From Minisyncoccota bacterium (GTDB lineage: Bacteria > Patescibacteriota > Minisyncoccia > Phycocordibacterales > UBA9973): 64,000 nt of DNA. Positions 1-64,000 of the stretch are shown here, in pieces. The number at the start of each line of letters is the position of its first letter. Within the stretch, counting starts at the first letter, position 1. The notes under the pieces were generated by a model, which did not search any database, was not told the DNA's origin, and worked only from the letters and a program-made list of their open reading frames with translations. The stretch spans positions 6,858 through 70,857 of the forward strand of contig JBAYKO010000003.1 in the NCBI GenBank assembly GCA_041664605.1, written 5' to 3'. The position numbers were made by a program, and so were the translations under genes.

Positions 1-517
1 TACCACTAATACATCTTTGAATTTGTAAAAATCCTAATTTTGAATTAAGAAAAGTTAGTAAAAATAATTTATCTTCGGCTTTTATTTCTTTATTTGTAAA
101 TTTTATACCAATATTATTTTCACTAATATTACACAAATGCCAATCTTCAGGCACAGAAGAAACAATACCAATTGTATTCCCAACCTTAGATAACACTAGA
201 TCAAAAGGTTTAAGTTGAGATTGTTTTAATCTGTTATTATCATCTTCCGAAATATAAGTTAAATTTTCATCGTTAATAAAAAAATCTTCCAAATCACTTA
301 TTCTTAAGAATGGAACACCGGTTTCTAAATATGCCTCACTTTTAAGAGAAGAGCCAAATGGTCCACTAACAATTTTACAGCCAAATTCTTCTAATGTACT
401 ATGTTGTTCGTTTTTTATACCTTGAAGTAACTTAAGATATTCAGGTTGATAGTATTCAGGATCTAATCGGTAAGCTCCTTCAATTTCTGATTTTTTGATT
501 ATGGAATAAGTGGTCAT
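1..517 (-). CDS. hsdS: RM specificity subunit (HsdS / BcgI-B-like), N-terminal part; continues beyond left edge
   Basis: Minus-strand ATG at 517 overlaps the stop of the upstream ORF (ATGA). Translation reads MTTYSIIKKSEIEGAYRLDPEYYQPEY..IVSGPFGSSLKSEAYLETGVPFLRISD..LSKVGNTIG, a canonical HsdS target-recognition-domain start. The ORF track omits it because the stop lies outside the window. Confidence 0.8.
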   Translation of the reverse strand, partial: MTTYSIIKKSEIEGAYRLDPEYYQPEYLKLLQGIKNEQHSTLEEFGCKIVSGPFGSSLKSEAYLETGVPFLRISDLEDFFINDENLTYISEDDNNRLKQSQLKPFDLVLSKVGNTIGIVSSVPEDWHLCNISENNIGIKFTNKEIKAEDKLFLLTFLNSKLGFLQIQRCISG

Positions 518-870
518 ATATAATCATTACCGCGATTATTTCTATTGTTTTCATATTGAGACGTTAGGTGTGCAGATTCAGATTTAGTAATAGTACTAAT
601 ATACACTCCAAACTTAACACGACTAACAGTAGAACTTTTAATTTCTTTGTTAATTTCTCCACCACCTTCAACAAATTGAAGCACTCGAATTCCTGCTTTG
701 CCTCCAGTTTTTGTGGTATCTTCAGCACTAACTGCAATATCAAATTCAACTGTTTGGTTACTATCTTTATGAGATAATAAATGCATATCACGACTAGATT
801 CTTTTCGCGTTTCTTCAACAGCATCAACTACATCTTTTATTACACTTTTCACAAATTCTTTTAATTCCAT
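514..870 (-). CDS. hypothetical 118-aa protein lying between the RM A and S subunits
   Basis: ORF is tightly packed in the operon; its stop overlaps the hsdS start. No motif recognised. Confidence 0.4.
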   Translation of the reverse strand: MELKEFVKSVIKDVVDAVEETRKESSRDMHLLSHKDSNQTVEFDIAVSAEDTTKTGGKAGIRVLQFVEGGGEINKEIKSSTVSRVKFGVYISTITKSESAHLTSQYENNRNNRGNDYI

Positions 871-871
871 A

Positions 872-1363
872 TTATTTATTTAGTCCTAGTTTTAAAATTA
901 AAAATGATCCAAACAATAAGACCACTAATGGAAAAATAATGTATTTAACCCACCATATTTGGTACCAAGCTAGTTTGAAATTAGTATCAATGTTTTTTTG
1001 AAAACTATTTCCTAATGCTTTGGTATTTTCTCCCTCATCTTTTATTCCAATATCAAGATTTTCAAAAGTATTATTAATAAATTTATTATTTTTACCTTGA
1101 TTCAGTATCCCAATTGTTTTTTTATTTTCTATCTTATCTGTTTCAATTTTGTTAATTATTTTTCCACCATTAAAAGCATTCATTGTATTTCCTATCTGCG
1201 TTAAATTCTGTGTTGCGCTATGTTTAATAATTCCACCATCGACATTTTGTTTTGTATTTTGCATAAAAATTTTATCTCCATTAGTAATAATTGAATCCCC
1301 TTTTCTAGGATTCATCTCTATACCTTTATCGCCTATTGAAAAAATTGGTTTTTCTTCTTCCAT
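872..1363 (-). CDS. hypothetical 163-aa N/K/G-rich protein with a C-terminal TM anchor
   Basis: C-terminal hydrophobic helix WYQIWWVKYIIFPLVVLLFGSFLIL. Sits 3 nt after the MTase-nuclease gene. Confidence 0.4.
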   Translation of the reverse strand: MEEEKPIFSIGDKGIEMNPRKGDSIITNGDKIFMQNTKQNVDGGIIKHSATQNLTQIGNTMNAFNGGKIINKIETDKIENKKTIGILNQGKNNKFINNTFENLDIGIKDEGENTKALGNSFQKNIDTNFKLAWYQIWWVKYIIFPLVVLLFGSFLILKLGLNK

Positions 1364-1366
1364 ATT

Positions 1367-3316
1367 TTAAAATTTAATTTTTTCTTTACTAATAAATTTC
1401 ACAAATTCTTCCGCGATATCGTCCAAATCGTGGTCAATTATTTTCTTGCCTTTTAAGTCATACATAACATTCCCATCTTTGTCTTTCCTGTAAATATAAT
1501 CCCCCGAATTATCTTTCCCGCCCTTTTTCGAAACTGCCATAAATATCGGATAATCTTCTAGTGGTTTTTCATTTTCTTCCCATTTTTGTAAAAACAAAAC
1601 GCTAGTTTTAACTCCAGTATGCGGTTTAAAAGTATTTCCATGAAGCCCAACCACTGACAAAATTCGTGCTTTATCAAAAAGAAATCTGCGAACATATTCG
1701 GCATTTGTATTGTTAAAAATTCCTTGAGGTAAAACTATTGCCATGCGTCCGCCCGGTTTTAGGAAACTCAAATTTCTTTCAATAAATAAAATATCACGAG
1801 TTACTTTGTTTTGATGTTTATTGGTTTTGTGAAAATCTTTGTCCCATTTAAAACCTAAATCATATTTGTTTAAAAGTGTGCCTTTTATTTCTCCGGCAAA
1901 AGGCGGATTGGTAAGAACGATATCAAAATTGAAATCATTCATTTTTTCTTGATTTCTTCTGTTTTCTTCGCCATCTTTTGGATGAGCTAAAAATTGCCTG
2001 AATCTATTTCTTGCATCTTCATTCCAAACTTCTGAATCTAAGGAGTTGGCGTAAGTGACATTGGTTTTTCCATCGCCAGCGATCAACATCATAGCTTTAC
2101 CGATTTTTACAGAACGAGGATCAAAATCTATACCAAAAAGATGTTTTTCGGCATATTCTTTTTGTTTCATTTTATATTCATTACCATATTTTTTCTCATT
2201 TATTTCATTTTCCCAAACATACTGCATCGCATGAAGTAAAAATCCGCAACTGCCTGAAGCGGTGTCAATAATCATATCTTTAGGACTTGGAGCAAGCATC
2301 TTTACTGCCATATCAATAACTGGTCTCGGAGTAAAATATTGTCCTTTTTGCCCTTTTGACTCTTGAACAATAAGATATTCAAAGGCTTCGTCTATAATCT
2401 GTAAATTTGAACCAAAAAGACGATATTTTTGCAAAAGAGAAACTGCTGGAATAATTACATTTTCTGGAATTTCTATTTCTTCATTTGGCTTAAAAACATC
2501 TCTCCATTCTTTTCTGGCTTCTTCAAAAAGACGTGAGATATTATTTAGATTTTCTTTATTTGTTTCCCCTGCTATTACTCGAAAACGTCTGTTTTCATTT
2601 CTTGGAGTTTCTAGTTCGTCATACAATTTCGCATAAATAAGTTTAAAAATTTCTTCAAAAGAATTCACCCCACTATTTGCCAGAACAACTTCTTCTAAGT
2701 CAGAAATAAGCTGTTTTAAATCAACAACTGTTTCTAAGTCATTATAAGTAAGTTTTTTAGAACGAACATCATCAACAGTTTCATTAAATTTTGGAATATC
2801 CGGTAAATCTTCAAAAAGATTCGGGTCTGTACGTAAAATATTATTTTGAATTTTTCCATCGGTCAAAACTAAAATCGGAGCACCTGTGGCATTAGCATAA
2901 CTTTTTAATTGACCAAGTCCATCTTTCACATCTGGCTTTTTGACTTCAACAATTAAGTAAGGAGTTTGCATATCTTCTCGGTAAATAACAATATCAGCTC
3001 TTTTAGCACTGATCTCACGACCAAATTGAACGTGAACTTCTACATCCATTCTATTTAAAGGATATTTGTAATGGTTTTTTAATTTGTAAATCATAAGCTG
3101 GCGGACTATTTCTTCTGGCTTACTTAGATTTTTTTCTTCATTAAAAATTAAAATATCTTTGTCTCTTTTTAAACATTTAACATAAAACTTACCTTTTTCT
3201 TTTTCAAAAATGTCTAGCACTTCATTTATATCTACATCATGAAAAACAGATAGACCAAAAATTGCATCTTGATTTTTAAAAACTTTATTTATTATTTTGT
3301 TAGTTGTTTCTTTCAT
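1367..3316 (-). CDS. restriction-modification fusion protein: N-terminal PD-(D/E)xK nuclease (HsdR-N-like) + gamma-class N6-adenine DNA methyltransferase (BcgI-A-like architecture)
   Basis: N-terminal motif ADIVIY..PYLIVEVKKPD (D..EVK). C-terminal half has the NPPF catalytic motif (TNPPFAGE) and AdoMet-binding region (IIDTASGSCGFL). Length of 649 aa is close to BcgIA. Confidence 0.75.
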   Translation of the reverse strand: MKETTNKIINKVFKNQDAIFGLSVFHDVDINEVLDIFEKEKGKFYVKCLKRDKDILIFNEEKNLSKPEEIVRQLMIYKLKNHYKYPLNRMDVEVHVQFGREISAKRADIVIYREDMQTPYLIVEVKKPDVKDGLGQLKSYANATGAPILVLTDGKIQNNILRTDPNLFEDLPDIPKFNETVDDVRSKKLTYNDLETVVDLKQLISDLEEVVLANSGVNSFEEIFKLIYAKLYDELETPRNENRRFRVIAGETNKENLNNISRLFEEARKEWRDVFKPNEEIEIPENVIIPAVSLLQKYRLFGSNLQIIDEAFEYLIVQESKGQKGQYFTPRPVIDMAVKMLAPSPKDMIIDTASGSCGFLLHAMQYVWENEINEKKYGNEYKMKQKEYAEKHLFGIDFDPRSVKIGKAMMLIAGDGKTNVTYANSLDSEVWNEDARNRFRQFLAHPKDGEENRRNQEKMNDFNFDIVLTNPPFAGEIKGTLLNKYDLGFKWDKDFHKTNKHQNKVTRDILFIERNLSFLKPGGRMAIVLPQGIFNNTNAEYVRRFLFDKARILSVVGLHGNTFKPHTGVKTSVLFLQKWEENEKPLEDYPIFMAVSKKGGKDNSGDYIYRKDKDGNVMYDLKGKKIIDHDLDDIAEEFVKFISKEKIKF

Positions 3317-3952
3317 TTAATTTATTGTGCTTAAATTTAATATAACCTTTCCTTCGAAAACTATTTCTTCGGGAATTATTTTAATAATGTCATAGTTTGG
3401 GTTTTCCGGCTTTAAAAAAATTTTTGAACCTTCGACCATAAATCTTTTAACAGTTGTGCCGTCAGAATTCCTAGCCACAACAATATCTCCATTTTTAAAC
3501 GATTTACTTTTTTGAATTAAAAGTTTATCGCCATCATTTATGTTGGCATTAATCATTGAATCTCCATGAACTTGAACAATAAAAACATCTTCTGCTCTTT
3601 TTATTTTTTCTTCTGGAATAATTCCAGTTGGAACTTCCATCCATTTAAATTCAACATCTTGAAATGATTCTGTAAAAGGACCAGCCGAAGAAATCCCAAC
3701 CATTGGAAACATTTGTTTGCCTAAAATTTTAAAACCAAGTGGAGTTATTTTAATACTTCTAGCTGAACCCTCGCTTCTTTTGAGAGTTTGTGATTTTTCT
3801 AATTTTCCTAAAAGATCAATAATTGATTGATTGGAAGCAACTTTCAAATTTTCTCTCATTTCTTCAAAACTAGGTGGAAAGCCCGTGTTTTTAATAAAAT
3901 CATAAATAATTTGGAGAAGTTCTTTTTGCCTTGTGGTTATAGATAATTTCAT
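3317..3952 (-). CDS. lexA: LexA-family repressor (wHTH + S24 peptidase)
   Basis: N-terminal LexA DNA-binding fold (TRQKELLQIIYDFIKNTGFPPSFEEM..LEKSQTLKR). AG cleavage site (SSAGPF). Ser in GDSM and Lys in VKRF form the dyad. Stop abuts the downstream RM gene start (3316/3317). Confidence 0.8.
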   Translation of the reverse strand: MKLSITTRQKELLQIIYDFIKNTGFPPSFEEMRENLKVASNQSIIDLLGKLEKSQTLKRSEGSARSIKITPLGFKILGKQMFPMVGISSAGPFTESFQDVEFKWMEVPTGIIPEEKIKRAEDVFIVQVHGDSMINANINDGDKLLIQKSKSFKNGDIVVARNSDGTTVKRFMVEGSKIFLKPENPNYDIIKIIPEEIVFEGKVILNLSTIN

Positions 3953-3960
3953 ACATTATC

Positions 3961-3998
3961 ATTATACCCGACCATATAGTCAGTTTGCAAACAAAACT
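3961..3998 (-). promoter_or_regulatory. putative lexA promoter (-10 TATAAT, -35 TTGCAA) with a 10-bp perfect palindrome GTTTGCAAAC overlapping the -35
   Basis: Minus-strand reading gives ..ttGTTTGCAAACtgactatatggtcgggTATAATgataatgtATG. The palindrome sits at 3983-3992. Confidence 0.4.
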
Positions 3999-4064
3999 GT
4001 GGAAAACCCAATAATTGTGTGTATCACAAGTTACTAAACTAAATAGCTTTTTGGTAAGTAGTCT

Positions 4065-4090
4065 AAAAACCACCCTTAAGGGTGGTTTTT
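4065..4090. terminator. bidirectional rho-independent terminator hairpin (AAAAACCACCC-ttaa-GGGTGGTTTTT)
   Basis: 11-bp stem with A/T runs on both sides. Lies between lexA upstream region and the 3' end of the SWIB gene. Confidence 0.6.
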
Positions 4091-4113
4091 AGACTAAATC
4101 TATGTTTTTAAAT

Positions 4114-4377
4114 TTATGAAAGATGTTTTGAAACAAGTTTTGTCATTTCAAACATATCTACTACTGACTTACCACCAAAAACTTTTTTTAAGTTTTCGTC
4201 AGCAACTATATTTCTCTTATTTTTAGGGTCTTGAAGATTATGCTTCTTGATATATACCCAAAGAGCCTTGACCACCTCGGAACGAGGCATTGGACCCTTA
4301 CCCACAACTGCTGATAAATCAGCACTAATCGTTAAAGGCTTCATAAAACCAGAGTTTGCTTTTTTTGTTGTTACCAT
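4114..4377 (-). CDS. SWIB/MDM2 domain protein
   Basis: 87 aa; LTISADLSAVVGKGPMPRSEVVKALWVYIKKHNLQDPKNKRNI matches the SWIB fold signature. Confidence 0.75.
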   Translation of the reverse strand: MVTTKKANSGFMKPLTISADLSAVVGKGPMPRSEVVKALWVYIKKHNLQDPKNKRNIVADENLKKVFGGKSVVDMFEMTKLVSKHLS

Positions 4378-4515
4378 AAAATAAAATTAGTTTCTAGTAA
4401 CTAGGTTCTCCCGCCTTTGGACGGGACAGGTAGTTTCTAGTGAAAAGAAACTTTTATAATAATATTAATAATTTATAATTACTATTATACTACAAAAACA
4501 AAGTTATATACAGAA

Positions 4516-4543
4516 GGGGGGCGGAGGCAACGCCTCCGCCCCC
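4516..4543. repeat. GC-rich hairpin GGGGGGCGGAGGC-aac-GCCTCCGCCCCC + T-run; left copy of an inverted repeat flanking fic
   Basis: 13-bp G/C stem in an AT-rich context. Exact reverse complement (including the ttctgt flank) of the copy at 5808-5842. Confidence 0.7.
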
Positions 4544-4585
4544 ATTTTTTTATTTAAGCATTTGGGTTACTTTTGTGGGCATAAA

Positions 4586-5650
4586 TTATATTTTCTTATA
4601 CCTTGTAGCACGGCCTTGCCCAATACGCTTAATTTTGTTTAAGCGGAGTAATTTTTCTATTGATTGATTGACAGTAGGACGACCAACGTCAGTATATTTT
4701 ACAATATCCCCAGCACTAGCATCTTCCACACTTCCGATATAATTCCAAACTTCCAATTGTTTCTGAGATAAAATATCCTCTAAATGTTCAGTCTCAAGAA
4801 GTGCAATAGCTCTTATACTTTGTTCCTCAACAACACTCAAAAAGAATAGAAGCCATGCTTCGATTGATTGATTTTTTGTTTTAAATGTCCCCTGACTTTG
4901 ACGTAAGGTAGTGTAATATTCTTCTTTTCGTTTTTCAATAATTTGTTCATGCGAAACATACGGCATATATAAATAGCCAGCACGAAGTAAGAGAATATTT
5001 GTCAAAATACGAGAAAGACGACCATTTCCATCTTTAAATGGATGAATTTTTAAAAATTCTACTAAAAAATTACCAATGACAAGTAAGGGGTGTATTTCTT
5101 TCTTTTCTAATTCAGAATATGTCCATTCAACAATTTCAGTCATTTCTTTTTGAGTAAGCCAAGCTTGTGTAGTTTCAAAAATAATCTGCCCTATTTCTCC
5201 ATTTTCTTTTTGAATCGCAACAGCATTTTCTTCTTGTTTGTATTTACCAGAATGTAATTTGTCTTTTTCTGAATACTTCAACATTGCTTTATGTAAGTGT
5301 TGTATTACACCTTCACGAAGTGGTAACGTTTCAAAACTATCAAAAATATTTGATAGTAATTCAAGATACCCTTTCACTTCTTGTACATCTCTATCTCGAA
5401 ATTTTGTTGTTGAGAGACCACGCATAACTCTTTCTACTTCTTCATCCGACAATTGTGAGCCTTCTATACGAGTAGAAGCCCCTGAGGAAGTGATAAGTAC
5501 TGAATGATGAAGAGTTGTTAGAATAGACGGGGTAAGTTTACTTCCAAAACTCCATTTACCTTTAATCTCATCTATACGAGCAATAAACTCCCAAACTTTT
5601 CCGTCGAGTTTTATTAAACGCTTATTAAATTGGTTGTTATTTTTATCCAT
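4586..5650 (-). CDS. fic: Fic-family (FIC domain) protein, class II with N-terminal inhibitory motif and C-terminal wHTH
   Basis: Canonical Fic motif HPFKDGNGRLSR. Inhibitory helix motif STRIEG ((S/T)xxxE(G/N)) near the N-terminus. Confidence 0.85.
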   Translation of the reverse strand: MDKNNNQFNKRLIKLDGKVWEFIARIDEIKGKWSFGSKLTPSILTTLHHSVLITSSGASTRIEGSQLSDEEVERVMRGLSTTKFRDRDVQEVKGYLELLSNIFDSFETLPLREGVIQHLHKAMLKYSEKDKLHSGKYKQEENAVAIQKENGEIGQIIFETTQAWLTQKEMTEIVEWTYSELEKKEIHPLLVIGNFLVEFLKIHPFKDGNGRLSRILTNILLLRAGYLYMPYVSHEQIIEKRKEEYYTTLRQSQGTFKTKNQSIEAWLLFFLSVVEEQSIRAIALLETEHLEDILSQKQLEVWNYIGSVEDASAGDIVKYTDVGRPTVNQSIEKLLRLNKIKRIGQGRATRYKKI

Positions 5651-5807
5651 AATCTTATATATTTGATATATTAGATTATATATGATTATATTAGAAAATG
5701 CAAGTTTAGCGTGAATTTTGACTATTTTTAGCCAAAATTCACGCTATTTTATAATATTTTCTTCAAATTATCCTTTATTTTCTTCTCTAATTTGGCAGAC
5801 TCATTAA

Positions 5808-5842
5808 GGGGGGCGGAGGCGTTGCCTCCGCCCCCCTTTCTG
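5808..5842. repeat. GC-rich hairpin GGGGGGCGGAGGC-gtt-GCCTCCGCCCCCC-tttctgt; right (inverted) copy of the fic-flanking repeat
   Basis: Reverse complement of 4510-4543 including the loop (aac/gtt) and flank (acagaa/ttctgt). Confidence 0.7.
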
Positions 5843-5900
5843 TGCCTTCCACAAGCTAAAAATCTCCCGAAGGGGAGATTTTCTTGTATTTTGTGGTCAC
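5840..5900. repeat. ~60-nt structured repeat copy A (CCACAA..hairpin AAAATCTCCCgaagGGGAGATTTT..TTGTGG)
   Basis: About 80% identical to the copy at 5979-6038. Each copy is a nested hairpin. Confidence 0.55.
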
Positions 5901-5978
5901 GAATATTTTTTTGTCGTCACAAAAAAATTTCTCGACCCCGGCTCGGCTTTTTGTCTACTGACAAAATATGCCTGTGCC

Positions 5979-6038
5979 TTCCACAAACTAAAAAATCCCC
6001 AGCAGTGGGGATTTTTTTACGTTTGTGGACCTTATTGG
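5979..6038. repeat. ~60-nt structured repeat copy B (CCACAA..hairpin AAAATCCCCagcagtGGGGATTTT..TTGTGG)
   Basis: Direct repeat of 5840-5900. Confidence 0.55.
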
Positions 6039-6244
6039 ATTAAACTGGAACCAAGTAGTTGCCGAATTGTATCAATGGCACCTAGTAATGGAGGCAGTTA
6101 AGCCATATAAAGCACTTTAAAAGGTTTGATAATAGTAACTATCGCTATATGGTTCCCTTATCGTGTCACTGGGAGCTTACATTGATCGTTACCGGCTATT
6201 ATAGACCTTATATGCAGAATGAGCTAGTAATGTACAATACTCCG

Positions 6245-6403
6245 CTAAGCATAATTTATTTTATTCTGGAATTTCCAGACTGCATTCATATAAGTAACAA
6301 GTGCCGTAAGCTCGTCTCGGGCACGGGCTTTGTCTACTGGATGGCCGAATTCTTCTAGATATACAGCCATATATTTTTCTATCTGTTCTTCACTTATTTG
6401 CAT
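6245..6403 (-). CDS. possible small ORF (52 aa), hypothetical
   Basis: ATG at 6403, stop at 6245. Sits at the start of the GC-elevated island. Below the ORF-track length cutoff, so weakly supported. Confidence 0.25.
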   Translation of the reverse strand: MQISEEQIEKYMAVYLEEFGHPVDKARARDELTALVTYMNAVWKFQNKINYA

Positions 6404-7112
6404 ATTCTATAAAAGACGGGAGTGTTTTATATTTTCCAAAGTTTTCACCAGTATTTGCATTAGTACCGGAAAGATACATACTAGTAATTGTATTAAAAAC
6501 TTCAAAAACATCATCAGAATCTTCGAAGTTTCCGCCAAAATTTGCACCAGGTTGCATATCGGTAACAAACATACATGCATCCCAAGGATTTTTACCTAAA
6601 AGTCCAGCAGCTGCCCAAGAATAAATTAATTCTGATAACATCTCATACCAGATATAATAACGCTCTATTTTTTCAAGATCAGAATCGCTTCCACTAATAG
6701 CACTTTCTATCATTTTAGAGTAATTTGAAAAGCGTATGTCTGTATTGTATTTATTTGTTGTTGATCTAATAGGGATGTTTTCAAGTAATAAAGCGTCTAA
6801 ATCAGGGAGTATTTTTTCTACTTGTATTTTTCTCTTTATCTCAACTAACCAATTGAACGCTATATTATAATCAGAAAATCCACTACTATCATATTTTATC
6901 CCTAATTTAAAATCCTCTTTACCTTGTAAAGTAAAAGAATTCAAGATAAATGGCCAGGATGCTTGTAGCGTATATAAATCATAAAACATATTTCTGACTA
7001 CCTTGCTGGAATATTCTTCTCTAGAATACTTTTTACGCCACTCCAAAAGAACGCTGTATAGTTTAGATAAAATTTCATCTTGCAATAATAAGGTTTCATT
7101 TTTATTTTCCAT
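6390..7112 (-). CDS. hypothetical protein (240 aa)
   Basis: Long ORF with no recognised motif; lies inside the higher-GC island. Confidence 0.5.
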   Translation of the reverse strand: MENKNETLLLQDEILSKLYSVLLEWRKKYSREEYSSKVVRNMFYDLYTLQASWPFILNSFTLQGKEDFKLGIKYDSSGFSDYNIAFNWLVEIKRKIQVEKILPDLDALLLENIPIRSTTNKYNTDIRFSNYSKMIESAISGSDSDLEKIERYYIWYEMLSELIYSWAAAGLLGKNPWDACMFVTDMQPGANFGGNFEDSDDVFEVFNTITSMYLSGTNANTGENFGKYKTLPSFIEYANK

Positions 7113-7120
7113 ATAAGATA

Positions 7121-8023
7121 TTATTTATTACTTCTTACAAGCAGGGCTCGAATACCTACTAATGTTCGTTCCGGTATAATAAAGGAACCGAGAAAGCTAC
7201 TTTTATCCTGATTGTCGTCTATATATCCTCCTCCTGAGACCATCCTCCCGCTCAGTCCTTGCCGGCTGATCATTCTTTCTACTATCTTTTCCGCCCCTTG
7301 ATTTGGAGTAGCAACGCCAACATAGTTCTGCGTTGAAAATCCTATCAATTTGTAAGCTGACAGGTTTTTCAAAAAAGTGTTGTATTCTATTTTGAATTTC
7401 CTCACATCATCACTTTCGCTAGCATTGCCAAATCCGATAAGATATGAGGGGTCATACATTACCCATCGGTACTTGGACGAGTTTTCTGCTAGAGCACAGA
7501 TATTGCCTGTATTTTCATATAGAGTGTTCGTTTTAGTGGTAAAGTCTGTTCTTAAATCATTAAGCACTTTCTTTTCTCCTAAGCCATTTAGTGTTTTAGC
7601 TGTGGCACAAAATGTCTTAAAAGACACTAATGTAGGGCTGGCTAGGAATGTGTCTATGGTTGCGATTGATTGACTATAGTCAGCTTTAGGGAATCCACCA
7701 GGTTGTCTACCAATAGAAGTCTCTTGGGATAGAGAGATACTAAAATCAACTAGTGGATTAAAAACAGGAGAAGGATTACCAGTGACAGAAGCAGGTTTAT
7801 TTTGACCCTCTGATTTTTCCTTTAATTCTATAACCTGTTTTTTCAGATCTTTGATTTCTTTATCGTTCGTAGCTGTAGGGACAGGAGTAGAGATTTGAAC
7901 TGTCGGTGTCTCTACCGCCTTTTTATGAAACCACGAAAATGGGTTCCACCATGAGGCTAGGGCAACAGATGGGATGATTAGAAAACTCAAAACAATTATT
8001 ATTGGAAGTTGTATTTTTTTCAT
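7121..8023 (-). CDS. hypothetical secreted protein (signal peptide)
   Basis: N-terminus MKKIQLPIIIVLSFLIIPSVALASWW is typical of a Sec signal peptide. Confidence 0.55.
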   Translation of the reverse strand: MKKIQLPIIIVLSFLIIPSVALASWWNPFSWFHKKAVETPTVQISTPVPTATNDKEIKDLKKQVIELKEKSEGQNKPASVTGNPSPVFNPLVDFSISLSQETSIGRQPGGFPKADYSQSIATIDTFLASPTLVSFKTFCATAKTLNGLGEKKVLNDLRTDFTTKTNTLYENTGNICALAENSSKYRWVMYDPSYLIGFGNASESDDVRKFKIEYNTFLKNLSAYKLIGFSTQNYVGVATPNQGAEKIVERMISRQGLSGRMVSGGGYIDDNQDKSSFLGSFIIPERTLVGIRALLVRSNK

Positions 8024-8262
8024 GGTGATATCTTCTGTTGATCAGTGATAAGTCCCATGAGTAGGCAACAAAAAACCCGCAACATAGGTAGAGACCGAAA
8101 TCTCTCGTGCAGTTTCCCACACGGCGTATAAGGCGACCCTATATTACGGGGTTGTTTATGCCTTATACGACTCACTTTCACCATGTCGGCACAAGACCGA
8201 TTTAGGCTACTGCTTTTATTAACTTGTATGATTATATTACCAAATAAGGACCAAAATAAAAA

Positions 8263-8299
8263 GGGGTTAGTAATTACCGTAATGGTAACCACTAACCCC
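8263..8299 (-). terminator. rho-independent terminator hairpin (GGGGTTAGT..ACTAACCCC) followed by a T-run on the minus strand
   Basis: 9-bp outer stem with an inner ttacc/ggtaa stem. Immediately downstream of the 8305-8538 ORF. Confidence 0.6.
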
Positions 8300-8304
8300 T
8301 TCTA

Positions 8305-8538
8305 TTACGACCACTTTCCCATTGAATACTGATACAAGGCAAAATCCGCATCATGAAATGTGAGGTCGTCCAACTCCATGAGCCTGAGCTCTCGTTCGTT
8401 TCCTTCGAGATTTTGGTAGATAAGGGTGATTAATTCCTTCTTTTGCTTAGGAGATATCATTTGGACCTCTGGCGGATATTTCAGCGGAAAGTAGCTCCGT
8501 GCCGAATCGCCACAGCCGACAGTAATTGTGTTTGTCAT
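8305..8538 (-). CDS. hypothetical protein (77 aa)
   Basis: ORF only. Confidence 0.4.
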   Translation of the reverse strand: MTNTITVGCGDSARSYFPLKYPPEVQMISPKQKKELITLIYQNLEGNERELRLMELDDLTFHDADFALYQYSMGKWS

Positions 8539-8559
8539 AGATATGTAGTTGGTTGATAA

Positions 8560-9111
8560 TTACTTCTTCACAAAGGACTGGATTTTTTCAGATGCTTCGT
8601 CCTTGGTCAGCATGTTGATCTGTGATTCCCAATATTTTCTCTTTTGTTCATCGACCACATTTACTTTGATGAGCTTCTGCAGGTACGACTTCTGGGCATC
8701 GGTGGCAGGTTCAGTGGCACGATCCGCCTCTTTGACTGGAATGTCGACATCTTTCTGCTCGTTTGGCTGGAGGTATAGGGCATCGAGCATTTTAGTGGAT
8801 CTTACTATTGCATCCACTATTGAGGCACAGTAGGCATAGCGAGTACTGCGTTCTATGTACTTGTTCAGTCTGTTCAATACGGCACTGCCTCTGCCAATTC
8901 CTAGAGTCTCAGTACCTCTTTTGAGGGTGCAGATAAAGGCAACGAAGTTAGGGACATGTTTGAATTGAGCAACTGTAGCAGTGTCTTCCTCGACTTGGAC
9001 CGTCAGATTGAATGTACCGATGTTCTTTTCTACTTCCTCCTGTATAGGGCTCAGACGGACCTGTTTTGCCCTATATGGTGATGTTATGTGCGGTTTGTAT
9101 GTGTCGTTCAT
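8560..9111 (-). CDS. hypothetical protein (183 aa), last gene of a 3-gene operon
   Basis: Start overlaps the stop of the upstream 60-aa gene by 4 nt. Confidence 0.5.
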   Translation of the reverse strand: MNDTYKPHITSPYRAKQVRLSPIQEEVEKNIGTFNLTVQVEEDTATVAQFKHVPNFVAFICTLKRGTETLGIGRGSAVLNRLNKYIERSTRYAYCASIVDAIVRSTKMLDALYLQPNEQKDVDIPVKEADRATEPATDAQKSYLQKLIKVNVVDEQKRKYWESQINMLTKDEASEKIQSFVKK

Positions 9112-9290
9112 ATGGTTTTGGTTACTTTAGTGATAATAATTTGATTTGACAGGTATTCGATCACTGCTTTGTCGGAAACAGAGAATCCGGCATTCTTTAG
9201 AAAGTTATTTGATATGACAATCTTTGGTAAGACAGTATCCGTATACTTTCTGGGGTGATTCATGTAACCAATTTGGATTTCTCTTTTCAT
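9108..9290 (-). CDS. AbrB/SymE-like swapped-hairpin small protein (60 aa)
   Basis: HPRKYTDTVLPKIVISNNFLKNAGFSVSDKAVIEY..IIITKV resembles the SpoVT_AbrB / SymE-toxin pattern (P.I.L.G.WL..GF..GD.V.V...G.I.I). Confidence 0.5.
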   Translation of the reverse strand: MKREIQIGYMNHPRKYTDTVLPKIVISNNFLKNAGFSVSDKAVIEYLSNQIIITKVTKTI

Positions 9291-9610
9291 ACAGATTTTT
9301 TATGATCAACCGGCTCTATTTGACGATAATAGAAAAGAAACACTGGACGACGAAACCGTTTTAGGACATTACCGTTGGCATCCTTTGTTTCCACATAAGT
9401 GATCGACTCAATGGCTTTTTCACCTTTACGAACTTTAAACCCTAATTTCAGCCACGAATTGAATGTTCGCATATTGTGATAACAGTCTAGGTTACGGAGT
9501 TCTGACTTGCCATACTTCGCAATAACCTGTTCCTCGACCATTGACTTCGTTTCTTCTGATCCTGTATAGGCGGACACTGGACCAGAGAGTATTTCATTAA
9601 TATTTTTCAT
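9287..9610 (-). CDS. small protein with an ArdC-N-like (DUF1738-like) ssDNA-binding motif
   Basis: MRTFNSWLKLGFKVRKGEKAI resembles the ArdC N-terminal motif (W.TF.QA..LG..VRKGEK) as recalled. The protein is shorter than a full ArdC-N domain. Confidence 0.4.
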   Translation of the reverse strand: MKNINEILSGPVSAYTGSEETKSMVEEQVIAKYGKSELRNLDCYHNMRTFNSWLKLGFKVRKGEKAIESITYVETKDANGNVLKRFRRPVFLFYYRQIEPVDHKKSV

Positions 9611-9922
9611 CGATAAATAATAATGGGTTAATAATATAGCTCAGTGACTAGCTGAGCTGAAAGAGACAAGCTCTGCAGTTCTTATCTCTCAAAGAAATAG
9701 TTTTCTTGTGGCTGAGTGCGACTGATAGTTATAGTAGGTAGTAGTGACGGTGATTGTAATAGTAACTGCAATGTAATGGCTTCGGTAATAACAGAGGGTG
9801 GGGAGTGGTTTTAGGGTCCCATATAGGCGTCGGTAAGACACTGTGGGTATGGAAGGAAGCTGTCGCCGGAGCATTTGCCCAATATTCGGCCATTGGCGTG
9901 GTACTAATGTTAAGATTAATTC

Positions 9923-10567
9923 ATGCCTAATAATTTTGTGGAAGAAAGCTATGTCCTCGACACGCACTCTATCCTAAATGACCTAAAACGAATCAGAGAG
10001 GGCGAAACCGTAGACGGGATGATCACCATTCATAACGAAACAAAAGGGATCCAGTTGCATTATTGGAGCCTTGATAAGCATGGCGAAAAGTATATTGTCC
10101 TCAGTCTGCTTAATGTCGAACCACAGGAGATCGCCCTACAGTCCTTCCCCTTGAAATATGGCGATAGGAGCTTCTATACCTGCCCTAGTTGCTTAAAACG
10201 GTGCAATAAGCTGTATGTGCGTTCCGATGAGTGGACCGGCTTTAAATGCGTTAGATGCCAAGGATTGCGGTATCGGCTGACCTCTCTTAATTTGTATTCC
10301 AGAATAGGGCGAATGGCGTACCGGACCGATCAGCTAGACAAGTTCTTTAATAATGGGAAAAAGACGCCAAGGATCTTCTATCGTGGACAGGAAACGAAGC
10401 CGTTTATTGCATATTCAAAAAAGATGTGGAAACTAGGCATGCAAGACAAAGTACAATACGGTTTTAAATTAATTTCAGAAATTAAAAATGCATCTCAGAG
10501 ATTTTCGGCGATGTCTAATGATTTTGGTAAAAGTGGGAACCTAGCTGGTCGGCGGACCAATTTGTAA
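9923..10567 (+). CDS. hypothetical protein with a CxxC..CxxC zinc-ribbon (214 aa)
   Basis: CPSCLKRC..CVRCQ motif pair; no other motif recognised. Confidence 0.5.
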   Translation: MPNNFVEESYVLDTHSILNDLKRIREGETVDGMITIHNETKGIQLHYWSLDKHGEKYIVLSLLNVEPQEIALQSFPLKYGDRSFYTCPSCLKRCNKLYVRSDEWTGFKCVRCQGLRYRLTSLNLYSRIGRMAYRTDQLDKFFNNGKKTPRIFYRGQETKPFIAYSKKMWKLGMQDKVQYGFKLISEIKNASQRFSAMSNDFGKSGNLAGRRTNL

Positions 10568-10650
10568 TATTTTTGGAGTGTTTTCTAGTTCAAGAATAGG
10601 TGGGCCTGAAAAAATTCAGCATAAATTTTTAGACTTTTCTGTTTACTAAA

Positions 10651-11676
10651 TTATCTTGTCCATGCAATATAGTATTCAAAACGGACATGTGTTTTATCTG
10701 GAGACGAATTTATTCTGGGAATTTCAAATTGAATTACTGACCTTACATCTCCTGCAAATGGTTCTGCGTGAATATTGCATAGATGTGCCATAAGGGTTTC
10801 AAAAGATGTCTGTAATCTTTCAAGTGTATTGGCCATAAACTTTGATATTAACATTTCATGAAGAGGAGTTTTGGGGTCTATGTGTGATAGTATCGGTGGC
10901 CTTACATGACCTTCTTTATTTAAAGAGTAATCTTGTATATCAAGCTCTGCACCTGTAGTAGTATGTTCAATAGCATTACGTAGACTGCGTATGAGTTTTA
11001 ACCATGATACAAGTCCTCCAGCAAATTTAGTACTTGGGTCCGTTGGTCCTTTTTCCTTTTCAAACTTTTCTTGAAGTTGCTCCGCCCAAATTTTCCCTCG
11101 CTTCTTATTATTCTTCGTAATATCAGGGTAAAACAACTGTGCCATTTCAATCAGATGTAAAATTGCGTAATCTGAATTATTTATAAACTGTTTTGTCCTT
11201 TGTTCTAGCTTATGTATGGTAGGAAGATGAAGTGACTGGTCTTCCTCGAGTTTACCTTTGAATGACAAATTTGCCTTGTCTTCTTCGGTAATATAGTCAT
11301 TCGCAAGTTCGTGTAGTGCTGTTATTTCTTTAAGGAAAGCGAGTCCAATATTTAAACCCTTTTTGCAGTCAATCGTACTAGGCAGTCCTTGCTCTCCAAA
11401 TAAGGCTTGTGCTTGAAGAAGTGTCCTGCCAACAAATAGCTCATCTGAACCATACGAAAGAATTTTCTGCTGACTTTGTTTAGGTATTGCTGAATTAGTT
11501 CTTTCTGGATCAACAGAATCAGCAAGAATAGGAGTATAAATACCTTTTCTTGTTACAACCAGCAAAGAATCACCAGTATTTATCATGGCGGAAATACCTA
11601 GGTCTTCTTTGTCTCCAATTTTGATCCATCCTCCTTCATTACGATATGCAAACGGATCTTTATTTTCTGTTGTCAT
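10651..11676 (-). CDS. 341-aa partner protein of the ABC ATPase; carries an RNxxxH (HEPN-like) motif
   Basis: Start lies 2 nt after the ATPase stop. Motif LIRSLRNAIEHTTTG fits R[NDH]xxxH. Confidence 0.55.
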   Translation of the reverse strand: MTTENKDPFAYRNEGGWIKIGDKEDLGISAMINTGDSLLVVTRKGIYTPILADSVDPERTNSAIPKQSQQKILSYGSDELFVGRTLLQAQALFGEQGLPSTIDCKKGLNIGLAFLKEITALHELANDYITEEDKANLSFKGKLEEDQSLHLPTIHKLEQRTKQFINNSDYAILHLIEMAQLFYPDITKNNKKRGKIWAEQLQEKFEKEKGPTDPSTKFAGGLVSWLKLIRSLRNAIEHTTTGAELDIQDYSLNKEGHVRPPILSHIDPKTPLHEMLISKFMANTLERLQTSFETLMAHLCNIHAEPFAGDVRSVIQFEIPRINSSPDKTHVRFEYYIAWTR

Positions 11677-11677
11677 T

Positions 11678-14266
11678 TTATGTTATTAAATTTTTAACTT
11701 CTTGAATATCTTTTTTTAATTTTTCAATATTATCCGGCATGGCATGCTGTATCATTTCGTTTGATTGATCATGAGCATCTATATACCGACTAAATTCCTC
11801 GTGGAGTTCCTTTGCTTTTTCAAGCTTTGATTTGTTAAGGGTTGCTCTAGGTATATTACGCATCTGAATTTGCTCGGACCATCTTGTAACAACTTTCCCA
11901 AATATCTTTTCTTCCACGGCCTTTTCTATAGCTTTTCTTAAGTTACTGTAGGCGGTTCTAATACCATCTCTTTTACTCTCACCGCTTAAACTTGAAAGAG
12001 AAGTGAACATCCCATCAACCTTTTGAACTTGTGCATTAAAGTTAATAGATCCAGCATAATCATTTTCAGTTACTACACCAGCATCGATATCATTTTTCTC
12101 GACTTTATGAAAGGCTGCTTTTATACTATCTACTTCATGATTTTCCTTTTCAACTTGTTCGTGTAAATAGTTAGCAAACATCAAATCATGAGTGAAAACA
12201 ATGACTTGTCGTGATTCAGATTCCTTGACAATTCTTTTGGCGATTTTTTCTTTTCTGTCATGGTCAAAACTGGTAGCAGGATCGTCAAATATGACAGGGG
12301 TCTTTTCACCTTGCATTGCCAATTCAGCAAAAAAATCAGAGAGTGCAACTGCCTTTTGTTCTCCTTCGCTTAAAAACTGATTAATATGGTCCATCCCGCT
12401 TAAGCTTTTCTCTCTCATTTGCGAACCATATTCACCTCGAAAATTCAAGTTTACATTTGGTGCATCGAGACTTGCGACTTCAGTGTTGAATTGCCGTTTA
12501 AATGAATCTGACACTAATTCCTTCCATGCTTTCATCCCGAGCTCTGTTATAGGTCTGGTATTAAATTTAACCGCAAGAGAGCTTGCTTTTGCTATCCATT
12601 GATTAATTCCGATGTATTTTTCTACATGTCTTTTATATTTTGAAAATTTCTGAATATCTTTCATTTCAACCTCTGCCAGATTCAACTCTACTGAACGACG
12701 GTTAAAATTTCGCTGTGCTTCATTAAGCTGTTTTATATCGTTTTCAATTTTCGCTTTCACTAATCCAGTACTGGTTATAAGACCACTGATATTCAACGGT
12801 TTCAGTTTACCTGCTTTTTTCGTGTTCAAGCATCCAATAACCTGCTGGATTAAAGCATCCGCATTATCCATGGCGTCAAATGAAGAATGAGCTAGTTTTT
12901 TCGTAAGTATTTTTACGAAGTCGTTTTTTTTATATGGAAAATTATTACTAAATGAAATATCTTCCAAATTTGAAAGTGCTTCATCAAGCTCATTCTCTAT
13001 GTCCTCGAAATCATTTGACTCCTCTTCTTCGAAGAGCTTCCTGTAGAGTTGTATGAGTTTGGTCGCTGTCTTGCTAAGCTTTTGCTGACAATAGATACAA
13101 TTATCAGCCTCCTCGGGATAATTTTCATGATAGGCAATATCAGTATACGATTCTCCTGCTTCGATGAATTTTTCCCATTCATCCGATGCCATTTCCGGAA
13201 TTTTATAATCATCCAGTGTTTTTCCTTTCTTTTCCGTAAATTTCTTCTTGCTTATGTTGAATTTTTTTATCAATTGTAAATAAGTGCGAACACTCGCTGG
13301 CGAAGTCTCTGTTTTAATTTCTTCCAATTTTTCCTGCAGGGCAGTCACTTTCTGTAATCTTGTTTGTAGATTTTCAAATTGCAGGTCCATGTTTTGTAAG
13401 CTCTTGGACTCTTTGATGTTCGCTAACAGTGCTTCCTTGGCAGACTGACCCCACTGAGGAAGTTTATTTAAGTCTGCAACTTTTGTTGAAGGACCAATAC
13501 TATTAATAAATTTTCCTATTGTAGTTCCACTATTGAAAATACCTTCAAGTGGCGGTTTGTCGTCTTCTGCTTTCTGTATATGGTTTGTCATTCGCTGCTG
13601 TAAACCAGTCAATGCACGTGAAGCAGATTGGAATAATTCAAAACCATATGGTTGATAGGAAAAATCGAGTCCTTCGGTTAAGTAGATTGGAATACATTCT
13701 CCATCAAAAATACTCATTCGATTGAATGGGGTTAATGTATTATGGCCATCCCACATAACTGTTCGATCCGTACCATTATTAAACACAATCTTTACCTTAC
13801 ACTCATTCTTTTTTTTTGAGTTATTTATATTTTGCCAAATATCTTCCTGCGTTCTCGATGCACTGATTCTCTTCAAAATACGGACAAAGCCTGATTTACC
13901 ACTTCCATTTTTACCATAAATTACAGTGAGTCGTGAGTGGAATGATAGTGTTGCCCCTTTGACTAGTGCATTCACGCCATCCTCATGTACTAAATTCTTA
14001 AGTTCAAATCCATTGTTAGCAGTCAAAGGTCTAGCAATTACCGGAGTAGGGGTTTTAATGTCGGTACTTTTTTCTTTGGCATCACTCAGTCCGTGTGTAA
14101 TCAAAAAATCTTCGTATATTGTGTCTAAAAACGTATTGTCAGGAACGGCACGGATGGAAATGATCCGATCCAGTAACGGACTCATCCATTGTTCACGATC
14201 TTGAGCCCCAAATTCCTTTAGGTAGTCGTCAGCTTTAGTTTTTGGAATAGGAGTAACTTCTGACAT
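11678..14266 (-). CDS. large ABC-type ATPase with a coiled-coil insert and central CxxC zinc hook (RloC/Rad50-like), plus a ~160-aa C-terminal extension
   Basis: Walker A GKNGSGKSG (~aa 118). CIYC at ~aa 388, midway through the coiled coil. ABC signature LSEGEQ, Walker B VIFDDP and H-loop VIVFTHD at ~aa 640-700. C-terminal tail contains SRYIDAH (Rx4H). Confidence 0.8.
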   Translation of the reverse strand: MSEVTPIPKTKADDYLKEFGAQDREQWMSPLLDRIISIRAVPDNTFLDTIYEDFLITHGLSDAKEKSTDIKTPTPVIARPLTANNGFELKNLVHEDGVNALVKGATLSFHSRLTVIYGKNGSGKSGFVRILKRISASRTQEDIWQNINNSKKKNECKVKIVFNNGTDRTVMWDGHNTLTPFNRMSIFDGECIPIYLTEGLDFSYQPYGFELFQSASRALTGLQQRMTNHIQKAEDDKPPLEGIFNSGTTIGKFINSIGPSTKVADLNKLPQWGQSAKEALLANIKESKSLQNMDLQFENLQTRLQKVTALQEKLEEIKTETSPASVRTYLQLIKKFNISKKKFTEKKGKTLDDYKIPEMASDEWEKFIEAGESYTDIAYHENYPEEADNCIYCQQKLSKTATKLIQLYRKLFEEEESNDFEDIENELDEALSNLEDISFSNNFPYKKNDFVKILTKKLAHSSFDAMDNADALIQQVIGCLNTKKAGKLKPLNISGLITSTGLVKAKIENDIKQLNEAQRNFNRRSVELNLAEVEMKDIQKFSKYKRHVEKYIGINQWIAKASSLAVKFNTRPITELGMKAWKELVSDSFKRQFNTEVASLDAPNVNLNFRGEYGSQMREKSLSGMDHINQFLSEGEQKAVALSDFFAELAMQGEKTPVIFDDPATSFDHDRKEKIAKRIVKESESRQVIVFTHDLMFANYLHEQVEKENHEVDSIKAAFHKVEKNDIDAGVVTENDYAGSINFNAQVQKVDGMFTSLSSLSGESKRDGIRTAYSNLRKAIEKAVEEKIFGKVVTRWSEQIQMRNIPRATLNKSKLEKAKELHEEFSRYIDAHDQSNEMIQHAMPDNIEKLKKDIQEVKNLIT

Positions 14267-14356
14267 ATATTTTTATTCCTCCCAGAGCTTGGCTAAGGTG
14301 GCTTTAGTTTTCTGTTCGTAAATCTCGATCAGTTTTTTGTTGCCTATTTTCATATA

Positions 14357-15436
14357 TTATTTTATAAACCTTACCTGTAGGTTTAATTTCATAAAGTACC
14401 GTCCACCTTCTTTGAATACACTTATTGGATATCGAGTTGTACTCGGTGTATCAAGCTTGGTGTTATTTATTAAATAATCCCTAAAATCTTCTATATTGTA
14501 TAAATAATAACAAAGCACATCACCGTCTTTTTTTACCAACAAAAAACCACCCAAACTAGTAAGTATCCCATTCCATTCTTTATTAGGCATCATCCCTAAA
14601 GCCATCACGCTTAAAAATTCTTTTATTTTATGAATTGGTTGAATATTTTGCTTGTCGGCTATTGGAAAATTTATTTCCAATAAATCAGAAAAACTAGTCG
14701 CACCTCTGGAATAGAAAGATAATAGAATTTTTGCTATGTGCAACGCCAAATTACTATCAATCAACGACATATTGTTTTTAAATTTCTCACTATCAACATT
14801 ATGCAAAACTATGTTATATCCACTACTTATCAAGAGACCGACATTATCCTTCACATTTTTAGCGTGTAGCTTTGGTAATTTAATTGGTACCTTCATTTTT
14901 TCATCGAGAATTTCAAAAGTGAAGCTTGTCGCCTTTGATGAGTTAAGAAGCGTTGACGGACTGCCCAGTTGTGACTTTATACTAAAACCAATTTCAGGAC
15001 TTGGTTTTTTCGTCTTTACATCAAAAACCACTAAGTCTAAGTCTTTTTTATCAGAGCTAGATGCTTTAATAATTTCCTTCTGCAAAATTTGCATCATTTC
15101 TGACCCAACTTCTAATGGAAAAGATCGACCCTCATTTTTGACTGAGAGATTATTGAACATTCTATTTAAAATTGACTCGATTTTTTTTACTTTTACAGAG
15201 GCTACTTTATTTTTTCCAGAAAAAATATCAACGACTTCTTGACCTATTTCATATGTAACTTTTTCCTTTCCTGCTTTTTCAGAAAAAATTATTTTTAGTA
15301 CCTTGTAAAATAAATCTTCTCTACGATTTTGATATTTGTCTGCAGCGTATGCACCACCATTTACCAATAGAAAAGCTAGTGCGTACAACTCACTCCACTC
15401 CCCAGTATTGCCAGTTGTCTGTTTTTGATTAATCAT
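14357..15436 (-). CDS. putative type II restriction endonuclease cognate to the upstream m5C-MTase
   Basis: Start overlaps the MTase stop by 8 nt. No catalytic motif recognised, so the call is positional. Confidence 0.45.
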   Translation of the reverse strand: MINQKQTTGNTGEWSELYALAFLLVNGGAYAADKYQNRREDLFYKVLKIIFSEKAGKEKVTYEIGQEVVDIFSGKNKVASVKVKKIESILNRMFNNLSVKNEGRSFPLEVGSEMMQILQKEIIKASSSDKKDLDLVVFDVKTKKPSPEIGFSIKSQLGSPSTLLNSSKATSFTFEILDEKMKVPIKLPKLHAKNVKDNVGLLISSGYNIVLHNVDSEKFKNNMSLIDSNLALHIAKILLSFYSRGATSFSDLLEINFPIADKQNIQPIHKIKEFLSVMALGMMPNKEWNGILTSLGGFLLVKKDGDVLCYYLYNIEDFRDYLINNTKLDTPSTTRYPISVFKEGGRYFMKLNLQVRFIK

Positions 15437-16328
15437 AATGATTTTCTAACGCCTCAATTATTTTTTTTGCATAATCCTGTATTGCATAAATTGCCACACT
15501 GTTGCCTAACTGCTTCATGGCCTGGCTTTCTGTAACAGGAAATATAAAATCTTCAGGAAAGCCCTGCATTTTTTTCCCTTCTTTTGAAGTAATTCTTTTT
15601 ACTTTTCCGTTCACCAAATAGCTGTCCCAATTTCGTCTGTCGGTAATATTGGACCCCTTACCACCAACTCTAAGAGTAAAACCAACTTCTTTATTTACCT
15701 TTGCTCCATCAAAGACATCGGACATGGTAAATTTTAAAGGTCTTTTTTGTGGAAATTCAAAAGGTATTTTTTTGTTTTTAAAACCAATCATAAACAAACG
15801 GGGGCGGTTCTGTGGCAGGCCGTGCTCCGATGCTTTTACAATATTAAAATGAAGAGAATATCCCAAATCTTTAGTCAAAACATTACTAATTACTTCAAAT
15901 GTTTTTCCATTATCGTGAGCAAGTAAACCCCTGACATTTTCCAAAAAGAATGCTTTTGGTTTTTTTACACGAATAATTTCTGCAATGTTATAAAACAAGG
16001 TCCCACGTGTATCATTAAAACCTTTCTTGAAACCAGCCTGACTAAATGGCTGACACGGAAAGCCTCCAGTTAAAATATCAAAATTGGGTATTTTTTTTGG
16101 ATCGATTTTTGTAATATCTCCAACAAAATTTCCACTAGAAAATAATTCGGGGTCAATTTTTTCAAAATTTGTCTGGTATGTATTTCTTGCATGAGAATCC
16201 CATTCTGACGAAAAAACGCACTTGGCACCAACATTATTAAAAGCTATATGAAAACCTCCAATTCCTGCGAATAGATCAATAAATGTAAATTTTTTCTTTT
16301 TCATTTTAATATTTGCCATATATAACAA
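15429..16328 (-). CDS. DNA (cytosine-5)-methyltransferase
   Basis: Motif I DLFAGIGGF, motif IV GFPCQPFS, motif VI FLENVRGL, motif VIII QNRPRLF, motif X GNSVAI. Confidence 0.9.
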   Translation of the reverse strand: MLYMANIKMKKKKFTFIDLFAGIGGFHIAFNNVGAKCVFSSEWDSHARNTYQTNFEKIDPELFSSGNFVGDITKIDPKKIPNFDILTGGFPCQPFSQAGFKKGFNDTRGTLFYNIAEIIRVKKPKAFFLENVRGLLAHDNGKTFEVISNVLTKDLGYSLHFNIVKASEHGLPQNRPRLFMIGFKNKKIPFEFPQKRPLKFTMSDVFDGAKVNKEVGFTLRVGGKGSNITDRRNWDSYLVNGKVKRITSKEGKKMQGFPEDFIFPVTESQAMKQLGNSVAIYAIQDYAKKIIEALENHYD

Positions 16329-16366
16329 AAATATAGCATTTTAAGGCTTTAAAATCAATCTGATAC

Positions 16367-16397
16367 TTGACAGGAAAATGGATTTTTTTGATATAAT
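16367..16397 (+). promoter_or_regulatory. sigma70-like promoter with extended -10 (TTGACA-N19-TGaTATAAT)
   Basis: Lies 10 nt upstream of the 16407 ATG. The spacer is slightly long; the TG extended -10 compensates. Confidence 0.45.
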
Positions 16398-16406
16398 GAC
16401 TCGGTC

Positions 16407-17372
16407 ATGGACAGCATCAAAATACCAGATACGGGAGGACACGAAGGAACACAAAATCAGTGTTTTATTGTGCTTGATAAAAGTGGCAATGAACTTGTGG
16501 GGTGTATAAAAGAACTAACTTGGCTTTTTCAGCTTTTATTAAAAAAGGGAGACGGAGTTTATACGGATGGAGTCACAACGGCAGTCAAAGTAAGCACTCT
16601 CTTGGCGGGGCCTTTCTTCAAAGATAAAAACACAATACAAACAGATGTATGTACTCTAGTAATGCCAGTAATCGCAGATAAGGGCTTTCTTAGAAAATAT
16701 GACATGACAAAGTATCAGCCACACTACGAATACAATGGGGATTCTTTTGTTCAGGATGGCTCGGTCTTTTTTACTGACTTTACAGACGATTTTTTAATAG
16801 CATACATGGAAGACCGGCTTGGCATAAAAACTGGGCCTGGAATAAATGCTAATCAGAAAAGTAAAGTCATTTTACAGAAAACAAAGAAAAAGCGGTTACA
16901 GCTTCCGGACCTTCCGAACGATCTCAAGTGGGAAGAAATAACAATAAGGTTTCTAAATGGTGGTGAAGTACAAATCACGGCGAAAGGACTGGTTTATCAG
17001 GTAAGCCATGAACTAATGGGCTTTCAGGATGAAAAAACCAAGAAGCCTAACTTTCAGTGGAATTTGTTGAAACTACTTTCACTAAAGGGCGGTTACTTGA
17101 ATTGGAGTAACAACAGGGAGCTAGACATAAAAACAAGAGATCGGGTAAAAAAACAAAAACAGGGGCTGTCTGAGAGGTTAAAAGTATATTTTCATTCCGT
17201 TGAGGGCGACCCATTTTTTAACTACAGAACGGAAGATGGTTATAAAATCAGAATACAACTCATACCGGAACAAGGTAGCGATATTCAAGATACCATTGAA
17301 GCAATCAGTAATACCATGGATTATTACGACGAAGATAATGATGTAAACATCGGAGACTATTCCAAGGAATAA
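16407..17372 (+). CDS. hypothetical protein (321 aa), cargo gene
   Basis: Has its own promoter and terminator; no motif recognised. Confidence 0.5.
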   Translation: MDSIKIPDTGGHEGTQNQCFIVLDKSGNELVGCIKELTWLFQLLLKKGDGVYTDGVTTAVKVSTLLAGPFFKDKNTIQTDVCTLVMPVIADKGFLRKYDMTKYQPHYEYNGDSFVQDGSVFFTDFTDDFLIAYMEDRLGIKTGPGINANQKSKVILQKTKKKRLQLPDLPNDLKWEEITIRFLNGGEVQITAKGLVYQVSHELMGFQDEKTKKPNFQWNLLKLLSLKGGYLNWSNNRELDIKTRDRVKKQKQGLSERLKVYFHSVEGDPFFNYRTEDGYKIRIQLIPEQGSDIQDTIEAISNTMDYYDEDNDVNIGDYSKE

Positions 17373-17430
17373 GCACCGTTTTGAACGACCAGTGAATTCA
17401 CCCAAAACTAAATAAAAAGATATCGCTAAC

Positions 17431-17456
17431 GGCCCTTAATTTATAAGGGCTTTTTT
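17431..17456 (+). terminator. rho-independent terminator (GGCCCTTAAtttaTAAGGGC + TTTTTT)
   Basis: Hairpin followed by a T-run. Confidence 0.65.
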
Positions 17457-17553
17457 GCTGCCAATTTTTCACGGTGATTTTTCGCCACTAGTAAATATAG
17501 GACGGTCAGTCGAAACCAACACCTATATTTATTAACTAACATAAACAAATCGT

Positions 17554-17760
17554 ATGAAAGCAACGAAAGAAAAAGGAGGGTCTATGACGAAATCAAAAAA
17601 CATAGTGCCGTTGGAGGAGGCTAGAGAAACTTTTTTCAGAAGCATCAGAAATGCCATGAAGATATTCGAAATTTCTCTTTTGAAAAATCGTCTCGCAAGT
17701 TCAAAAAAAGGAAGAAATGTTGTTGATGCACTCATGGCTGATTGTTATAAGGAAAAATAA
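17554..17760 (+). CDS. hypothetical small basic protein (68 aa)
   Basis: ORF preceded by an inverted repeat AAATATAGG..CCTATATTT at ~17490-17530. Confidence 0.4.
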   Translation: MKATKEKGGSMTKSKNIVPLEEARETFFRSIRNAMKIFEISLLKNRLASSKKGRNVVDALMADCYKEK

Positions 17761-17918
17761 TGATTTCAGTGGATGATGCAAAAAGAATACTACAGGACGA
17801 CTCTATGTCCGACCAAGAAGTTGAGACAGCTATAAGCGACCTACAATTACTAGCAGAATTAATATTCGATCATTGGACCAATGAAAAGGCCAAAGAAAGA
17901 AAAAATTATAATAAGTAA
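17760..17918 (+). CDS. possible small ORF (52 aa), overlapping-stop coupled (TAATG)
   Basis: MISVDDAKRILQDD..; below the track cutoff. Confidence 0.3.
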   Translation: MISVDDAKRILQDDSMSDQEVETAISDLQLLAELIFDHWTNEKAKERKNYNK

Positions 17919-17944
17919 CGCTGTATATCAGCACAAAAAAATAT

Positions 17945-18313
17945 ATGAAAAATAATATTAAAGAATCTAAAAAAAATCTTATAAAAATGGTAAAAGGTGT
18001 GCAGATGGACCAAACAATTGATGCCGTGCAAGGACTAGTTAAGGCATATGGTTTTAAAATAGCAGCTTCATTAATAAGAATGACTTTAGAAGCTACATAT
18101 GAAGTTGATCAGAAGAATGTAAAAGAGGAAAAAAGTAAAAATAGGAAAGAAATGATAACGGTAGAATTTAAAGATGGTAAAAAAAATATATGTATCGCCT
18201 CAGAAAGACGCCCAGGAGAAACGAAGAATCAACACGAAGAAAGGATCGAATTAATGAAAAAAATGATGATAGACGCTTCTATATCTAATAAATATGGTGG
18301 CCTTTGTATCTAG
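17945..18313 (+). CDS. hypothetical protein (122 aa)
   Basis: ORF only; overlaps the start of the prim-pol gene. Confidence 0.4.
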   Translation: MKNNIKESKKNLIKMVKGVQMDQTIDAVQGLVKAYGFKIAASLIRMTLEATYEVDQKNVKEEKSKNRKEMITVEFKDGKKNICIASERRPGETKNQHEERIELMKKMMIDASISNKYGGLCI

Positions 18314-20141
18314 AAAATACATGGAAAATAATATTACAAATAAAAAACTGGAAGCGGCGTTAAGATATACAGCAATGGGATGGGTTATTGTGCCAGCGAT
18401 AGGAAAACATCCTTGTGTGAAATGGAAAAAATTCCAGAAAGTTAAGCCAACCCAGGATCAAATAAAAGAATTCTGGACAAAGTTTCCTAATGCTAAAATA
18501 GCAGTCATTACCGGTCCACTGTCGAGTATTGTGGTATTCGATATTGACACGAAACATAATCGTAGGCCGGAAGAATTTGATTTACCTGCCACAGTATCGT
18601 CACGGACGACTAACGGTGGTTGGCATTACTTCTTCAAGCATCCAGGATATAAAGTTAGAAATAGTAATGGGACACTGTTTGGGCCAGGAATTGATATTAA
18701 GGGAGATTCCGGAATTGCCATATTACCTTCGTCAGATACTGGTCCAGACAAGGCGTATACATGGGCTGTAGAGTCTACTGGTGACAACATGGCACCGATG
18801 CCGAAATGGCTGGAAGATAGAATCTCGAGTGCCCAGAGTACTCCCACCCTGCCCGCTATGATTACTAGCAACGAGGTTGTACTTACTAATAAAATTGGAG
18901 AATCAAGCCTGAATGAAATACCGGAAGGGACTCGCAATGACAAGCTTACAAAGTTAACAGGCACACTATTAGCCAAGTTTAAGCCTAATGAGTGGAATTC
19001 TCTGGTGTGGCCTATTGTTACTTCTTTTAACACAGCCAACTGTAAACCACCATTGCCACTATCCGAAGTAAAAAGTATATTTGATTCTATTTCTGGATCC
19101 GAGATGTCAAAACCATCTATGGTTAATACTGGACCGATTGAAATTCTGACAGCAAAGGAACTCAAAGAACTACCATTCACGGATCCTAAATGGGTTGTTG
19201 ACGGCTTGTTCGAAGCCGGCACGGTAAATATGATTGGAGCCGCTTATAGTAACTTCAAAAGTATGATCAGTATGCATGTGGCGGATTGCTTGATTACCGG
19301 CAAACCTGTATTCAACAAGTTCGAAGTTGTTAAGCAGTCTGTATGGGTAATTAATGAGGAAGATCCTAAACGCCATGTACAGGAAAGAATGAATATCATA
19401 AATAGCGACTGGGGTGAGTTACCAATTTACTTCTCGATCAAAAAAGGATTAAAGCTGAGCGATGATATCGTCGGACAGATTATCGTACGAAGTAAAGCAC
19501 TCGGCATAGGTTTTGTAATTTTTGACTCGTTGAGGAGTGTGCATGACAAGGAGGAAAACGCTTCAGGGGAAATGCAGGCTGTAATGGATTGGCTCGGCAA
19601 GATCGCAGATGCAGGTATAACTGTCCTATTCACACACCATAATCGAAAGAGAAGCGGTTTTGGTAAGGCAAACGAGGGTGAAGAAGCACGAGGTAGTAGC
19701 GTTATAACCAATGCATCACATAGCTATATATCATCTAATGCAAAGAAAGAAAATGGCATGGACTATGCGATTATCATGCAACATAAACAAAAATCGGCGA
19801 AAAAATTAGATCCGTTTCGAATACGCATCAACCTACTACCTGACTGCGACAACGATGAACGCTTTATTTATGAGGGTGAAGAAATAAATAACAGCCTAGT
19901 TGTGTTAAAAGCAAAAATTATAGGAGCACTGGAATCATCCGAGAAATGGCTATTTATGAATGATTTCACAGCATTGAAGTTCGGTGGTAAAAAAACCATT
20001 AAAAAGGCCTTAGACGAATTAGTGTTGGAAGAAAGAATTGAATGTAAATTAGGTGAAGAAATTATTAGGGAGGAATTAGATGCATCAATTGCTGTGCCTC
20101 GCCCCAATGCCAAATTTTATTTTTTGGCCAATGAGGAATAG
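18294..20141 (+). CDS. mobile-element replication protein: bifunctional primase-polymerase (Prim-Pol) N-domain + RecA-like / AAA_25-type NTPase C-domain
   Basis: Prim-Pol motifs VVFDIDTKH and GGWHYFF. C-terminal domain shows a RepA/DnaB-like pattern (VIFDSLRSV.., LFTHHNRK). The Walker A appears degenerate (IGAAYSNFKS). Confidence 0.75.
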   Translation: MVAFVSRKYMENNITNKKLEAALRYTAMGWVIVPAIGKHPCVKWKKFQKVKPTQDQIKEFWTKFPNAKIAVITGPLSSIVVFDIDTKHNRRPEEFDLPATVSSRTTNGGWHYFFKHPGYKVRNSNGTLFGPGIDIKGDSGIAILPSSDTGPDKAYTWAVESTGDNMAPMPKWLEDRISSAQSTPTLPAMITSNEVVLTNKIGESSLNEIPEGTRNDKLTKLTGTLLAKFKPNEWNSLVWPIVTSFNTANCKPPLPLSEVKSIFDSISGSEMSKPSMVNTGPIEILTAKELKELPFTDPKWVVDGLFEAGTVNMIGAAYSNFKSMISMHVADCLITGKPVFNKFEVVKQSVWVINEEDPKRHVQERMNIINSDWGELPIYFSIKKGLKLSDDIVGQIIVRSKALGIGFVIFDSLRSVHDKEENASGEMQAVMDWLGKIADAGITVLFTHHNRKRSGFGKANEGEEARGSSVITNASHSYISSNAKKENGMDYAIIMQHKQKSAKKLDPFRIRINLLPDCDNDERFIYEGEEINNSLVVLKAKIIGALESSEKWLFMNDFTALKFGGKKTIKKALDELVLEERIECKLGEEIIREELDASIAVPRPNAKFYFLANEE

Positions 20142-20173
20142 GAGAGTAAAAAAACAACATCTTCTGCTTACAT

Positions 20174-20242
20174 GCTTGGTATTCTCTATAATAGAATACC
20201 AAGCACTAAGCAAAATGCGAGAAGATAGCTTGCTTGGTATTC
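20174..20242. promoter_or_regulatory. three copies of GCTTGGTATTC (an inverted pair forming a 12-bp hairpin with loop CTATAAT, plus a third direct copy) upstream of the recombinase gene
   Basis: Hairpin at 20174-20204 and third copy at 20232-20242. Candidate operator / promoter region or terminator of the prim-pol gene. Confidence 0.4.
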
Positions 20243-20258
20243 CTGTGTTTGACTAGGC

Positions 20259-21902
20259 ATGCAAAGCAATGTATTAACAGTAGTAAAAATTAAATTAAGT
20301 TGTATTATGAAAAATATGAAGACTGGAATTATATATACAAGAGTAAGTTCAGACGAACAGATCAAAGGTACCTCCCTCGGTGAACAGGAGGAATTTTGTC
20401 GTAAATATTGTGCCGAAAAGGATATAACCATAGTGCGTGAGGTATTCCGTGAAGAAGGAGCTTCTGCCAAGAGTACCGATCGGGCAGTGTTTTTGAGTGC
20501 TATTGAATACTGTCGAAAAAACAAGGTAGACTTTTTTGTCGTTTGGAAGTGTGATCGCTTTGCCAGAAATTCAACCGACCATTACGCAGTCAAAAGCACC
20601 TTATTAAAATACGGCACCCGGCTTGACTCTGTAACAGAGCAGATCGGAGACGATCCAACTGGTAAACTAATGGAGGGTATGATGGCTATTATTGGCGAAT
20701 TTGATAACGATATACGAAAACAGCGTTGCAGTGGCGGAATGCTTGGCAGACTGAAACAAGGAATATGGCCATGGAAACCACCTATTGGTTATATCTGTGA
20801 AAATAACAAAAAGCAGGACAGGAAGAAAGAACAGCCGGACCCGATTAACCCGGTTATATTTCCTATCATTCAGCGTGGCTTAAAAGAATTCGTGGCTGGA
20901 CAATACACCATGACGCAATTAGCAGAAGCATATAATCGCTATGGGCTTGTTGCTCCAAATGGTAAAAAAATAAACGCAAAATTAGTAGACAGATTGTTTA
21001 CACATCATCTGGCCTATTATGCTGGTATATTGAATAATCCATTTTTCCCCAAGAACGGCGAAGCTTCATATGAGGGTAAGCATACTCCCATGATCACCAA
21101 GGAAGAATACAGGGCGATCTTAATGATCCGAGCAGGTAAAAGGGTGCAGACAATGAAACGGAGTCGCCACAACCCAATATTTCCCCTCAAAGGTAGCGTA
21201 TTTTGCTCTAAATGCGACAAGAGGCTAACTGGAAGCTGTTCCCGTGGGAATGGCGGGGTTTATGCCTTCTACCACTGCTATAACGTCTCATGTGACCTCC
21301 GTGGCAAGACAGTCCAAAAGAAAATCATTGAAGACGCCTTTATTAAATTTCTGGAGTCTGTTACTCCTAATGAAAAGTTTTTAAAACTGTTCGAGGAGAT
21401 AGTCATACAGCACTGGACCAACAAAGGCCATGTATTCGAAGTACAGACTAATAAATATGCAAAAGAGATAGCCGAATTGAATCAAAAGAAAAAGAGGATC
21501 TATGAAATGAGAGAGGACGGCGAATACACCAAGGAACAATGCACAGATAGATTGAACGAAATAGAAGACAAAATAGTCGCATTGGATATTTCTTTAAACG
21601 AGGCAAAAATAGAGCAGTTTGATGTTGAAGCTACAGTGAAATATGCAGTAAGGACCATTACTGATTTACCAAAACTTTGGTTTGATCTTGCACCGGAATT
21701 ACGCCCACGGTTCCAAAAGATGGTATTTCCCGAGGGAGTTCTCTATTCCAAAGAAGAAAGTTTTCGAACCAACAAATTGGCTTATATCTACGAGCTAAAA
21801 AAGAAAAAAGGAGCTCAAAGAACTCCTTTTTTCAACATAGTGGACCCTAGCGGATTCGAACCGCTGACCTCCTCATTGCAAATGAGGCGCTCTACCAGCT
21901 AA
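20259..21902 (+). CDS. large serine recombinase (integrase)
   Basis: Resolvase catalytic region GIIYTRVSSDEQ. Recombinase domain and Cys-rich zinc-ribbon (CSKCDKR..CSRGNGGVYAFYHC). Spacing of the catalytic Ser suggests the true start is nearer 20307 (MKNMKTGIIY). The 3' end overlaps tRNA-Ala. Confidence 0.85.
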   Translation: MQSNVLTVVKIKLSCIMKNMKTGIIYTRVSSDEQIKGTSLGEQEEFCRKYCAEKDITIVREVFREEGASAKSTDRAVFLSAIEYCRKNKVDFFVVWKCDRFARNSTDHYAVKSTLLKYGTRLDSVTEQIGDDPTGKLMEGMMAIIGEFDNDIRKQRCSGGMLGRLKQGIWPWKPPIGYICENNKKQDRKKEQPDPINPVIFPIIQRGLKEFVAGQYTMTQLAEAYNRYGLVAPNGKKINAKLVDRLFTHHLAYYAGILNNPFFPKNGEASYEGKHTPMITKEEYRAILMIRAGKRVQTMKRSRHNPIFPLKGSVFCSKCDKRLTGSCSRGNGGVYAFYHCYNVSCDLRGKTVQKKIIEDAFIKFLESVTPNEKFLKLFEEIVIQHWTNKGHVFEVQTNKYAKEIAELNQKKKRIYEMREDGEYTKEQCTDRLNEIEDKIVALDISLNEAKIEQFDVEATVKYAVRTITDLPKLWFDLAPELRPRFQKMVFPEGVLYSKEESFRTNKLAYIYELKKKKGAQRTPFFNIVDPSGFEPLTSSLQMRRSTS

Positions 21903-21913
21903 GCTAAGGGCCC
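21841..21913 (-). tRNA. tRNA-Ala (anticodon UGC)
   Basis: Manual cloverleaf fold. Acceptor GGGCCCT/AGGGTCC with the Ala G3:U70 pair. Anticodon stem CCTCA/TGAGG with loop TTTGCAA. T-loop TTCGAAT. Length 73 nt with no encoded CCA. Confidence 0.9.
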
Positions 21914-21932
21914 ATTATATTATATTTTTACA

Positions 21933-21983
21933 AAATTGGGCTTTACTCCTGTTGCTTCCACGAAGCGCTACAACTAAGCTACA
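21933..21983 (-). pseudogene. tRNA-like 5' fragment (acceptor + D-arm only) in tandem upstream of tRNA-Ala
   Basis: GGGTCTGTAGCTTAGTTGTAGCGC resembles a tRNA 5' half (TAGCTTAG identical to the tRNA-Ala D-arm) but has no anticodon or T arm. Confidence 0.35.
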
Positions 21984-22087
21984 GACCCAGGAATAAGTTA
22001 AAAGTTTATAAAGTTCATAAAGTTATAAAGAAAATCCAAAATTCATAGACTTTTTATCTTATAAGCTTTACAGCTTTATATTTTAAC

Positions 22088-23080
22088 TTATTTTTTCTTT
22101 AAAGCAAGTGTAATGATGTGGTCTAAAAAATGAGACATATTACTACCCACAGATTCAAGTGCTTTTCTAAAAACTGAATGTTTGTGTAAATGTGGCAAAC
22201 TATCAACTTCAAGCACATATACCCCCTTCGGAGAAATCAAAAAATCTACACTTGAATAATGCTCTAGCCCTAATTCTTTGTGAATCTTTTTCGCAGAATC
22301 TTCTAGAAATTCTTTTTTATCTTTCTCGTGATATCCAAGATTTAATAAATCATAATTTCCCTCCGATCTTGAACCATAATCAAAAATTTTATTAACCTTT
22401 TTTATTTCATTAGGCAAAAGAGTATATTGATTTTCTCCTCTATAATTATCTATCACTCCAACCACAACTTCCCTGCCATTGATAAATTCTTCAATCAAAA
22501 TATCGCCTGGCGTCTGAGCTACTTTAAGTAAGGCAATATATAAATCGTAAAAATTATCTGCGTAATAAGTATCATAAGAAGCTCCACCTTGGGCCGGTTT
22601 TATTATCCATGGAGGTGGGATTTTTCTAAACACATTTTCTGCTATATCTTTAAAATAGCCCTCTTTCAAATCTTCATCGTCTTTTTTTCTGAAATCTTCA
22701 ATGACCTCATGCAATGGAGTTTTAAAACCTAAAGATTTAAAAACTTTTTTAGAAAGAATTTTATTAGAAGTAATATTAGAAGAAAGAGTGTTTGAACCAG
22801 TGTAAGGAATCTCAAGTTCATTAATTAAATTTAAAATTTCCCCATTTTCACCATAACCACCATGAAGAGCGTTAAAAATAACATCAACAGATTCTTTAAT
22901 TTCTTCAGGAGAAGTATCCATCCCGTCTATGTGCCAAACACCATTTTTTGTAATAAGTAAATCAACAGGATGATATTTATCATCTGGTAAATTTATCAAA
23001 ACATCAGCTCCGGTTTTAATAGAAGCCTCGAATTCCGGACTCTGTCCTCCACGCAAAACTCCAACTCTAATTTTATCCAT
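22088..23080 (-). CDS. ddl: ATP-grasp enzyme, D-alanine--D-alanine ligase family
   Basis: N-terminus RVGVLRGGQSPEFEASI matches the Ddl N-domain pattern; ATP-grasp core follows. Confidence 0.65.
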   Translation of the reverse strand: MDKIRVGVLRGGQSPEFEASIKTGADVLINLPDDKYHPVDLLITKNGVWHIDGMDTSPEEIKESVDVIFNALHGGYGENGEILNLINELEIPYTGSNTLSSNITSNKILSKKVFKSLGFKTPLHEVIEDFRKKDDEDLKEGYFKDIAENVFRKIPPPWIIKPAQGGASYDTYYADNFYDLYIALLKVAQTPGDILIEEFINGREVVVGVIDNYRGENQYTLLPNEIKKVNKIFDYGSRSEGNYDLLNLGYHEKDKKEFLEDSAKKIHKELGLEHYSSVDFLISPKGVYVLEVDSLPHLHKHSVFRKALESVGSNMSHFLDHIITLALKKK

Positions 23081-23107
23081 ATACTTCTATTGTATCGCAA
23101 GAAAAAA

Positions 23108-24442
23108 TTAAAATAAAGATTTTCTTCGTAAATTTCGGTGGTACGATATAGCGAAACGATGAGATTCACTGTTCACTAAAAGAATTTCTCTTTCTCTTTT
23201 AAAAACAAGACTCTTTTTGTCTAAAACTTCACTTCGTGAAGTTCGGCCGATCAATCCGCCTTTGGTGGATTGATTTAGGCCTAAAATATCTTTAGGTCTG
23301 TGACGTTCATCTTTAACCACAGAAACAACATCAATATCAAAACCTCTTTCTTTTAAAACTCTTTCAACTGCATTTTTTTGGGCTATTCCACCATCAACAA
23401 CAATCAAATTTGGGAGTGTCCATTCAAAATGCCCCAACCTCCTTAAAATGATTTCTTTAAGGCTTCCAGTATCATCCGGTCCCTTTATAGTTCTTATTTT
23501 AAATTTTCTATATTCATTTTTATCTACTTCTCCATTTAGAACCACTGTCATAACCCCTACCATATTATTCCCGCCCATATGAGCAATATCATATCCTTCA
23601 ATTCTAAAATTATTTTCTGTCTCTTCTTTTAAATTCTCCTCTTTTAAAAGCGATATATCTTGAATATGTTTTAAAGCAAAAATTTTTCTTTTTAATTCTC
23701 CAGCTTTTTCAAACTTTTGTAACTTAGCCAAAGATTTCATTTCTTTTTCAAGATTTTTCAAGATTTGTATTTTTTTGCCTTCAAAAAATAATTTAATATT
23801 TCGTATAGTCTTTTTATATTCTATTTTTATCTGACTACTTTTCATATCAGGAGTAAGACCTAGCTGTCTATAAAATTCATAATTATTTTTTGAATTAGAA
23901 TTTTTATCTATAAACGGAAAAATTCTACGAATAATTTTTAAAGCTTCTCGTAAAGAAGTTCCTGAAGTATATGACCCGTAGACAGATTGATATATTGAAT
24001 TTTTAAGGTCAGACCTTTTTAAATTCCCAAGGTCCGACCTTTTCCCGTCAATCAATTCCCTTCCGCGAATAACTAAAATTCTAGGGAAACCTGCTCCGCC
24101 AAGGCGGGGTGAATCTTTTGTTATACAGACATAATTAAAACTTTTATCGTCTTTTTCTTTGGTATTATATTTTGGCTTATATTTTTTTATTAAATTAGCT
24201 TCTAAAATTAAAGCCTCAAGTACTGAATCGGTTGTTTGCCATTTAATATCTTTTGACTTAAAAACCATGTCTAAAATAGTTGGACCCCTTGTTTCAATTA
24301 AGTCACTTGAAAAATAACTTTTTACACGATCCTTCAGAGATGTGGCTTTGCCAATGTATAGAATTTCCTTTTTTGATCCAAGGAAAAAATACACTCCGGG
24401 AGTGTCGGGAATCTTATGATTTTTTAAATCTTGACTAATCAT
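23108..24442 (-). CDS. uvrC: excinuclease ABC subunit C (short form: GIY-YIG + UvrB-interaction + RNaseH-like endonuclease domains, no HhH tail)
   Basis: GIY-YIG motif PGVYFF..ILYIGKATSLKDRVKSYF. Carries an in-frame GC-rich repeat insertion encoding GKRSDLGNLKRSDL. Confidence 0.85.
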   Translation of the reverse strand: MISQDLKNHKIPDTPGVYFFLGSKKEILYIGKATSLKDRVKSYFSSDLIETRGPTILDMVFKSKDIKWQTTDSVLEALILEANLIKKYKPKYNTKEKDDKSFNYVCITKDSPRLGGAGFPRILVIRGRELIDGKRSDLGNLKRSDLKNSIYQSVYGSYTSGTSLREALKIIRRIFPFIDKNSNSKNNYEFYRQLGLTPDMKSSQIKIEYKKTIRNIKLFFEGKKIQILKNLEKEMKSLAKLQKFEKAGELKRKIFALKHIQDISLLKEENLKEETENNFRIEGYDIAHMGGNNMVGVMTVVLNGEVDKNEYRKFKIRTIKGPDDTGSLKEIILRRLGHFEWTLPNLIVVDGGIAQKNAVERVLKERGFDIDVVSVVKDERHRPKDILGLNQSTKGGLIGRTSRSEVLDKKSLVFKREREILLVNSESHRFAISYHRNLRRKSLF

Positions 24443-24488
24443 GGCTATGATTATATGATAAAAGCAGAAAATTTCAAATTAGTTTTTT

Positions 24489-24635
24489 ATGGAAAGTAAA
24501 AAGTATCGTATAACTTTTAGAGAATTTTTCGGGATTAAAAAACCAACAGATCCAGGCCTTATAGCTGGAGTAATATATACTTTTTTAGTTGTTCTGTTCT
24601 TTACTGCCTTGATAATTTATGCCCACAGTTTTTAA
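24489..24635 (+). CDS. possible small membrane protein (48 aa)
   Basis: MESKKYRITFREFFGIKKPTDPGLIAGVIYTFLVVLFFTALIIY; one TM helix. Below the track cutoff. Confidence 0.3.
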   Translation: MESKKYRITFREFFGIKKPTDPGLIAGVIYTFLVVLFFTALIIYAHSF

Positions 24636-24646
24636 AAAATCCAATT

Positions 24647-24883
24647 ATGGATACTATACAAAATTCCTTAAATGAATTTTCAGAAGAAGAACTTAAGGAT
24701 ATGGATTATCTAATATGGGCAATAAATTCTTTTTGCAACAGAGAAGAGGGTGAGATAAATCATTTAGCCTTTGCTCTTCTGCAATCAGACATGTTGGCAA
24801 CGGTAGGAATAACTGAAAAAGTAAGAGTCTTTTCTTCTAGGGTTCATAAAAAATTAAAAAAATTTAGTTCTCTTGCACAATAA
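24647..24883 (+). CDS. hypothetical protein (78 aa)
   Basis: ORF followed directly by a terminator. Confidence 0.35.
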   Translation: MDTIQNSLNEFSEEELKDMDYLIWAINSFCNREEGEINHLAFALLQSDMLATVGITEKVRVFSSRVHKKLKKFSSLAQ

Positions 24884-24908
24884 AATCCGCCTCACTAGGC
24901 GGATTTTT
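24883..24908. terminator. bidirectional terminator AAAATCCGCC-tcacta-GGCGGATTTT
   Basis: Sits between the convergent 78-aa gene and uvrA. Confidence 0.65.
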
Positions 24909-27603
24909 ACTTTCTTAACACCTTCTTCAAGTATCTCCCAGTATAACTTTTGTCATTATTTGCAATTTCCTCTGGACTTCCTTTGGCTATTATTTTACCA
25001 CCACCTGTTCCACCTTCTGGTCCAAAGTCTAAAATGTAATCGGCATTTTTTATAATATCCATATTGTGTTCAATTAGCACAACCGTATTCCCTCTTCCAA
25101 CTAAACGCTCTAAAACATCAATTAAATTTTTCACATCATCATAATGAAGACCAATAGTTGGCTCATCTAAAAGATAAATTGTTTTTTCTAAAAACGGACG
25201 GTAAAGTTCTGAAGAAATTTTTACCCTTTGAGCCTCACCCCCAGAAAGTGTCGTTGCAGATTGTCCCAGTTTTACATAAGAAAGCCCAACATCCATTAAG
25301 GTTTTTAATCTATCATAAATTGCCGGAATATCTTCGAAAAATTTTATTGCTTCTTCAACAGTCATTTCTAGTATCTCAAAAATATTTTTTTTCTTATATC
25401 TAATTTTTAAAGTTTCTTTATCAAATCTTTTTCCACTACAAATATCACAAGTGACATAAACTGTCGGTAAGAAATGCATCTCAACAGCAATTTCTCCGTT
25501 TCCTTCACAAGCTTCACATCTGCCACCTTTAACATTAAAAGAAAACCTATTAGCTTTCCAGCCACGAAGACGCGCTTCTTCTGTTGTTGCAAAAAGATCA
25601 CGAATGAAAGTAAATGTCCCAGTATAAGTAGCGATATTTGATCTTGGGGTCCTGCCGATTGGTGATTGATCAATTAAAATAACACGAGAAATATATTCCA
25701 TTCCAGAAATTGAAGCACAGTTGAAAAAATTTTTATCTTTTAATCTTCGGTCAAGTTTGTTTTGTAAATTTTTATGTAAAATTTCATACATAAAAGAAGA
25801 TTTTCCAGAACCAGAAACGCCAGTAATAGCTACCATTTTCCCAAGTGGAATTTCAGCATTTAAATTATCAATATTAAATATTTTTCCTCCAACAATTTTT
25901 ATTGACCCTTTTTCAGCAGTTCTTCTCTTTTCTGGAATTTCAATTTTTTCTTCGCCTCGTAAATAAGCTAAAGTTCTTGAACCTGAATCATTTTTTTTGG
26001 CAGTTAAAAGTTTATCTAAATAATCAGCCACCACAACTTCCCCACCGTGAACTCCGGCTTTTGGACCAAGATCAACAATATAATCTGAAGAATAAATAGT
26101 ATCTTCATCGTGTTCGACTACAATGATTGTATTTCCTAAGTCGCGAAGATCTTCTAGAGTTTTAATTAATCTTTCATTATCTCTTTGATGAAGCCCAATT
26201 GTCGGCTCGTCTAGAATATATAAAGTTCCAACAAGTCTAGAGCCAAGTTGTGACGCAAGACGAATACGCTGAGCTTCTCCACCAGACAAGGTGTTTGCCC
26301 TTCTATTTAAAGACAAGTAATCAAGCCCAACATTTAACATAAATTGTAAACGGTTTTCAATTTCTTTTATAACCACATCCGAGATACTTTTTTCTTTTGG
26401 AGTAAGTTTTAAATTCTTAAAAAATTCTGCACATTCTTCTATAGAAAGTGCTGTAAGTTCTACAATATTTTTTTGCAATTTTTTATCAGGACCACCAACA
26501 AAAACACTCAAGGCTTCTTTTCTTAAACGCTTTCCGCCACACTCTTCACAAGGCTCATCTCCAAAAAAATCCTTTGTCCCAAGTCCATTACATTCCGGAC
26601 ACGCCCCATAAGGAGAATTAAATGAAAATAATCTAGGTTCTATCTCAGGATATGAAAATCCATCTTTAGGACAAGCAAATCGAGCAGAGAGCAAGACTTC
26701 TTCCTGCTCTTTGCGAAGTCCCGTACTAAGCTTTGCTTTAATACCGAGATTTGCCGGATTATTAGAAAAAGTTCCATCTCCAAAAATAATTTTTACTAAT
26801 CCGTCTGACTCTATTAAAGAAAGTTCTACTGCTTCAGATAATCTCATTTTTGCAGTATCAATATTATCTTTGAATTCATGTACAGCAAATTCATCCACTA
26901 AAACATCAATATCGTGTTTTTTGGTTTTTGATAAAACTACTTGTTCACGTAGGTTTTTCATCACACCGTCTAGTCTAATTCTAGAAAAACCTTTATTCAA
27001 AAAATCATAAAGCATTTGATAATATTCTCCTTTTCTCCCTCTTACAACTGGAGAAAAAATTTGAATTTTAAAATCATTCCATTCAACACCCATTAATTTT
27101 TTCTTACCCGCAGAACCTTTGCTGTATTCACCAACTTTTTCCATAATAAAATTTAAAATTTCTTCATTGGAAAGTTTTTTTATTTCATCGCCACAAATAA
27201 GACAATGTGGTTTACCAACACGAGCATAAAGCACACGAAGGTAGTCATAAATTTCCGTAATGGTTGCTACCGTCGAACGCGGATTATTTGAACGAGATTT
27301 TTGATCAATAGAAATTGCAGGTGAAAGCCCAGATATTTCATCAATATCTGGTTTTGGCATTTTATTTAAAAACTGCCTTGCGTAGGCTGAAAGTGACTCC
27401 ACATAGCGTCTTTGACCCTCAGCGAAGATAGTATCAAAAGCAAGAGATGATTTTCCAGAGCCAGAAAGACCAGTAAAAGCTATCATCTTGTTTCTTGGCA
27501 TCTCAACTGATATGTTTTTTAAGTTGTGAGTTCTAGCACCCTTAACTATCAATTTATCAGCTTCACCATTATTTAGTTTTTGTTTGTTTTCCTGATTCTT
27601 CAT
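24907..27603 (-). CDS. uvrA: excinuclease ABC subunit A
   Basis: Two ABC modules: [34 protein letters not shown] and GVSGSGKSS. Multiple zinc-finger cysteines. Length 898 aa. Confidence 0.95.
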
Positions 27604-27685
27604 AACACTAAAATTTACCCCAACAATCTCTTATAGGGGTACATACGATTATTTTATTGGTTCTATTATAGCACAAGAGTTACTG

Positions 27686-27713
27686 TTGACAAATTTTAAT
27701 AGTCTGATATACT
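27686..27713 (+). promoter_or_regulatory. sigma70 promoter TTGACA-N16-TATACT
   Basis: Near-consensus hexamers about 38 nt upstream of the 27751 gene. Confidence 0.5.
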
Positions 27714-27750
27714 TTAGCCAGAAAATATAAGTTATTTAAATTTTGATCTT

Positions 27751-28122
27751 ATGATTACATTACAAGAAACTGCCTTTATGATTGACCTTATTAATAGGTC
27801 GTATCACAGAAGAATGTCGCATTTTTATTTTTTAATCAAGCTTATAATTATTTCTTTTTTTGTCTGTGCCTTTTTATATCCAGAAACATCAAGTCTTATA
27901 AACGCGCCGATAAATTCATGGATTTTTTTATCGTCTGGTGTGATATGTGCCTTGTCTTGTCTTTTAATGCTTAGCATATATGCAAGCAAAGAATATCAGC
28001 CGTGGAATATCAAAAAACAACAAATGGCCGCATTAGAAAAAACCTCTGAAAAACAAAAAGAAAATGGGTTTGAAGATCTAAAAAACTGTGAACCTCTTAA
28101 AGAATACTTTAAAATGTCTTAA
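27751..28122 (+). CDS. small membrane protein (123 aa); paralog of the 36130-36516 gene
   Basis: Shares YHRRMSHFYFL..TM..TM..FEDLKNCEPLKEYF with the 36130 gene (YRRRMMSFYFF..FEDLKDSENLKEYF). Confidence 0.5.
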   Translation: MITLQETAFMIDLINRSYHRRMSHFYFLIKLIIISFFVCAFLYPETSSLINAPINSWIFLSSGVICALSCLLMLSIYASKEYQPWNIKKQQMAALEKTSEKQKENGFEDLKNCEPLKEYFKMS

Positions 28123-28145
28123 CCTTGATACCCTGAGCTACACAC

Positions 28146-28180
28146 AAAAAACCATTCCGACCTAAGTCGGAGTGGTTTTT
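28146..28180 (+). terminator. terminator hairpin and member of the TCCGACC-core palindromic repeat family
   Basis: AAAAACCATTCCGACC-taa-GTCGGAGTGGTTTTT; 15-bp stem with one G-U pair, followed by a T-run. Confidence 0.6.
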
Positions 28181-28195
28181 ATTTTTATCCAAAAC

Positions 28196-28224
28196 TTGAC
28201 AAATTTGTTTAATTTTGATACAAT
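28196..28224 (+). promoter_or_regulatory. sigma70 promoter TTGACA-N17-TACAAT
   Basis: Consensus -35, good -10 and optimal spacer; 30 nt upstream of the 28254 gene. Confidence 0.55.
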
Positions 28225-28253
28225 ATTAACAGATAATTTTAAAATATTTTAAG

Positions 28254-28484
28254 ATGAAAATGATTAGATATTTTATTGTTTTTACGATCGATGATCAACA
28301 AAATGATCCGTATCATGATAATACTGAGATTGCATTCCAGGAAATTAAAAACATCAAAGATGTTAGAAACCTGGAAAAGGTTATTCTTGATAAGGCCATG
28401 GAAAAGGAAATTGATATCCACTATCAAATAAGGAAAGGAGATATCATAACGGTCCTTAGTTATAAAGACATGGATAACGAGTAA
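28254..28484 (+). CDS. hypothetical small protein (76 aa)
   Basis: ORF with its own strong promoter and terminator. Flanked by two related palindromic repeats. Confidence 0.4.
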   Translation: MKMIRYFIVFTIDDQQNDPYHDNTEIAFQEIKNIKDVRNLEKVILDKAMEKEIDIHYQIRKGDIITVLSYKDMDNE

Positions 28485-28499
28485 AGTAATGCGTCACAA

Positions 28500-28526
28500 A
28501 AAAACCGCCGAATTCTGGCGGTTTTT
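28500..28526 (+). terminator. terminator hairpin AAAACCGCC..GGCGGTTTTT
   Basis: 9-bp stem followed by a T-run. Confidence 0.55.
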
Positions 28527-28537
28527 ATTTTTATCCA

Positions 28538-28583
28538 ATATGACATTCCAACTCCGACCATAGTCGGAGTTGGAATGTCATAT
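28538..28583. repeat. perfect 21-bp-stem palindrome ATATGACATTCCAACTCCGAC-cata-GTCGGAGTTGGAATGTCATAT (TCCGACC-core family) abutting the uvrB stop
   Basis: Exact inverted repeat read directly from the sequence. Related to the 28146 hairpin. Confidence 0.7.
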
Positions 28584-30737
28584 TTATTTTTTATTTTTAT
28601 TTGAAAATTTATCTTTCAATATTAGAATTTCATCCCTTAATATCGCAGCTGTCTCAAAATCTAATTCTTTAACAACTTTATTCATTTCTTTTTCTTTCAT
28701 CTTGATTATTTTTTCATAAATTAAATCATTCCATTCAGCATCAGATAAAAGAGACTTGGTTTTAGTCTTTTCTTTTTTTAAAGTTTTTCTAAATAATTCT
28801 ATATCGAGCCCTAGTTCTGTTTTTATCGCTTTGTCATGTTTATCTTCTAGTTCTTCGGTAATATCGTGAATATTTTTAATAATAGTTTTTGGGGTAATTT
28901 TATGTTTTTTATTATAAGCAATTTGTATTTCTCTTCTTCTGTTTGTTTCTGAAATTGCTCGCTCCATTGATCCGGTAATATGATCAGCATACAGAATTAC
29001 TCTACCTAATACATTTCTGGCAGCACGGCCAATAGTCTGGATCAAAGAAACTTCAGATCTTAAAAATCCTTCTTTATCAGCATCTAAAATTCCAATAAAA
29101 GAAACTTCTGGTAAATCCAAGCCCTCCCTTAACAGGTTAACTCCAACCAAACAATCAAACTCCCCTCTTCTGAAACTAGTTAAGATTTTTATTCTATCTA
29201 TGGTTTTTACATCGCTGTGTAAATATTCTGATTTTATATTTTGTTCTTTAAGATAAATACTTAAATCTTCCGCCATTTTTTTGGTCAAAGTTGTTGCAAG
29301 CACTCTACCGCCATTTTTAATTTCTTTTAAGGTTTCCTTTATAAAATCTTGCACTTGTCCGGGGTATGGGCTCCTCAAGGTCTTACCTTTCCCGTCGCTT
29401 CGCTCCTCCTCAAGGAAAGACCTTTTCCCGCCCGCAGAAACTGGTCTTACTTCAAGTTCTGGATCAATAAGCCCAGTTGGTCTAATTATTTGCTCAACTA
29501 CTTGATCACTTTTTTCTCTTTCAAATAAAGAAGGGGTGGCTGTTGTATAAACAACCTGCCCAACCCTTTCTTCAAATTCAGAAAATTTTAAAGGGCGATT
29601 GTCTTTTGCTGATGGCAACCTAAAACCAAATTCTACTAATGTCTTTTTTCTTGAAGCATCACCTGCATACATCCCTTGAAGCTGGGGCAAAGTAACATGA
29701 GATTCATCTATAATAGTAAGAAAATCAGCTTCGCCATTTACTTTATGTGGAAAATATGAAAGCAAAGTTTCTGGTGGTTCTCCGGCTTTTTTGCCGGATA
29801 AATGTCTTGAGTAATTTTCAATTCCACTACAATATCCCATTTCTTTTATCATCGCCAAATCATAGTTGGTTCTTCTTTTTAATCTTTCAGCCTCAAGAAG
29901 TTTTCCTTCTTTTTCAAATTTTTTTAATTGTTCAGATAATTCTTTTTTAATTACCTTAACCGCCATGTCCCTCTCAGCTTTATTAGTCATAAAATGCTTT
30001 GCCGGAAACAAAGACACATTTTCTAAAGTTTCTAATATTTCAGATGTTACTGGGTCAATTTTAAAAATTTTATCTATTAAATTATTTTCAATTGAAATAC
30101 TTATTATATAGGTTTCGGAAATTGGCATTATTTCAATTTTATTTCCTATTACCCTAAACTGCCCTGAAGACAAGTCGGCATTTGTTCTTTCAAAATGTAG
30201 ATTAATTAAACGCTTCAAAAAATCATTTCTGGAAATTTTATCCCCTCTTTTAAATTGAATATTTTCTTCTTTATATTGTTCTGGAGATCCAAGACCATAA
30301 ATGCAAGAAACAGAAGCGACAATAATCACATCATTTCTTGAAAGAAGTGATTGAGTAGAAGCATGGCGAAGTCTATCTATTTCTTTATTTATTTGTGCAT
30401 CCTTTTCAATGTAAGTGTCTGTGATTGGTAAATATGCTTCTGGTTGATAATAATCATAATAAGATACAAAATAGTGCACGGCATTTTCTGGAAAAAATTG
30501 CTTATATTCTTGAGCAAGCTGAGCGGCTAGAGTTTTATTGTGAGCGATAACTAAAGTTGGTTTTTGTAGTTTTTCTATAACATTTGCCATGGTAAAAGTT
30601 TTTCCCGAACCCGTAACACCAAGAAGAGTTTGTTTTTTAAACCCTTTTTTAATTCCTTTATTTAAATCCTCTATTGCCTTCGGCTGGTCGCCCGCCGGAG
30701 AATATGGACTCTTTAATTTGAATTTATTTTGAGACAT
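28584..30737 (-). CDS. uvrB: excinuclease ABC subunit B
   Basis: LLGVTGSGKTFTMANVI, YFVSYYDYYQPEAY, helicase motifs and C-terminal UVR domain. Contains a ~25-aa in-frame insertion (SAGGKRSFLEEERSDGKGKTLRSPYPG) between conserved VRP and QV(Q/D)D. Confidence 0.95.
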   Translation of the reverse strand: MSQNKFKLKSPYSPAGDQPKAIEDLNKGIKKGFKKQTLLGVTGSGKTFTMANVIEKLQKPTLVIAHNKTLAAQLAQEYKQFFPENAVHYFVSYYDYYQPEAYLPITDTYIEKDAQINKEIDRLRHASTQSLLSRNDVIIVASVSCIYGLGSPEQYKEENIQFKRGDKISRNDFLKRLINLHFERTNADLSSGQFRVIGNKIEIMPISETYIISISIENNLIDKIFKIDPVTSEILETLENVSLFPAKHFMTNKAERDMAVKVIKKELSEQLKKFEKEGKLLEAERLKRRTNYDLAMIKEMGYCSGIENYSRHLSGKKAGEPPETLLSYFPHKVNGEADFLTIIDESHVTLPQLQGMYAGDASRKKTLVEFGFRLPSAKDNRPLKFSEFEERVGQVVYTTATPSLFEREKSDQVVEQIIRPTGLIDPELEVRPVSAGGKRSFLEEERSDGKGKTLRSPYPGQVQDFIKETLKEIKNGGRVLATTLTKKMAEDLSIYLKEQNIKSEYLHSDVKTIDRIKILTSFRRGEFDCLVGVNLLREGLDLPEVSFIGILDADKEGFLRSEVSLIQTIGRAARNVLGRVILYADHITGSMERAISETNRRREIQIAYNKKHKITPKTIIKNIHDITEELEDKHDKAIKTELGLDIELFRKTLKKEKTKTKSLLSDAEWNDLIYEKIIKMKEKEMNKVVKELDFETAAILRDEILILKDKFSNKNKK

Positions 30738-30739
30738 AA

Positions 30740-30859
30740 TTAGAAAATTATATTACCACTTCTCGCCCCGTAGTCAAAAATTTGTGTGTTTAGACAAATT
30801 TTTGTACTTCTGGGGTCGCCCGCTGGAGAATAAGGACTCTTTAATTCAAACTTATTCAT
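30740..30859 (-). other. 39-codon upstream ORF duplicating the first ~15 codons of uvrB, interrupted by a palindromic element
   Basis: MNKFELKSPYSPAGDP.. versus uvrB MSQNKFKLKSPYSPAGDQP; about 85% nucleotide identity over ~45 nt. The stop lies 2 nt before the uvrB ATG. Confidence 0.4.
30763..30828. repeat. palindromic element of the CCCCGTAGT-core family (CGCCCCGTAGTCAAAAATTTGT..ACAAATTTTTGTACTTCTGGGGTCG)
   Basis: The arms are imperfect reverse complements. Related to the outer arms of the 35086-35169 element. Confidence 0.45.
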
Positions 30860-30917
30860 CAAATTAAATATTATAGGTAAATCAATAAAAAGAAAAGGGA
30901 GCCATAGCTCCCTTTTT

Positions 30918-31400
30918 CTAATTGTTCGTAATTTCTTTTATTACGTTTTTTTCTATTTTTCTTGCCATTTTCCGATAGGAAACTTTTCCTCCTGATTGAT
31001 TAATGGAATAAATTTCCCCTGGTTCAAAAACTCCCTCAAATAATTCAGGTATTTTTTTATCTTCCGGAATTTTATCTTGGTTGTTGATCAAGACTGGTTT
31101 CATTATGGAACAATTTTCCTTTGGGTCACAAGATAAACAAAAAAATGATTTAAAAGTATCACCTTCGTGAAAAGCACGGGGTCTTGAATACTTCCTTGAG
31201 TCGAATTTTTTCTTAGCTTTTTTATAGCCTATATAATAGGCAAATACACAAAAAATAATTGCAAATACTAGCCATGAAAGGTCAGGTGGCTCATGTTTTC
31301 CTCCATTAAAAGAGGAAATTCTCATAAATACATTTATCATATTGTTAAAGTTTACAGAACAAATCTGCAGTAATAATACTACAGTTTTAAAAATAAGCAA
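30918..31400 (-). CDS. hypothetical membrane protein (160 aa)
   Basis: One TM helix (WLVFAIIFCVFAYYIGY) and a Cys-rich C-terminus. Confidence 0.45.
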   Translation of the reverse strand: MLIFKTVVLLLQICSVNFNNMINVFMRISSFNGGKHEPPDLSWLVFAIIFCVFAYYIGYKKAKKKFDSRKYSRPRAFHEGDTFKSFFCLSCDPKENCSIMKPVLINNQDKIPEDKKIPELFEGVFEPGEIYSINQSGGKVSYRKMARKIEKNVIKEITNN

Positions 31401-31415
31401 TTAGGATATATATTT

Positions 31416-32657
<1,242 letters not shown>

Positions 32658-32665
32658 CTATAGTT

Positions 32666-33184
32666 TTATGTATTAGAAATTATTTTATCGACAATGGAAT
32701 CAATCAAGTCATTTGAGTTTATCACAATAGCTTTTTTATTAATTAAATCGTTTTCAAATTTTTTTCTAAAGCTTTTAATATATTCTTTTTCTGAATTATT
32801 TTTACCAAAATCATTATCCTTTCTATTATCAATTCTTCTAAAAAGTTCAGCTTCATCACATTGAAGTAAGAAGATTTTATCAAAAAGATTTAAAAATTCA
32901 TTTTGATTTTCTGCTATACCAACAACAAAAAAATTATTCTTGTCATCAGAATTTATTAGAAATTTTAATTTTTCTATATCACAATACCAACCATTTGTAT
33001 TTAGAAAGTCTAATCCTGTTCCATATCCTGAAAAAGAATCTTTTCTGGTTTTTTTATTCTTCCAATGACATAACTTAATATTCTCATCATCCAGGTCTAT
33101 AACATTTAGTCCCTTTTGTTTTAGTTTGAGTGAAATTGCAGTCTTTCCTGTCCCAGATATACCTGTTATATAAAATTTTTTCAT
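32666..33184 (-). CDS. P-loop nucleoside/nucleotide kinase-like protein (172 aa)
   Basis: Walker A GISGTGKT at the N-terminus; small size. Confidence 0.5.
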   Translation of the reverse strand: MKKFYITGISGTGKTAISLKLKQKGLNVIDLDDENIKLCHWKNKKTRKDSFSGYGTGLDFLNTNGWYCDIEKLKFLINSDDKNNFFVVGIAENQNEFLNLFDKIFLLQCDEAELFRRIDNRKDNDFGKNNSEKEYIKSFRKKFENDLINKKAIVINSNDLIDSIVDKIISNT

Positions 33185-33188
33185 AAAC

Positions 33189-33974
33189 TTATTTTAAAAC
33201 TTCTACAAATTTTAGCTCTTGAATATTTACAGGACTCTTTAATAGAATCTTTTGCGATGGGTCACGAGGATCAGAAATAACTTCTTCAACAGTGCCTATA
33301 ATATATAACGAAAGTGAAGGAGCAACAACTTCAGTCCCTTTTTCAAGTTGGATTTCGTGTAAAATATCGATTTCAAAATTTCCACCACCGAGCCCTATAG
33401 CATCAACATATAAATCTTTTCCTTTTACTAAAACTGGAATTTTTTCTCCTGGAGAGGAATACATTTTTACAACTGAAGAATTTTTGTAAACTTCGGAAAT
33501 CTCTCCTATTAAAACATTGCCATAAGCAAACACTCTTTCCCCTTTTAAAATTCCAGAACTTTCCCCTATGTCGATTACAAAAGTGTCATATAAAGATTTA
33601 TTTGGTTTTGTAAGAATTACCCCTAAAACTAAATTTGAACTTACTTTTCTATTTAAAATTTCTTTGAGTTTATCATTTTCTTCAGCTAAAATATTCCTAT
33701 CAAAAATTTTTATATTCCCTTCCTCTATTTGCTGTTTTAATGATTCGTTCTCTTTTAATAAACTTTTTTTTGAATCAAAAATAACTGACAGATGAGAAAT
33801 ATAATTCCTTAAAGAATTTCCACCAATCCATATTGGTCTTGTGAAGCTATGTGAAAAAAAAGAAAAACCACTTAAGGCACTAGAAAAAACTATTATTAAA
33901 AATAAAACCACGGCTATAACAAGGCCAATAATAGTTTTTTTATTTTTTATTCTTTTATCTTGGAGGTAGCTCAT
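33189..33974 (-). CDS. mreC: rod shape-determining protein MreC (putative)
   Basis: N-terminal TM, coiled coil and beta-rich C-domain. Overlaps and follows mreB. Confidence 0.65.
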   Translation of the reverse strand: MSYLQDKRIKNKKTIIGLVIAVVLFLIIVFSSALSGFSFFSHSFTRPIWIGGNSLRNYISHLSVIFDSKKSLLKENESLKQQIEEGNIKIFDRNILAEENDKLKEILNRKVSSNLVLGVILTKPNKSLYDTFVIDIGESSGILKGERVFAYGNVLIGEISEVYKNSSVVKMYSSPGEKIPVLVKGKDLYVDAIGLGGGNFEIDILHEIQLEKGTEVVAPSLSLYIIGTVEEVISDPRDPSQKILLKSPVNIQELKFVEVLK

Positions 33975-35001
33975 CTTGAAGGTTTACTAATAAATCTTTT
34001 AAATTTTCAAAGTCTTCAAGTATAACGCCCGTACCACGAGCAACAGCAGACAATGGATCATCTGCAACATAAACTGGGATTTTCAAAATATTCTGAAGGT
34101 AAATATCTAAGCCTTTGATTAGTGCCCCACCGCCCGTTAGAACAATTCCTCTGTGCATAATATCAGACAGTACTTCAGGTGGAGTGGTCTCTAGTACTTC
34201 TTTTATCCCGTCTACAAAATTTAACATCGATTGCCCTATTGCTTCCCTAACATCAGCGTCGGTAACAATAACACTTCTTGGAAGCCCTGTGACTAAATCT
34301 CTCCCCCTGATTTCTGCTTCCATAATAGTCCCGGGTATAACAGACCCGATTGCAATTTTTACATTCTCGGCTGTTTTTTCTCCTATTAAAAGTTTAAATT
34401 CATCACGCATATACGAAGAGATATCAGTATTTAATTTATCCCCTGCAATTTTTAAATTTTTCGATTTAACAATACCCCCGAGTGAAATAACCGCGATGTC
34501 AGTAGTTCCACCTCCTATATCAATAATCATTGAACCAATGGGGTCTTTAACTGGAAGTTTAATTCCAATCGCCGCTGCCATTGGTTCTTCAACAATATGA
34601 ACTTCTCTGGCCCCTGCATTTTTTGCCGCATCATAAACTGCTCTAATTTCAACATTCGTAATTCCAGATGGAACTCCGACAATCACTCTTGGTCGAAACA
34701 TTTTTTTAGACATCTTTTCGGTTTTATTTATCAAATAACTTAACATTTCTTCCGTAACTTCAAAATCAGAAATCACTCCGTCTACAAGTGGACGAATGGC
34801 TTTGATATGACCAGGAGTTCTACCAATCATTTGTTTTGCTTCCATTCCTACGGCGACAATCTGACCAGTCTTTTGGTTGATAGCAACAACAGATGGTTCG
34901 TTTATAACCACCCCTTGACCACCAAGATAAACAAGGGTACTTGCAGTACCTAAATCTATTCCTATATCGTTTGAAAATGATTTGTAGAATTTTTTGAACA
35001 T
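33955..35001 (-). CDS. mreB: rod shape-determining protein MreB (actin homolog)
   Basis: GIDLGTASTLVY..VINEPSVVAI and DIGGGTTDIAVISLGG actin-fold motifs. Confidence 0.9.
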   Translation of the reverse strand: MFKKFYKSFSNDIGIDLGTASTLVYLGGQGVVINEPSVVAINQKTGQIVAVGMEAKQMIGRTPGHIKAIRPLVDGVISDFEVTEEMLSYLINKTEKMSKKMFRPRVIVGVPSGITNVEIRAVYDAAKNAGAREVHIVEEPMAAAIGIKLPVKDPIGSMIIDIGGGTTDIAVISLGGIVKSKNLKIAGDKLNTDISSYMRDEFKLLIGEKTAENVKIAIGSVIPGTIMEAEIRGRDLVTGLPRSVIVTDADVREAIGQSMLNFVDGIKEVLETTPPEVLSDIMHRGIVLTGGGALIKGLDIYLQNILKIPVYVADDPLSAVARGTGVILEDFENLKDLLVNLQDELPPR

Positions 35002-35085
35002 GTAAAAACGCTAGCTATTAACAGCTTTATATTACTCTAATTTTGGGTCATGGTCAAAGATGGAAAATTGAGAATTTTTAAGCTC

Positions 35086-35169
35086 TTGACCCCGTAGTGA
35101 ATTTTGGTGATACTCCAACCAAGGTCGGAGTGCATTAGTGTGCATTACCAAAATCTACTACGGGGTTGA
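35086..35169. repeat. ~84-bp composite palindromic element (CCCCGTAGT outer arms, TCCAACCaaGGTCGGAGT centre)
   Basis: TTGACCCCGTAGTGAATTTTGGTGATACTCCAACC aa GGTCGGAGTGCATTAGTGTGCATTACCAAAATCTACTACGGGGTTGAC; the arms are imperfect reverse complements. Confidence 0.5.
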
Positions 35170-35229
35170 CAAATATTTGACATTATACTAACATACGGTT
35201 CAGAAATAGTAACTTTAAAAATTGGTTTT

Positions 35230-35988
35230 ATGGAAAATAAAAATGAAGATTCTTTTGAAACTCTTCAGAGAGCAATCGCTAATGACAGCAAAGAATACAT
35301 AGAAAAAATTAAATCCCAAATAAGGACAAACCGGGTTATCCGGTGGATCATCTTTATTATTGTATCTGGGATAGTTTTTTTTATATTCCTGCATACATGT
35401 TTCCCTATTGAGAATTCCAGTGATTTAACATTTGATAAAAATGTAACTAATTTAGTGGAATCTATTTTTTTATCTCTACTCATAGGCATTTTTTCCCTGA
35501 TCCTCACATTTAAATTGAGCAGTAATGTTTTCAAAACACATTCAAAATTAAAGGAGTGTGGACAGAAAAGTATGGCTGATGTGATAATCAATGCACTATA
35601 TCTATTCTGTCTTAATAAGATGAGGAACAAAGAAGAAGACATGGCTTATAAAATTGCCTCAATAATAAGGCAAAAAGTAAATGAGTACGTCAAACCTAAA
35701 TTCCTTATAAAGTTTAATAAAGAAAGCAAATTCGATTTATTCCTAGATTTTGATTGGAAAAGTTATAGTCAACCGTTTGAATTACGACTCCCTGATAGTA
35801 GTGAGAAATTTCTAATAAAAAGAATTTATTTTTATTCTGAAGAGAAGTACCTTACTCATTTTGGGTTTTACCCAATCAAGATAGAATTCTTTAAGAATGA
35901 AGGAGTTCAACATGGAATTCCCTTGAATCCAAAAGCTTTCGAAAAAGAATCTGAGATCATTCCTGTCTACCCAGATAAGATGATTTAA
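35230..35988 (+). CDS. hypothetical membrane protein (252 aa)
   Basis: N-terminal cytosolic segment followed by 2 TM helices. Confidence 0.45.
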   Translation: MENKNEDSFETLQRAIANDSKEYIEKIKSQIRTNRVIRWIIFIIVSGIVFFIFLHTCFPIENSSDLTFDKNVTNLVESIFLSLLIGIFSLILTFKLSSNVFKTHSKLKECGQKSMADVIINALYLFCLNKMRNKEEDMAYKIASIIRQKVNEYVKPKFLIKFNKESKFDLFLDFDWKSYSQPFELRLPDSSEKFLIKRIYFYSEEKYLTHFGFYPIKIEFFKNEGVQHGIPLNPKAFEKESEIIPVYPDKMI

Positions 35989-36011
35989 TGATTCAGTTGA
36001 TCTTTAATTTA

Positions 36012-36036
36012 AAAAACCGGCACACGCCGGTTTTTT
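36012..36036 (+). terminator. terminator AAAAACCGGC-acac-GCCGGTTTTTT
   Basis: Hairpin followed by a T-run. Confidence 0.6.
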
Positions 36037-36040
36037 GTTT

Positions 36041-36087
36041 ATCCCCCTCACTATTTTAAAAGACTTTTTAAAATAGTGAGGGGGATT
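36041..36087. repeat. 18-bp-stem hairpin ATCCCCCTCACTATTTTA..TAAAATAGTGAGGGGGAT abutting the downstream -35
   Basis: Exact long inverted repeat. Its 3' arm ends at the TTGACA of the next promoter. Confidence 0.55.
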
Positions 36088-36115
36088 GACAGACAGTTTT
36101 AGATTTGTTATACTC
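36087..36115 (+). promoter_or_regulatory. sigma70 promoter TTGACA-N17-TATACT
   Basis: Lies 15 nt upstream of the 36130 gene start. Confidence 0.55.
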
Positions 36116-36129
36116 TTTCCAGATAAAAA

Positions 36130-36516
36130 TTGTTTTTAAAATTAACTAAATCTGAAATTATGATAACAGCAGTTGAAGAGGCTTTTATGAAAAGCCTTAT
36201 TATGAAAAATTATCGTCGGAGAATGATGAGTTTTTATTTTTTTCTCATTATCATTGTTGTTTCTTTTTTAATGATCGTTATTTTTTGGCCTGAATCAAAA
36301 ATGACTATAACAGCGACAAGTTGGATCTTTATTTGCTCTGTTGTAACGTTCGTCTTGTCATCAATAATTTTTATTGCTGTATATTTTGACGAGGATGAAA
36401 ATTGCCCATGGATTATAGAAAATAAACAAATTACTACCCTTAGGGGAGTTATTGGAGAAAAGGGTAAATTTGAAGATCTAAAAGATTCTGAAAATTTGAA
36501 AGAATATTTTGTTTAG
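36130..36516 (+). CDS. small membrane protein (128 aa), paralog of the 27751-28122 gene
   Basis: Shared N-terminal basic motif, 2 TM helices and C-terminal FEDLK..ENLKEYF. Confidence 0.5.
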   Translation: MFLKLTKSEIMITAVEEAFMKSLIMKNYRRRMMSFYFFLIIIVVSFLMIVIFWPESKMTITATSWIFICSVVTFVLSSIIFIAVYFDEDENCPWIIENKQITTLRGVIGEKGKFEDLKDSENLKEYFV

Positions 36517-36532
36517 GTCAGTTTATGATTTT

Positions 36533-36567
36533 AAAGAGCGTTTCGGTCACCGACCGAAACGCTCTTT
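36533..36567. terminator. bidirectional terminator AAAGAGCGTTTCGGTC..GACCGAAACGCTCTTT
   Basis: ~16-bp stem between the convergent 36130 gene and proS. Confidence 0.65.
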
Positions 36568-36614
36568 CTTTTTATTTCTCATTATTTAAAAATTTTTTAC
36601 AAGGAACGACCTTT

Positions 36615-37883
36615 TTAAAGATTTAAGGTCGCACCTTTCAAAAAATTTAATAGCTCATCAACAGAAACTATTTTTGATTTTTCTTCATTTCTCTTTTTTA
36701 TTTCCACTCCTCCTGATTCAAGACTTTTTTTACTTATTATTATTCTATATGGTATTCCTATCAAATCTGCATCAGCAAATTTTTCACCCGCACTCAATTC
36801 TTTTCTATCATCATACAAAACTTCTATATTTTTTTCTTGTAAATTAGCGTAAATCTTTTCAGCTTCTTCTTTAATTTTCTCGTCTTCCCCTAAAGAAAGC
36901 AGATGAATCTTAAACGGAGCAACTGATTCTGGCCAAATAATTCCTTTGTCGTCTGACAAAGTTTCCACAATTGTTCCCATTAATCTTCCAAGTCCAATTC
37001 CATAACTACCCATAACCACTAATTTTTCTTCTCCATTTTCATCTTTATATTTCAAATCAAAAGGAGCTGAAAATTTCGTTCCAAGTGAGAAAATATTTCC
37101 AACTTCTATGGCTCTTTTTTCAATTAAAGATTCCTTGTTTAATCCGAGTTCTTTAATTGTTTCGTCATTATAAACTTCTTTATTTATAGCAATTCCTTTT
37201 TTCTCATCTAAATAAATACTATCTTCGCCCACATCTGATAGAGTCTGAAATTCATGAGAAAATTTAGAAAAACTTCCTCCCGAAGCAAAAGTTATATAAG
37301 TTAACCCACCAATACCCGTTCTTTTAAAAATATTTTTATAAGCAATTTTTGATTTTTCATAAAAATCATTATGTTCTTCTTCATCTTTTGAAAAAGAATA
37401 AAGTGCTTTCCAATAAAATTCTCTGCCTCTTAGAATTCCAGACTTGGTTCTTGTTTCATTTCTAAATATCTCTTTAAAATCATAAGGATAAACTGGTAAA
37501 TCTTTATACGAGCTTATGTACTGTTTTAATATATTTGAATAAGCTTCTTCGTTTGTAAAAGATAGGCCAACTTCGCCACCGTTTTTTAATTTTGTTTTAA
37601 ACCAAGTATCTACAACTTCATCATCCCACCTATTTGATTTTTCCCATATTTCTTTGTTTTGAAGAACAGTGGTCTTCATTTCAGTTCCTCCAATTTTATT
37701 CATCTCCTCACGGATAATATTTTCAATTTTTTTTATAACCATCAAACCCATAGGCAAAAAGGAGTAAACCCCCGCCATTTCTTTGTGAATAAAACCACCT
37801 CTAATCAAAAGTTCTGCATTTTTAGAAACCTCGTCTGCTGGGCTTTCTTTTTTGGTTTTAGTAAAAAGTTGTGATTGTTTCAT
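36615..37883 (-). CDS. proS: prolyl-tRNA synthetase (short form without editing domain)
   Basis: Class II aaRS; N-terminus SKNAELLIRGGFIHKEMAGVYSFLPMG; C-terminal anticodon-binding and Zn-like domain. Confidence 0.8.
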   Translation of the reverse strand: MKQSQLFTKTKKESPADEVSKNAELLIRGGFIHKEMAGVYSFLPMGLMVIKKIENIIREEMNKIGGTEMKTTVLQNKEIWEKSNRWDDEVVDTWFKTKLKNGGEVGLSFTNEEAYSNILKQYISSYKDLPVYPYDFKEIFRNETRTKSGILRGREFYWKALYSFSKDEEEHNDFYEKSKIAYKNIFKRTGIGGLTYITFASGGSFSKFSHEFQTLSDVGEDSIYLDEKKGIAINKEVYNDETIKELGLNKESLIEKRAIEVGNIFSLGTKFSAPFDLKYKDENGEEKLVVMGSYGIGLGRLMGTIVETLSDDKGIIWPESVAPFKIHLLSLGEDEKIKEEAEKIYANLQEKNIEVLYDDRKELSAGEKFADADLIGIPYRIIISKKSLESGGVEIKKRNEEKSKIVSVDELLNFLKGATLNL

Positions 37884-37992
37884 TAAGTTTATCTTACATT
37901 AAAAAGGTTTTTTGGTCAAAAATTAAGGAATTTAATATACAACGAAAATAGGCCTTAATTATTTGCAAAAATAGCCCTTTTTTGGTAGAATT

Positions 37993-38694
37993 TTGCCTAT
38001 GCAAAAAGAAACAAAAATTAATGAAATGTTTAAGGCTGGAGCTCATTTTGGCTATTCAAAGACAAGAAGACACCCATCAGTAGTTTCCTATATTCTTACA
38101 ACAAAAAACAAGACAGATATAGTAGATCTAGAAAAAAGTAACGAGCTTTTAGAAAAAGCAAAAGATTTTGTTAAAATTCTTTCCAAAGAAGGTAAACAAA
38201 TATTATTTTTAAGTGTTAAACCAGAAGCAAAAAAAATAATGAAAGATGCCGCGATGTCTATAAATATGCCATATGTAACAGAAAGGTGGGTTGGCGGAGT
38301 TTTAACTAACTTTTCTGAAATTAAAAAAAGGATCGCAAAACTAGAAGATCTTATGGATAAAAAAGAAAAAGGAGAACTTGATGTTTATACTAAAAAAGAA
38401 AGAAAACTTTTTAATGACCAGATACATAAAATGAATAAAGTATTTTCTGGTCTTATTGGTTTAAGAAAAGTTCCAGATGTAATATTTGCTATAGATTCTA
38501 AAAAAGAAAAAATTGCAGTTACAGAAGCTGAAAAAATGAAAATTCCAGTAATCAGTCTATCTAATACAGACTGTAATATGAAAGATTCTAGTTACCCTAT
38601 TATTGGAAACGATGCCTCAACATCAAGTATAAAGTTTTTTGTTGATGAAATTATTAAGGCATACAACGAGGGAGGGTTAACTTCAAAAGAATAA
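37993..38694 (+). CDS. rpsB: 30S ribosomal protein S2
   Basis: MFKAGAHFGYSKTRRHPSVVSYIL.. Confidence 0.95.
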   Translation: MPMQKETKINEMFKAGAHFGYSKTRRHPSVVSYILTTKNKTDIVDLEKSNELLEKAKDFVKILSKEGKQILFLSVKPEAKKIMKDAAMSINMPYVTERWVGGVLTNFSEIKKRIAKLEDLMDKKEKGELDVYTKKERKLFNDQIHKMNKVFSGLIGLRKVPDVIFAIDSKKEKIAVTEAEKMKIPVISLSNTDCNMKDSSYPIIGNDASTSSIKFFVDEIIKAYNEGGLTSKE

Positions 38695-38826
38695 ATGATT
38701 AGTTCATAAAGTTTTTAAAGTCCATAAAGTTATAAAGTAAAGATTTAAAATTTAAAAATAATTTTTCTAGTTCCTAGTTCTTTGTTTTTCACTAAAACCT
38801 AACCACTAGAAACTAGAACCTAACCC

Positions 38827-39420
38827 ATGATTACAACAGAACAAATTAAAGAATTAAGAGACGCCACAGGTGTTTCTGTTATGCAATGTAAAAGAGCATT
38901 GGAAGAAGCAAATGGTGACAGAGAAAAAGCTCTTATGATTTTAAGGAAAAAGAGTTCAGAAATATCAGAAAAAAAGGCTGATAGAACCCTAAAAGCTGGG
39001 TTAATTCAATCATATTTACATAGTACTGGTAAAGTTGGTGTTTTAATTGAACTTCTTTGTGAGACAGATTTTGTGGCTAAAAATGAAGAATTCAAAAATT
39101 TGGCTTACGATATAGCTATGCATATAGCAGCACTTAACCCAGAATATATAAAAAGAGAAGATGTAAGCGAAGAAACATTAGCTCCAGTCAGAGAATTATT
39201 TAAAGAAGAGGTTGCTAAGATAGATAAACCAGAAGATATAAAAGAAAAAATGTTGCAAGGTAAAATTGACACTTATTTCAAAGAAAAGACTTTACTTGAC
39301 CAGCCTTTTATTAAAAACGGAGATCTAACAATTAAAGGTTTAATCGACGGGGCTGTCCAAAAAATTGGTGAGAAAATAGAAGTCGGAAGATTTGTTAGAT
39401 ATTCTCTTTTTGAACAATAA
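38827..39420 (+). CDS. tsf: elongation factor Ts
   Basis: ITTEQIKELRDATGVSVMQCKRALEEANGDREKALMILRKK (UBA-like N-domain). Confidence 0.9.
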   Translation: MITTEQIKELRDATGVSVMQCKRALEEANGDREKALMILRKKSSEISEKKADRTLKAGLIQSYLHSTGKVGVLIELLCETDFVAKNEEFKNLAYDIAMHIAALNPEYIKREDVSEETLAPVRELFKEEVAKIDKPEDIKEKMLQGKIDTYFKEKTLLDQPFIKNGDLTIKGLIDGAVQKIGEKIEVGRFVRYSLFEQ

Positions 39421-39422
39421 TC

Positions 39423-39980
39423 ATGTTTACTACAATCATTATATTTTCTATATTTCTAGTTGCCTTGTTTTCAATGCTTTATTTTAGAGCATGGAAAATA
39501 AGAGCGGGTTTTACATATGGAGAAGTTGGTGGTTGGCCTTGGGAAAACATAAACTTTGCATTAGTAAAACAAAATATGATAGACTACGCAAAGAAATATA
39601 CGCATTTAATAATCCTTTTGACATTAAAAATTTGGATAAAAACAACTTATTTCTTGCACAGAAAAACAAAACATGTTGGAGCTGGATTAAAAAAGATAAA
39701 AGAGAAGGTAAATATTTTTCCAGAAAATATATTATTGCCTGAGGAGGAAAAGAAAAATAAAAAAGGCCTCCCTGAATTTATAAAAAGAGTCAACGCTTAC
39801 AAAGAGAGACTTGGTAATATTTCAAAAAGGATGAAAGAAAAAGAGATAAAAAAAATTAAGGAAATTGAAAAGTCAAAATCTGAAGAAATAAAATTATTAG
39901 AAAATAAAAAAGAGGAATTTTTACCAAATCCCCTTTCAGTTCCAGAAATTGAAAAAGACACAGAAATAGAAAATTTATAA
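39423..39980 (+). CDS. hypothetical membrane protein with a K/E-rich tail (185 aa)
   Basis: N-terminal TM followed by a KE-rich low-complexity region. Confidence 0.4.
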   Translation: MFTTIIIFSIFLVALFSMLYFRAWKIRAGFTYGEVGGWPWENINFALVKQNMIDYAKKYTHLIILLTLKIWIKTTYFLHRKTKHVGAGLKKIKEKVNIFPENILLPEEEKKNKKGLPEFIKRVNAYKERLGNISKRMKEKEIKKIKEIEKSKSEEIKLLENKKEEFLPNPLSVPEIEKDTEIENL

Positions 39981-39988
39981 AAAATATT

Positions 39989-40064
39989 GCCGGCATAGCT
40001 CAGTTGGTAGAGCGCCACTTTTGTAAAGTGGATGTCCGGGGTTCGAACCCTCGTGCCGGCTCCA
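39989..40064 (+). tRNA. tRNA-Thr (anticodon UGU), CCA encoded
   Basis: Acceptor GCCGGCA/TGCCGGC. Anticodon stem CCACT/AGTGG with loop TTTGTAA. T-loop TTCGAAC. 3' CCA present. Confidence 0.9.
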
Positions 40065-40152
40065 ATAAAATTAACTTCTAAATTAGAAATAAAAAAGTCA
40101 CACAATTTTTCGTTGGGATTATTTGAATCTGAGAGGCGGCTCCAAAACTCTA

Positions 40153-40548
40153 TTAAACCTTCTTATTTGTCTTCTTTTTTAAAACCTTTTTTATAGCAGG
40201 ACTAGTTTGATTTTTTATATCTTTCCATTCTCCTTTTAATTTTTTTGCCAAAGAATTTATTTCTTTAGAGTGTTCTTTGTATTGTTTATTGTAATTTGCA
40301 GAAATAGAATCTATTGTTTTATTATAAATTGATTCGGTTGAATTTTTAACTTTTTTAGCTTCTTTTACTACTTCGTCTTTCATTTTTTTCATCAAACCCA
40401 AAGCTTTCTTTTGGTGTGCTTTCGATTTTGGCCCTAGTAAATAATACGCCCCAACACCAACAGTTACTACTCCTGCTCCAATTGCCATCTTCTTACCTAA
40501 GGACATTTTCTTCTTTTTTAAAACCTTTTTTACATTTATTTTTTTCAT
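40153..40548 (-). CDS. lysine-rich membrane-anchored protein (131 aa)
   Basis: One TM helix (AIGAGVVTVGVGAYYLLG) and a K-rich sequence. Confidence 0.4.
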   Translation of the reverse strand: MKKINVKKVLKKKKMSLGKKMAIGAGVVTVGVGAYYLLGPKSKAHQKKALGLMKKMKDEVVKEAKKVKNSTESIYNKTIDSISANYNKQYKEHSKEINSLAKKLKGEWKDIKNQTSPAIKKVLKKKTNKKV

Positions 40549-40686
40549 CCCATTAGAAATTATTCTATTCGTACATATACTATATTATATATAAAAATAG
40601 GTAATTAATTATATTTATAATTTTATCCCATTTTGTGAATTTCTAACGGGACAAGTATTTTTTTAAAAATTACGACCATATTTATT

Positions 40687-40938
40687 TTAATCTTTTTTGT
40701 GCTTTTTCTTTTTCTTAAAAATAAAATTAAATATTGTGCTATTTTTTATTTCTTCTAGTAAATCTTTAGTTGTGTCCCCTATTTTATCTACATCTTTCTC
40801 TAATTTATTTATAATTCTCGAAAAAGTCTTAATTGCTCGAATTAGATAAAATAGAAATATTACTACCAAAACCCATAGAACAATAAATCCTAACGAAGAA
40901 ATAAAAAAAAATATTTGTGACTGTAAAATATTTTCCAT
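40687..40938 (-). CDS. small membrane protein (83 aa)
   Basis: TM helix with a charged tail. Confidence 0.35.
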   Translation of the reverse strand: MENILQSQIFFFISSLGFIVLWVLVVIFLFYLIRAIKTFSRIINKLEKDVDKIGDTTKDLLEEIKNSTIFNFIFKKKKKHKKD

Positions 40939-40953
40939 AAATACACTATATCA

Positions 40954-41565
40954 TTATTCTATTAATTTATCAGTAAACACCACTAAACGACTTGAGTGGC
41001 TTTTGAGAACTTTATTCCAAAATCCTGTGCAAGTAATTAAATTAAGGTGTGCTTTTCCATCATTTAAAACAAACACCTCCGAAGCATTCGCCTTGGGATC
41101 ATACTTTTTAATTTTACTCACAACGAAAGTAGTAATCATTCCTTTTTTATCTTCAATCAATATCTTGTCCCCCTTTTTTAATTTATACAAGTTATCAAAA
41201 ACCGCTGGGCCATTTTTCCATCCAGAATGTCCATCGATAACAGCGCTTCCAATTTCTCCAGGTATTGGTCCGAGATTAAACCAAGCAACAGAAGAAGGAC
41301 CATTTGGTACACCTACCTCCCCTTTAGAATTAAGACCAACAAATTCTATATTGGTATTAATTTTTATCTTCGGTATTTTAATACGTGCTGGCATTTCCGC
41401 ATTAATAACAGGTAAATAATTAATTTGTTTTTGTTCTTTTACTGATGCGAAACTATTTTTTATTAAAGTTTTTGAATTAAAGTTTAAAAAAACTCCAGCA
41501 AAAAATACAAAAATAAAAATAATTATTATTGATAATTTTAGTTTTGATAAAATTTTTATTTTCAT
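40954..41565 (-). CDS. sortase (class E/F-like)
   Basis: N-terminal TM. Catalytic His in IDGHSGW, Cys in HLNLITCTG (TLxTC) and Arg in SSRLVVF. Confidence 0.75.
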   Translation of the reverse strand: MKIKILSKLKLSIIIIFIFVFFAGVFLNFNSKTLIKNSFASVKEQKQINYLPVINAEMPARIKIPKIKINTNIEFVGLNSKGEVGVPNGPSSVAWFNLGPIPGEIGSAVIDGHSGWKNGPAVFDNLYKLKKGDKILIEDKKGMITTFVVSKIKKYDPKANASEVFVLNDGKAHLNLITCTGFWNKVLKSHSSRLVVFTDKLIE

Positions 41566-42653
41566 ATATTTTTTTTATTTCTTAATAATTTAAAAGATAC
41601 AAAAATTATTAGGGCTAAAATAATAGAAGTAACTAATCCGTCTATTGGGGTTCTAAATAATATTTTTACAGACTGAATAAAAATATTATGCGATACTAAT
41701 AATTCAGGTGCTATAGCAGTTGATGGAAGTGTTGGATTAACTGCCAATTGAGATTGTTCTAATAAAAGCTTCGCTCTGGTCAACGGACCAAAAATACCAT
41801 CTGAAACTAAACCGACACTTGTTTGATATTTTGAAACTGCAACCCATGTAATTTTACCGAAAATACCATCTATAATTCCCGGAGAAATTCCTTTTTTATC
41901 AAGAGCAGTTTGAAGTGTTACAACATCCATACCATATGCACCAATCCGTAGTGTCTGATAAGATACAGGAACTTTTACAGAAATAGATCCTTCCCTTTGT
42001 ATTGCATCGGTAAAGACTACTCGTCGTTCTGGATAATTACCATTAACTTTATTCCAAATTCCTTCACAAGTAATAAGATTTAAGTGTGATAATCCATCAT
42101 TTGATGTGAAAACCGTAGTCGCATCAGCATTTCGATCAAATAATTTAGTTGATCGAACTTGGAATGCAAGAGTCTCTCCTTTATCATTTTCTATGTATAC
42201 CTTATCTCCAATTTTAAGAGTATCTAATTTATAGAAAACAAACGATATTCCTTTTTTAATACCGAAATGTCCTCCAATAACAGCACTACCAACTTCACCA
42301 GGATGTGGACCTAGTGCAAACCAAGCAACATTTACAGAACCTTCAGGTACGTCCATTCTTCCATCAGATGTGATTAGCGCATCTTCTATGGCTGAATCTA
42401 CTCCAATAACCGGAATTTTAAGACGAACTGGTAACCCTTCTGGAACACCCCCAGAGTCTCTGATATTAGAATACGCAATTTGTTTTTCGCCTACTCCAAC
42501 CGCGGGGAATTTTGTTACAGGAAATTTCCAACCAAAAGTATTATCAACTATACTATTTCCTGCTTTATCTTGGTTATAAAATAGAAAATAATATCCAGCT
42601 CCTAAAACAAGAATAAGACAAGCTAGAATTAATATTATTTTTTTTATTTTCAT
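41562..42653 (-). CDS. sortase domain protein fused to a peptidoglycan-binding (PG_binding_1) domain
   Basis: GGHFG..HLNLITCEG..ERRVVF sortase triad. C-terminal LQTALDKKGISPGIIDGIFGKIT..GIFGPLT PG-binding repeats. Confidence 0.7.
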   Translation of the reverse strand: MKIKKIILILACLILVLGAGYYFLFYNQDKAGNSIVDNTFGWKFPVTKFPAVGVGEKQIAYSNIRDSGGVPEGLPVRLKIPVIGVDSAIEDALITSDGRMDVPEGSVNVAWFALGPHPGEVGSAVIGGHFGIKKGISFVFYKLDTLKIGDKVYIENDKGETLAFQVRSTKLFDRNADATTVFTSNDGLSHLNLITCEGIWNKVNGNYPERRVVFTDAIQREGSISVKVPVSYQTLRIGAYGMDVVTLQTALDKKGISPGIIDGIFGKITWVAVSKYQTSVGLVSDGIFGPLTRAKLLLEQSQLAVNPTLPSTAIAPELLVSHNIFIQSVKILFRTPIDGLVTSIILALIIFVSFKLLRNKKNI

Positions 42654-42665
42654 TATTTTTTGTTT

Positions 42666-42869
42666 TCATTTTTTAGGCTTTGGTTTTTTTAATCTATTTT
42701 TTCGAATAAAAATAAACAAAATAATAAGCAGGGTTAAAACTCCAAGTAAAATTTTCCAAATAATAAACTTCAGATCTAGATTTATCTCAGGAGCAGTTCC
42801 TACGTCTGGAAAACCAGCTTGAGTTTGTGCAAAAGCAATATTGATATTTGTAAAAATAATTTTTAACAT
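42666..42869 (-). CDS. small membrane protein (67 aa)
   Basis: ORF with one TM helix. Confidence 0.3.
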   Translation of the reverse strand: MLKIIFTNINIAFAQTQAGFPDVGTAPEINLDLKFIIWKILLGVLTLLIILFIFIRKNRLKKPKPKK

Positions 42870-42902
42870 CTTATTATTCCAACAATACTAAACAATACTA
42901 AT

Positions 42903-44702
42903 TTACTTAATTAATTTACTTTTTTTAACAAAATAAACAGAAAGCAGGGCAACAAATAATCCACCTACTATATAAATTAGTTTAATAGATTCATTTGAGG
43001 GGAATCCTGTTTTTGGAAGCCCTGGAACAGAAACAACTACAGTAGCTATCGCAAAATCTTTTGCGGTTAAGCCATTTGCATCACCACTAGCTGTTGCAGT
43101 ATTTGTTGTTGTTTTTGTAAGATTTGATTTACAAGTGAAAGACCATGATTCATTACTTTCAAGCAAATTGTTGTTATTAATATCTCCTGGGTGTCCAACA
43201 ACACGACCTGGTAATCCGGTACATTTATCATCAGTGATAGTGACATTACTTAATGGCACTGTGCCGGGATTAGTTACTGTGTATGTATATGTAACTGCAC
43301 CACCCCCAATAAGTGCAAGTGGACTTGGAATTTTTGTCACATGAATTAATGGTGGCACCACTGGCGCACCAACAACAACGGTAGCACTGGCAATATCTGT
43401 TGCCGTAATTCCATTAGCTACACCTGTCGCAGTAACAGTGTTTGTATGAGTCGCTGAAAGTGTCGCAGTACAAGTATGAATCCAGGTTTCAATTAAATCA
43501 AGTTTAGAATTATCATTAGTATCTCCAGAAACACGAACTACTGGACTACAAGTATCATCAACTATTGTTATATTATCAACAGGAACTGTCCCGATATTGC
43601 GAAGGGTATAAGTATACATTACTGAGCCTGGGCCCGCCGGTAAAGATAAAGGATTGGGAATCTTAACCACTTCAATTAGCGGAGGCACAGGAGGAACATA
43701 TGGTACCCCCCCACCATTCGATGCAATGTCATCATTTGTAATCGTACAAGTTTTATCTCCCCCAGCTGTAATAGTTCCTGAACAATCTGCAGAAAGTGAA
43801 TTAGTATATCCAACATGTGCACCTTCATCAACACTATATGAACCTGCATCAAGTAGAACGGTCGTACCTAATTCATCTCCAGCAAAAGAACTTGGGGAAA
43901 TATTTGTTGTTCCAGAAACAGTAATTGTTGAAGCTGGAGCAAGAGTACTTCCTCCATTGTTATTTACAACATGTTTTATTACATGAAGAGTTCCTTGAGC
44001 AAGCCCTGCACAAGTTGCTTTAGTAATGCTTGTGTTATTTAATGTGATTGCAGCATTTCTTGCAAGTAACCTTCCTACAATAGTTGAACCACCATCATCA
44101 GTTATAGAATCCATAGCTATTATATTTCCTTTAAAATCAGAACCAGTCCCAATAGTTGCCGAACTTCCAACTTTCCAGAATACATTACAAGCTTGTGCTC
44201 CACCTATAAGACTAACGTGACTTGTAGAGCCAGAAGATGTTGTAAGCGTTGATCCTGCTTGAAAAATCCACACATCTGATGGACCACCATTCAAAGTTAC
44301 AGTTCCAGTAATTGCAATTGAAGAAGCTGTATTATAAACACCAGCTGATAAGGTTTGTCCACCGAGATCAGCAACAATTGCGGTATCTAATGGTTGACCA
44401 GCCGCATCATTATAAGCTGTAACTAAATCAGTTTTAGCTGTTTGAGTACCAGCATCGCCAAGATGATTAATACCTGTTAATGTTACGGAACCAAACCCAG
44501 TTTGAGTCAACGTTGGAAATGAACCCACGTCTCCAACAATTGTTGTTGCACCAGTATTAGTTATTCCTGAACCCGCCAGAATTGCAAAATTATCCGCGGA
44601 CAGAAGATCAACCCATGTGGCAGCCTTAATCACACTTGTAACGCCCAGAATAAGAACAGCAGTAAATGCTGTGATTATTAAATATTTTTTAAAGTTTTTC
44701 AT
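42903..44702 (-). CDS. LPXTG-anchored surface protein with an N-terminal DUF3494 (ice-binding-like) domain and DUF11-like repeats
   Basis: Signal peptide. AILAGSGITNTGATTIVGDVGSFP matches the DUF3494 motif. TYTYT..NPGTVP repeats. C-terminal LPKTG followed by a hydrophobic helix and KKSK tail. Confidence 0.8.
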   Translation of the reverse strand: MKNFKKYLIITAFTAVLILGVTSVIKAATWVDLLSADNFAILAGSGITNTGATTIVGDVGSFPTLTQTGFGSVTLTGINHLGDAGTQTAKTDLVTAYNDAAGQPLDTAIVADLGGQTLSAGVYNTASSIAITGTVTLNGGPSDVWIFQAGSTLTTSSGSTSHVSLIGGAQACNVFWKVGSSATIGTGSDFKGNIIAMDSITDDGGSTIVGRLLARNAAITLNNTSITKATCAGLAQGTLHVIKHVVNNNGGSTLAPASTITVSGTTNISPSSFAGDELGTTVLLDAGSYSVDEGAHVGYTNSLSADCSGTITAGGDKTCTITNDDIASNGGGVPYVPPVPPLIEVVKIPNPLSLPAGPGSVMYTYTLRNIGTVPVDNITIVDDTCSPVVRVSGDTNDNSKLDLIETWIHTCTATLSATHTNTVTATGVANGITATDIASATVVVGAPVVPPLIHVTKIPSPLALIGGGAVTYTYTVTNPGTVPLSNVTITDDKCTGLPGRVVGHPGDINNNNLLESNESWSFTCKSNLTKTTTNTATASGDANGLTAKDFAIATVVVSVPGLPKTGFPSNESIKLIYIVGGLFVALLSVYFVKKSKLIK

Positions 44703-44726
44703 AGTTTTTTTTATTAACTAATAATT

Positions 44727-45926
44727 TTATAAACCAAGATCAAAAATCTTAGCTTTAGTTTTTGGACCAAGAATCCCATCACCTATTAAGCTATGCGCCA
44801 TTTGCCATTCTATAAGAGCAGCCTTAGTAACTGAACCAAATCTTCCATCAAGTCCATAGTTTATCATAGCTTGACCTCCTACATTTTGAGAGATAAGAAA
44901 TTCTTGTAAGGATTTTACAAAATCTCCCATACTTCCCTTTTTTAGAGTACCGGCAATTGAGCTGACTGTCTGACCAAAAAGAGATGCTTGAGGTAGTGTT
45001 ATGGAACCTCCACTATTTCCACTAGAATTATTTGAACCTGAATTTGAATTTGAATTAGGGCAACTTAATACCATCCCACAATAAGTGGTTGGGTTATAAC
45101 TAGGACCAGGAATATAGGTACAACCTTGTGCTGGAGTTATATAATCACATATATGTTGAGAATTTTCTGACACTGTACTTATTTTATTAGCATCTAAGGT
45201 AACCGCTGTCTGCGCTAATGCCCTACCAATTAAACTAGCACCAGTGTTTAAGACAATCGCTGTTTGATCTAAAATATTTCCATTAAAGGTAGCTCCTGTG
45301 CCAATCGTTGTTTGCCCTGCTACAATCCAAAAAATATTTTCTGCTCTTGCTCCACTACTAAGGATAACTTTTTTTGTAGAACTAATATTAAGATTTTGAG
45401 CTATTTGAAAAATCCAAACATCATTTGCGCTACCAGACAAAGTAACATCTGTTGGAATTGTTAATCCTGTACTCCATTTATATAACCCAGGAGCAAGAGT
45501 CATCCCCCCTATGTTTCCAGCACCAAGTTCGGTCGCAGTTGGATTTGTTCTTCCAGCACCAGAAGTATACGCAGTTTGCATATCACTGATTGCTGTAGTC
45601 ATCTTAACTGGAGTAGGACTGGCATAGCCAGGTGCATATATTTTACCAGTAACCAAAGCTGAAGTTGAAAATTGACTAGCCGTAGGAAGAATTAAATTAA
45701 ATCCAGTTATATAACTTGCTGCGGCTGGACTAATTCCAAGATCCCCAACAATAGAAGTAGTTCCAGTAGTTGAAATTCCTGTTTTTGCTAAAATCACAAA
45801 ATCACTAGCTGATCCGAGATTTATTATTGCTGGACCCGCAGAAAATGCAATCATTGGCCCAACGAGACTAGGTATCAATAAAACGGCAAGTATTGTCATT
45901 TTAATATTTTTGTTAAAGTTTTTCAT
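44727..45926 (-). CDS. secreted DUF3494 (ice-binding-like) protein with a C-terminal PG-binding domain
   Basis: LGSASDFVILAKTGISTTGTTSIVGDLGISP. C-terminal GDGILGPKT PG_binding_1 motif. Confidence 0.65.
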   Translation of the reverse strand: MKNFNKNIKMTILAVLLIPSLVGPMIAFSAGPAIINLGSASDFVILAKTGISTTGTTSIVGDLGISPAAASYITGFNLILPTASQFSTSALVTGKIYAPGYASPTPVKMTTAISDMQTAYTSGAGRTNPTATELGAGNIGGMTLAPGLYKWSTGLTIPTDVTLSGSANDVWIFQIAQNLNISSTKKVILSSGARAENIFWIVAGQTTIGTGATFNGNILDQTAIVLNTGASLIGRALAQTAVTLDANKISTVSENSQHICDYITPAQGCTYIPGPSYNPTTYCGMVLSCPNSNSNSGSNNSSGNSGGSITLPQASLFGQTVSSIAGTLKKGSMGDFVKSLQEFLISQNVGGQAMINYGLDGRFGSVTKAALIEWQMAHSLIGDGILGPKTKAKIFDLGL

Positions 45927-46228
45927 AAATTTTATAGTTAGTTAGTTAGTTTTTTAATCAAGAAAGATTAAAAAATATTAATATGATTAGTAAGATAAAA
46001 AAAGACAATATAATTAATTTCGACCTACATATTGTCCTAGAGATGGCGTTAAGCTATCTATATATAAGTATGGGCTTAATTCAAAAATAAGCCAGGCATA
46101 ACTTCATTAATAGATTAAAAACAAAAAATAGCCCTTTCTCCACAAGGGTATTTTAATAAAAAGATTAAATTGGGTTTATGACTATAAATTGATAAAAACA
46201 AATTTATAGCATTCTTAATGAAATCTAC

Positions 46229-46377
46229 TTAAATGGATTTTCTCCACGAATAATACGAATCAAAAATAAGATAACGGCAATCACAAGAAGAATATGAATA
46301 AATCCCCCTAAAAGGTGAAAGCCAATAAACCCCAAAGCCCAAAGGACCAAAAGTATAACCGCAATTGTTGTAAGCAT
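46229..46377 (-). CDS. lmo0937-family small membrane protein (~49 aa)
   Basis: MLTTIAVILLVLWALGFIGFHLLGGFIHILLVIAVILFLIRIIRG matches the family signature. Below the track cutoff. Confidence 0.5.
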
Positions 46378-46460
46378 AAATTTAAATTAGTTAACAAATT
46401 TAATAATAATACTAAGTATGAACTTACTTCAAAAAATAAGCTAGGGGGTTATGAACATTA

Positions 46461-47609
46461 TTAACTGTTATATCCAAATTTTTCTTTTAAAGAAAGAAAT
46501 TTCTTTTCCATAAAAGTATAGGAGATTGAAGAAAATAAAATTGCCAATAAAAAAGCTGTGACTATTTCTAATAAATATAAAATGAAATTATGATTATTTT
46601 CTGGCATTCCTAGTAAATAAAAAACATAAAATGTGCAGAAAATTGAAACCATGTGATAACAATATAAACCATAAGACCTTACACCTAGATAATTAAATAT
46701 TTTAAAATTCCCAAATTTTACAAAAGAATTCTTGGCTATATTTTGTTCTAAAATCACAAAAGCAAAAAATGATGAGAATATAATTGGTTCAAGAGAATAA
46801 ATAAATCTATATAAAAAACCTGAAGAAACATCACCCAAAAAGTTTCTAAGAATCGGCAAAGAAAGACCGATTATATATATAACTATTATCCAGGCTTTGG
46901 GAATTTTTTCAAAAAACGAACGGAAATTATTAGAAAAGAAAGAAAAGTACGCTATTGTAGCACCTATTAATAAGTCAGAAATTAAAGAAAAAGTAGAGTA
47001 TTTTATAATATTATAATCATTATAATAAACAAAACGATATATGAACGATAAACTAATTATTATAAAAACTATTTTTAAAAGATTCTTTTTAGAAACAAAG
47101 GATAAAACTAATGGCCAAATTAAATAAAATTGCTCTTCCATAGACACGGACCAAAGAACTACAAGGATTGCACTCCCCAACCCATAAAAAGCCATTTTAA
47201 GATTCACCCCAAAAAACAAAAACCAAGGAATTGATTTAAAATCAACCTCAATACCAAACGGAAACCTTATACCTGATTTTGAAAATATTGGATAAATTAT
47301 AAAAAATCCAACAATAAGAGTTAGAAAATAAACTGGCCAAATTCGTAAGATTCTACGAATATAAAAATGGCGAATAGAAATACTTCCATTTTTTGCTTTT
47401 TCAGTAAATAAAAGAAAAGATATCAAAAAACCACTAAGAACAAAGAAAAAACTCACACCCAAATCACCGTGAACTAAGAAAATATTTTTAAAATGTTCAA
47501 AAGAACCACTCTTACTTTCATAACCTAGAAATAAAGCTGAATGTGAAATAAATACTGACAAAAAGGCCAAAAAACGAAGAGCGTCTAAATTTTTAAAGTA
47601 AGTTTTCAA
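46461..47609 (-). CDS. acyltransferase family 3 (OatA-like) membrane protein
   Basis: LDALRFLAFLSVFISHS plus ~10 TM helices. Confidence 0.8.
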   Translation of the reverse strand: MKTYFKNLDALRFLAFLSVFISHSALFLGYESKSGSFEHFKNIFLVHGDLGVSFFFVLSGFLISFLLFTEKAKNGSISIRHFYIRRILRIWPVYFLTLIVGFFIIYPIFSKSGIRFPFGIEVDFKSIPWFLFFGVNLKMAFYGLGSAILVVLWSVSMEEQFYLIWPLVLSFVSKKNLLKIVFIIISLSFIYRFVYYNDYNIIKYSTFSLISDLLIGATIAYFSFFSNNFRSFFEKIPKAWIIVIYIIGLSLPILRNFLGDVSSGFLYRFIYSLEPIIFSSFFAFVILEQNIAKNSFVKFGNFKIFNYLGVRSYGLYCYHMVSIFCTFYVFYLLGMPENNHNFILYLLEIVTAFLLAILFSSISYTFMEKKFLSLKEKFGYNS

Positions 47610-47633
47610 GGATTTTAAATCTTAAGTATTTTA

Positions 47634-48383
47634 TTATTGGGTGGTGTCTACACTAGTCGTCTTTTGTTGCTTTTTCTCTGCGTCTAATTTTGCTTTTTCT
47701 TGTAATTTGCGAGCTTTCACTAAATCAGGAATTAGTTTTTCTATATCAGAAATACTTTTAAAACCAGTATAAGTTTTGTCATTTATTACAAGAGATGGAG
47801 TTTTTTCTATTTGAAACATTGATACTAAAGTTTGAACTGCTGGTGTTTGAAGATTACGGTCAAACCAATACACTCTTATGCTAGGGTAAAGCGAGGAAAT
47901 CTCATCAAGAACAAGTGATTGATTACTACAATCAGTAGTACATTCTAAGTCATGGAAATAAATGAAAACAGAAATTTTCTTCTTACAACGAGTTGCCAAT
48001 TCCCTTACAAGTAAATAATCTTTAATTTGAAGAAGAGAATATTGAGTTTTAATAAGAATAACATTTGAATTATCAGAACCTAGTTGATCTTCCATATATT
48101 TAACTTTTTTTGCCATACCATTAAGTTCTTGATTGAGTTGATCTTCAAATGAAACACTAGAGACGGCATCCTGACATGAAGCAAAACGAAGTAATGAAAA
48201 TTTTGTTTCAGTAGAAAGAACATTAGTATAAATTTGCTGATAAATATTTTCTAAATTTTTTAATTTTTGCCCATTAACATAATTACTCAACAAAAAAGCC
48301 CCAATAAAAATTGAGAGAGTAATAACAAAAACGCTTAAATATTTTTTATAACCAGCTAAAAATCGGTTCCAATTAATATCCAT
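47634..48383 (-). CDS. hypothetical membrane-anchored protein (249 aa)
   Basis: N-terminal signal anchor; no motif recognised. Confidence 0.45.
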   Translation of the reverse strand: MDINWNRFLAGYKKYLSVFVITLSIFIGAFLLSNYVNGQKLKNLENIYQQIYTNVLSTETKFSLLRFASCQDAVSSVSFEDQLNQELNGMAKKVKYMEDQLGSDNSNVILIKTQYSLLQIKDYLLVRELATRCKKKISVFIYFHDLECTTDCSNQSLVLDEISSLYPSIRVYWFDRNLQTPAVQTLVSMFQIEKTPSLVINDKTYTGFKSISDIEKLIPDLVKARKLQEKAKLDAEKKQQKTTSVDTTQ

Positions 48384-48426
48384 ATTATTGTTGCCATTCT
48401 ACGCCAAAATTGAATATTTTGCAAAT

Positions 48427-49677
48427 CTAACGCCAAGTCTCTTTTTTAGAAACAATCGTGCTATAAATTGAACGAATTATCCAAAGCGGTTGAGTAAAAC
48501 TGTAAATTAGAAAGTACCACAAAATATAAAACAAACTTTCTTTGGCACCACTTAATTTTCTTCCTAGAAGAATCGCCATTATAATTGAACCAAATAAAAT
48601 TATGGATAAAAAAGAGGCTGTTTTTGTATCAATAAAAAACCAATTCCAAGAAAACTCACCAGAAAATAAATGACTCCAACCGACAATTTGAGCAGATTGT
48701 ATTTTTTCAATAAGCATTAAAATTATTCGATACCAACTATAAAAAAATACAAAAACCAAAGCAAGATAAGCAAATAAACTCATTGGAATAGTAAACATCC
48801 CAAAATTGCCAAACTTCTTATTAAAAATCATATTTTTATATTTTTTAGTATTATGTAAAAAACCTGTACCCCAACGAATACGTTGCTTCCAAAGTTTTTT
48901 AAATGTCTCTGGACCTTTAGTGTAGGCTACAGCAGTATGACAATGATCAACAGTATAACCATGTTGCTGAATACGAAAAGTTAATTCCAGGTCTTCTAAA
49001 AGATGTCCGTGTTGCCAGCCACCAACTTTTTTTAGAATTTTAGTCTTATAAACAGAAAAAGCTCCGGGGGCAACTAAAACTCCACCCATGAGTCCCAACA
49101 TTTTCTTGTTATAAGAAAACATTTGATATTCAATACTTTGAGCTTTCTGAGAAATAGCTTTTGGATTACCAATTAATATTGTTCCACCAACAGCTGAAAC
49201 ATTTGGATTTTCTTGAAAAAACTTAACCATTTCCACTAAAGCATTTTTTTCTAGAACCGTATCAGCATCAACAGAAATTACTAATTCTGTGTCGACGTAT
49301 TCTAGAGCAAAATTCATAGCTGTATATTTTCCACCATTTTCTTTGTGATAAACTTTTATCTGAGGATGATCTATAAATGTTTGTAATATCTGCCAAGTAT
49401 TATCTTTACTTCCATCATCCACTATATAAATTTTCAATTTATCTATGGGATAATCAACTGATAAGATAGACTCTATTGAACTTACAATTGTTTTTTCTTC
49501 GTCCCAACAAGGAACAATAATACCAATTGTTGGATAATGTAGAATAACAACATTATTGTTGGCAATTTTTAATTTTCTTCTTTTTTCAAAAAAGGTAACC
49601 AAAAAAAACACCTGCACATACAGTGAGAAAAAGATAAAGACATACAATACTATTTGCAAAAAAGAGTCCATATACAA
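48427..49677 (-). CDS. family 2 glycosyltransferase, processive type (QxxRW)
   Basis: DDGSKD, DADT and QRIRW motifs. Multiple TM helices. Confidence 0.85.
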   Translation of the reverse strand: MYMDSFLQIVLYVFIFFSLYVQVFFLVTFFEKRRKLKIANNNVVILHYPTIGIIVPCWDEEKTIVSSIESILSVDYPIDKLKIYIVDDGSKDNTWQILQTFIDHPQIKVYHKENGGKYTAMNFALEYVDTELVISVDADTVLEKNALVEMVKFFQENPNVSAVGGTILIGNPKAISQKAQSIEYQMFSYNKKMLGLMGGVLVAPGAFSVYKTKILKKVGGWQHGHLLEDLELTFRIQQHGYTVDHCHTAVAYTKGPETFKKLWKQRIRWGTGFLHNTKKYKNMIFNKKFGNFGMFTIPMSLFAYLALVFVFFYSWYRIILMLIEKIQSAQIVGWSHLFSGEFSWNWFFIDTKTASFLSIILFGSIIMAILLGRKLSGAKESLFYILWYFLIYSFTQPLWIIRSIYSTIVSKKETWR

Positions 49678-49749
49678 TTCGCAATTCTACTACAAAAATG
49701 AGCAAAAATCAACCCCCACTTATTCTCTATAAATGGGGGTTGATTTTTA

Positions 49750-50028
49750 TTATATTGAGCTTGAATTTGTTTGTTCTGGAACCTGGCAAGTCTCACACTT
49801 TTCACATTTTTTACATTTTTTTGTAAAAAGAGTAACAATAGCAGAAACGCCGACTAAAATGTAAACAATCCATTCAATTGTTGGCCATTTTCCAAAGGCG
49901 AGATTTACTAAATTTAGATTTGTTTTTAAAAATCCACCTACCCCTACTAATCCCCAATTAATTCCTCCTACAATAACGAGCGCAGAGAAAATACAACATA
50001 GAACACATTTTTTGTTTTTAAAATCCAT
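49750..50028 (-). CDS. DUF378-family small membrane protein
   Basis: VIVGGINWGLVG motif. Confidence 0.5.
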   Translation of the reverse strand: MDFKNKKCVLCCIFSALVIVGGINWGLVGVGGFLKTNLNLVNLAFGKWPTIEWIVYILVGVSAIVTLFTKKCKKCEKCETCQVPEQTNSSSI

Positions 50029-50201
50029 TGTAATATAGTGAGTTTAAAAATTAATAATAAAAAAGACCTTTAAATTATATTAATATAATAACATAGAAAA
50101 TTGAAAATGAATAAATTTATTGTATTGTTGATAAATATTAAATAGTGATATAATTAATTCACTTTATAATTAATCTACCTCAAGAAGAGGTTAAAAAGCA
50201 T

Positions 50202-50927
50202 ATGGAAGAACAAAAAAATAAAATAAGTATAAGTTCAATTATTATAGTCGTGGTTTTCTTGGTAGTTTTAATAGGTTTAATAGCAACTTTTAAAAAATCA
50301 CCTGTACCCCAAAATTTAAATGAAAATAGTAATCAACTCACTATTTTGACCCCAAAGCAGTTACCTGAAGCTTATAAAAATGATCATTATTTTGGAAATG
50401 GAGATGAAAGTGTTGTTATTGTTGAATATTCTGATACAGAATGTCCTTTCTGTAAGAGATTTCAAGGAACCATGCAAGAAGTTATGAAAAATTATTCGGG
50501 AAGAGTAGCTTGGGTCTATAGACATGTTCCCCTTGATTCATTACACACAAAAGCCAGAAAAGAAGCAGAAGCCACAGAATGTGCAGCTGAGTTGGGGGGT
50601 AATGAAATTTTCTGGAAATATTTAGATGCAATTTTTACAATTACTCCATCAAATGACGGGTTAGATTTGGCTGAATTACCTAAAATTGCCGTTGACCTTG
50701 GTCTTAATAAAGTTGACTTTGAAGAATGTTTAGCAAGTGGTAAATATGCAGAAAAAGTTGAAGCCGATGCACAATTAGCTGTAAAAGCAGGTGCAAAAGG
50801 TGCCCCATATAGTGTAATAATCAAAAAAGATGGAACACAAACTATCGTAAATGGTGCTTATTATTACGATCTACCAGACCAGCCAACTCTATCACTTAAA
50901 ACAATGATTGAAGCCGCTCTAAAATAA
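50202..50927 (+). CDS. DsbA-like thiol:disulfide oxidoreductase
   Basis: Signal anchor. Thioredoxin CxxC motif (ECPFCKRF). Confidence 0.8.
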   Translation: MEEQKNKISISSIIIVVVFLVVLIGLIATFKKSPVPQNLNENSNQLTILTPKQLPEAYKNDHYFGNGDESVVIVEYSDTECPFCKRFQGTMQEVMKNYSGRVAWVYRHVPLDSLHTKARKEAEATECAAELGGNEIFWKYLDAIFTITPSNDGLDLAELPKIAVDLGLNKVDFEECLASGKYAEKVEADAQLAVKAGAKGAPYSVIIKKDGTQTIVNGAYYYDLPDQPTLSLKTMIEAALK

Positions 50928-50988
50928 AAAGAGTAATAAAAAAATCCTTAACATATGTTAAGGATTTTTTTAATTACTTCAAGATAAT

Positions 50989-52860
50989 TTATAATCCAAA
51001 ACTTGATGGAACAACAACAGTGGAAAAACCAAGTCTAGGTGAAAAAACTGTTCCTGTTGGTATAATTTGAGTCCACGTTATTCCATCATTTGAAGACCAA
51101 ATATCATTGTCTGGTCCACAAGAACCAGGGATAGTACAAGAAGTGCCGTCTGGTGTTGCCCCTGCCACGATAAACATTTTTCCATTAAGCACAAAAGAAG
51201 AATGCCAATATCTATCATAAAAAGAATTAGTGGAAGATTTTAAAGACCAAGGCGCGTCGTATAAAACTTCAGTCCAGTGTAATCCATCAGAAGAAGACCA
51301 AACATCAGCAAGATTATTAGTATTACTAAATCCTGCTTCTCCACCTAAAATCCATATTTTATTATTATAAAATAATGACGTAAGCCCATAACGTGGCTCC
51401 CACATTGTTCCTATTGGTATTTCTTGTTGCCAAGTAATACCATCAACTGAAGACCATATTTCGTTAGTACTACCAGTACCAGTAGAATTATATCCTCCAA
51501 ATGACCATATTTTTCCATAAGCAACAACTGAGGCTGTAAAGCTACCTGCAGGTAAGGTAGAATTCTGTGTCCCATTTTCAGTTAACCAAGAACTTCCATC
51601 TGAAGAAGACCAGAGATCAGAAAAAAGACCCAGGGTAGAACCAACACGCAATGCTCTCAATTTGTTGTTAAAAATTTCTAAAGTATGACTTGCAACCAAA
51701 TTACATCCTTGAAAGACATGTTCAAGATTCCAAATAGAACCATTACTTGAAGACCAAACATCACTAAAAGAACCGGGAAAATTATCGCTACCGCCAACAA
51801 CCCAAATTTTATTATTAAAAAGTTTTGAATTATATGGCAAAAATATTCTAGGAGACCACTTAGTTGTTGGTAATGGATCATTAATAGAAAGTAAATTCCA
51901 GTTTTTTCCATTATAGGACTGGTAAACATCATTAAAATTATTTCCATCACTACCCCCCATTAAAATAACTTTTTCTTTACATTTTCCTGAACGATCGGCA
52001 TTGAAAATAGATTGTAATTCAATCTGAGAAAGACCTCTGTTGAAAAATTCAATCTCATCCATATATCCTTTTAAATGTACTGCAAACCCATAGTTTGAAC
52101 CAGAACCAAAGAGTAAATTACTAGAAGTAGAAGACAAACTCGTTGGTAAAATAGTTGTACTATATAAATTAACCATCGTCGGAATCTGGATACCATTAAC
52201 ATAAATCTTCATTATGTTTGTCGCATTTTGAGAACCATCGTAAGTTACAGCAATAAAATTCCAATTATTTAAACTAAGAGGAGTTGTTGTAGTATAAATT
52301 GAACGATATGTATTGTTTACACCAAAAACAGTAAAGGTAAGGTTTAACCCATCAGAAACAACTGAATAAGTTCCATCTTTAAAAATTTGATATGTATTAA
52401 AAGTTGTCTGTAGAGTTGGTTTTAACCAATAATCAAAAGTAAAAGCATTAGTGGAAGGAACTAAGGTCGAATCGTTTTGTACCTCCATATAATCATTGAT
52501 ACCGTCAAAAGAGAATGCTCCTGCAACCTTACCATTACTTAAGATTGTAGTTCCATTTAAAACACCATTGTTTTTATGAGACTCCCTTGCAATATCAGAA
52601 GCATTAGTATCTCCAGGCCACCAACTAACTAAATTGTCTGGTGGCACAACACAAGGACTTATTTTTGAAGATGGAGACGGTGTTGGGGTGGGAATTGTGG
52701 TTCCAATAGCCATAGATGATATTTGGGATTGAGAACTAGAAATCTGTTTCTGGAGAGATTCTGTTTGTTTTTGTGAATCAATCAGATTATATGCTTCAAT
52801 ATTTGATGTAAATGTAAAAAATATTACAAGAATCAAAGGGAAAATGACAGTTTTTTTCAT
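50989..52860 (-). CDS. secreted LamG/ConA-like + BNR/Asp-box repeat protein
   Basis: Signal peptide. Five or more SxDGxxW Asp-box repeats (WSSSDGSSW, WSSNDGITW ..). Confidence 0.7.
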   Translation of the reverse strand: MKKTVIFPLILVIFFTFTSNIEAYNLIDSQKQTESLQKQISSSQSQISSMAIGTTIPTPTPSPSSKISPCVVPPDNLVSWWPGDTNASDIARESHKNNGVLNGTTILSNGKVAGAFSFDGINDYMEVQNDSTLVPSTNAFTFDYWLKPTLQTTFNTYQIFKDGTYSVVSDGLNLTFTVFGVNNTYRSIYTTTTPLSLNNWNFIAVTYDGSQNATNIMKIYVNGIQIPTMVNLYSTTILPTSLSSTSSNLLFGSGSNYGFAVHLKGYMDEIEFFNRGLSQIELQSIFNADRSGKCKEKVILMGGSDGNNFNDVYQSYNGKNWNLLSINDPLPTTKWSPRIFLPYNSKLFNNKIWVVGGSDNFPGSFSDVWSSSNGSIWNLEHVFQGCNLVASHTLEIFNNKLRALRVGSTLGLFSDLWSSSDGSSWLTENGTQNSTLPAGSFTASVVAYGKIWSFGGYNSTGTGSTNEIWSSVDGITWQQEIPIGTMWEPRYGLTSLFYNNKIWILGGEAGFSNTNNLADVWSSSDGLHWTEVLYDAPWSLKSSTNSFYDRYWHSSFVLNGKMFIVAGATPDGTSCTIPGSCGPDNDIWSSNDGITWTQIIPTGTVFSPRLGFSTVVVPSSFGL

Positions 52861-52910
52861 AAAATTTATAATTAATTGCTAATAGTTCATGTATAGCACA
52901 ATGGTTAAAT

Positions 52911-54230
52911 TTAATCAAAGTAGTTTTTTAATCGGAGTATTTTATCGTTGGATCTTAGTTTTTCATGAACTTTAGCTTCAATCTGTCTTATTCTCTCTCT
53001 TGTAACTCCGAATTCTTGACCCACTTCTTCTAGAGTATGTTGTACTCCGTCTATTAAACCATATCTTAATTCTAAAATTTTTCTTTCTTTTGGAGTAAGT
53101 TCTTCTAATACTTCTTTGATTTGATCAGACAAAATTCTCCTCGAAGAATCTTGATCAGGGCGAAGAATTTTATCATCAGCAATAAATTCGCCTAGTGTTG
53201 ATTTTTCATCGTCATCTCCTATTGGTTGTTCAAGTGATCTTGTGTCTTGATTAATATTTTCAATCATATGAATTTTTTCTACCTCAAGCCCCATTTCGGC
53301 AGCAATTTCTTCAGGCAATGGATCCCGCCCTAAATCTTGAGAAAGTCTTCTAAAAACCTGCTTATATTTTGATATAGTTTCAACCATGTGCACTGGAATT
53401 CTAATTGTTCTTGATTGATCTGCTAAGGCTCTTGTAATTGATTGGCGAATCCACCAAGTAGCGTAAGTTGAAAATTTATAACCCTTAGTCCAGTCAAATT
53501 TTTCAACCGCCTTAAAAAGACCGAGATTTCCTTCTTGAATGAGATCAAGTAAAGTTAGATCCTGACTTCTGCCAACATATTTTTTCGCAATAGAAACAAC
53601 AAGCCTCAAGTTAGCACGAGCTAAAAGATTTTTTGCTTCCAAATCACCTTTTTCAATTTTTTTCGCTAGCTCTTTTTCTTCGTCTGCTAAAATCAAAGGA
53701 TACTGACCAATTTCTTTTAAATACATCTGAATTGAATCATAGGTCGCAGCATCTTTTATATACTTACTACTTTTTTCTAAAACAGAATCTATATCCAGCA
53801 AGTTTCCTCCCTCTAAAACATCTATACCTGTTACACTTAATTTTTCATAAAGCTCATCAAGAAAAACAATATTATTTTCTATATCAGGAAATTTTTTTAA
53901 TATTTCATCATAAGTAATAAAACCTCTTTTTTTCCCTTTATTTACAAGCTCTTCTGCCCCAGTCTGTAAAAGTTCTAATTTTTTTTGCAAAGTCATAACT
54001 ACTTTTTTTTCTGGTTTTTCTGTAATGCTTTTTTTCTTAGTAGCAAAAATTGCAATCTTTCTTTGTTTGGTAGTTTTATTTTTTATTGGTTTTTTAATTA
54101 TTTTTGGCTTTGTTTTTTTAACTGAACCTTTTTTTACACTTATTGGGCGAGTCTTTTTTGAGACTATTGATTTTACTTTCTTACTTGCCCCGCCTTGACG
54201 TAGGCTTTTTTTGATTATTTTTTTCTTCAT
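52911..54230 (-). CDS. rpoD: RNA polymerase sigma factor RpoD
   Basis: Region 2 ([27 protein letters not shown]) and region 4 ([19 protein letters not shown]). Confidence 0.9.
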
Positions 54231-54255
54231 AAAAATTTTATAAAAAGACTTTAAT

Positions 54256-55986
54256 TTATAATTTAAACCTACTATTTTTAATCTCGTTTATTTTTTTTGA
54301 TAAATCATGACATTCTTTTAAAATTACTGTTGCTAAATTTAAATCATTCATATTTTCTGCTTTTTTAAGGTTATACATTAATTTAGCTAATTGTTCTTCT
54401 AATAATTCTTTTTCTAAATTCATTAGAAGTTCATCTATCTCTGATTTTAAATTTTTATCATTTAAATAATAAAATTCAGCTTGAAGTATTAAATTTTGCT
54501 TCTCTTGTTCTGTAATATCTTTTATTTCTGTATCAAAATCTCTTTCGCTAATTTTTTTATATTTTAATTTTATTTCCTCAATATTCACCGCTGGAATTTT
54601 TTCACTTTCCTGCCAAAGGATTATCCCTGTGATTTTATCTTTCATAATATCTTTCATCTTTTTAGATGGCGTATCTCCTGCTTCTGTTTTTTGATTCCTT
54701 AAATCTTCTTTTGTAGCCGGACTTGCAATTTTATCTACTTCTCCCTTTATTAATTCTTCTTCAACTGACAGTTTATTGGCTATTTTTCGTATAAAATGAG
54801 ATTGGTCTATTTTATTATTTATTAAAGAAACATAAGGAAGAATTTTTTTGACTACTTCTTTTTTAAGCATTCTCTCTTCATAATCTTTTTCCATTAACAT
54901 TTCTAGATAAAAATCAACTATATGCTTCGCTTCTTTTAATGAACCTTGCCACTCTTCCTTATTTTCTAAAATCATCTCAGCTGGATCTTTTCCTCCTTTA
55001 ATTTTTACAATTTTAACATCAAGTGAAGATGCTAAGGCTAGTTTTACACTTCTTTCAGAAGCAGAAAAACCTGCATCATCTGCGTCAAAAGCAAGCAATA
55101 AATTATCACTAAATCTTTTAATCAGAGAAATGTGTTCCTCTGTAAGAGCAGTCCCCGAAACCGCTACAGTGTTTCTTGTCCCAGATTGATGAGCCATAAT
55201 TAAATCAATTTGTCCTTCCACTAAAATACAAGAATCGGCATTCATAATATATCTCTTGGCCTTGTCGTAACCATATAGAATTTTTGATTTATTGTAAAGA
55301 ACTGTCTCAGGACTATTAACATACTTGGCTCCTTTGTTTTCCTCACTCTCATTAAATATTCTTCCAGAGAAACCAACCGTTCTTCCTTGACTATTATTTA
55401 GTGGAAACATTATCCTTCCTCTAAATCTATCATAGTAACCTTTTTCACTTTTAATAATAAGACCAACCTTTTCAATTTGCGGTTCCTTAAAATTTTTCCC
55501 TTGTAAATAATGAAGTAAAAGTCTCCATTCATTTGGAATGTACCCAATTCTAAATTCTTTTATTGTCTCATCTTTTAACCCCCTTTTTCTTAAATATTCA
55601 AGAACTTCAGGATTTTTATAAAGATTGTTTTCAAAAAATTTAGTGGATTCTTCTAAAATATCGTAAAGATGATTTTGTTCACTTTTTTCTTCAGGGTTTA
55701 TATTTTTTATCTCTACTCCAGCTCTATCAGCAAGTAATTTTAAGGCTGAATAAAAATCAATTCCTTCTATGTCTTCAGTAAAAGTAAAAATGTCCCCACC
55801 TCTATTACAACCGAAACAATGATAACTGTTCCTTGTGGGTGATACCATAAAAGAAGGTGATTTTTCATTATGAAAAGGACATTTAGCTTTTAGATTTGAC
55901 CCAGCTTTCTCTAATTTTACATAAGATGAAATAACATCAACAATATTAAGTCTTTCTTTTATTTGTTCAACAGTAGATGTTGTCAT
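54256..55986 (-). CDS. dnaG: DNA primase
   Basis: Zinc-finger [21 protein letters not shown] motifs ([14 protein letters not shown]). Confidence 0.9.
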
Positions 55987-56037
55987 AATTAAATAAACAT
56001 TAAAAGCCTCTTATTAAATTATTTATTAAGCAGTAAA

Positions 56038-59000
56038 TTACTCTTCTGTATTACCTTCATTCATTTCTCCAACTTCCTCCTCTTCTTCTGGTTTTGCCCT
56101 AAAACCTGTTCCCGCAGGAATCAATCTTCCAATAATAACATTCTCTTTTAATCCTCTTAGATTATCCACTCCACCTCTAATAGCGTTGTTAATAAGAACC
56201 CTATTTGTATTTTGGAATGATGCAGCTGATAACCAACTCTTCGTAGTTAAAGAAACTTCAGAAATACCGAGAACAATTGTTTCCCCTTTTGCTTCTTCTC
56301 CCCCCTCTTCTACTACTCTAATGTTTTCATCTGTAAGTTCTGATACTTCAACAATTTCTCCAGTGGACAAAGTTGTATCGCCAGGATTTTTAACTTTCTT
56401 TCTTGAAAACATTTGCCTAATTATAATTTCAATATGTTTCCTAGAAATTGACGCACCCTGAAGCTCATAAACTTTATTTATTTCTCTAATTATATATTCT
56501 TCTGCCATTTCTTTTCCTCCATATTTAAATATTTCAGAAATATCAGCAGACCCATCTGTTATAATTTCACCTTTCTTAATTTTTTGTCCCTTTTTAATTA
56601 AAGGATTTCTTCTAAATGGGACAGGGTATTCAACTTCATTATCTTTACCATCATTCTTACTGTCATTTAGAACAACAATAGTTTTTTCTTTTCCATCATT
56701 TTTTATTTCAATAACTTCCCCATCAGCCTTACTAACAATTGCTGGACTCCTTGGAGTCCTCTTTTCAAATATTTCTTCAACACGAGGAAGACCAGCTGTA
56801 ATATCAAGCATTGCCACACCTCCAGCGTGGAAAGTTCTAAGTGTTAACTGTGTTCCTGGTTCACCGATTGCTTGGGCTGCAACAATTCCAACCGCTTCAC
56901 CCGGTTCAATAAGTTTATTTCTTCCCAAATCAAGACCATAACACATACGACAAACATTATGCACTGTCTTACATGTAAGTGGCCCTCTAACAAAAACTTG
57001 TTCTACTCCAGAACTTTCTATCTTTTTTGCATCTTCTTTTGTTACAATATGACCCTTCTTAAATATAATTTCTCCTTTTCCATCTTTTATATCAGCACCC
57101 AAAACTCTTCCATGAACATTTTTTGAAAGTGGTATTTCAACTCCTAAAATATTTTCTTTACTTACCCATTTACCATCTTTTGTTCCACAATCTTCCTCTG
57201 TAACAATAACATCTTGAGCAACGTCAACTAAACGTCTTGTTAAATATCCAGCTTTTGCAGTCATAAGTGCAGTGTCAGCAAGACCTTTTCTAGCACCGTG
57301 AGTAGTAATGAAGTATTCAACAGGAGATAGCCCCTCTTTATATGATGGAATAATAGGGAAATCAATTGTCTTTCCTGCGGTATTAATAATAAGACCTTTC
57401 ATCCCAGCCATTTGAACAAGGTTATTTATAGATCCTCTAGCTCCTGAATAAAGCATGTCATAAACAGAACCTTTTTTGTCTAATGTTCCAGGAATGACTT
57501 TCTCTATTTCTCCTCTTGCTCCCTCCCAAAGTTCTATTGTTTTCTTAAACTTTTCATCATCAGAAAGAAGTCCATCTTCGTGTTGTGATTCTATTTCATC
57601 TTCTTTTATTTTTGCTCTTTCAATAATTTCTTCTTTTTCTTTTGGAACAATAACATTATCAATTCCCCATGTTATTCCAGCTTTGGTTATATATTTATAT
57701 CCGAAGTCTTTTATTTTATCTAAAATTTTTGCAGTTTCATCAATACTGTATTTTGTTATAAGTTCATCAACTAAGGCAGACATTTTTTTTGATGTTATTT
57801 CTTCATTTATAAAATCAAAATCTTTCGGAAGAACACTATTAAATAAAATTCTTCCTACTGATGTCTCTATTAATTCTCCTTTAAATCTTTTATATCTTAG
57901 ACTTTCTGTTCCCTGAATTTTAATTTTTGACCTGAAGCTAATTTCTCCAAAATCATAAGCAGTAATAGCGAAGTTTGGAGAAGGGAAAATTTTTCCTTCA
58001 CCCTTGTCCCCCTCAACAGCTTTTGTCATCCAATAACATCCCAAAATAATATCCAGTTTAGGATTAACAATAGGATCACCATTTTGTGGTTTAAGTAAGT
58101 TTCTATTTGAAGCCATAAGTTCCCTTGCTTCTGTTTGTGCTTCTTCTCCAAGTGGAACATAAACGGCCATCTGGTCCCCGTCGAAGTCAGCATTGAAAGC
58201 TGTACAAACCAAGGGATGAACTTGAATAGCATTTCCTTCAATTAAGATTGGATTAAAAGCTTGAATTCCAAGACGGTGAAGTGTAGGGGCACGGTTAAGT
58301 AACACATATTTTCCCTTAATAACTTCTTCTAGAATTGCCCAAACTTCATAGACACCTTCTTCAATAAGTTTGTTGGCACCCCTAATATTGTAAGCTAATT
58401 CTCCCTCTAAAATTTTTGCAATTACAAATGGTCTGAAAAGTTCAAGAGCCATATGTTTTGGTAATCCACACTGATTTAATTTTAATTGAGGACCAATAAC
58501 AATAACTGATCTACCAGAATAGTCTACTCTTTTTCCAAGAAGATTTTGTCTGAAAAGACCTTGTTTACTTTTTAGATTATCAGAAAGAGATTTCAAAACT
58601 CTCTTTTGTGATTGACTCATTGCGGGAGAATCGGACTGTTTGGAAATGGAGTTATCGATTAAGGCGTCAATGGCTTCTTGAAGAATTCTTTTTTCATTTC
58701 TTAAAATAACATCTGGAGCTCCGATTTCTTTTAGTTTTTTTAGACGATTGTTTCTATTAATAACTCTTCTATACAAATCATTCAAATCAGATGTTGCATG
58801 GCGTCCCCCATCAAGTGCTACCATTGGGCGAAGTGCTGGTGGAATAACAGGAATAACAGTCAAAAACATCCACTCTGGTCTAATTTCTGATTTAATCATT
58901 GATCTAATTAAACTTAATCTTTTTTCTACTTTTTCTCTTTCTGCTGATCCAACTTTTTCATAAATAGTTTCTACTTGTTCTTTCAATCTGTCGAGATCAA

Positions 59001-59673
59001 GATTTTTGAAAATATTATAAATTGCTTCAGCTCCAATATTTGCTTCAAAACAAGTTCCATATTTTAATGAAAAATAATGATAAGTAACTTCATTTAAAAC
59101 GTTCCCTTCATAAATTTCATTAATTTCTTTTTTTGCGTTACTTAAAAGTTCTTTTAACTTTTCTCTCGTTTCATCATCAGCAGAAGTTTTTACTTTTGAT
59201 TTATACTCACTTTCTAAACTTTTAACAACTGACTCTTTTTCTTCATGATTAACTTTGGTTATTATATGTCCAGCAAAATAAATAACTTTTTCCAAATCAG
59301 AAACTGTAATACCTAAAAGTGTACTCATTTTTGATGGAACACCTCTTAGAAACCATATGTGTGCAACAGGCGTTGCAAGTTCAATATGGCCCATTCTTTC
59401 TCTTCTAACGATTGATCTTGTGACTTCAACTCCACATTTTTCACAAATAATGTCCTTATATCTAATTCTTCTATACTTTCCACAATAACATTCATAATCT
59501 TTTTCAGGACCAAATATTCTTTCATCAAAGAGACCTCCTCTTTCACTTCTTCCAGTTCTGTAGTTTATTGTTTCAGGTTTTGTAACTTCTCCATAAGACC
59601 ATTCTTTTATTTTCTCAGGTGAAGCCAATTTAAGTGTAATGCTACTAAAATCTTTTGTATCTAATGTTTTCAT
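56038..59673 (-). CDS. rpoC: DNA-directed RNA polymerase subunit beta'
   Basis: NADFDGDQMAV catalytic motif. Zn-finger CYCGKY..CEKCGVEV. Confidence 0.97.
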   Translation of the reverse strand: MKTLDTKDFSSITLKLASPEKIKEWSYGEVTKPETINYRTGRSERGGLFDERIFGPEKDYECYCGKYRRIRYKDIICEKCGVEVTRSIVRRERMGHIELATPVAHIWFLRGVPSKMSTLLGITVSDLEKVIYFAGHIITKVNHEEKESVVKSLESEYKSKVKTSADDETREKLKELLSNAKKEINEIYEGNVLNEVTYHYFSLKYGTCFEANIGAEAIYNIFKNLDLDRLKEQVETIYEKVGSAEREKVEKRLSLIRSMIKSEIRPEWMFLTVIPVIPPALRPMVALDGGRHATSDLNDLYRRVINRNNRLKKLKEIGAPDVILRNEKRILQEAIDALIDNSISKQSDSPAMSQSQKRVLKSLSDNLKSKQGLFRQNLLGKRVDYSGRSVIVIGPQLKLNQCGLPKHMALELFRPFVIAKILEGELAYNIRGANKLIEEGVYEVWAILEEVIKGKYVLLNRAPTLHRLGIQAFNPILIEGNAIQVHPLVCTAFNADFDGDQMAVYVPLGEEAQTEARELMASNRNLLKPQNGDPIVNPKLDIILGCYWMTKAVEGDKGEGKIFPSPNFAITAYDFGEISFRSKIKIQGTESLRYKRFKGELIETSVGRILFNSVLPKDFDFINEEITSKKMSALVDELITKYSIDETAKILDKIKDFGYKYITKAGITWGIDNVIVPKEKEEIIERAKIKEDEIESQHEDGLLSDDEKFKKTIELWEGARGEIEKVIPGTLDKKGSVYDMLYSGARGSINNLVQMAGMKGLIINTAGKTIDFPIIPSYKEGLSPVEYFITTHGARKGLADTALMTAKAGYLTRRLVDVAQDVIVTEEDCGTKDGKWVSKENILGVEIPLSKNVHGRVLGADIKDGKGEIIFKKGHIVTKEDAKKIESSGVEQVFVRGPLTCKTVHNVCRMCYGLDLGRNKLIEPGEAVGIVAAQAIGEPGTQLTLRTFHAGGVAMLDITAGLPRVEEIFEKRTPRSPAIVSKADGEVIEIKNDGKEKTIVVLNDSKNDGKDNEVEYPVPFRRNPLIKKGQKIKKGEIITDGSADISEIFKYGGKEMAEEYIIREINKVYELQGASISRKHIEIIIRQMFSRKKVKNPGDTTLSTGEIVEVSELTDENIRVVEEGGEEAKGETIVLGISEVSLTTKSWLSAASFQNTNRVLINNAIRGGVDNLRGLKENVIIGRLIPAGTGFRAKPEEEEEVGEMNEGNTEE

Positions 59674-59693
59674 ATTTTTAACTTAAATTATTA

Positions 59694-62600
59694 TTAAATC
59701 TCTTTTGAGTTTTTCTTATTAAGCTCGACATCAAGTGCAAGACCTCTTAGGTAATTTAACATCACACTAAATGATGCTGGTGCATTTGGTTGCTTAATTT
59801 TTTCACCCTTGATAATGGAATCGAATGTCTGAGATCGACCGATAATATCGTCAGACTTAATTGTAAGCATTTCTCGTAATGTATAAGACGCACCATATCC
59901 TTCAAGTGCCCAGACTTCCATTTCTCCAAATCTCTGACCTCCTCCTTGAGCCTTACCCCCGAGTGGCTGTTGTGTAATTAATGAATATGATCCTATTGAA
60001 CGCATATGAATTTTATCTTCAACCATGTGGTGAAGTTTCAACATATACATATATCCAATAGCAATATCTTGATCAAAAGATTCCCCTGTTCGTCCATCAA
60101 AAAGTTTTACTTTTCCGTTTTCTGGAAAATTGGCTTTCTTTAATTCTGCTTTAATTTCAACATCTGATGCCCCTGAGAACGTCGGAACGATTGCTTGATA
60201 TCCTAAAGTATTTGCTGCATAACCTAAGTGCATTTCCAAAATCTGTCCTAGGTTCATACGAGAAGGCACACCAAGTGGAGTCAAAATAATATCAACTGGT
60301 GTTCCATCTGCCATATATGGCATTTCTTCTTCTGGTAGAATTGTTGAAATAACCCCTTTGTTTCCATGTCTTCCGGCTAATTTATCTCCGACAGAAATAT
60401 TTCTGATTTGAGCAACTTCAACAACAACTTTCTTTATTATTCCTGATTCAAGATTGTGCCCTTGATCTCTAGAAAATATTTTCACACTGATAACTCTACC
60501 TTTCTTTCCGTGTTCCATTCTTAAAGATGTATCTTTAACATCTCTAGCTTTTTCAGCAAAGATTGATCTTAGAAGTCTTTCTTCTGGTGTAAGTTCTGTT
60601 TCACCCTTTGGAGTAATTTTGCCAACCAAAATATCATTCTCTCTTATTTCAGCTCCCACTCTTATAATTCCCTCTTCATCTAGATCTTTTAATTTAGCTT
60701 CACCGACATTTGGAATATCTCTAGTTGTAATTTCAGGTCCTAGCTTTGTATCACGAACTATACAAATAAATTCTTCAATGTGAATGGATGTAAATTTACT
60801 TTTTTTAACAAGTCTTTCAGAAAGAATAATAGCGTCTTCGTAGTTTGATCCGCCCCATGACATAAAAGCAACGAGTGCATTTTGTCCTAGTGCCATTTGT
60901 CCTTGTGCAGTAGATGAAGTATCTGCAAGAACATCCCCTTTTTTAACTTTTTCTCCAACCGAAGTTATTGGTCTTTGATGAAAAGATGAAAAGTTGTTTG
61001 TTCTTGAAAAAGTTACAAGATTATAAACTTTTTCTTTTCCCTTTGTGTCTTTATTTATGATTTTATTAGCATCAACATAAGTAATTACCCCATCCTCTTC
61101 TGCAACAATAAGTCTTCCGGAATCTCTTGATGCAAGTTCTTCCATTCCAGTTGCCACCAATGGAACATCAGGAACGATACAAGGCGTTGCTTGTTTCTGC
61201 ATGTTTGATCCCATCAGAGCTCTGTTTCCATCATCGTGTTCTAGAAATGGAATTGTTGAAGTAGCAATAGAAAAAGCTTGGTTTGTAGCCACATCAATAT
61301 AATCAATTTTTTCTCTTTCAATAAAACCAGGCAAGGTTTTTATTCTAGCTTCAACTTTTTTATCGAGTAAATTTCCTTTTTCATCATAATTTGCTCCAGC
61401 ATGAGCAATAATAAATCTTTCTTCTTCAAGCGCATTCAAGTAGTGAACTTCATCAGTTATTTTTCCTTTGTGTACTTTTACATAAGGAGTTTCAATAATT
61501 CCAAATTCATTTACTCTAGCGTAATTTGATAGGTGAAGAATCAATCCAATGTTTGGACCTTCTGGTGTGTGAATAGGACAAACTCTACCATAGTGAGAAG
61601 TGTGCACATCTCTAACTTCAAGACCTGCTCGTTCTCTTGTTAATCCTCCAGGGCCTAAAGCAGACAGTGTTCTTAAATGTTCAAGTTCAGCCAAGACATT
61701 TTCTTGGTTCATAAATTGTGAAAGTTGGTTTGTTGTAAAAAATTCTTTTATTCTTGCTTGTAATGGTCTCTGATTTATAACTTGAACAGGAAGTGTTGTA
61801 ACTGCATCAATAGTAGACATTCTATCTTGAATATTTCTTTTAATCTGAGTCATACCAACTCTAATTCTGCTTTGTAGAAGTTCCCCAACAAACCTTACTC
61901 TTCTTTGACCTAAGTGGTCAATATCATCAGCTTTTGCGTTTGGATTTGAGTTTAATTCAATAACGTTTGAAATTATAGAAACTAAATCTTCTTTGGAAAT
62001 TGTTCTTCTTTCAAGTTCCTTAGGATCCATACTTTTTTCAAATCTTGAATTAAAACGAAATCTTCCAACTGGAGATAAGTCATATCTTTCAGCACTAAAA
62101 AGTGATTCTATAAATTCTTTTGCATTATCGGCAGTAGCCATGTCGCCATCTCTTAATCTTTTGTAAATTTCAATATATGATTCATTAGGAAGTTTAGCCA
62201 AGTCTTTTTCAAGACAAAGTTTTAAAATTTCTTGATCAAGCTCTTTTGGAAAAGCTTTCAAAATCTCTTGATCATTTTTGAAACCAAGCGCTCTTAAAAG
62301 TGAAGCGATAGGGAATTTTCTTTTCTTGTCGATACGAACATAAAGCGTTCCATCAGTATCTGTTTCGATTTCAATCCATGCCCCACGAGCTGGAATTATT
62401 TTTGCACCAAAATATTTTTTTCCTTTAACTTCTTGGTCAGTAAAAAATACCCCGAAACTTCTAGCAAGTTGAGGTACTATAACTCTTTCTACTCCATTTA
62501 TTATGAAAGTTCCATGAGCTGTCATCATTGGAAGATCAGACATGAAAACTTCTTGTTCTTTAAAACCACCAATAGTCTTATTGGTAAGTTTTACCATAGC

Positions 62601-62867
62601 CTTAAGAGAAGCTTCATAAGTAAGCTTATTAGTCTTGGCATAATATTCGTCACACTTTGGTTCTCCTAGTGAGAATGACGTGAACTCTAATTGGAATTTT
62701 TTATCTGCATAGTCATTGATGGGAGAAAATTCCTTAAAAACTTCTTTCAAACCTTTTTCAACTAACCAGTTGAATGAGTTTATCTGGGTCTCAATTAAAT
62801 CCGGAAATTTAACCAAGGGCTTTCTGTATTTCGCAAAATACTTTTTTTCTATTTTGGTGCTTTTCAT
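59694..62867 (-). CDS. rpoB: DNA-directed RNA polymerase subunit beta
   Basis: Conserved beta-subunit blocks (GEMEVWALEGYGA etc.). Confidence 0.97.
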   Translation of the reverse strand: MKSTKIEKKYFAKYRKPLVKFPDLIETQINSFNWLVEKGLKEVFKEFSPINDYADKKFQLEFTSFSLGEPKCDEYYAKTNKLTYEASLKAMVKLTNKTIGGFKEQEVFMSDLPMMTAHGTFIINGVERVIVPQLARSFGVFFTDQEVKGKKYFGAKIIPARGAWIEIETDTDGTLYVRIDKKRKFPIASLLRALGFKNDQEILKAFPKELDQEILKLCLEKDLAKLPNESYIEIYKRLRDGDMATADNAKEFIESLFSAERYDLSPVGRFRFNSRFEKSMDPKELERRTISKEDLVSIISNVIELNSNPNAKADDIDHLGQRRVRFVGELLQSRIRVGMTQIKRNIQDRMSTIDAVTTLPVQVINQRPLQARIKEFFTTNQLSQFMNQENVLAELEHLRTLSALGPGGLTRERAGLEVRDVHTSHYGRVCPIHTPEGPNIGLILHLSNYARVNEFGIIETPYVKVHKGKITDEVHYLNALEEERFIIAHAGANYDEKGNLLDKKVEARIKTLPGFIEREKIDYIDVATNQAFSIATSTIPFLEHDDGNRALMGSNMQKQATPCIVPDVPLVATGMEELASRDSGRLIVAEEDGVITYVDANKIINKDTKGKEKVYNLVTFSRTNNFSSFHQRPITSVGEKVKKGDVLADTSSTAQGQMALGQNALVAFMSWGGSNYEDAIILSERLVKKSKFTSIHIEEFICIVRDTKLGPEITTRDIPNVGEAKLKDLDEEGIIRVGAEIRENDILVGKITPKGETELTPEERLLRSIFAEKARDVKDTSLRMEHGKKGRVISVKIFSRDQGHNLESGIIKKVVVEVAQIRNISVGDKLAGRHGNKGVISTILPEEEMPYMADGTPVDIILTPLGVPSRMNLGQILEMHLGYAANTLGYQAIVPTFSGASDVEIKAELKKANFPENGKVKLFDGRTGESFDQDIAIGYMYMLKLHHMVEDKIHMRSIGSYSLITQQPLGGKAQGGGQRFGEMEVWALEGYGASYTLREMLTIKSDDIIGRSQTFDSIIKGEKIKQPNAPASFSVMLNYLRGLALDVELNKKNSKEI

Positions 62868-63008
62868 AATAAAATAAAATACAAAGACAAAAAAATTGCC
62901 TTTTTATTAAAGGTTTGCCTCCCGCTAAAAAAGAGGCTTTAATTTATAAAAATTTTACTAAATAGTTCTTAGATTGACACCAGTAACTCAATCTCTCAAT
63001 CGAATATA

Positions 63009-63036
63009 AGTATATGGATTTCCTTAATAATGTCAA
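63009..63036 (-). promoter_or_regulatory. sigma70 promoter (TTGACA-N16-TATACT) driving rpoB with a ~135-nt leader
   Basis: Minus-strand read gives TTGACAttattaaggaaatccaTATACT. Confidence 0.5.
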
Positions 63037-63086
63037 CCCGGCAGTAGATCTTGATGTGGATAACAACAAGTCTCACTGCCGGGTCA
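63035..63086 (-). other. GC-rich stem (AACCCGGCAGT / ACTGCCGGGT) with a ~30-nt loop immediately upstream of the rpoB promoter
   Basis: 10-11-bp GC stem in an AT-rich context. Confidence 0.4.
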
Positions 63087-63110
63087 AGGAATTATATGTG
63101 TATAAACAAA

Positions 63111-63139
63111 AAGTGCCTTTCCGCAAGGAAGGGCACTTT
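63111..63139 (-). terminator. terminator AAAGTGCCTTTCC-gcaa-GGAAGGGCACTTT followed by a T-run on the minus strand
   Basis: 12-bp stem with one mismatch; downstream of the 63159-63452 gene. Confidence 0.55.
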
Positions 63140-63158
63140 AAAAGGACAATTTATGAAA

Positions 63159-63452
63159 TTATTGTAGTCTCATAACAAATTTCTTGGGATTACGCTCTTT
63201 AACATAAGCTTCGACTTTCCATCCAGCTTCTTCATAAAGTCTTACTAATACATTCTGAAAGTTTTTAAAATATCTGTCTTGGATAATTTCGTCATCACTT
63301 TCAAAAATTACTGTAACTTTTGAAATAATAAACTGATCATCTATCTCTTTATTAATAGCTGTCATAAAATCAATAAGCTTGGCTTGAAAAAATGATGGAA
63401 GAATTATTTTTAAGGCATCTGTCTTTCTTTTAGCTGAAACGGGTACAATCAT
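63159..63452 (-). CDS. hypothetical protein (97 aa)
   Basis: ORF between trmD and rpoB. Confidence 0.4.
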   Translation of the reverse strand: MIVPVSAKRKTDALKIILPSFFQAKLIDFMTAINKEIDDQFIISKVTVIFESDDEIIQDRYFKNFQNVLVRLYEEAGWKVEAYVKERNPKKFVMRLQ

Positions 63453-63589
63453 AATATCATTATTTAAATTACATTTTCTGAGTACATGGTATCATATAAT
63501 TAATTCTTTGTCAACAAAAAAATAACATACCAACAAACTGGAGTTTATTGGTATGTCTTTTCTATTTTCTCTTTTATAATATTTAATTC

Positions 63590-64000
63590 TTACCTCTTAA
63601 TACTTTTCTGTTTCCATTTCTCAATTTCAGCATGATTACCTGACAACAACACCTTAGGAACTTTATAGCTTTTATCTTTATGTTTGATTATTTCTGGCCT
63701 TGTATACATTTCACTTGTTGAAATTCTATTCTCTTCAATAGATTCTCTATCTCCCAATACACCATCAATTTGCCTTGAAACTGAATCAATAATTATCATC
63801 GCTCCCAATTCCCCACCAGTTAAAATATAATCTCCAACAGAAATTTCTTCTGCTTTTAATATTTTTTTAACTCGACTATCAATTCCTTCATATCTTCCTG
63901 AAATTATAATTAAATCAGAAAACTTTTTTGACCAATCTTTGGCGATTTTATTTGTAAACTTTTTCCCACTTGGCGATAATATTATTACTTTAGGTTTTAG
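63590..64000 (-). CDS. trmD: tRNA (guanine37-N1)-methyltransferase, C-terminal ~137 aa (gene continues past the right edge)
   Basis: Frame is open to 64000. ..ISGRYEGIDSRVKKILKAEEISVGDYILTGGELGAMIIIDSVSRQ..LLSGNHAEIEKWK matches the TrmD SPOUT knot region. Confidence 0.85.
   Translation of the reverse strand, partial: LKPKVIILSPSGKKFTNKIAKDWSKKFSDLIIISGRYEGIDSRVKKILKAEEISVGDYILTGGELGAMIIIDSVSRQIDGVLGDRESIEENRISTSEMYTRPEIIKHKDKSYKVPKVLLSGNHAEIEKWKQKSIKR

Follow-up and report, generated by a model that had tools for sequence, protein, structure and literature searches.

The locus described here, part of a 64,000-nucleotide stretch of a Candidatus Paceibacterota (CPR) genome (the window, to which all coordinates refer), is best explained, at a probability we put at roughly 70%, as a stacked defence locus of three autonomous units, all transcribed the same way, on an integrative island with a serine recombinase. 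The units are an HpaII-type type II restriction–modification (R-M) system, an 862-aa RloC-like ABC ATPase-nuclease (putative) and a 341-aa stand-alone HEPN-like protein. The second and third units are probably a known kind of ATPase-nuclease and a new HEPN family, the RNase activity of both being putative. The reading draws on motifs and their conservation, on folds and gene contexts, and on a lack of co-occurrence of the two genes in related loci. CPR bacteria (Patescibacteria) have tiny genomes, and little of their immune repertoire has been mapped.

The R-M unit comprises a C-5 cytosine DNA methyltransferase (15429..16328, minus strand; Pfam DNA_methylase 4.1e-83, NCBIfam dcm 1.6e-82, PADLOC MTase_II 1.5e-101), which is the modification half of an HpaII-type type II system, and an HpaII-family type II restriction endonuclease (14357..15436, minus strand), matched over its full length by Pfam RE_HpaII (3.8e-77) and also by PADLOC REase_II (9.2e-69). 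These matches bear out the type II m5C R-M neighbour that had been proposed in the first-pass annotation. The two genes overlap by 8 nt.

The junction sequence places the ATPase gene (11678..14266, minus strand) 90 nt past the HpaII stop, with its own GGGAGG ribosome-binding site. Its product scores above the cut-offs for Pfam AAA_13 (2.5e-15) and SMC_N (1e-14), and comparison of the head relates it to Rad50, SMC and AriA. Both open reading frames and the motifs claimed for them are present on the minus strand, and every motif was verified at the nucleotide level. In the ATPase, Walker A (GKNGSGKS, aa 118-125, 13892..13915) is followed, after an insert of ~500 aa, by the C-terminal half of the ABC head (12185..12373), which holds the LSEGEQ signature (aa 632-637, 12356..12373), the VIFDDP Walker B (aa 658-663, 12278..12295) and the QVIVFTHD H-loop (aa 687-694, 12185..12208). 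Across 107 homologues the ABC motifs, including Walker B/D-loop, are 99-100% conserved: G118, N120, G123 and K124 are kept in 106, and S633, D661, D662, P663 and H693 in all. Near the midpoint of the insert lies a putative zinc hook, CIYC (aa 390-393, 13088..13099), in which C390 and C393 are likewise kept in 107/107 and which is followed by Q395 (94/107). The insert contains little Pro and Gly (~5%, against 13% in the head) but much E, K, Q, R and L; its heptad periodicity was not consistently significant in a crude test. A split ABC ATPase with a CxxC in mid-insert, as in Rad50 and RloC, had been proposed, and the AAA_13 and SMC_N matches, the conserved CxxC and the tail residues described next all agree with it.

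The C-terminal tail (aa 701-862, 11681..12166) is a putative anticodon-nuclease or degenerate HEPN domain. It carries the triad R777-x3-E781-x50-H832, of which the R, E and H are each kept in 105 of the 107 homologues, the spacing from E to H ranging from 48 to 53 residues. The first-pass annotation had instead picked out an Rx4H in SRYIDAH (aa 826-832, 11771..11791); its histidine is H832, but its arginine, R827, is kept in only 34/107, and the residues that are truly conserved in the tail are R777, E781, R795 and H832. Because C390 and C393 are present in all and H832 in nearly all of these diverse homologues, the motif features amount to more than chance. Neither a search of PDB sequences with the tail profile nor Pfam scans of all tail members gave anything meaningful.

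The 862-aa ATPase is a full-length member of PDC-S06, a single-gene candidate family in PADLOC. Models PDLC04888 and PDLC04891 match aa 14-860 with E ~1e-122, spanning profile positions 13-845 of 851 and so including the tail, and PDC-S06 is the sole PADLOC match when the tail is used alone. Our literature search found no experimental validation of PDC-S06, which is a computational candidate only, and an E. coli PDC-S06 protein is reportedly not called by DefenseFinder. No model named RloC or PrrC was matched by the whole ATPase or its tail in PADLOC, or by the whole ATPase in NCBIfam, although PADLOC-DB may not contain such models. RloC, the wobble-nucleotide-excising anticodon nuclease of Geobacillus kaustophilus (Davidov & Kaufmann 2008, PMC2610378), is defined by Arg-X3-Glu-X36-52-His and a length of 658-897 aa (PMC2610378). 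By motifs, size and spacing the 862-aa ATPase has the defining layout of RloC: a single polypeptide within that size range, ABC motifs split by an insert with a central CX2C (the helical nature of the insert and zinc binding being putative here), a C-terminal Arg-x3-Glu-x(48-53)-His triad in the family and an AAA_13 match. The tRNase activity of the ATPase is putative, as is direct homology to a characterised RloC. The two also share an occasional linkage to R-M genes, seen across the wide ATPase family. The differences are that PADLOC files the protein as PDC-S06, that it has a conserved N-terminal extension of ~95 aa, and that in its close CPR clade it usually stands at the end of an R-M operon, while R-M linkage of RloC occurs 'rarely'. 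For PDC-S06, the locus supplies a concrete mechanistic hypothesis centred on R777, E781 and H832.

PrrC, the tRNA-Lys anticodon nuclease of the type Ic EcoprrI R-M locus, resembles the ATPase in joining an ABC ATPase to a C-terminal R-E-H nuclease (putative here), and in the logic of a gene inside or behind an R-M operon acting as a second-line suicide RNase that guards the R-M system. However, PrrC is ~400 aa long without a coiled-coil/CxxC insert and always accompanies type Ic R-M, whereas the ATPase in the window accompanies type II HpaII. Its size, its insert of ~500 aa and this linkage set it apart from PrrC. The triad residues of G. kaustophilus RloC are R692/E696/H737 and those of E. 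coli PrrC R320/E324/H356; PrrC is activated by Stp.

In the close CPR clade, the usual place of the ATPase is at the end of an R-M operon, and the operons are of differing types. The gene comes last after HTH-m5C MTase-HpaII-Vsr (L094), after EcoRI-MTase-GmrSD/HNH (L096), after a type ISP-like R-M (L098) and after HsdS (L101), so that the clade is linked to type II (HpaII with or without Vsr), EcoRI-MTase plus GmrSD/HNH, type ISP-like and HsdS genes, again in contrast to the invariant type Ic partner of PrrC. R-M linkage is frequent in the small CPR sample alone (5/8 loci) and rare in the wider family (~5/50), which weighs against the explanation adopted here. A putative backup RNase in the style of PrrC and RloC sits on type II and other R-M systems rather than on the classical type I, which widens the 'R-M guard' idea.

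How the first two units would work together can be proposed by analogy. The HpaII-type system would be the first line, cutting unmethylated incoming DNA. The Rad50/SMC-like head and CxxC hook of the ATPase probably sense the status of DNA or the failure of the linked R-M system; release of the C-terminal R-E-H nuclease domain would then lead to cleavage of tRNA anticodon loops and a stop to translation, an abortive-infection backup like those of RloC and PrrC. The ATPase would act without a second subunit. What is said here, and of the HEPN-like protein below, about RNase activity with its targets and triggers, and about a role in defence, is inferred.

The third unit is the 341-aa protein (10651..11676, minus strand), which belongs to an unannotated family and is very probably a HEPN-fold protein, with RNase activity putative. 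The first-pass annotation had read LRNAIEH as a HEPN signature, and the motif is indeed present as R230-S-L-R233-N-A-I-E-H238 (10963..10989), at the C-terminus of helix 214-237. R233 and H238 of this putative active site are 100% conserved in 135 members at 23-45% identity, again more than chance would give, and R230, R233, N234, E237 and H238 are invariant in 30 close members. The structure model is confident and shows an up-down bundle of four helices; the motif ends helix 3, a polar N follows the R, as in an Rx4-6H, and an insert separates helices 2 and 3, all of which are part of the published description of HEPN domains (PMC3710099). A four-helix HEPN fold had been anticipated, and the model agrees with this. 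Foldseek against PDB returned no significant match. A second motif, D53-S-V-D56-P-E-R59 (DxxDPxR; 11500..11520), lies in a beta-rich N-terminal domain and is as strongly conserved among the 135 members (D56 100%, D53 99%, P57 99%, R59 98%).

No match to the 341-aa protein was found in Pfam, PADLOC, NCBIfam or PHROGs; a permissive Pfam scan with 30 family members gave only noise (Ribonuc_2-5A 0.039, HEPN_Apea 0.063), and the family profile found nothing among PDB sequences. The family comprises 1,056 clusters (>1,000 at 50% identity) of proteins of ~335 aa; a scan of viral contigs found no member. It is a sizeable annotation gap, with more than 1,000 clusters left as 'hypothetical' despite a clear catalytic signature. 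R-M linkage of ABC-HEPN and stand-alone HEPN genes is a recognised theme (PMC3710099). The nearest known systems are the MNT-associated HEPN toxins (SO_3166, PDB 5yep; HEPN/MNT 7ae2, 8xdj) and further stand-alone HEPN clades linked to R-M (Anantharaman et al. 2013, PMC3710099), which have in common with the 341-aa family an R-N-x-x-x-H that ends helix 3, the insert between helices 2 and 3 and, often, an R-M or defence neighbourhood. In contrast to those toxins, the family is more than twice their size at ~335 aa, has the extra N-terminal beta domain with DxxDPxR and beta inserts past the motif, has no adjoining MNT antitoxin, and shows only 9-13% sequence identity to them, with no model in the four databases recognising it. 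By analogy with other HEPN RNases, the protein probably homodimerises to form its Rx4H active site, and the N-terminal beta domain with the invariant DxxDPxR would control it.

It had been suggested that the ATPase and the 341-aa protein form a two-gene module, the HEPN protein and the ATPase tail making a composite RNase site or the smaller protein acting as an immunity or regulatory subunit. Several observations do point this way. The 341-aa ATG follows the ATPase stop after 1 nt (TAA-a-ATG), not after 2 nt as previously given, and has no Shine-Dalgarno sequence of its own, so that in this genome the gene is probably co-transcribed with and translationally coupled to the ATPase. In both proteins a helical bundle holds a conserved His of catalytic type, and HEPN RNases are generally dimeric in action. 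The link is local and not conserved, however. The 341-aa partner is absent from all 114 ATPase-family loci surveyed (100 of them with at least 1.1 kb of downstream sequence), including seven close-clade loci at 53-70% identity, and a search of 80 GTDB loci of ATPase homologues gave no match even at E<=10. Conversely, the ATPase is absent from all 14 other loci of the 341-aa family, including those of the closest homologues P0002 (66%, L089) and P0004 (60%, L090). Comparison of the 341-aa family with the ATPase tail by hhalign revealed no profile relationship (probability 0.3%). In addition, the ATPase family is catalogued by PADLOC as a single-gene system, and RloC works as one polypeptide (PMC2610378). 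The first-pass annotation had itself named absence of the 341-aa gene from most ATPase-carrying genomes as a refutation, and that is what the survey shows. As a conserved system the pair is refuted by the co-occurrence data, and an obligate two-gene system has scarcely any probability left. Since they are neighbours only in this genome, we regard the two as independent defence genes and not as a two-part machine; close spacing and corresponding motifs in a single genome do not suffice to define a system, and a composite HEPN heterodimer is not worth pursuing as a general mechanism. Coupled expression from a 1-nt gap without a Shine-Dalgarno sequence would also fit functional pairing, and to that extent counts against independence.

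Nor does the ATPase appear to have a different fixed partner. No neighbour is conserved across its 114 loci, and a search up- and downstream for an alternative partner found heterogeneous neighbours around 80 distant homologues. The gene downstream of the closest homologue (70% identity, L093) is unrelated, and downstream genes of ~115 aa are homologous only between L098 and L101.

The 341-aa family also travels alone, as mobile cargo often found behind R-M or defence operons or next to a ~440-aa serine recombinase; a homologous recombinase adjoins the family gene in four other loci, and a fragment of one in a fifth locus. It is quite improbable that the protein is not an RNase and is a helical bundle with another role, such as a recombination directionality factor or some different accessory of serine-recombinase elements, or a HEPN protein that binds RNA or nucleotides without catalysis. 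In 8/13 distinct contexts (the window, L081, L082, L083, L089, L090, L102 and L103; L091 and L092 repeat L090) the gene closes, or nearly closes, a co-directional cluster at its 3' end, overlapping the gene before it or following after no more than 50 nt. What lies upstream is different in each case, DUF2779-DUF4238 being among the defence operons joined. Together with an N-terminal motif as conserved as the Rx4H, these contexts could indicate a promiscuous terminal effector that has no fixed partner and serves any upstream defence operon, receiving a generic signal through the DxxDPxR domain. We consider this unlikely: in L084, L085, L086 and L087 the gene starts its own transcription unit, by a divergent or opposite-strand gene and near a recombinase, which argues for simple autonomy; close packing is a common trait of small CPR genomes; and no shared signal is known. 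A broader and tentative suggestion is that the 341-aa protein is the founder of a large family of unannotated stand-alone HEPN RNases with a DxxDPxR sensor, plugging in as effectors behind R-M and defence operons and on minimal serine-recombinase elements, and thereby a new abortive-infection or addiction class, prominent in CPR and reaching Rhizobium.

The stacked defence locus itself lies on an integrative element, as had been proposed earlier. When att-type direct repeats flanking the island were sought, the sole find was a pair of 57-nt hairpin repeats at 5840/5972, which does not recur at the tRNA-Ala end. At that end a large serine recombinase gene (20259..21902, plus strand; Pfam Resolvase 4.7e-29 and Zn_ribbon_recom, PHROG integrase 5.9e-73) abuts tRNA-Ala (21840..21913, minus strand). 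A Prim-Pol gene forms a further part of this context, and the GC content of the window rises from ~0.30 to 0.36-0.42 across roughly 6000-22000.

Both open reading frames lie on the minus strand where the first-pass annotation had placed them, the 862-aa RloC-like ATPase at 11678..14266 and its 341-aa partner at 10651..11676, and every motif quoted for them was confirmed at the nucleotide level. A single nucleotide separates the ATPase stop from the partner start (TAA-a-ATG), and at this junction the partner gene has no Shine-Dalgarno sequence. A strong GGGAGG precedes the ATPase gene, which lies 90 nt from the stop of an HpaII-family restriction endonuclease gene (Pfam, 3.8e-77). This gene and an m5C methyltransferase gene (4.1e-83) are both upstream of the ATPase and in the same orientation. 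The whole cluster sits within a GC-shifted block (∼0.36–0.42 against ∼0.30, roughly 6–22 kb) of the host genome, a Candidatus Paceibacterota MAG. The block also encodes a Prim-Pol/AAA_25 replicase, an ArdC-N-like gene and a large serine recombinase (20259..21902, +), whose 3' end overlaps a tRNA-Ala(TGC) gene on the opposite strand (21840..21913, −); this overlap suggests that the island integrated at or into the tRNA gene. The restriction-modification (R-M) neighbourhood and the integrative-element setting are thus borne out.

The further proposal, that the two genes form a defence module in which the partner completes a composite HEPN site or acts as an immunity or regulatory subunit, did not survive comparison with other loci. 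Among the 153 loci fetched, the ATPase family is present in 114 (100 of them with at least 1.1 kb of downstream sequence) and the partner in 14, with no overlap. No partner-like ORF was found in 80 GTDB loci with ATPase homologues, even at E≤10, nor any ATPase in eight metagenome loci with the partner. The lack of overlap extends to the nearest relatives of both proteins; what follows the closest ATPase homologue is a gene with no relation to the partner. Since, in addition, the putative HEPN domains of the two proteins show no relationship at the profile level, a composite two-gene HEPN system is unsupported. The ATPase and the partner do not form a module. In the window genome the two genes are likely, judging from their sequence, to be co-transcribed and translationally coupled, and this coupling seems to be a chance local result of a cassette having inserted there.

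Close ATPase homologues (53–70% identity) are the last gene after HTH-m5C MTase-HpaII-Vsr (locus L094), EcoRI-MTase-GmrSD/HNH (L096), a type ISP-like R-M system (L098) or HsdS-147 aa (L101); another is preceded by a DUF559/Vsr-like gene (L093), and those in L099 and L100 adjoin resolvase or recombinase genes. In the wider family R-M genes are only occasionally immediately upstream (∼5/50), mirroring the 'rare' linkage of RloC (PMC2610378). Partner homologues are preceded by a type ISP-like R-M system and three small genes (L089, 66% identity), by an SDH-protease gene and a 110-aa gene near a DpnII R-M system (L090, 60% identity), by EcoRI-MTase-GmrSD/HNH-DUF2779-DUF4238 (L103) or by a serine recombinase (L102). 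The same EcoRI-like methylase and GmrSD_N/HNH pair precedes the ATPase in L096 (2682..4968) and DUF2779-DUF4238-partner in L103 (364..2569); the two RNase-type genes appear to be interchangeable occupants of the 'trailing' position behind one R-M module.

Only one gene recurs beside the partner; it encodes a ∼440-aa serine recombinase, 70–92% identical among L084 (5390..6763), L085 (1803..3122), L087 (1646..2968) and L102 (3653..4978), with a fragment in L081. These loci may be minimal mobile elements carrying a HEPN gene. Between the recombinase and the partner-family gene, L084 and L085 have a divergently transcribed 394-aa protein; the 363-aa gene in the same position in L087 has no BLAST match to it. 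On the ATPase side, a ∼118-aa downstream gene, 78% identical, is common only to the L098 (7777..8130) and L101 (7611..7970) sub-clade; neither the window nor any other locus has it. In L093 a diversity-generating-retroelement-like pair of bAvd and reverse transcriptase (329..1695) lies ∼4 kb upstream of the closest ATPase homologue.

The ATPase carries Walker A GKNGSGKS (aa 118–125), CIYC (390–393), LSEGEQ (632–637), VIFDDP (658–663), QVIVFTHD (687–694) and SRYIDAH (826–832). Its scores for Pfam AAA_13 and SMC_N exceed the cut-offs, and over its full length (aa 14–860) it matches PDC-S06, a single-gene candidate phage-defence family of PADLOC (E ∼1e-122), which is also the only match of the C-terminal 162 aa alone. 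The head has relatives in AriA, Rad50 and SMC; no RloC or PrrC structure was among the PDB entries searched. The insert is poor in Pro/Gly and rich in E/K/Q/R/L, and a crude test for heptad periodicity was not consistently significant. Homologues were drawn from GTDB genomes, metagenomes and viral contigs. In this diverse set of 107 the ABC motifs hardly vary, C390 and C393 occur without exception, and R777, E781 and H832 are each found in 105 and R795 in 102. The 'Rx4H' proposed for the tail holds for its histidine, H832, whereas its arginine, R827, is kept in only 34/107; on this conservation the histidine seems meaningful and the Rx4H reading largely coincidental. RloC was defined by ABC motifs, a helical insert with CX2C, a C-proximal Arg-X3-Glu-X36-52-His triad and a length of 658–897 aa (Davidov and Kaufmann, PMC2610378). 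At the sequence level the family has the ABC motifs, the CX2C within a putatively helical insert and the triad, with 862 aa in the window protein and 48–53 residues from E781 to H832. By sequence, the ATPase belongs to a candidate family that was already on record and shows the traits that define RloC.

Our literature search found no experimental validation of PDC-S06 and nothing on RloC-like genes in Patescibacteria; in one preprint an E. coli PDC-S06 member was called by PADLOC and not by DefenseFinder. About 25 full-length family members are on viral or prophage contigs. The NCBI call of the ATPase in the source MAG has only 765 aa (P0031, 89% coverage). As the N-terminal ∼97 aa (13976..14266, −; e.g. 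W27) are conserved in homologues and PDC-S06 HMMs, the true start codon probably lies upstream of the deposited one.

The partner is recognised by no curated library (Pfam, PADLOC, NCBIfam, PHROGs). Its LRNAIEH motif lies within aa 230–238, and R230, R233, N234, E237 and H238 are invariant in 30 relatives from a word-indexed search. An exhaustive profile search returned 1,056 cluster representatives at E≤1e-3 (307 at ≤1e-30), nearly all ∼335 aa and matched end to end; the named members, Rhizobium leguminosarum proteins among them, are all 'hypothetical protein'. Among 135 members only 23–45% identical to the window protein, conservation reaches 100% at R233, H238 and D56 and at least 98% at D53, P57 and R59. 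The confident AlphaFold2 model (pLDDT 89.4, pTM 0.87) has an N-terminal beta domain, four long helices (104–138, 157–182, 214–237, 277–302) and beta inserts. The motif closes helix 3 and is followed by a polar Asn, and an insert lies between helices 2 and 3, as in the structural rules for HEPN of Anantharaman et al. (PMC3710099). A point against the HEPN assignment is that Foldseek against PDB gave nothing significant; on balance the partner is probably, but not certainly, a HEPN protein. Work from 2013 (PMC3710099) had already described ABC-HEPN proteins linked to R-M systems, together with stand-alone HEPN genes of at least 16 clades found near such systems. The partner is probably a new family within this known superfamily.

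The best supported reading is a stacked island of three autonomous units. The HpaII R-M system cuts unmethylated DNA. By analogy with RloC and PrrC, the ATPase would use its Rad50-like head and hook to detect damaged DNA, or that the linked R-M system has failed, and, once triggered, would unleash the R777/E781/H832 nuclease on tRNA, aborting infection. The partner would work by itself, as a homodimer with HEPN RNase activity under the control of its N-terminal DxxDPxR domain.

Several other features of the region may be recorded. Several island ORFs, of 321, 214, 240 and 300 aa (16407..17372, +; 9923..10567, +; 6390..8023, −), are without a match in any of four libraries (Pfam, PADLOC, NCBIfam, PHROGs). 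One of them, the 214-aa ORF, is convergent with the partner gene. The ArdC-N-like gene (9287..9610, −), whose 107-aa product weakly matches the N-terminal (anti-restriction) domain of ArdC, shares the island with an R-M system and an R-M-guard-type nuclease. At the left edge are two 57-nt imperfect direct repeats (5840..5896 and 5972..6028, 70% identical), each holding a GC-rich hairpin and, after it, a T run. They could represent either terminators in tandem or what is left of an attachment site; a search of the tRNA-Ala end turned up no counterpart. A second R-M-type gene (1367..3316, −; HSDR_N_2 and N6_Mtase/Eco57I, type IIG/ISP-like) is directly followed by a LexA repressor (3317..3952, −) and then a SWIB/MDM2-domain protein (4114..4377, −). 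The SWIB domain is seldom seen in bacteria apart from a few lineages. Just left of the island, 4586..5650 (−) encodes a protein of the Fic/DOC family (Pfam Fic, 5.6e-14) that has an HPFxxGNGR motif and, at its C terminus, a DIP2311-like HTH; DOC toxins have been reported in RloC-like R-M neighbourhoods (Anantharaman et al., PMC3710099).

Follow-up and report, generated by a model that had tools for sequence, protein, structure and literature searches.

A likely REPIN-like doublet family with in-frame copies in uvrB and uvrC of a Minisyncoccota bacterium

The window analysed here, a 64,000-nt stretch of DNA from an ultra-small (CPR) Minisyncoccota bacterium, carries three genes that contain or overlap copies of one short repeat. 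Open reading frames and their translations identify uvrC (23108–24442, minus strand; 444 aa; Pfam GIY-YIG and UvrC_RNaseH_dom) and uvrB (28584–30737, minus strand; 717 aa; Pfam ResIII, UvrB_inter, Helicase_C and UvrB), and proS (36615–37883, minus strand; 422 aa) encodes tRNA-synt_2b and HGTP_anticodon domains. UvrB matches the solved UvrB structure 9gy7_E with E = 1.5e-231. Both uvrB and uvrC are full-length open frames with conserved motifs, from which we infer that their functions have been kept.

Orthologue comparison revealed a 57-nt in-frame insert in uvrB at 29370–29426 (minus strand; K438–S456, KRSFLEEERSDGKGKTLRS), within a translation that reads ELEVRP-VSAGGKRSFLEEERSDGKGKTLRSPYPG-QVQDF. 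At this site the linker comprises three residues in non-CPR bacteria, and the Paceibacterota baseline is nine residues (e.g. VSAGGEYPG); the window UvrB therefore carries 19 extra residues between the conserved blocks. The GC content of the insert is 0.53–0.59, compared with 0.32 across uvrB. The inserted segment lies in the linker that joins the two RecA-like helicase motor domains, and the PDB alignment breaks exactly there. Residues 437–455 have pLDDT values below 50 and are predicted to be coil, so that the insert is predicted to be disordered.

The uvrC insert spans 48 nt (24005–24052, minus strand; I131–L146) within the translated segment RGRELIDGKRSDLGNLKRSDLKNSIY. Its 16 residues, IDGKRSDLGNLKRSDL, are absent from the shortest orthologues (L009, L006 and L018), and orthologues differ in length at this site. 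The data do not support a uvrC outer stem that arose by inverted copying of codons upstream, because the residues KNSIY are ancestral. The third copy, which the initial annotation missed, lies at the 3′ end of proS (36591–36648, minus strand), between convergent genes, and was recovered both by the paired-unit pattern and by the covariance model R1 (61.9 bits). It supplies the proS stop codon and the last six codons (GATLNL, 36618–36635), in a reading frame that differs from that of the uvrB and uvrC copies; ProRS orthologues terminate 3–5 residues past LLK.

Pattern counts set these loci apart from the remainder of the window. The AAAGGTNNNNCCTT unit has six matches, all on the minus strand, against 0.28 expected, a number reached in none of 100 shuffles, and all six fall into three pairs in uvrB, uvrC and proS. 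The paired-unit pattern has three matches against 0.00 expected from shuffles, and AGGTNNNACCT occurs five times against 0.84 expected. The 12-mer CGGGAAAAGGTC is exact at 24036–24047 and 29419–29430 (both minus strand) and occurs nowhere else in the window (two matches at ≤1 mismatch; 0.20 expected); the uvrB and uvrC copies share it together with their flanks. Window matches to R1 are exactly the uvrB, uvrC and proS loci.

Each doublet consists of two 13-nt arms, AAGGT-N3-ACCTT, which are often self-palindromic, are spaced 8–22 nt apart and form one hairpin per doublet. The doublet is often flanked by CGGGA and GAGGAG, in the layout CGGGA-AAAGGTCNGACCTT-...-GAGGAG, and a variable outer stem closes the hairpin. 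The full R1 extent of the uvrB copy (29367–29435, minus strand; 36.9 bits, E = 1e-7), which was held out of the R1 training set, takes in both flanks (CGGGA on the 5′ side, GAGGAG on the 3′ side) and the outer GGGC/GCCC pairs. Pattern matching located its arm 1, AAAGGTCTTTCCTT, at 29412–29425 and its arm 2, AAAGGTAAGACCTT, at 29377–29390 (both minus strand); the arms pair through AAGGTCTT/AAGACCTT plus CCTT/AAGG. In uvrC the arms occupy 24029–24042 and 24005–24018, with an 11-nt loop and a 13-bp stem (R1 match 23995–24052, 65.9 bits), and in proS they occupy 36625–36638 and 36601–36614, also with a 13-bp stem.

RNA folding yielded z = −5.3 for the uvrC copy, z = −6.1 for the proS copy and z = −2.3 for the uvrB copy. 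Folded as DNA, the uvrB copy reached z = −0.07, no better than shuffled sequence, and may therefore be a decaying relic. The initial annotation had described each unit as a small palindrome, but the uvrB arms are only partly self-palindromic and the overall uvrB hairpin is weak; the uvrC and proS copies fold strongly. The UvrB and UvrC translations of the initial annotation agree with those re-derived here, and the extra segments, the GC-rich uvrB insert and the shared 12-mer that it reported in these two genes are all real. The analyses it had proposed all turned out favourably: the segments are absent from orthologues; a third locus in the window and many other genomes hold further copies; these occupy intergenic as well as coding DNA, in either orientation and in different frames; and the UvrB insert falls in the linker joining the motor domains.

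The element family is multi-copy and present in many CPR-like genomes, represented by many groundwater and lake metagenome contigs, some of which carry 2–4 copies within 2–4 kb. Insertion into genes is about as frequent as for random positions: of 54 family copies, 29 fall within long reading frames, compared with 62% of random same-locus segments, and the 29 intragenic copies divide into 15 sense and 14 antisense. Host genes include PheT, IleS, SMC, a UvrD-like helicase, DnaG, GatB, UvrC, Fpg, TGT, YchF, FtsK and others, among them many tRNA synthetases and membrane proteins. In the metagenome copies, the arms are read as KRSDL, KG.TL or KVRPF, sense or antisense.

Sequence comparison between genomes indicates that the element is much better conserved than its host proteins. 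The window uvrB copy shares 49 of 50 nt (98%) with two copies that lie at other sites in the uvrC gene of another contig (L180), while the UvrC proteins of the window organism and L180 are only 43% identical. Arm centres covary (CAG/CTG, CCG/CGG, TCA/TGA and TCG/CGA). Pairing in the outer flanks, which played no part in picking the copies, reaches 68%; shuffles give 41% (none of 500 attained the observed value), and sliding the partner by 1–3 columns gives 30–46%.

The family is confined to certain lineages: an R1 scan of 266 kb around uvrB in 20 related species recovered no copy. The same scan of four loci (L202–L205) that extend about 10 kb past each window end likewise yielded no further copy, giving three copies per 84 kb of readable source contig, a density far under that of classical REPINs. 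UvrB and UvrC are the same in a second assembly, ERZ27249449, which is therefore uninformative on strain polymorphism; no filled-versus-empty difference between strains was found. Neither a target-site duplication nor a defined cleavage site was recognised, and empty sites in relatives are too diverged for a duplication comparison.

Inserts at the UvrB linker of related bacteria are heterogeneous. Those of L211 (z = −8.8) and L015 (z = −5.6) form strong hairpins at the same domain junction, those of L010 and L013 are AT-rich, low-complexity and without a hairpin, and L009 is marginal; a rule that every UvrB insert is a hairpin is thus ruled out. In the L008 insert, the left arm is the reverse complement of the adjoining conserved GYGGQV codons. 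Many close relatives have no UvrB insert at all. In a neighbour-joining UvrB tree of limited resolution, insert-bearing, insert-free and different insert families are interleaved, which makes one ancient insertion unlikely. The closest UvrB homologue with a similar insert is P0005; the DNA-level comparison of a related UvrB insert used homologue P0013 (locus L211).

Collectively, we consider it likely that the uvrB, uvrC and proS loci are copies of one dispersed REPIN-like mobile doublet family, tolerated in frame. It exists at the level of DNA and is not a peptide motif: the proS copy uses another frame and supplies a stop codon, and metagenome copies are read differently and in either orientation. 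Surviving intragenic copies are in frame and stop-free, and their presumed translation would add short loops where insertion is permitted. Permissive in this sense are the UvrB domain junction, where the insert is predicted to be disordered, and the length-variable uvrC site.

Under this mobile-doublet reading, copies would spread through transposition as single-stranded hairpins, and a single-copy IS200-like Y1 (RAYT-like) protein may act on them in trans. Selection would then purge insertions that break frame or fold. Where intergenic space is near zero, the survivors would be those copies that stay in frame and occupy either tolerant loops or the ends of genes, and the proS copy may double as a terminator-like hairpin. 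The CGGGA and GAGGAG flanks are not mutual inverted repeats, as would be sought in a MITE, and the outer stems vary by copy. Variable complementary outer stems are not predicted for a cut-and-paste element with fixed ends; they need an extra cause, such as insertion at sites that were already palindromic, template switching or structural selection.

Action of a Y1 enzyme in trans is suggested because, in related contigs, the AGGT-N3-ACCT palindrome of the element also borders one subfamily of IS200-like (RAYT-like) Y1 transposase genes. Among about 120 loci picked only by the element pattern, five carried Y1_Tnp genes, and in three of these (L177, L188 and L194) a doublet lies within about 45 nt of a gene end. 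In two Y1 homologues fetched by protein similarity alone (L209 and L210), AGGT-N3-ACCT palindromes lie a short way upstream, for L209 inside the called ORF and for L210 at a distance of 214 nt; both also carry them in frame inside the Y1 gene, and L209 downstream as well. The association is based on five short or single loci. A second Y1 subfamily (L187, L206–L208) has a hairpin of its own to either side of the gene. In profile comparisons the Y1 protein exceeds the Pfam Y1_Tnp cut-off (26.7 bits against 23) but falls short of that of NCBIfam RAYT (31.9 against 80). The 84 kb of source contig that were read, the window included, contain no Y1 gene, so the enzyme that mobilises the window copies is one that we infer.

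Among the alternatives, the one that survives best, although we regard it as rather unlikely, is that the hairpins are retained for a cellular role, with mobility secondary; translation pausing at a domain boundary, transcript stabilisation or termination, and protein binding are the candidate roles. Covariation of outer stems and arm centres preserves structure, the position of the proS copy between convergent genes is one where a terminator is expected, strong UvrB hairpins recur at the same junction in L211 and L015, and same-site orthologous copies persist in contig pairs (DnaG, GatB, Fpg and YchF). However, the host proteins are unrelated, the copies share no common position, occur in either orientation and enter genes at about chance frequency. 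The window uvrB hairpin is weak, the hairpins have no T-run behind them, and many close relatives manage without the insert. Rfam likewise gave no family match over the whole window at gathering thresholds, and only chance-level matches for the uvrB insert at E up to 10.

It is considerably less probable that the segments are variable linkers which arose in place by slippage or template switching, as inverted duplications of neighbouring sequence, instead of belonging to a transposable family. The UvrB linker does tolerate indels, as the hairpin-free L010 and L013 inserts illustrate; the L008 arm mirrors its adjoining codons, the uvrC site varies in length, and complementary outer stems suit hairpin extension via template switching. 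Such processes, however, cannot account for a 49-of-50-nt match between different genes when the UvrC proteins of the two organisms are only 43% identical, and this match already largely refutes an in-place origin of the window's three copies. They also leave unexplained the 12-mer and flanks shared by uvrB and uvrC, and the dozens of family members, scattered over unrelated genes, whose arms and spacing agree.

The arms could alternatively be DNA uptake or other protein-recognition sequences enriched in genome-maintenance genes, like the DUS of Neisseria or the USS of Haemophilus, an explanation that we judge very improbable. Uptake sequences occur as inverted pairs and within repair genes, the uvrB and uvrC copies make up two of the window's three, and the plain host list includes UvrC (L180 and L142), Fpg, a UvrD-like helicase, DnaG and SMC. 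Yet tRNA synthetases and membrane proteins account for many of the hosts, and we reject this explanation because 3 copies per 84 kb is much too low a density and because the arm centres vary but stay complementary, which indicates conservation of structure rather than of a fixed word. Scarcely credible, finally, is a functional K-R-S-D-L protein motif gained by UvrB and UvrC, which share the frame of their copies (GKRS..): a different frame applies to the proS copy, metagenome copies occur in different frames and both orientations, the UvrB insert is predicted to be disordered, and the use of different frames rules the motif out.

The mobile-doublet reading has wider implications. To our knowledge, in-frame palindromic elements are textbook knowledge only for Rickettsia, and a REPIN-like family inside essential genes would add a second, unrelated group of reduced-genome bacteria. 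The initial annotation knew of no description for CPR-like genomes, and a literature search of incomplete coverage found none for CPR bacteria. The pattern suggests that such elements persist, when a genome has almost no intergenic space, because they can be translated, and it offers a Y1/RAYT-like candidate enzyme for in-frame insertion behaviour. Such elements would account for some of the puzzling variation in length among CPR housekeeping proteins, and segments of this kind can distort alignments, phylogenies and metagenome assemblies. A more tentative proposal, for which we would claim somewhat less than even chances, is that CPR/Paceibacterota carry a REPIN-RAYT-like system in which doublets colonise coding DNA nearly as freely as they would random positions, a domesticated Y1 protein provides a standing source of in-frame disordered loops for essential proteins, and the UvrB motor-domain hinge has been hit repeatedly by different hairpin families. 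If true, such a system would supply the long-sought enzyme type for in-frame elements resembling Rickettsia palindromic elements (RPEs).

Several known systems share features with the family. The GC clusters, or double-hairpin elements, of fungal mitochondria are GC-rich hairpins in an AT-rich compact genome and sometimes lie in frame in protein genes. The likeness is in doublet-hairpin anatomy and in GC-richness within an AT-rich compact genome; the fungal elements differ in being organellar and sequence-unrelated. IS200/IS605 ends and PATEs, their miniature derivatives, carry sub-terminal hairpins that a Y1 HUH transposase recognises in single-stranded form, and the second Y1 subfamily, with the same hairpin on both sides, resembles the left and right ends of an IS200. 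The window elements, in contrast, are geneless, and neither left-end/right-end asymmetry nor a target tetranucleotide was identified in them.

RPEs, reportedly described by Ogata et al. in 2000, are about 100–150 nt long and confined to Rickettsia, and we know of no transposase for them. They have been reviewed (PMC10969869). Like RPEs, the present elements are palindromic selfish repeats of a reduced, AT-rich genome that lie in frame in essential genes, contribute peptide segments to the protein surface while presumably leaving function intact, and have non-coding copies too; in uvrB and uvrC, in-frame insertion is accompanied by function that is probably retained. The likeness to Rickettsia drawn by the initial annotation is thereby supported as one of behaviour, not of family membership. 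The present inserts, at 48 and 57 nt, are set apart by size, and here there is a candidate Y1 enzyme.

By anatomy, the closest known system appears to be the REPIN. REPINs are REP doublets with RAYTs, the REP-associated tyrosine transposases (Bertels & Rainey; PMC3116915, PMC3337134); REPs are extragenic by definition, and Pseudomonas forms have 71–110 nt spacing (PMC3116915, PMC3337134). Shared with REPINs are a short imperfect palindrome repeated within the genome, as the AAAGGTNNNNCCTT and AGGTNNNACCT counts demonstrate, and its arrangement in two copies whose spacer is conserved only for the hairpin, seen in three window doublets of which the uvrB one is weaker. Spacing and spacer vary within the family, with gaps of 8–14 and 21 nt, while the hairpin is kept, and the copies are dispersed within the genome. 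On other contigs (L177, L188, L194, L209 and L210) the family may be tied to IS200-like HUH/Y1 genes themselves flanked by palindromes. Unlike REPs, about half of the present copies are inside genes and in frame; of the three window copies, those of uvrB and uvrC are internal and in frame, and that of proS covers a stop codon. The present arms (13 nt) and doublets (34–49 nt) are much smaller than the Pseudomonas forms, the flanks are CGGGA/GAGGAG and not GTAG, copy number is low in the 84 kb covered (three copies) against the tens to hundreds per genome of REPIN systems, the Y1 proteins score under the NCBIfam RAYT cut-off (31.9 versus 80 bits), and the hosts are CPR/Paceibacterota.

Three copies of a paired element were identified in the window, all on the minus strand, in uvrB (28584-30737, minus), uvrC (23108-24442, minus) and the prolyl-tRNA synthetase gene proS (36615-37883, minus). 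The insert peptides named in the initial annotation for UvrB and UvrC were recovered exactly in both translations, and the 12-mer CGGGAAAAGGTC that it had reported as common to the two genes is exact at 24036-24047 and 29419-29430, with no further exact occurrence anywhere in the window. The looser unit AAAGGTNNNNCCTT yielded six matches in the window where shuffles predict 0.28; all six are on the minus strand, grouped as three pairs. The paired pattern gave three matches versus 0.00 expected. The third pair, overlooked in that annotation, lies at the 3' end of proS (36601-36638), in a different reading frame from the uvrB and uvrC copies, and encodes the final six codons (GATLNL) and the stop codon. 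The uvrB insert is indeed GC-rich, at 53-59% GC versus ~31% for the window. A covariance model of the element family (R1), built from 29 copies, matched these three loci only within the window, and the uvrB copy, excluded from training, scored 36.9 bits (E = 1e-7).

Each of the three pairs folds into one hairpin. In the uvrC and proS copies, a stem of 13 bp closes an 11-nt loop (z = -5.3 and -6.1, respectively, when folded as RNA). The uvrB copy, whose stem of 8+4 bp encloses 22 nt of loop (z = -2.3 as RNA, -0.07 as DNA), is weak and probably decaying. The two repeat units proposed in uvrB stand in direct orientation, each with its own CGGGA and GAGGAG flanks; the accompanying view that every unit is a small palindrome stood in part, the arms (AAGGT-N3-ACCTT) being often but not always self-palindromic. 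These arms carry a stop codon in no frame, unless the central base creates TGA, which accounts for the peptides KRSDL, KG.TL and KVRPF. Among the matches listed, arm centres of the 10/11-nt gap class covary (CAG/CTG, CCG/CGG, TCA/TGA, TAA/TTA, TCG/CGA), and a subclass carries the flanks CGGGA and GAGGAG or AAAGAG. The outer ten bases on each side, which played no part in choosing copies, were paired in 68% of cells; shuffling gave 41%, and none of 500 shuffles was as high. Pairing dropped to 30-46% when the partner was slid by 1-3 columns. The outer stems are complementary yet variable between copies, and no recognisable target duplication was found at the copies.

Alignment with 120 UvrB homologues (68-74% identical; the window's own UvrB bears the NCBI name Candidatus Paceibacterota bacterium) revealed a baseline linker of nine residues between ..RP and QVQDF, for example VSAGGEYPG, compared at this position with three residues in non-CPR bacteria. 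Given this baseline, the window UvrB carries 19 additional residues (K438-S456, 29370-29426), bearing out the proposed extra segment. A solved-structure sequence search aligned UvrB 2-434 and 457-710 to 9gy7_E 1-428 and 426-658, with the break exactly at the insert, and the AlphaFold model shows residues 437-455 as coil with pLDDT <50, preceded by a strand (427-431) and followed by a helix (461-474). In known UvrB structures, this position is the junction of the two helicase motor domains. The extra UvrC segment was likewise confirmed as 16 residues, IDGKRSDLGNLKRSDL (24005-24052), missing from the shortest orthologues (loci L009, L006 and L018) at a site whose length differs among orthologues. 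ProRS orthologues terminate 3-5 residues past ..LLK, so the element has taken the place of the proS tail and stop codon. A second GC-rich (0.76) seven-codon insert of uvrC, PRLGGAG (24089-24109, minus), contains the inverted repeat CCGCC-TT-GGCGG, is missing from all eight orthologues compared and has no R1 match.

Across the metagenome collection, the paired pattern was present on at least 120 contigs, many of them from groundwater or lakes. Among the matches listed, gap lengths were non-uniform, peaking at 8 nt and at 10 nt; a class with gaps of 21 nt matched the uvrB copy nearly base for base. R1 recovered further copies on metagenome contigs, up to four per 2-4 kb, and had no match in the 266 kb surrounding uvrB of 20 related species or in four loci (L202-L205) extending ~10 kb past each window end; the family is limited to certain lineages. 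Over its 50-nt core, the window uvrB copy matches two copies elsewhere in uvrC of locus L180 at 98% identity; the UvrC protein of L180 is only 43% identical to that of the window (DNA ~64% where alignable), so that element conservation far exceeds host conservation. Function-driven hairpins, local template switching, uptake sequences and a peptide motif are rivals to a mobile family, but none explains this core identity together with the different reading frames. The family is a dispersed, structured, DNA-level repeat. In one lake lineage (L159, L160, L123, L100), an AAGGTC doublet is nested in a further hairpin, CATGGAC...GTCCATG, then in TTTTCTAGA...TCTAGAAAA, which suggests nested palindromic families.

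Copies were found both in and outside long open frames. Among the matches listed, 29 of 54 unique copies fell inside such frames; the figure for segments drawn at random from these contigs was 62%. One copy counted as inside, in L177, actually sits just ahead of a start codon. Orientation of the 29 to the frame was 15 one way and 14 the other. Host genes encode PheT, IleS, SMC, DnaG, GatB, UvrC, Fpg, TGT, Fmt, IscS, YchF, RNase H, RsmE, FtsK, membrane proteins and a UvrD-like helicase with two to three copies. Same-site copies in contig pairs (DnaG, GatB, Fpg, YchF) indicate vertical persistence. In-frame copies occupy permissive sites of essential genes.

About half of the UvrB homologues contain 10-59 additional residues at the identical codon position, belonging to several unrelated sequence families, and insert-bearing and insert-free homologues are interleaved in a neighbour-joining tree. 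The insert of the syntenic relative L211 forms a near-perfect hairpin (arms CATAGGTCSGACCTATG, z = -8.8), and that of L015 a nested one (z = -5.6), with its 55-nt core repeated 1.3 kb away. Hairpins are moderate in L006 and L008, the left arm of the latter being an inverted copy of adjacent conserved codons, and marginal in L009; the AT-rich, low-complexity inserts of L010 and L013 have none. This mixture identifies a generally permissive site, repeatedly taken by hairpin elements but by others too.

Five of the ~120 contigs picked solely by element pattern encode, among the matches listed, a Y1 (IS200-like) protein (Pfam Y1_Tnp, 26.7 bits, cut-off 23); its best NCBIfam model is the REP-associated tyrosine transposase, at 31.9 bits, below the cut-off of 80. 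A doublet lies ~40 nt upstream of the Y1 start codon in L177 and L188 and 44 nt beyond the Y1 stop codon in L194. L209 and L210 encode the two nearest homologues of the L177 protein for which contigs were usable, and were picked by protein similarity alone; in them AGGT-N3-ACCT palindromes occur close upstream of Y1 (within the called ORF in L209, 214 nt away in L210) and, in L209, also downstream; all four L209 occurrences in 12 kb fall within 341 nt of the gene. The motif also lies in frame at one conserved position inside the Y1 genes of L177 (540-580), L209 and L210 (peptides NNRGRTSVV, SQGATL and IGATY). An arm of the L211 uvrB insert, CATAGGTCGGACCTATG, is one base off CATAGGTCGCACCTATG, the palindrome that precedes Y1 of L210 by 214 nt. 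A second, widespread Paceibacterota Y1 subfamily (217-225 aa; L187, L206-L208) is bracketed by a different hairpin, TCAACSTGSCASGTTGA (699-715 and 1377-1393 in L187; near 9950 and 10630 in L206, L207 and L208), which precedes the start by ~35-50 nt and recurs over the last codons in three of four loci (not L208), with a third copy 2 kb downstream in L207; AGGT-N3-ACCT is missing from the 62 kb around this subfamily. The two subfamilies are thus associated with different hairpins. No Y1 gene was found in 84 kb of the source contig examined.

The window also holds further repeats and putative mobile features. Block 4200-21900, with raised GC (0.36-0.42) and opposite strand skew, resembles an integrated mobile/defence island. 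It contains genes for an AAA_13/SMC-like protein (11678-14266, minus), an HpaII-type restriction enzyme (14357-15436, minus) with a C5 methylase (15429-16328, minus), a Prim-Pol/PriCT_1/AAA_25 protein (18294-20141, plus) and a large serine recombinase (20259-21902, plus) abutting tRNA-Ala (21840-21913, minus); the P0005 locus of a relative also has a serine recombinase, directly after ddl. Within 1-5650, a type I restriction-modification system (HsdM at 1367-3316, its specificity subunit lying outside, past the window start) clusters with LexA (3317-3952, minus) and a Fic-domain gene (4586-5650); a second assembly (ENA ERZ27249449) has the same HsdM/LexA/Fic genes. The Fic gene is flanked by 33-nt GC-rich hairpins (4514-4546 and 5806-5838; AAGGGGGGCGGAGGC..GCCTCCGCCCCC), 97% mutually complementary, beyond which lies a 57-nt direct repeat (5840-5896 and 5972-6028). 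A ~43-nt stretch at the 5' end of uvrB (30686-30728) has an 88% identical intergenic duplicate 128 nt upstream (30814-30856). Two paralogous small membrane-protein ORFs (27751-28122 and 36130-36516, both plus; 123 and 128 aa; common 3' end 81% identical) adjoin uvrB and converge on proS just past the third copy, respectively. In relatives, mreB directly follows proS, so the window ORFs between them look like an insertion.

Doublets may move as single-stranded hairpins, mobilised in trans by a Y1/RAYT-like enzyme; selection would then act as a filter leaving solely in-frame, stop-free copies, and the inserts would be translated. We found no literature description of such elements in this phylum. 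By anatomy and gene association, REPIN-RAYT is the nearest known system, in which the Y1 gene is flanked by palindromes in an arrangement like that on the Y1-bearing contigs (PMC3337134, PMC3116915); unlike REPs, the window element family is not strictly extragenic. By behaviour, the nearest system is the Rickettsia palindromic element, the analogy originally drawn, which holds for in-frame residence in essential genes but not for element size or family.
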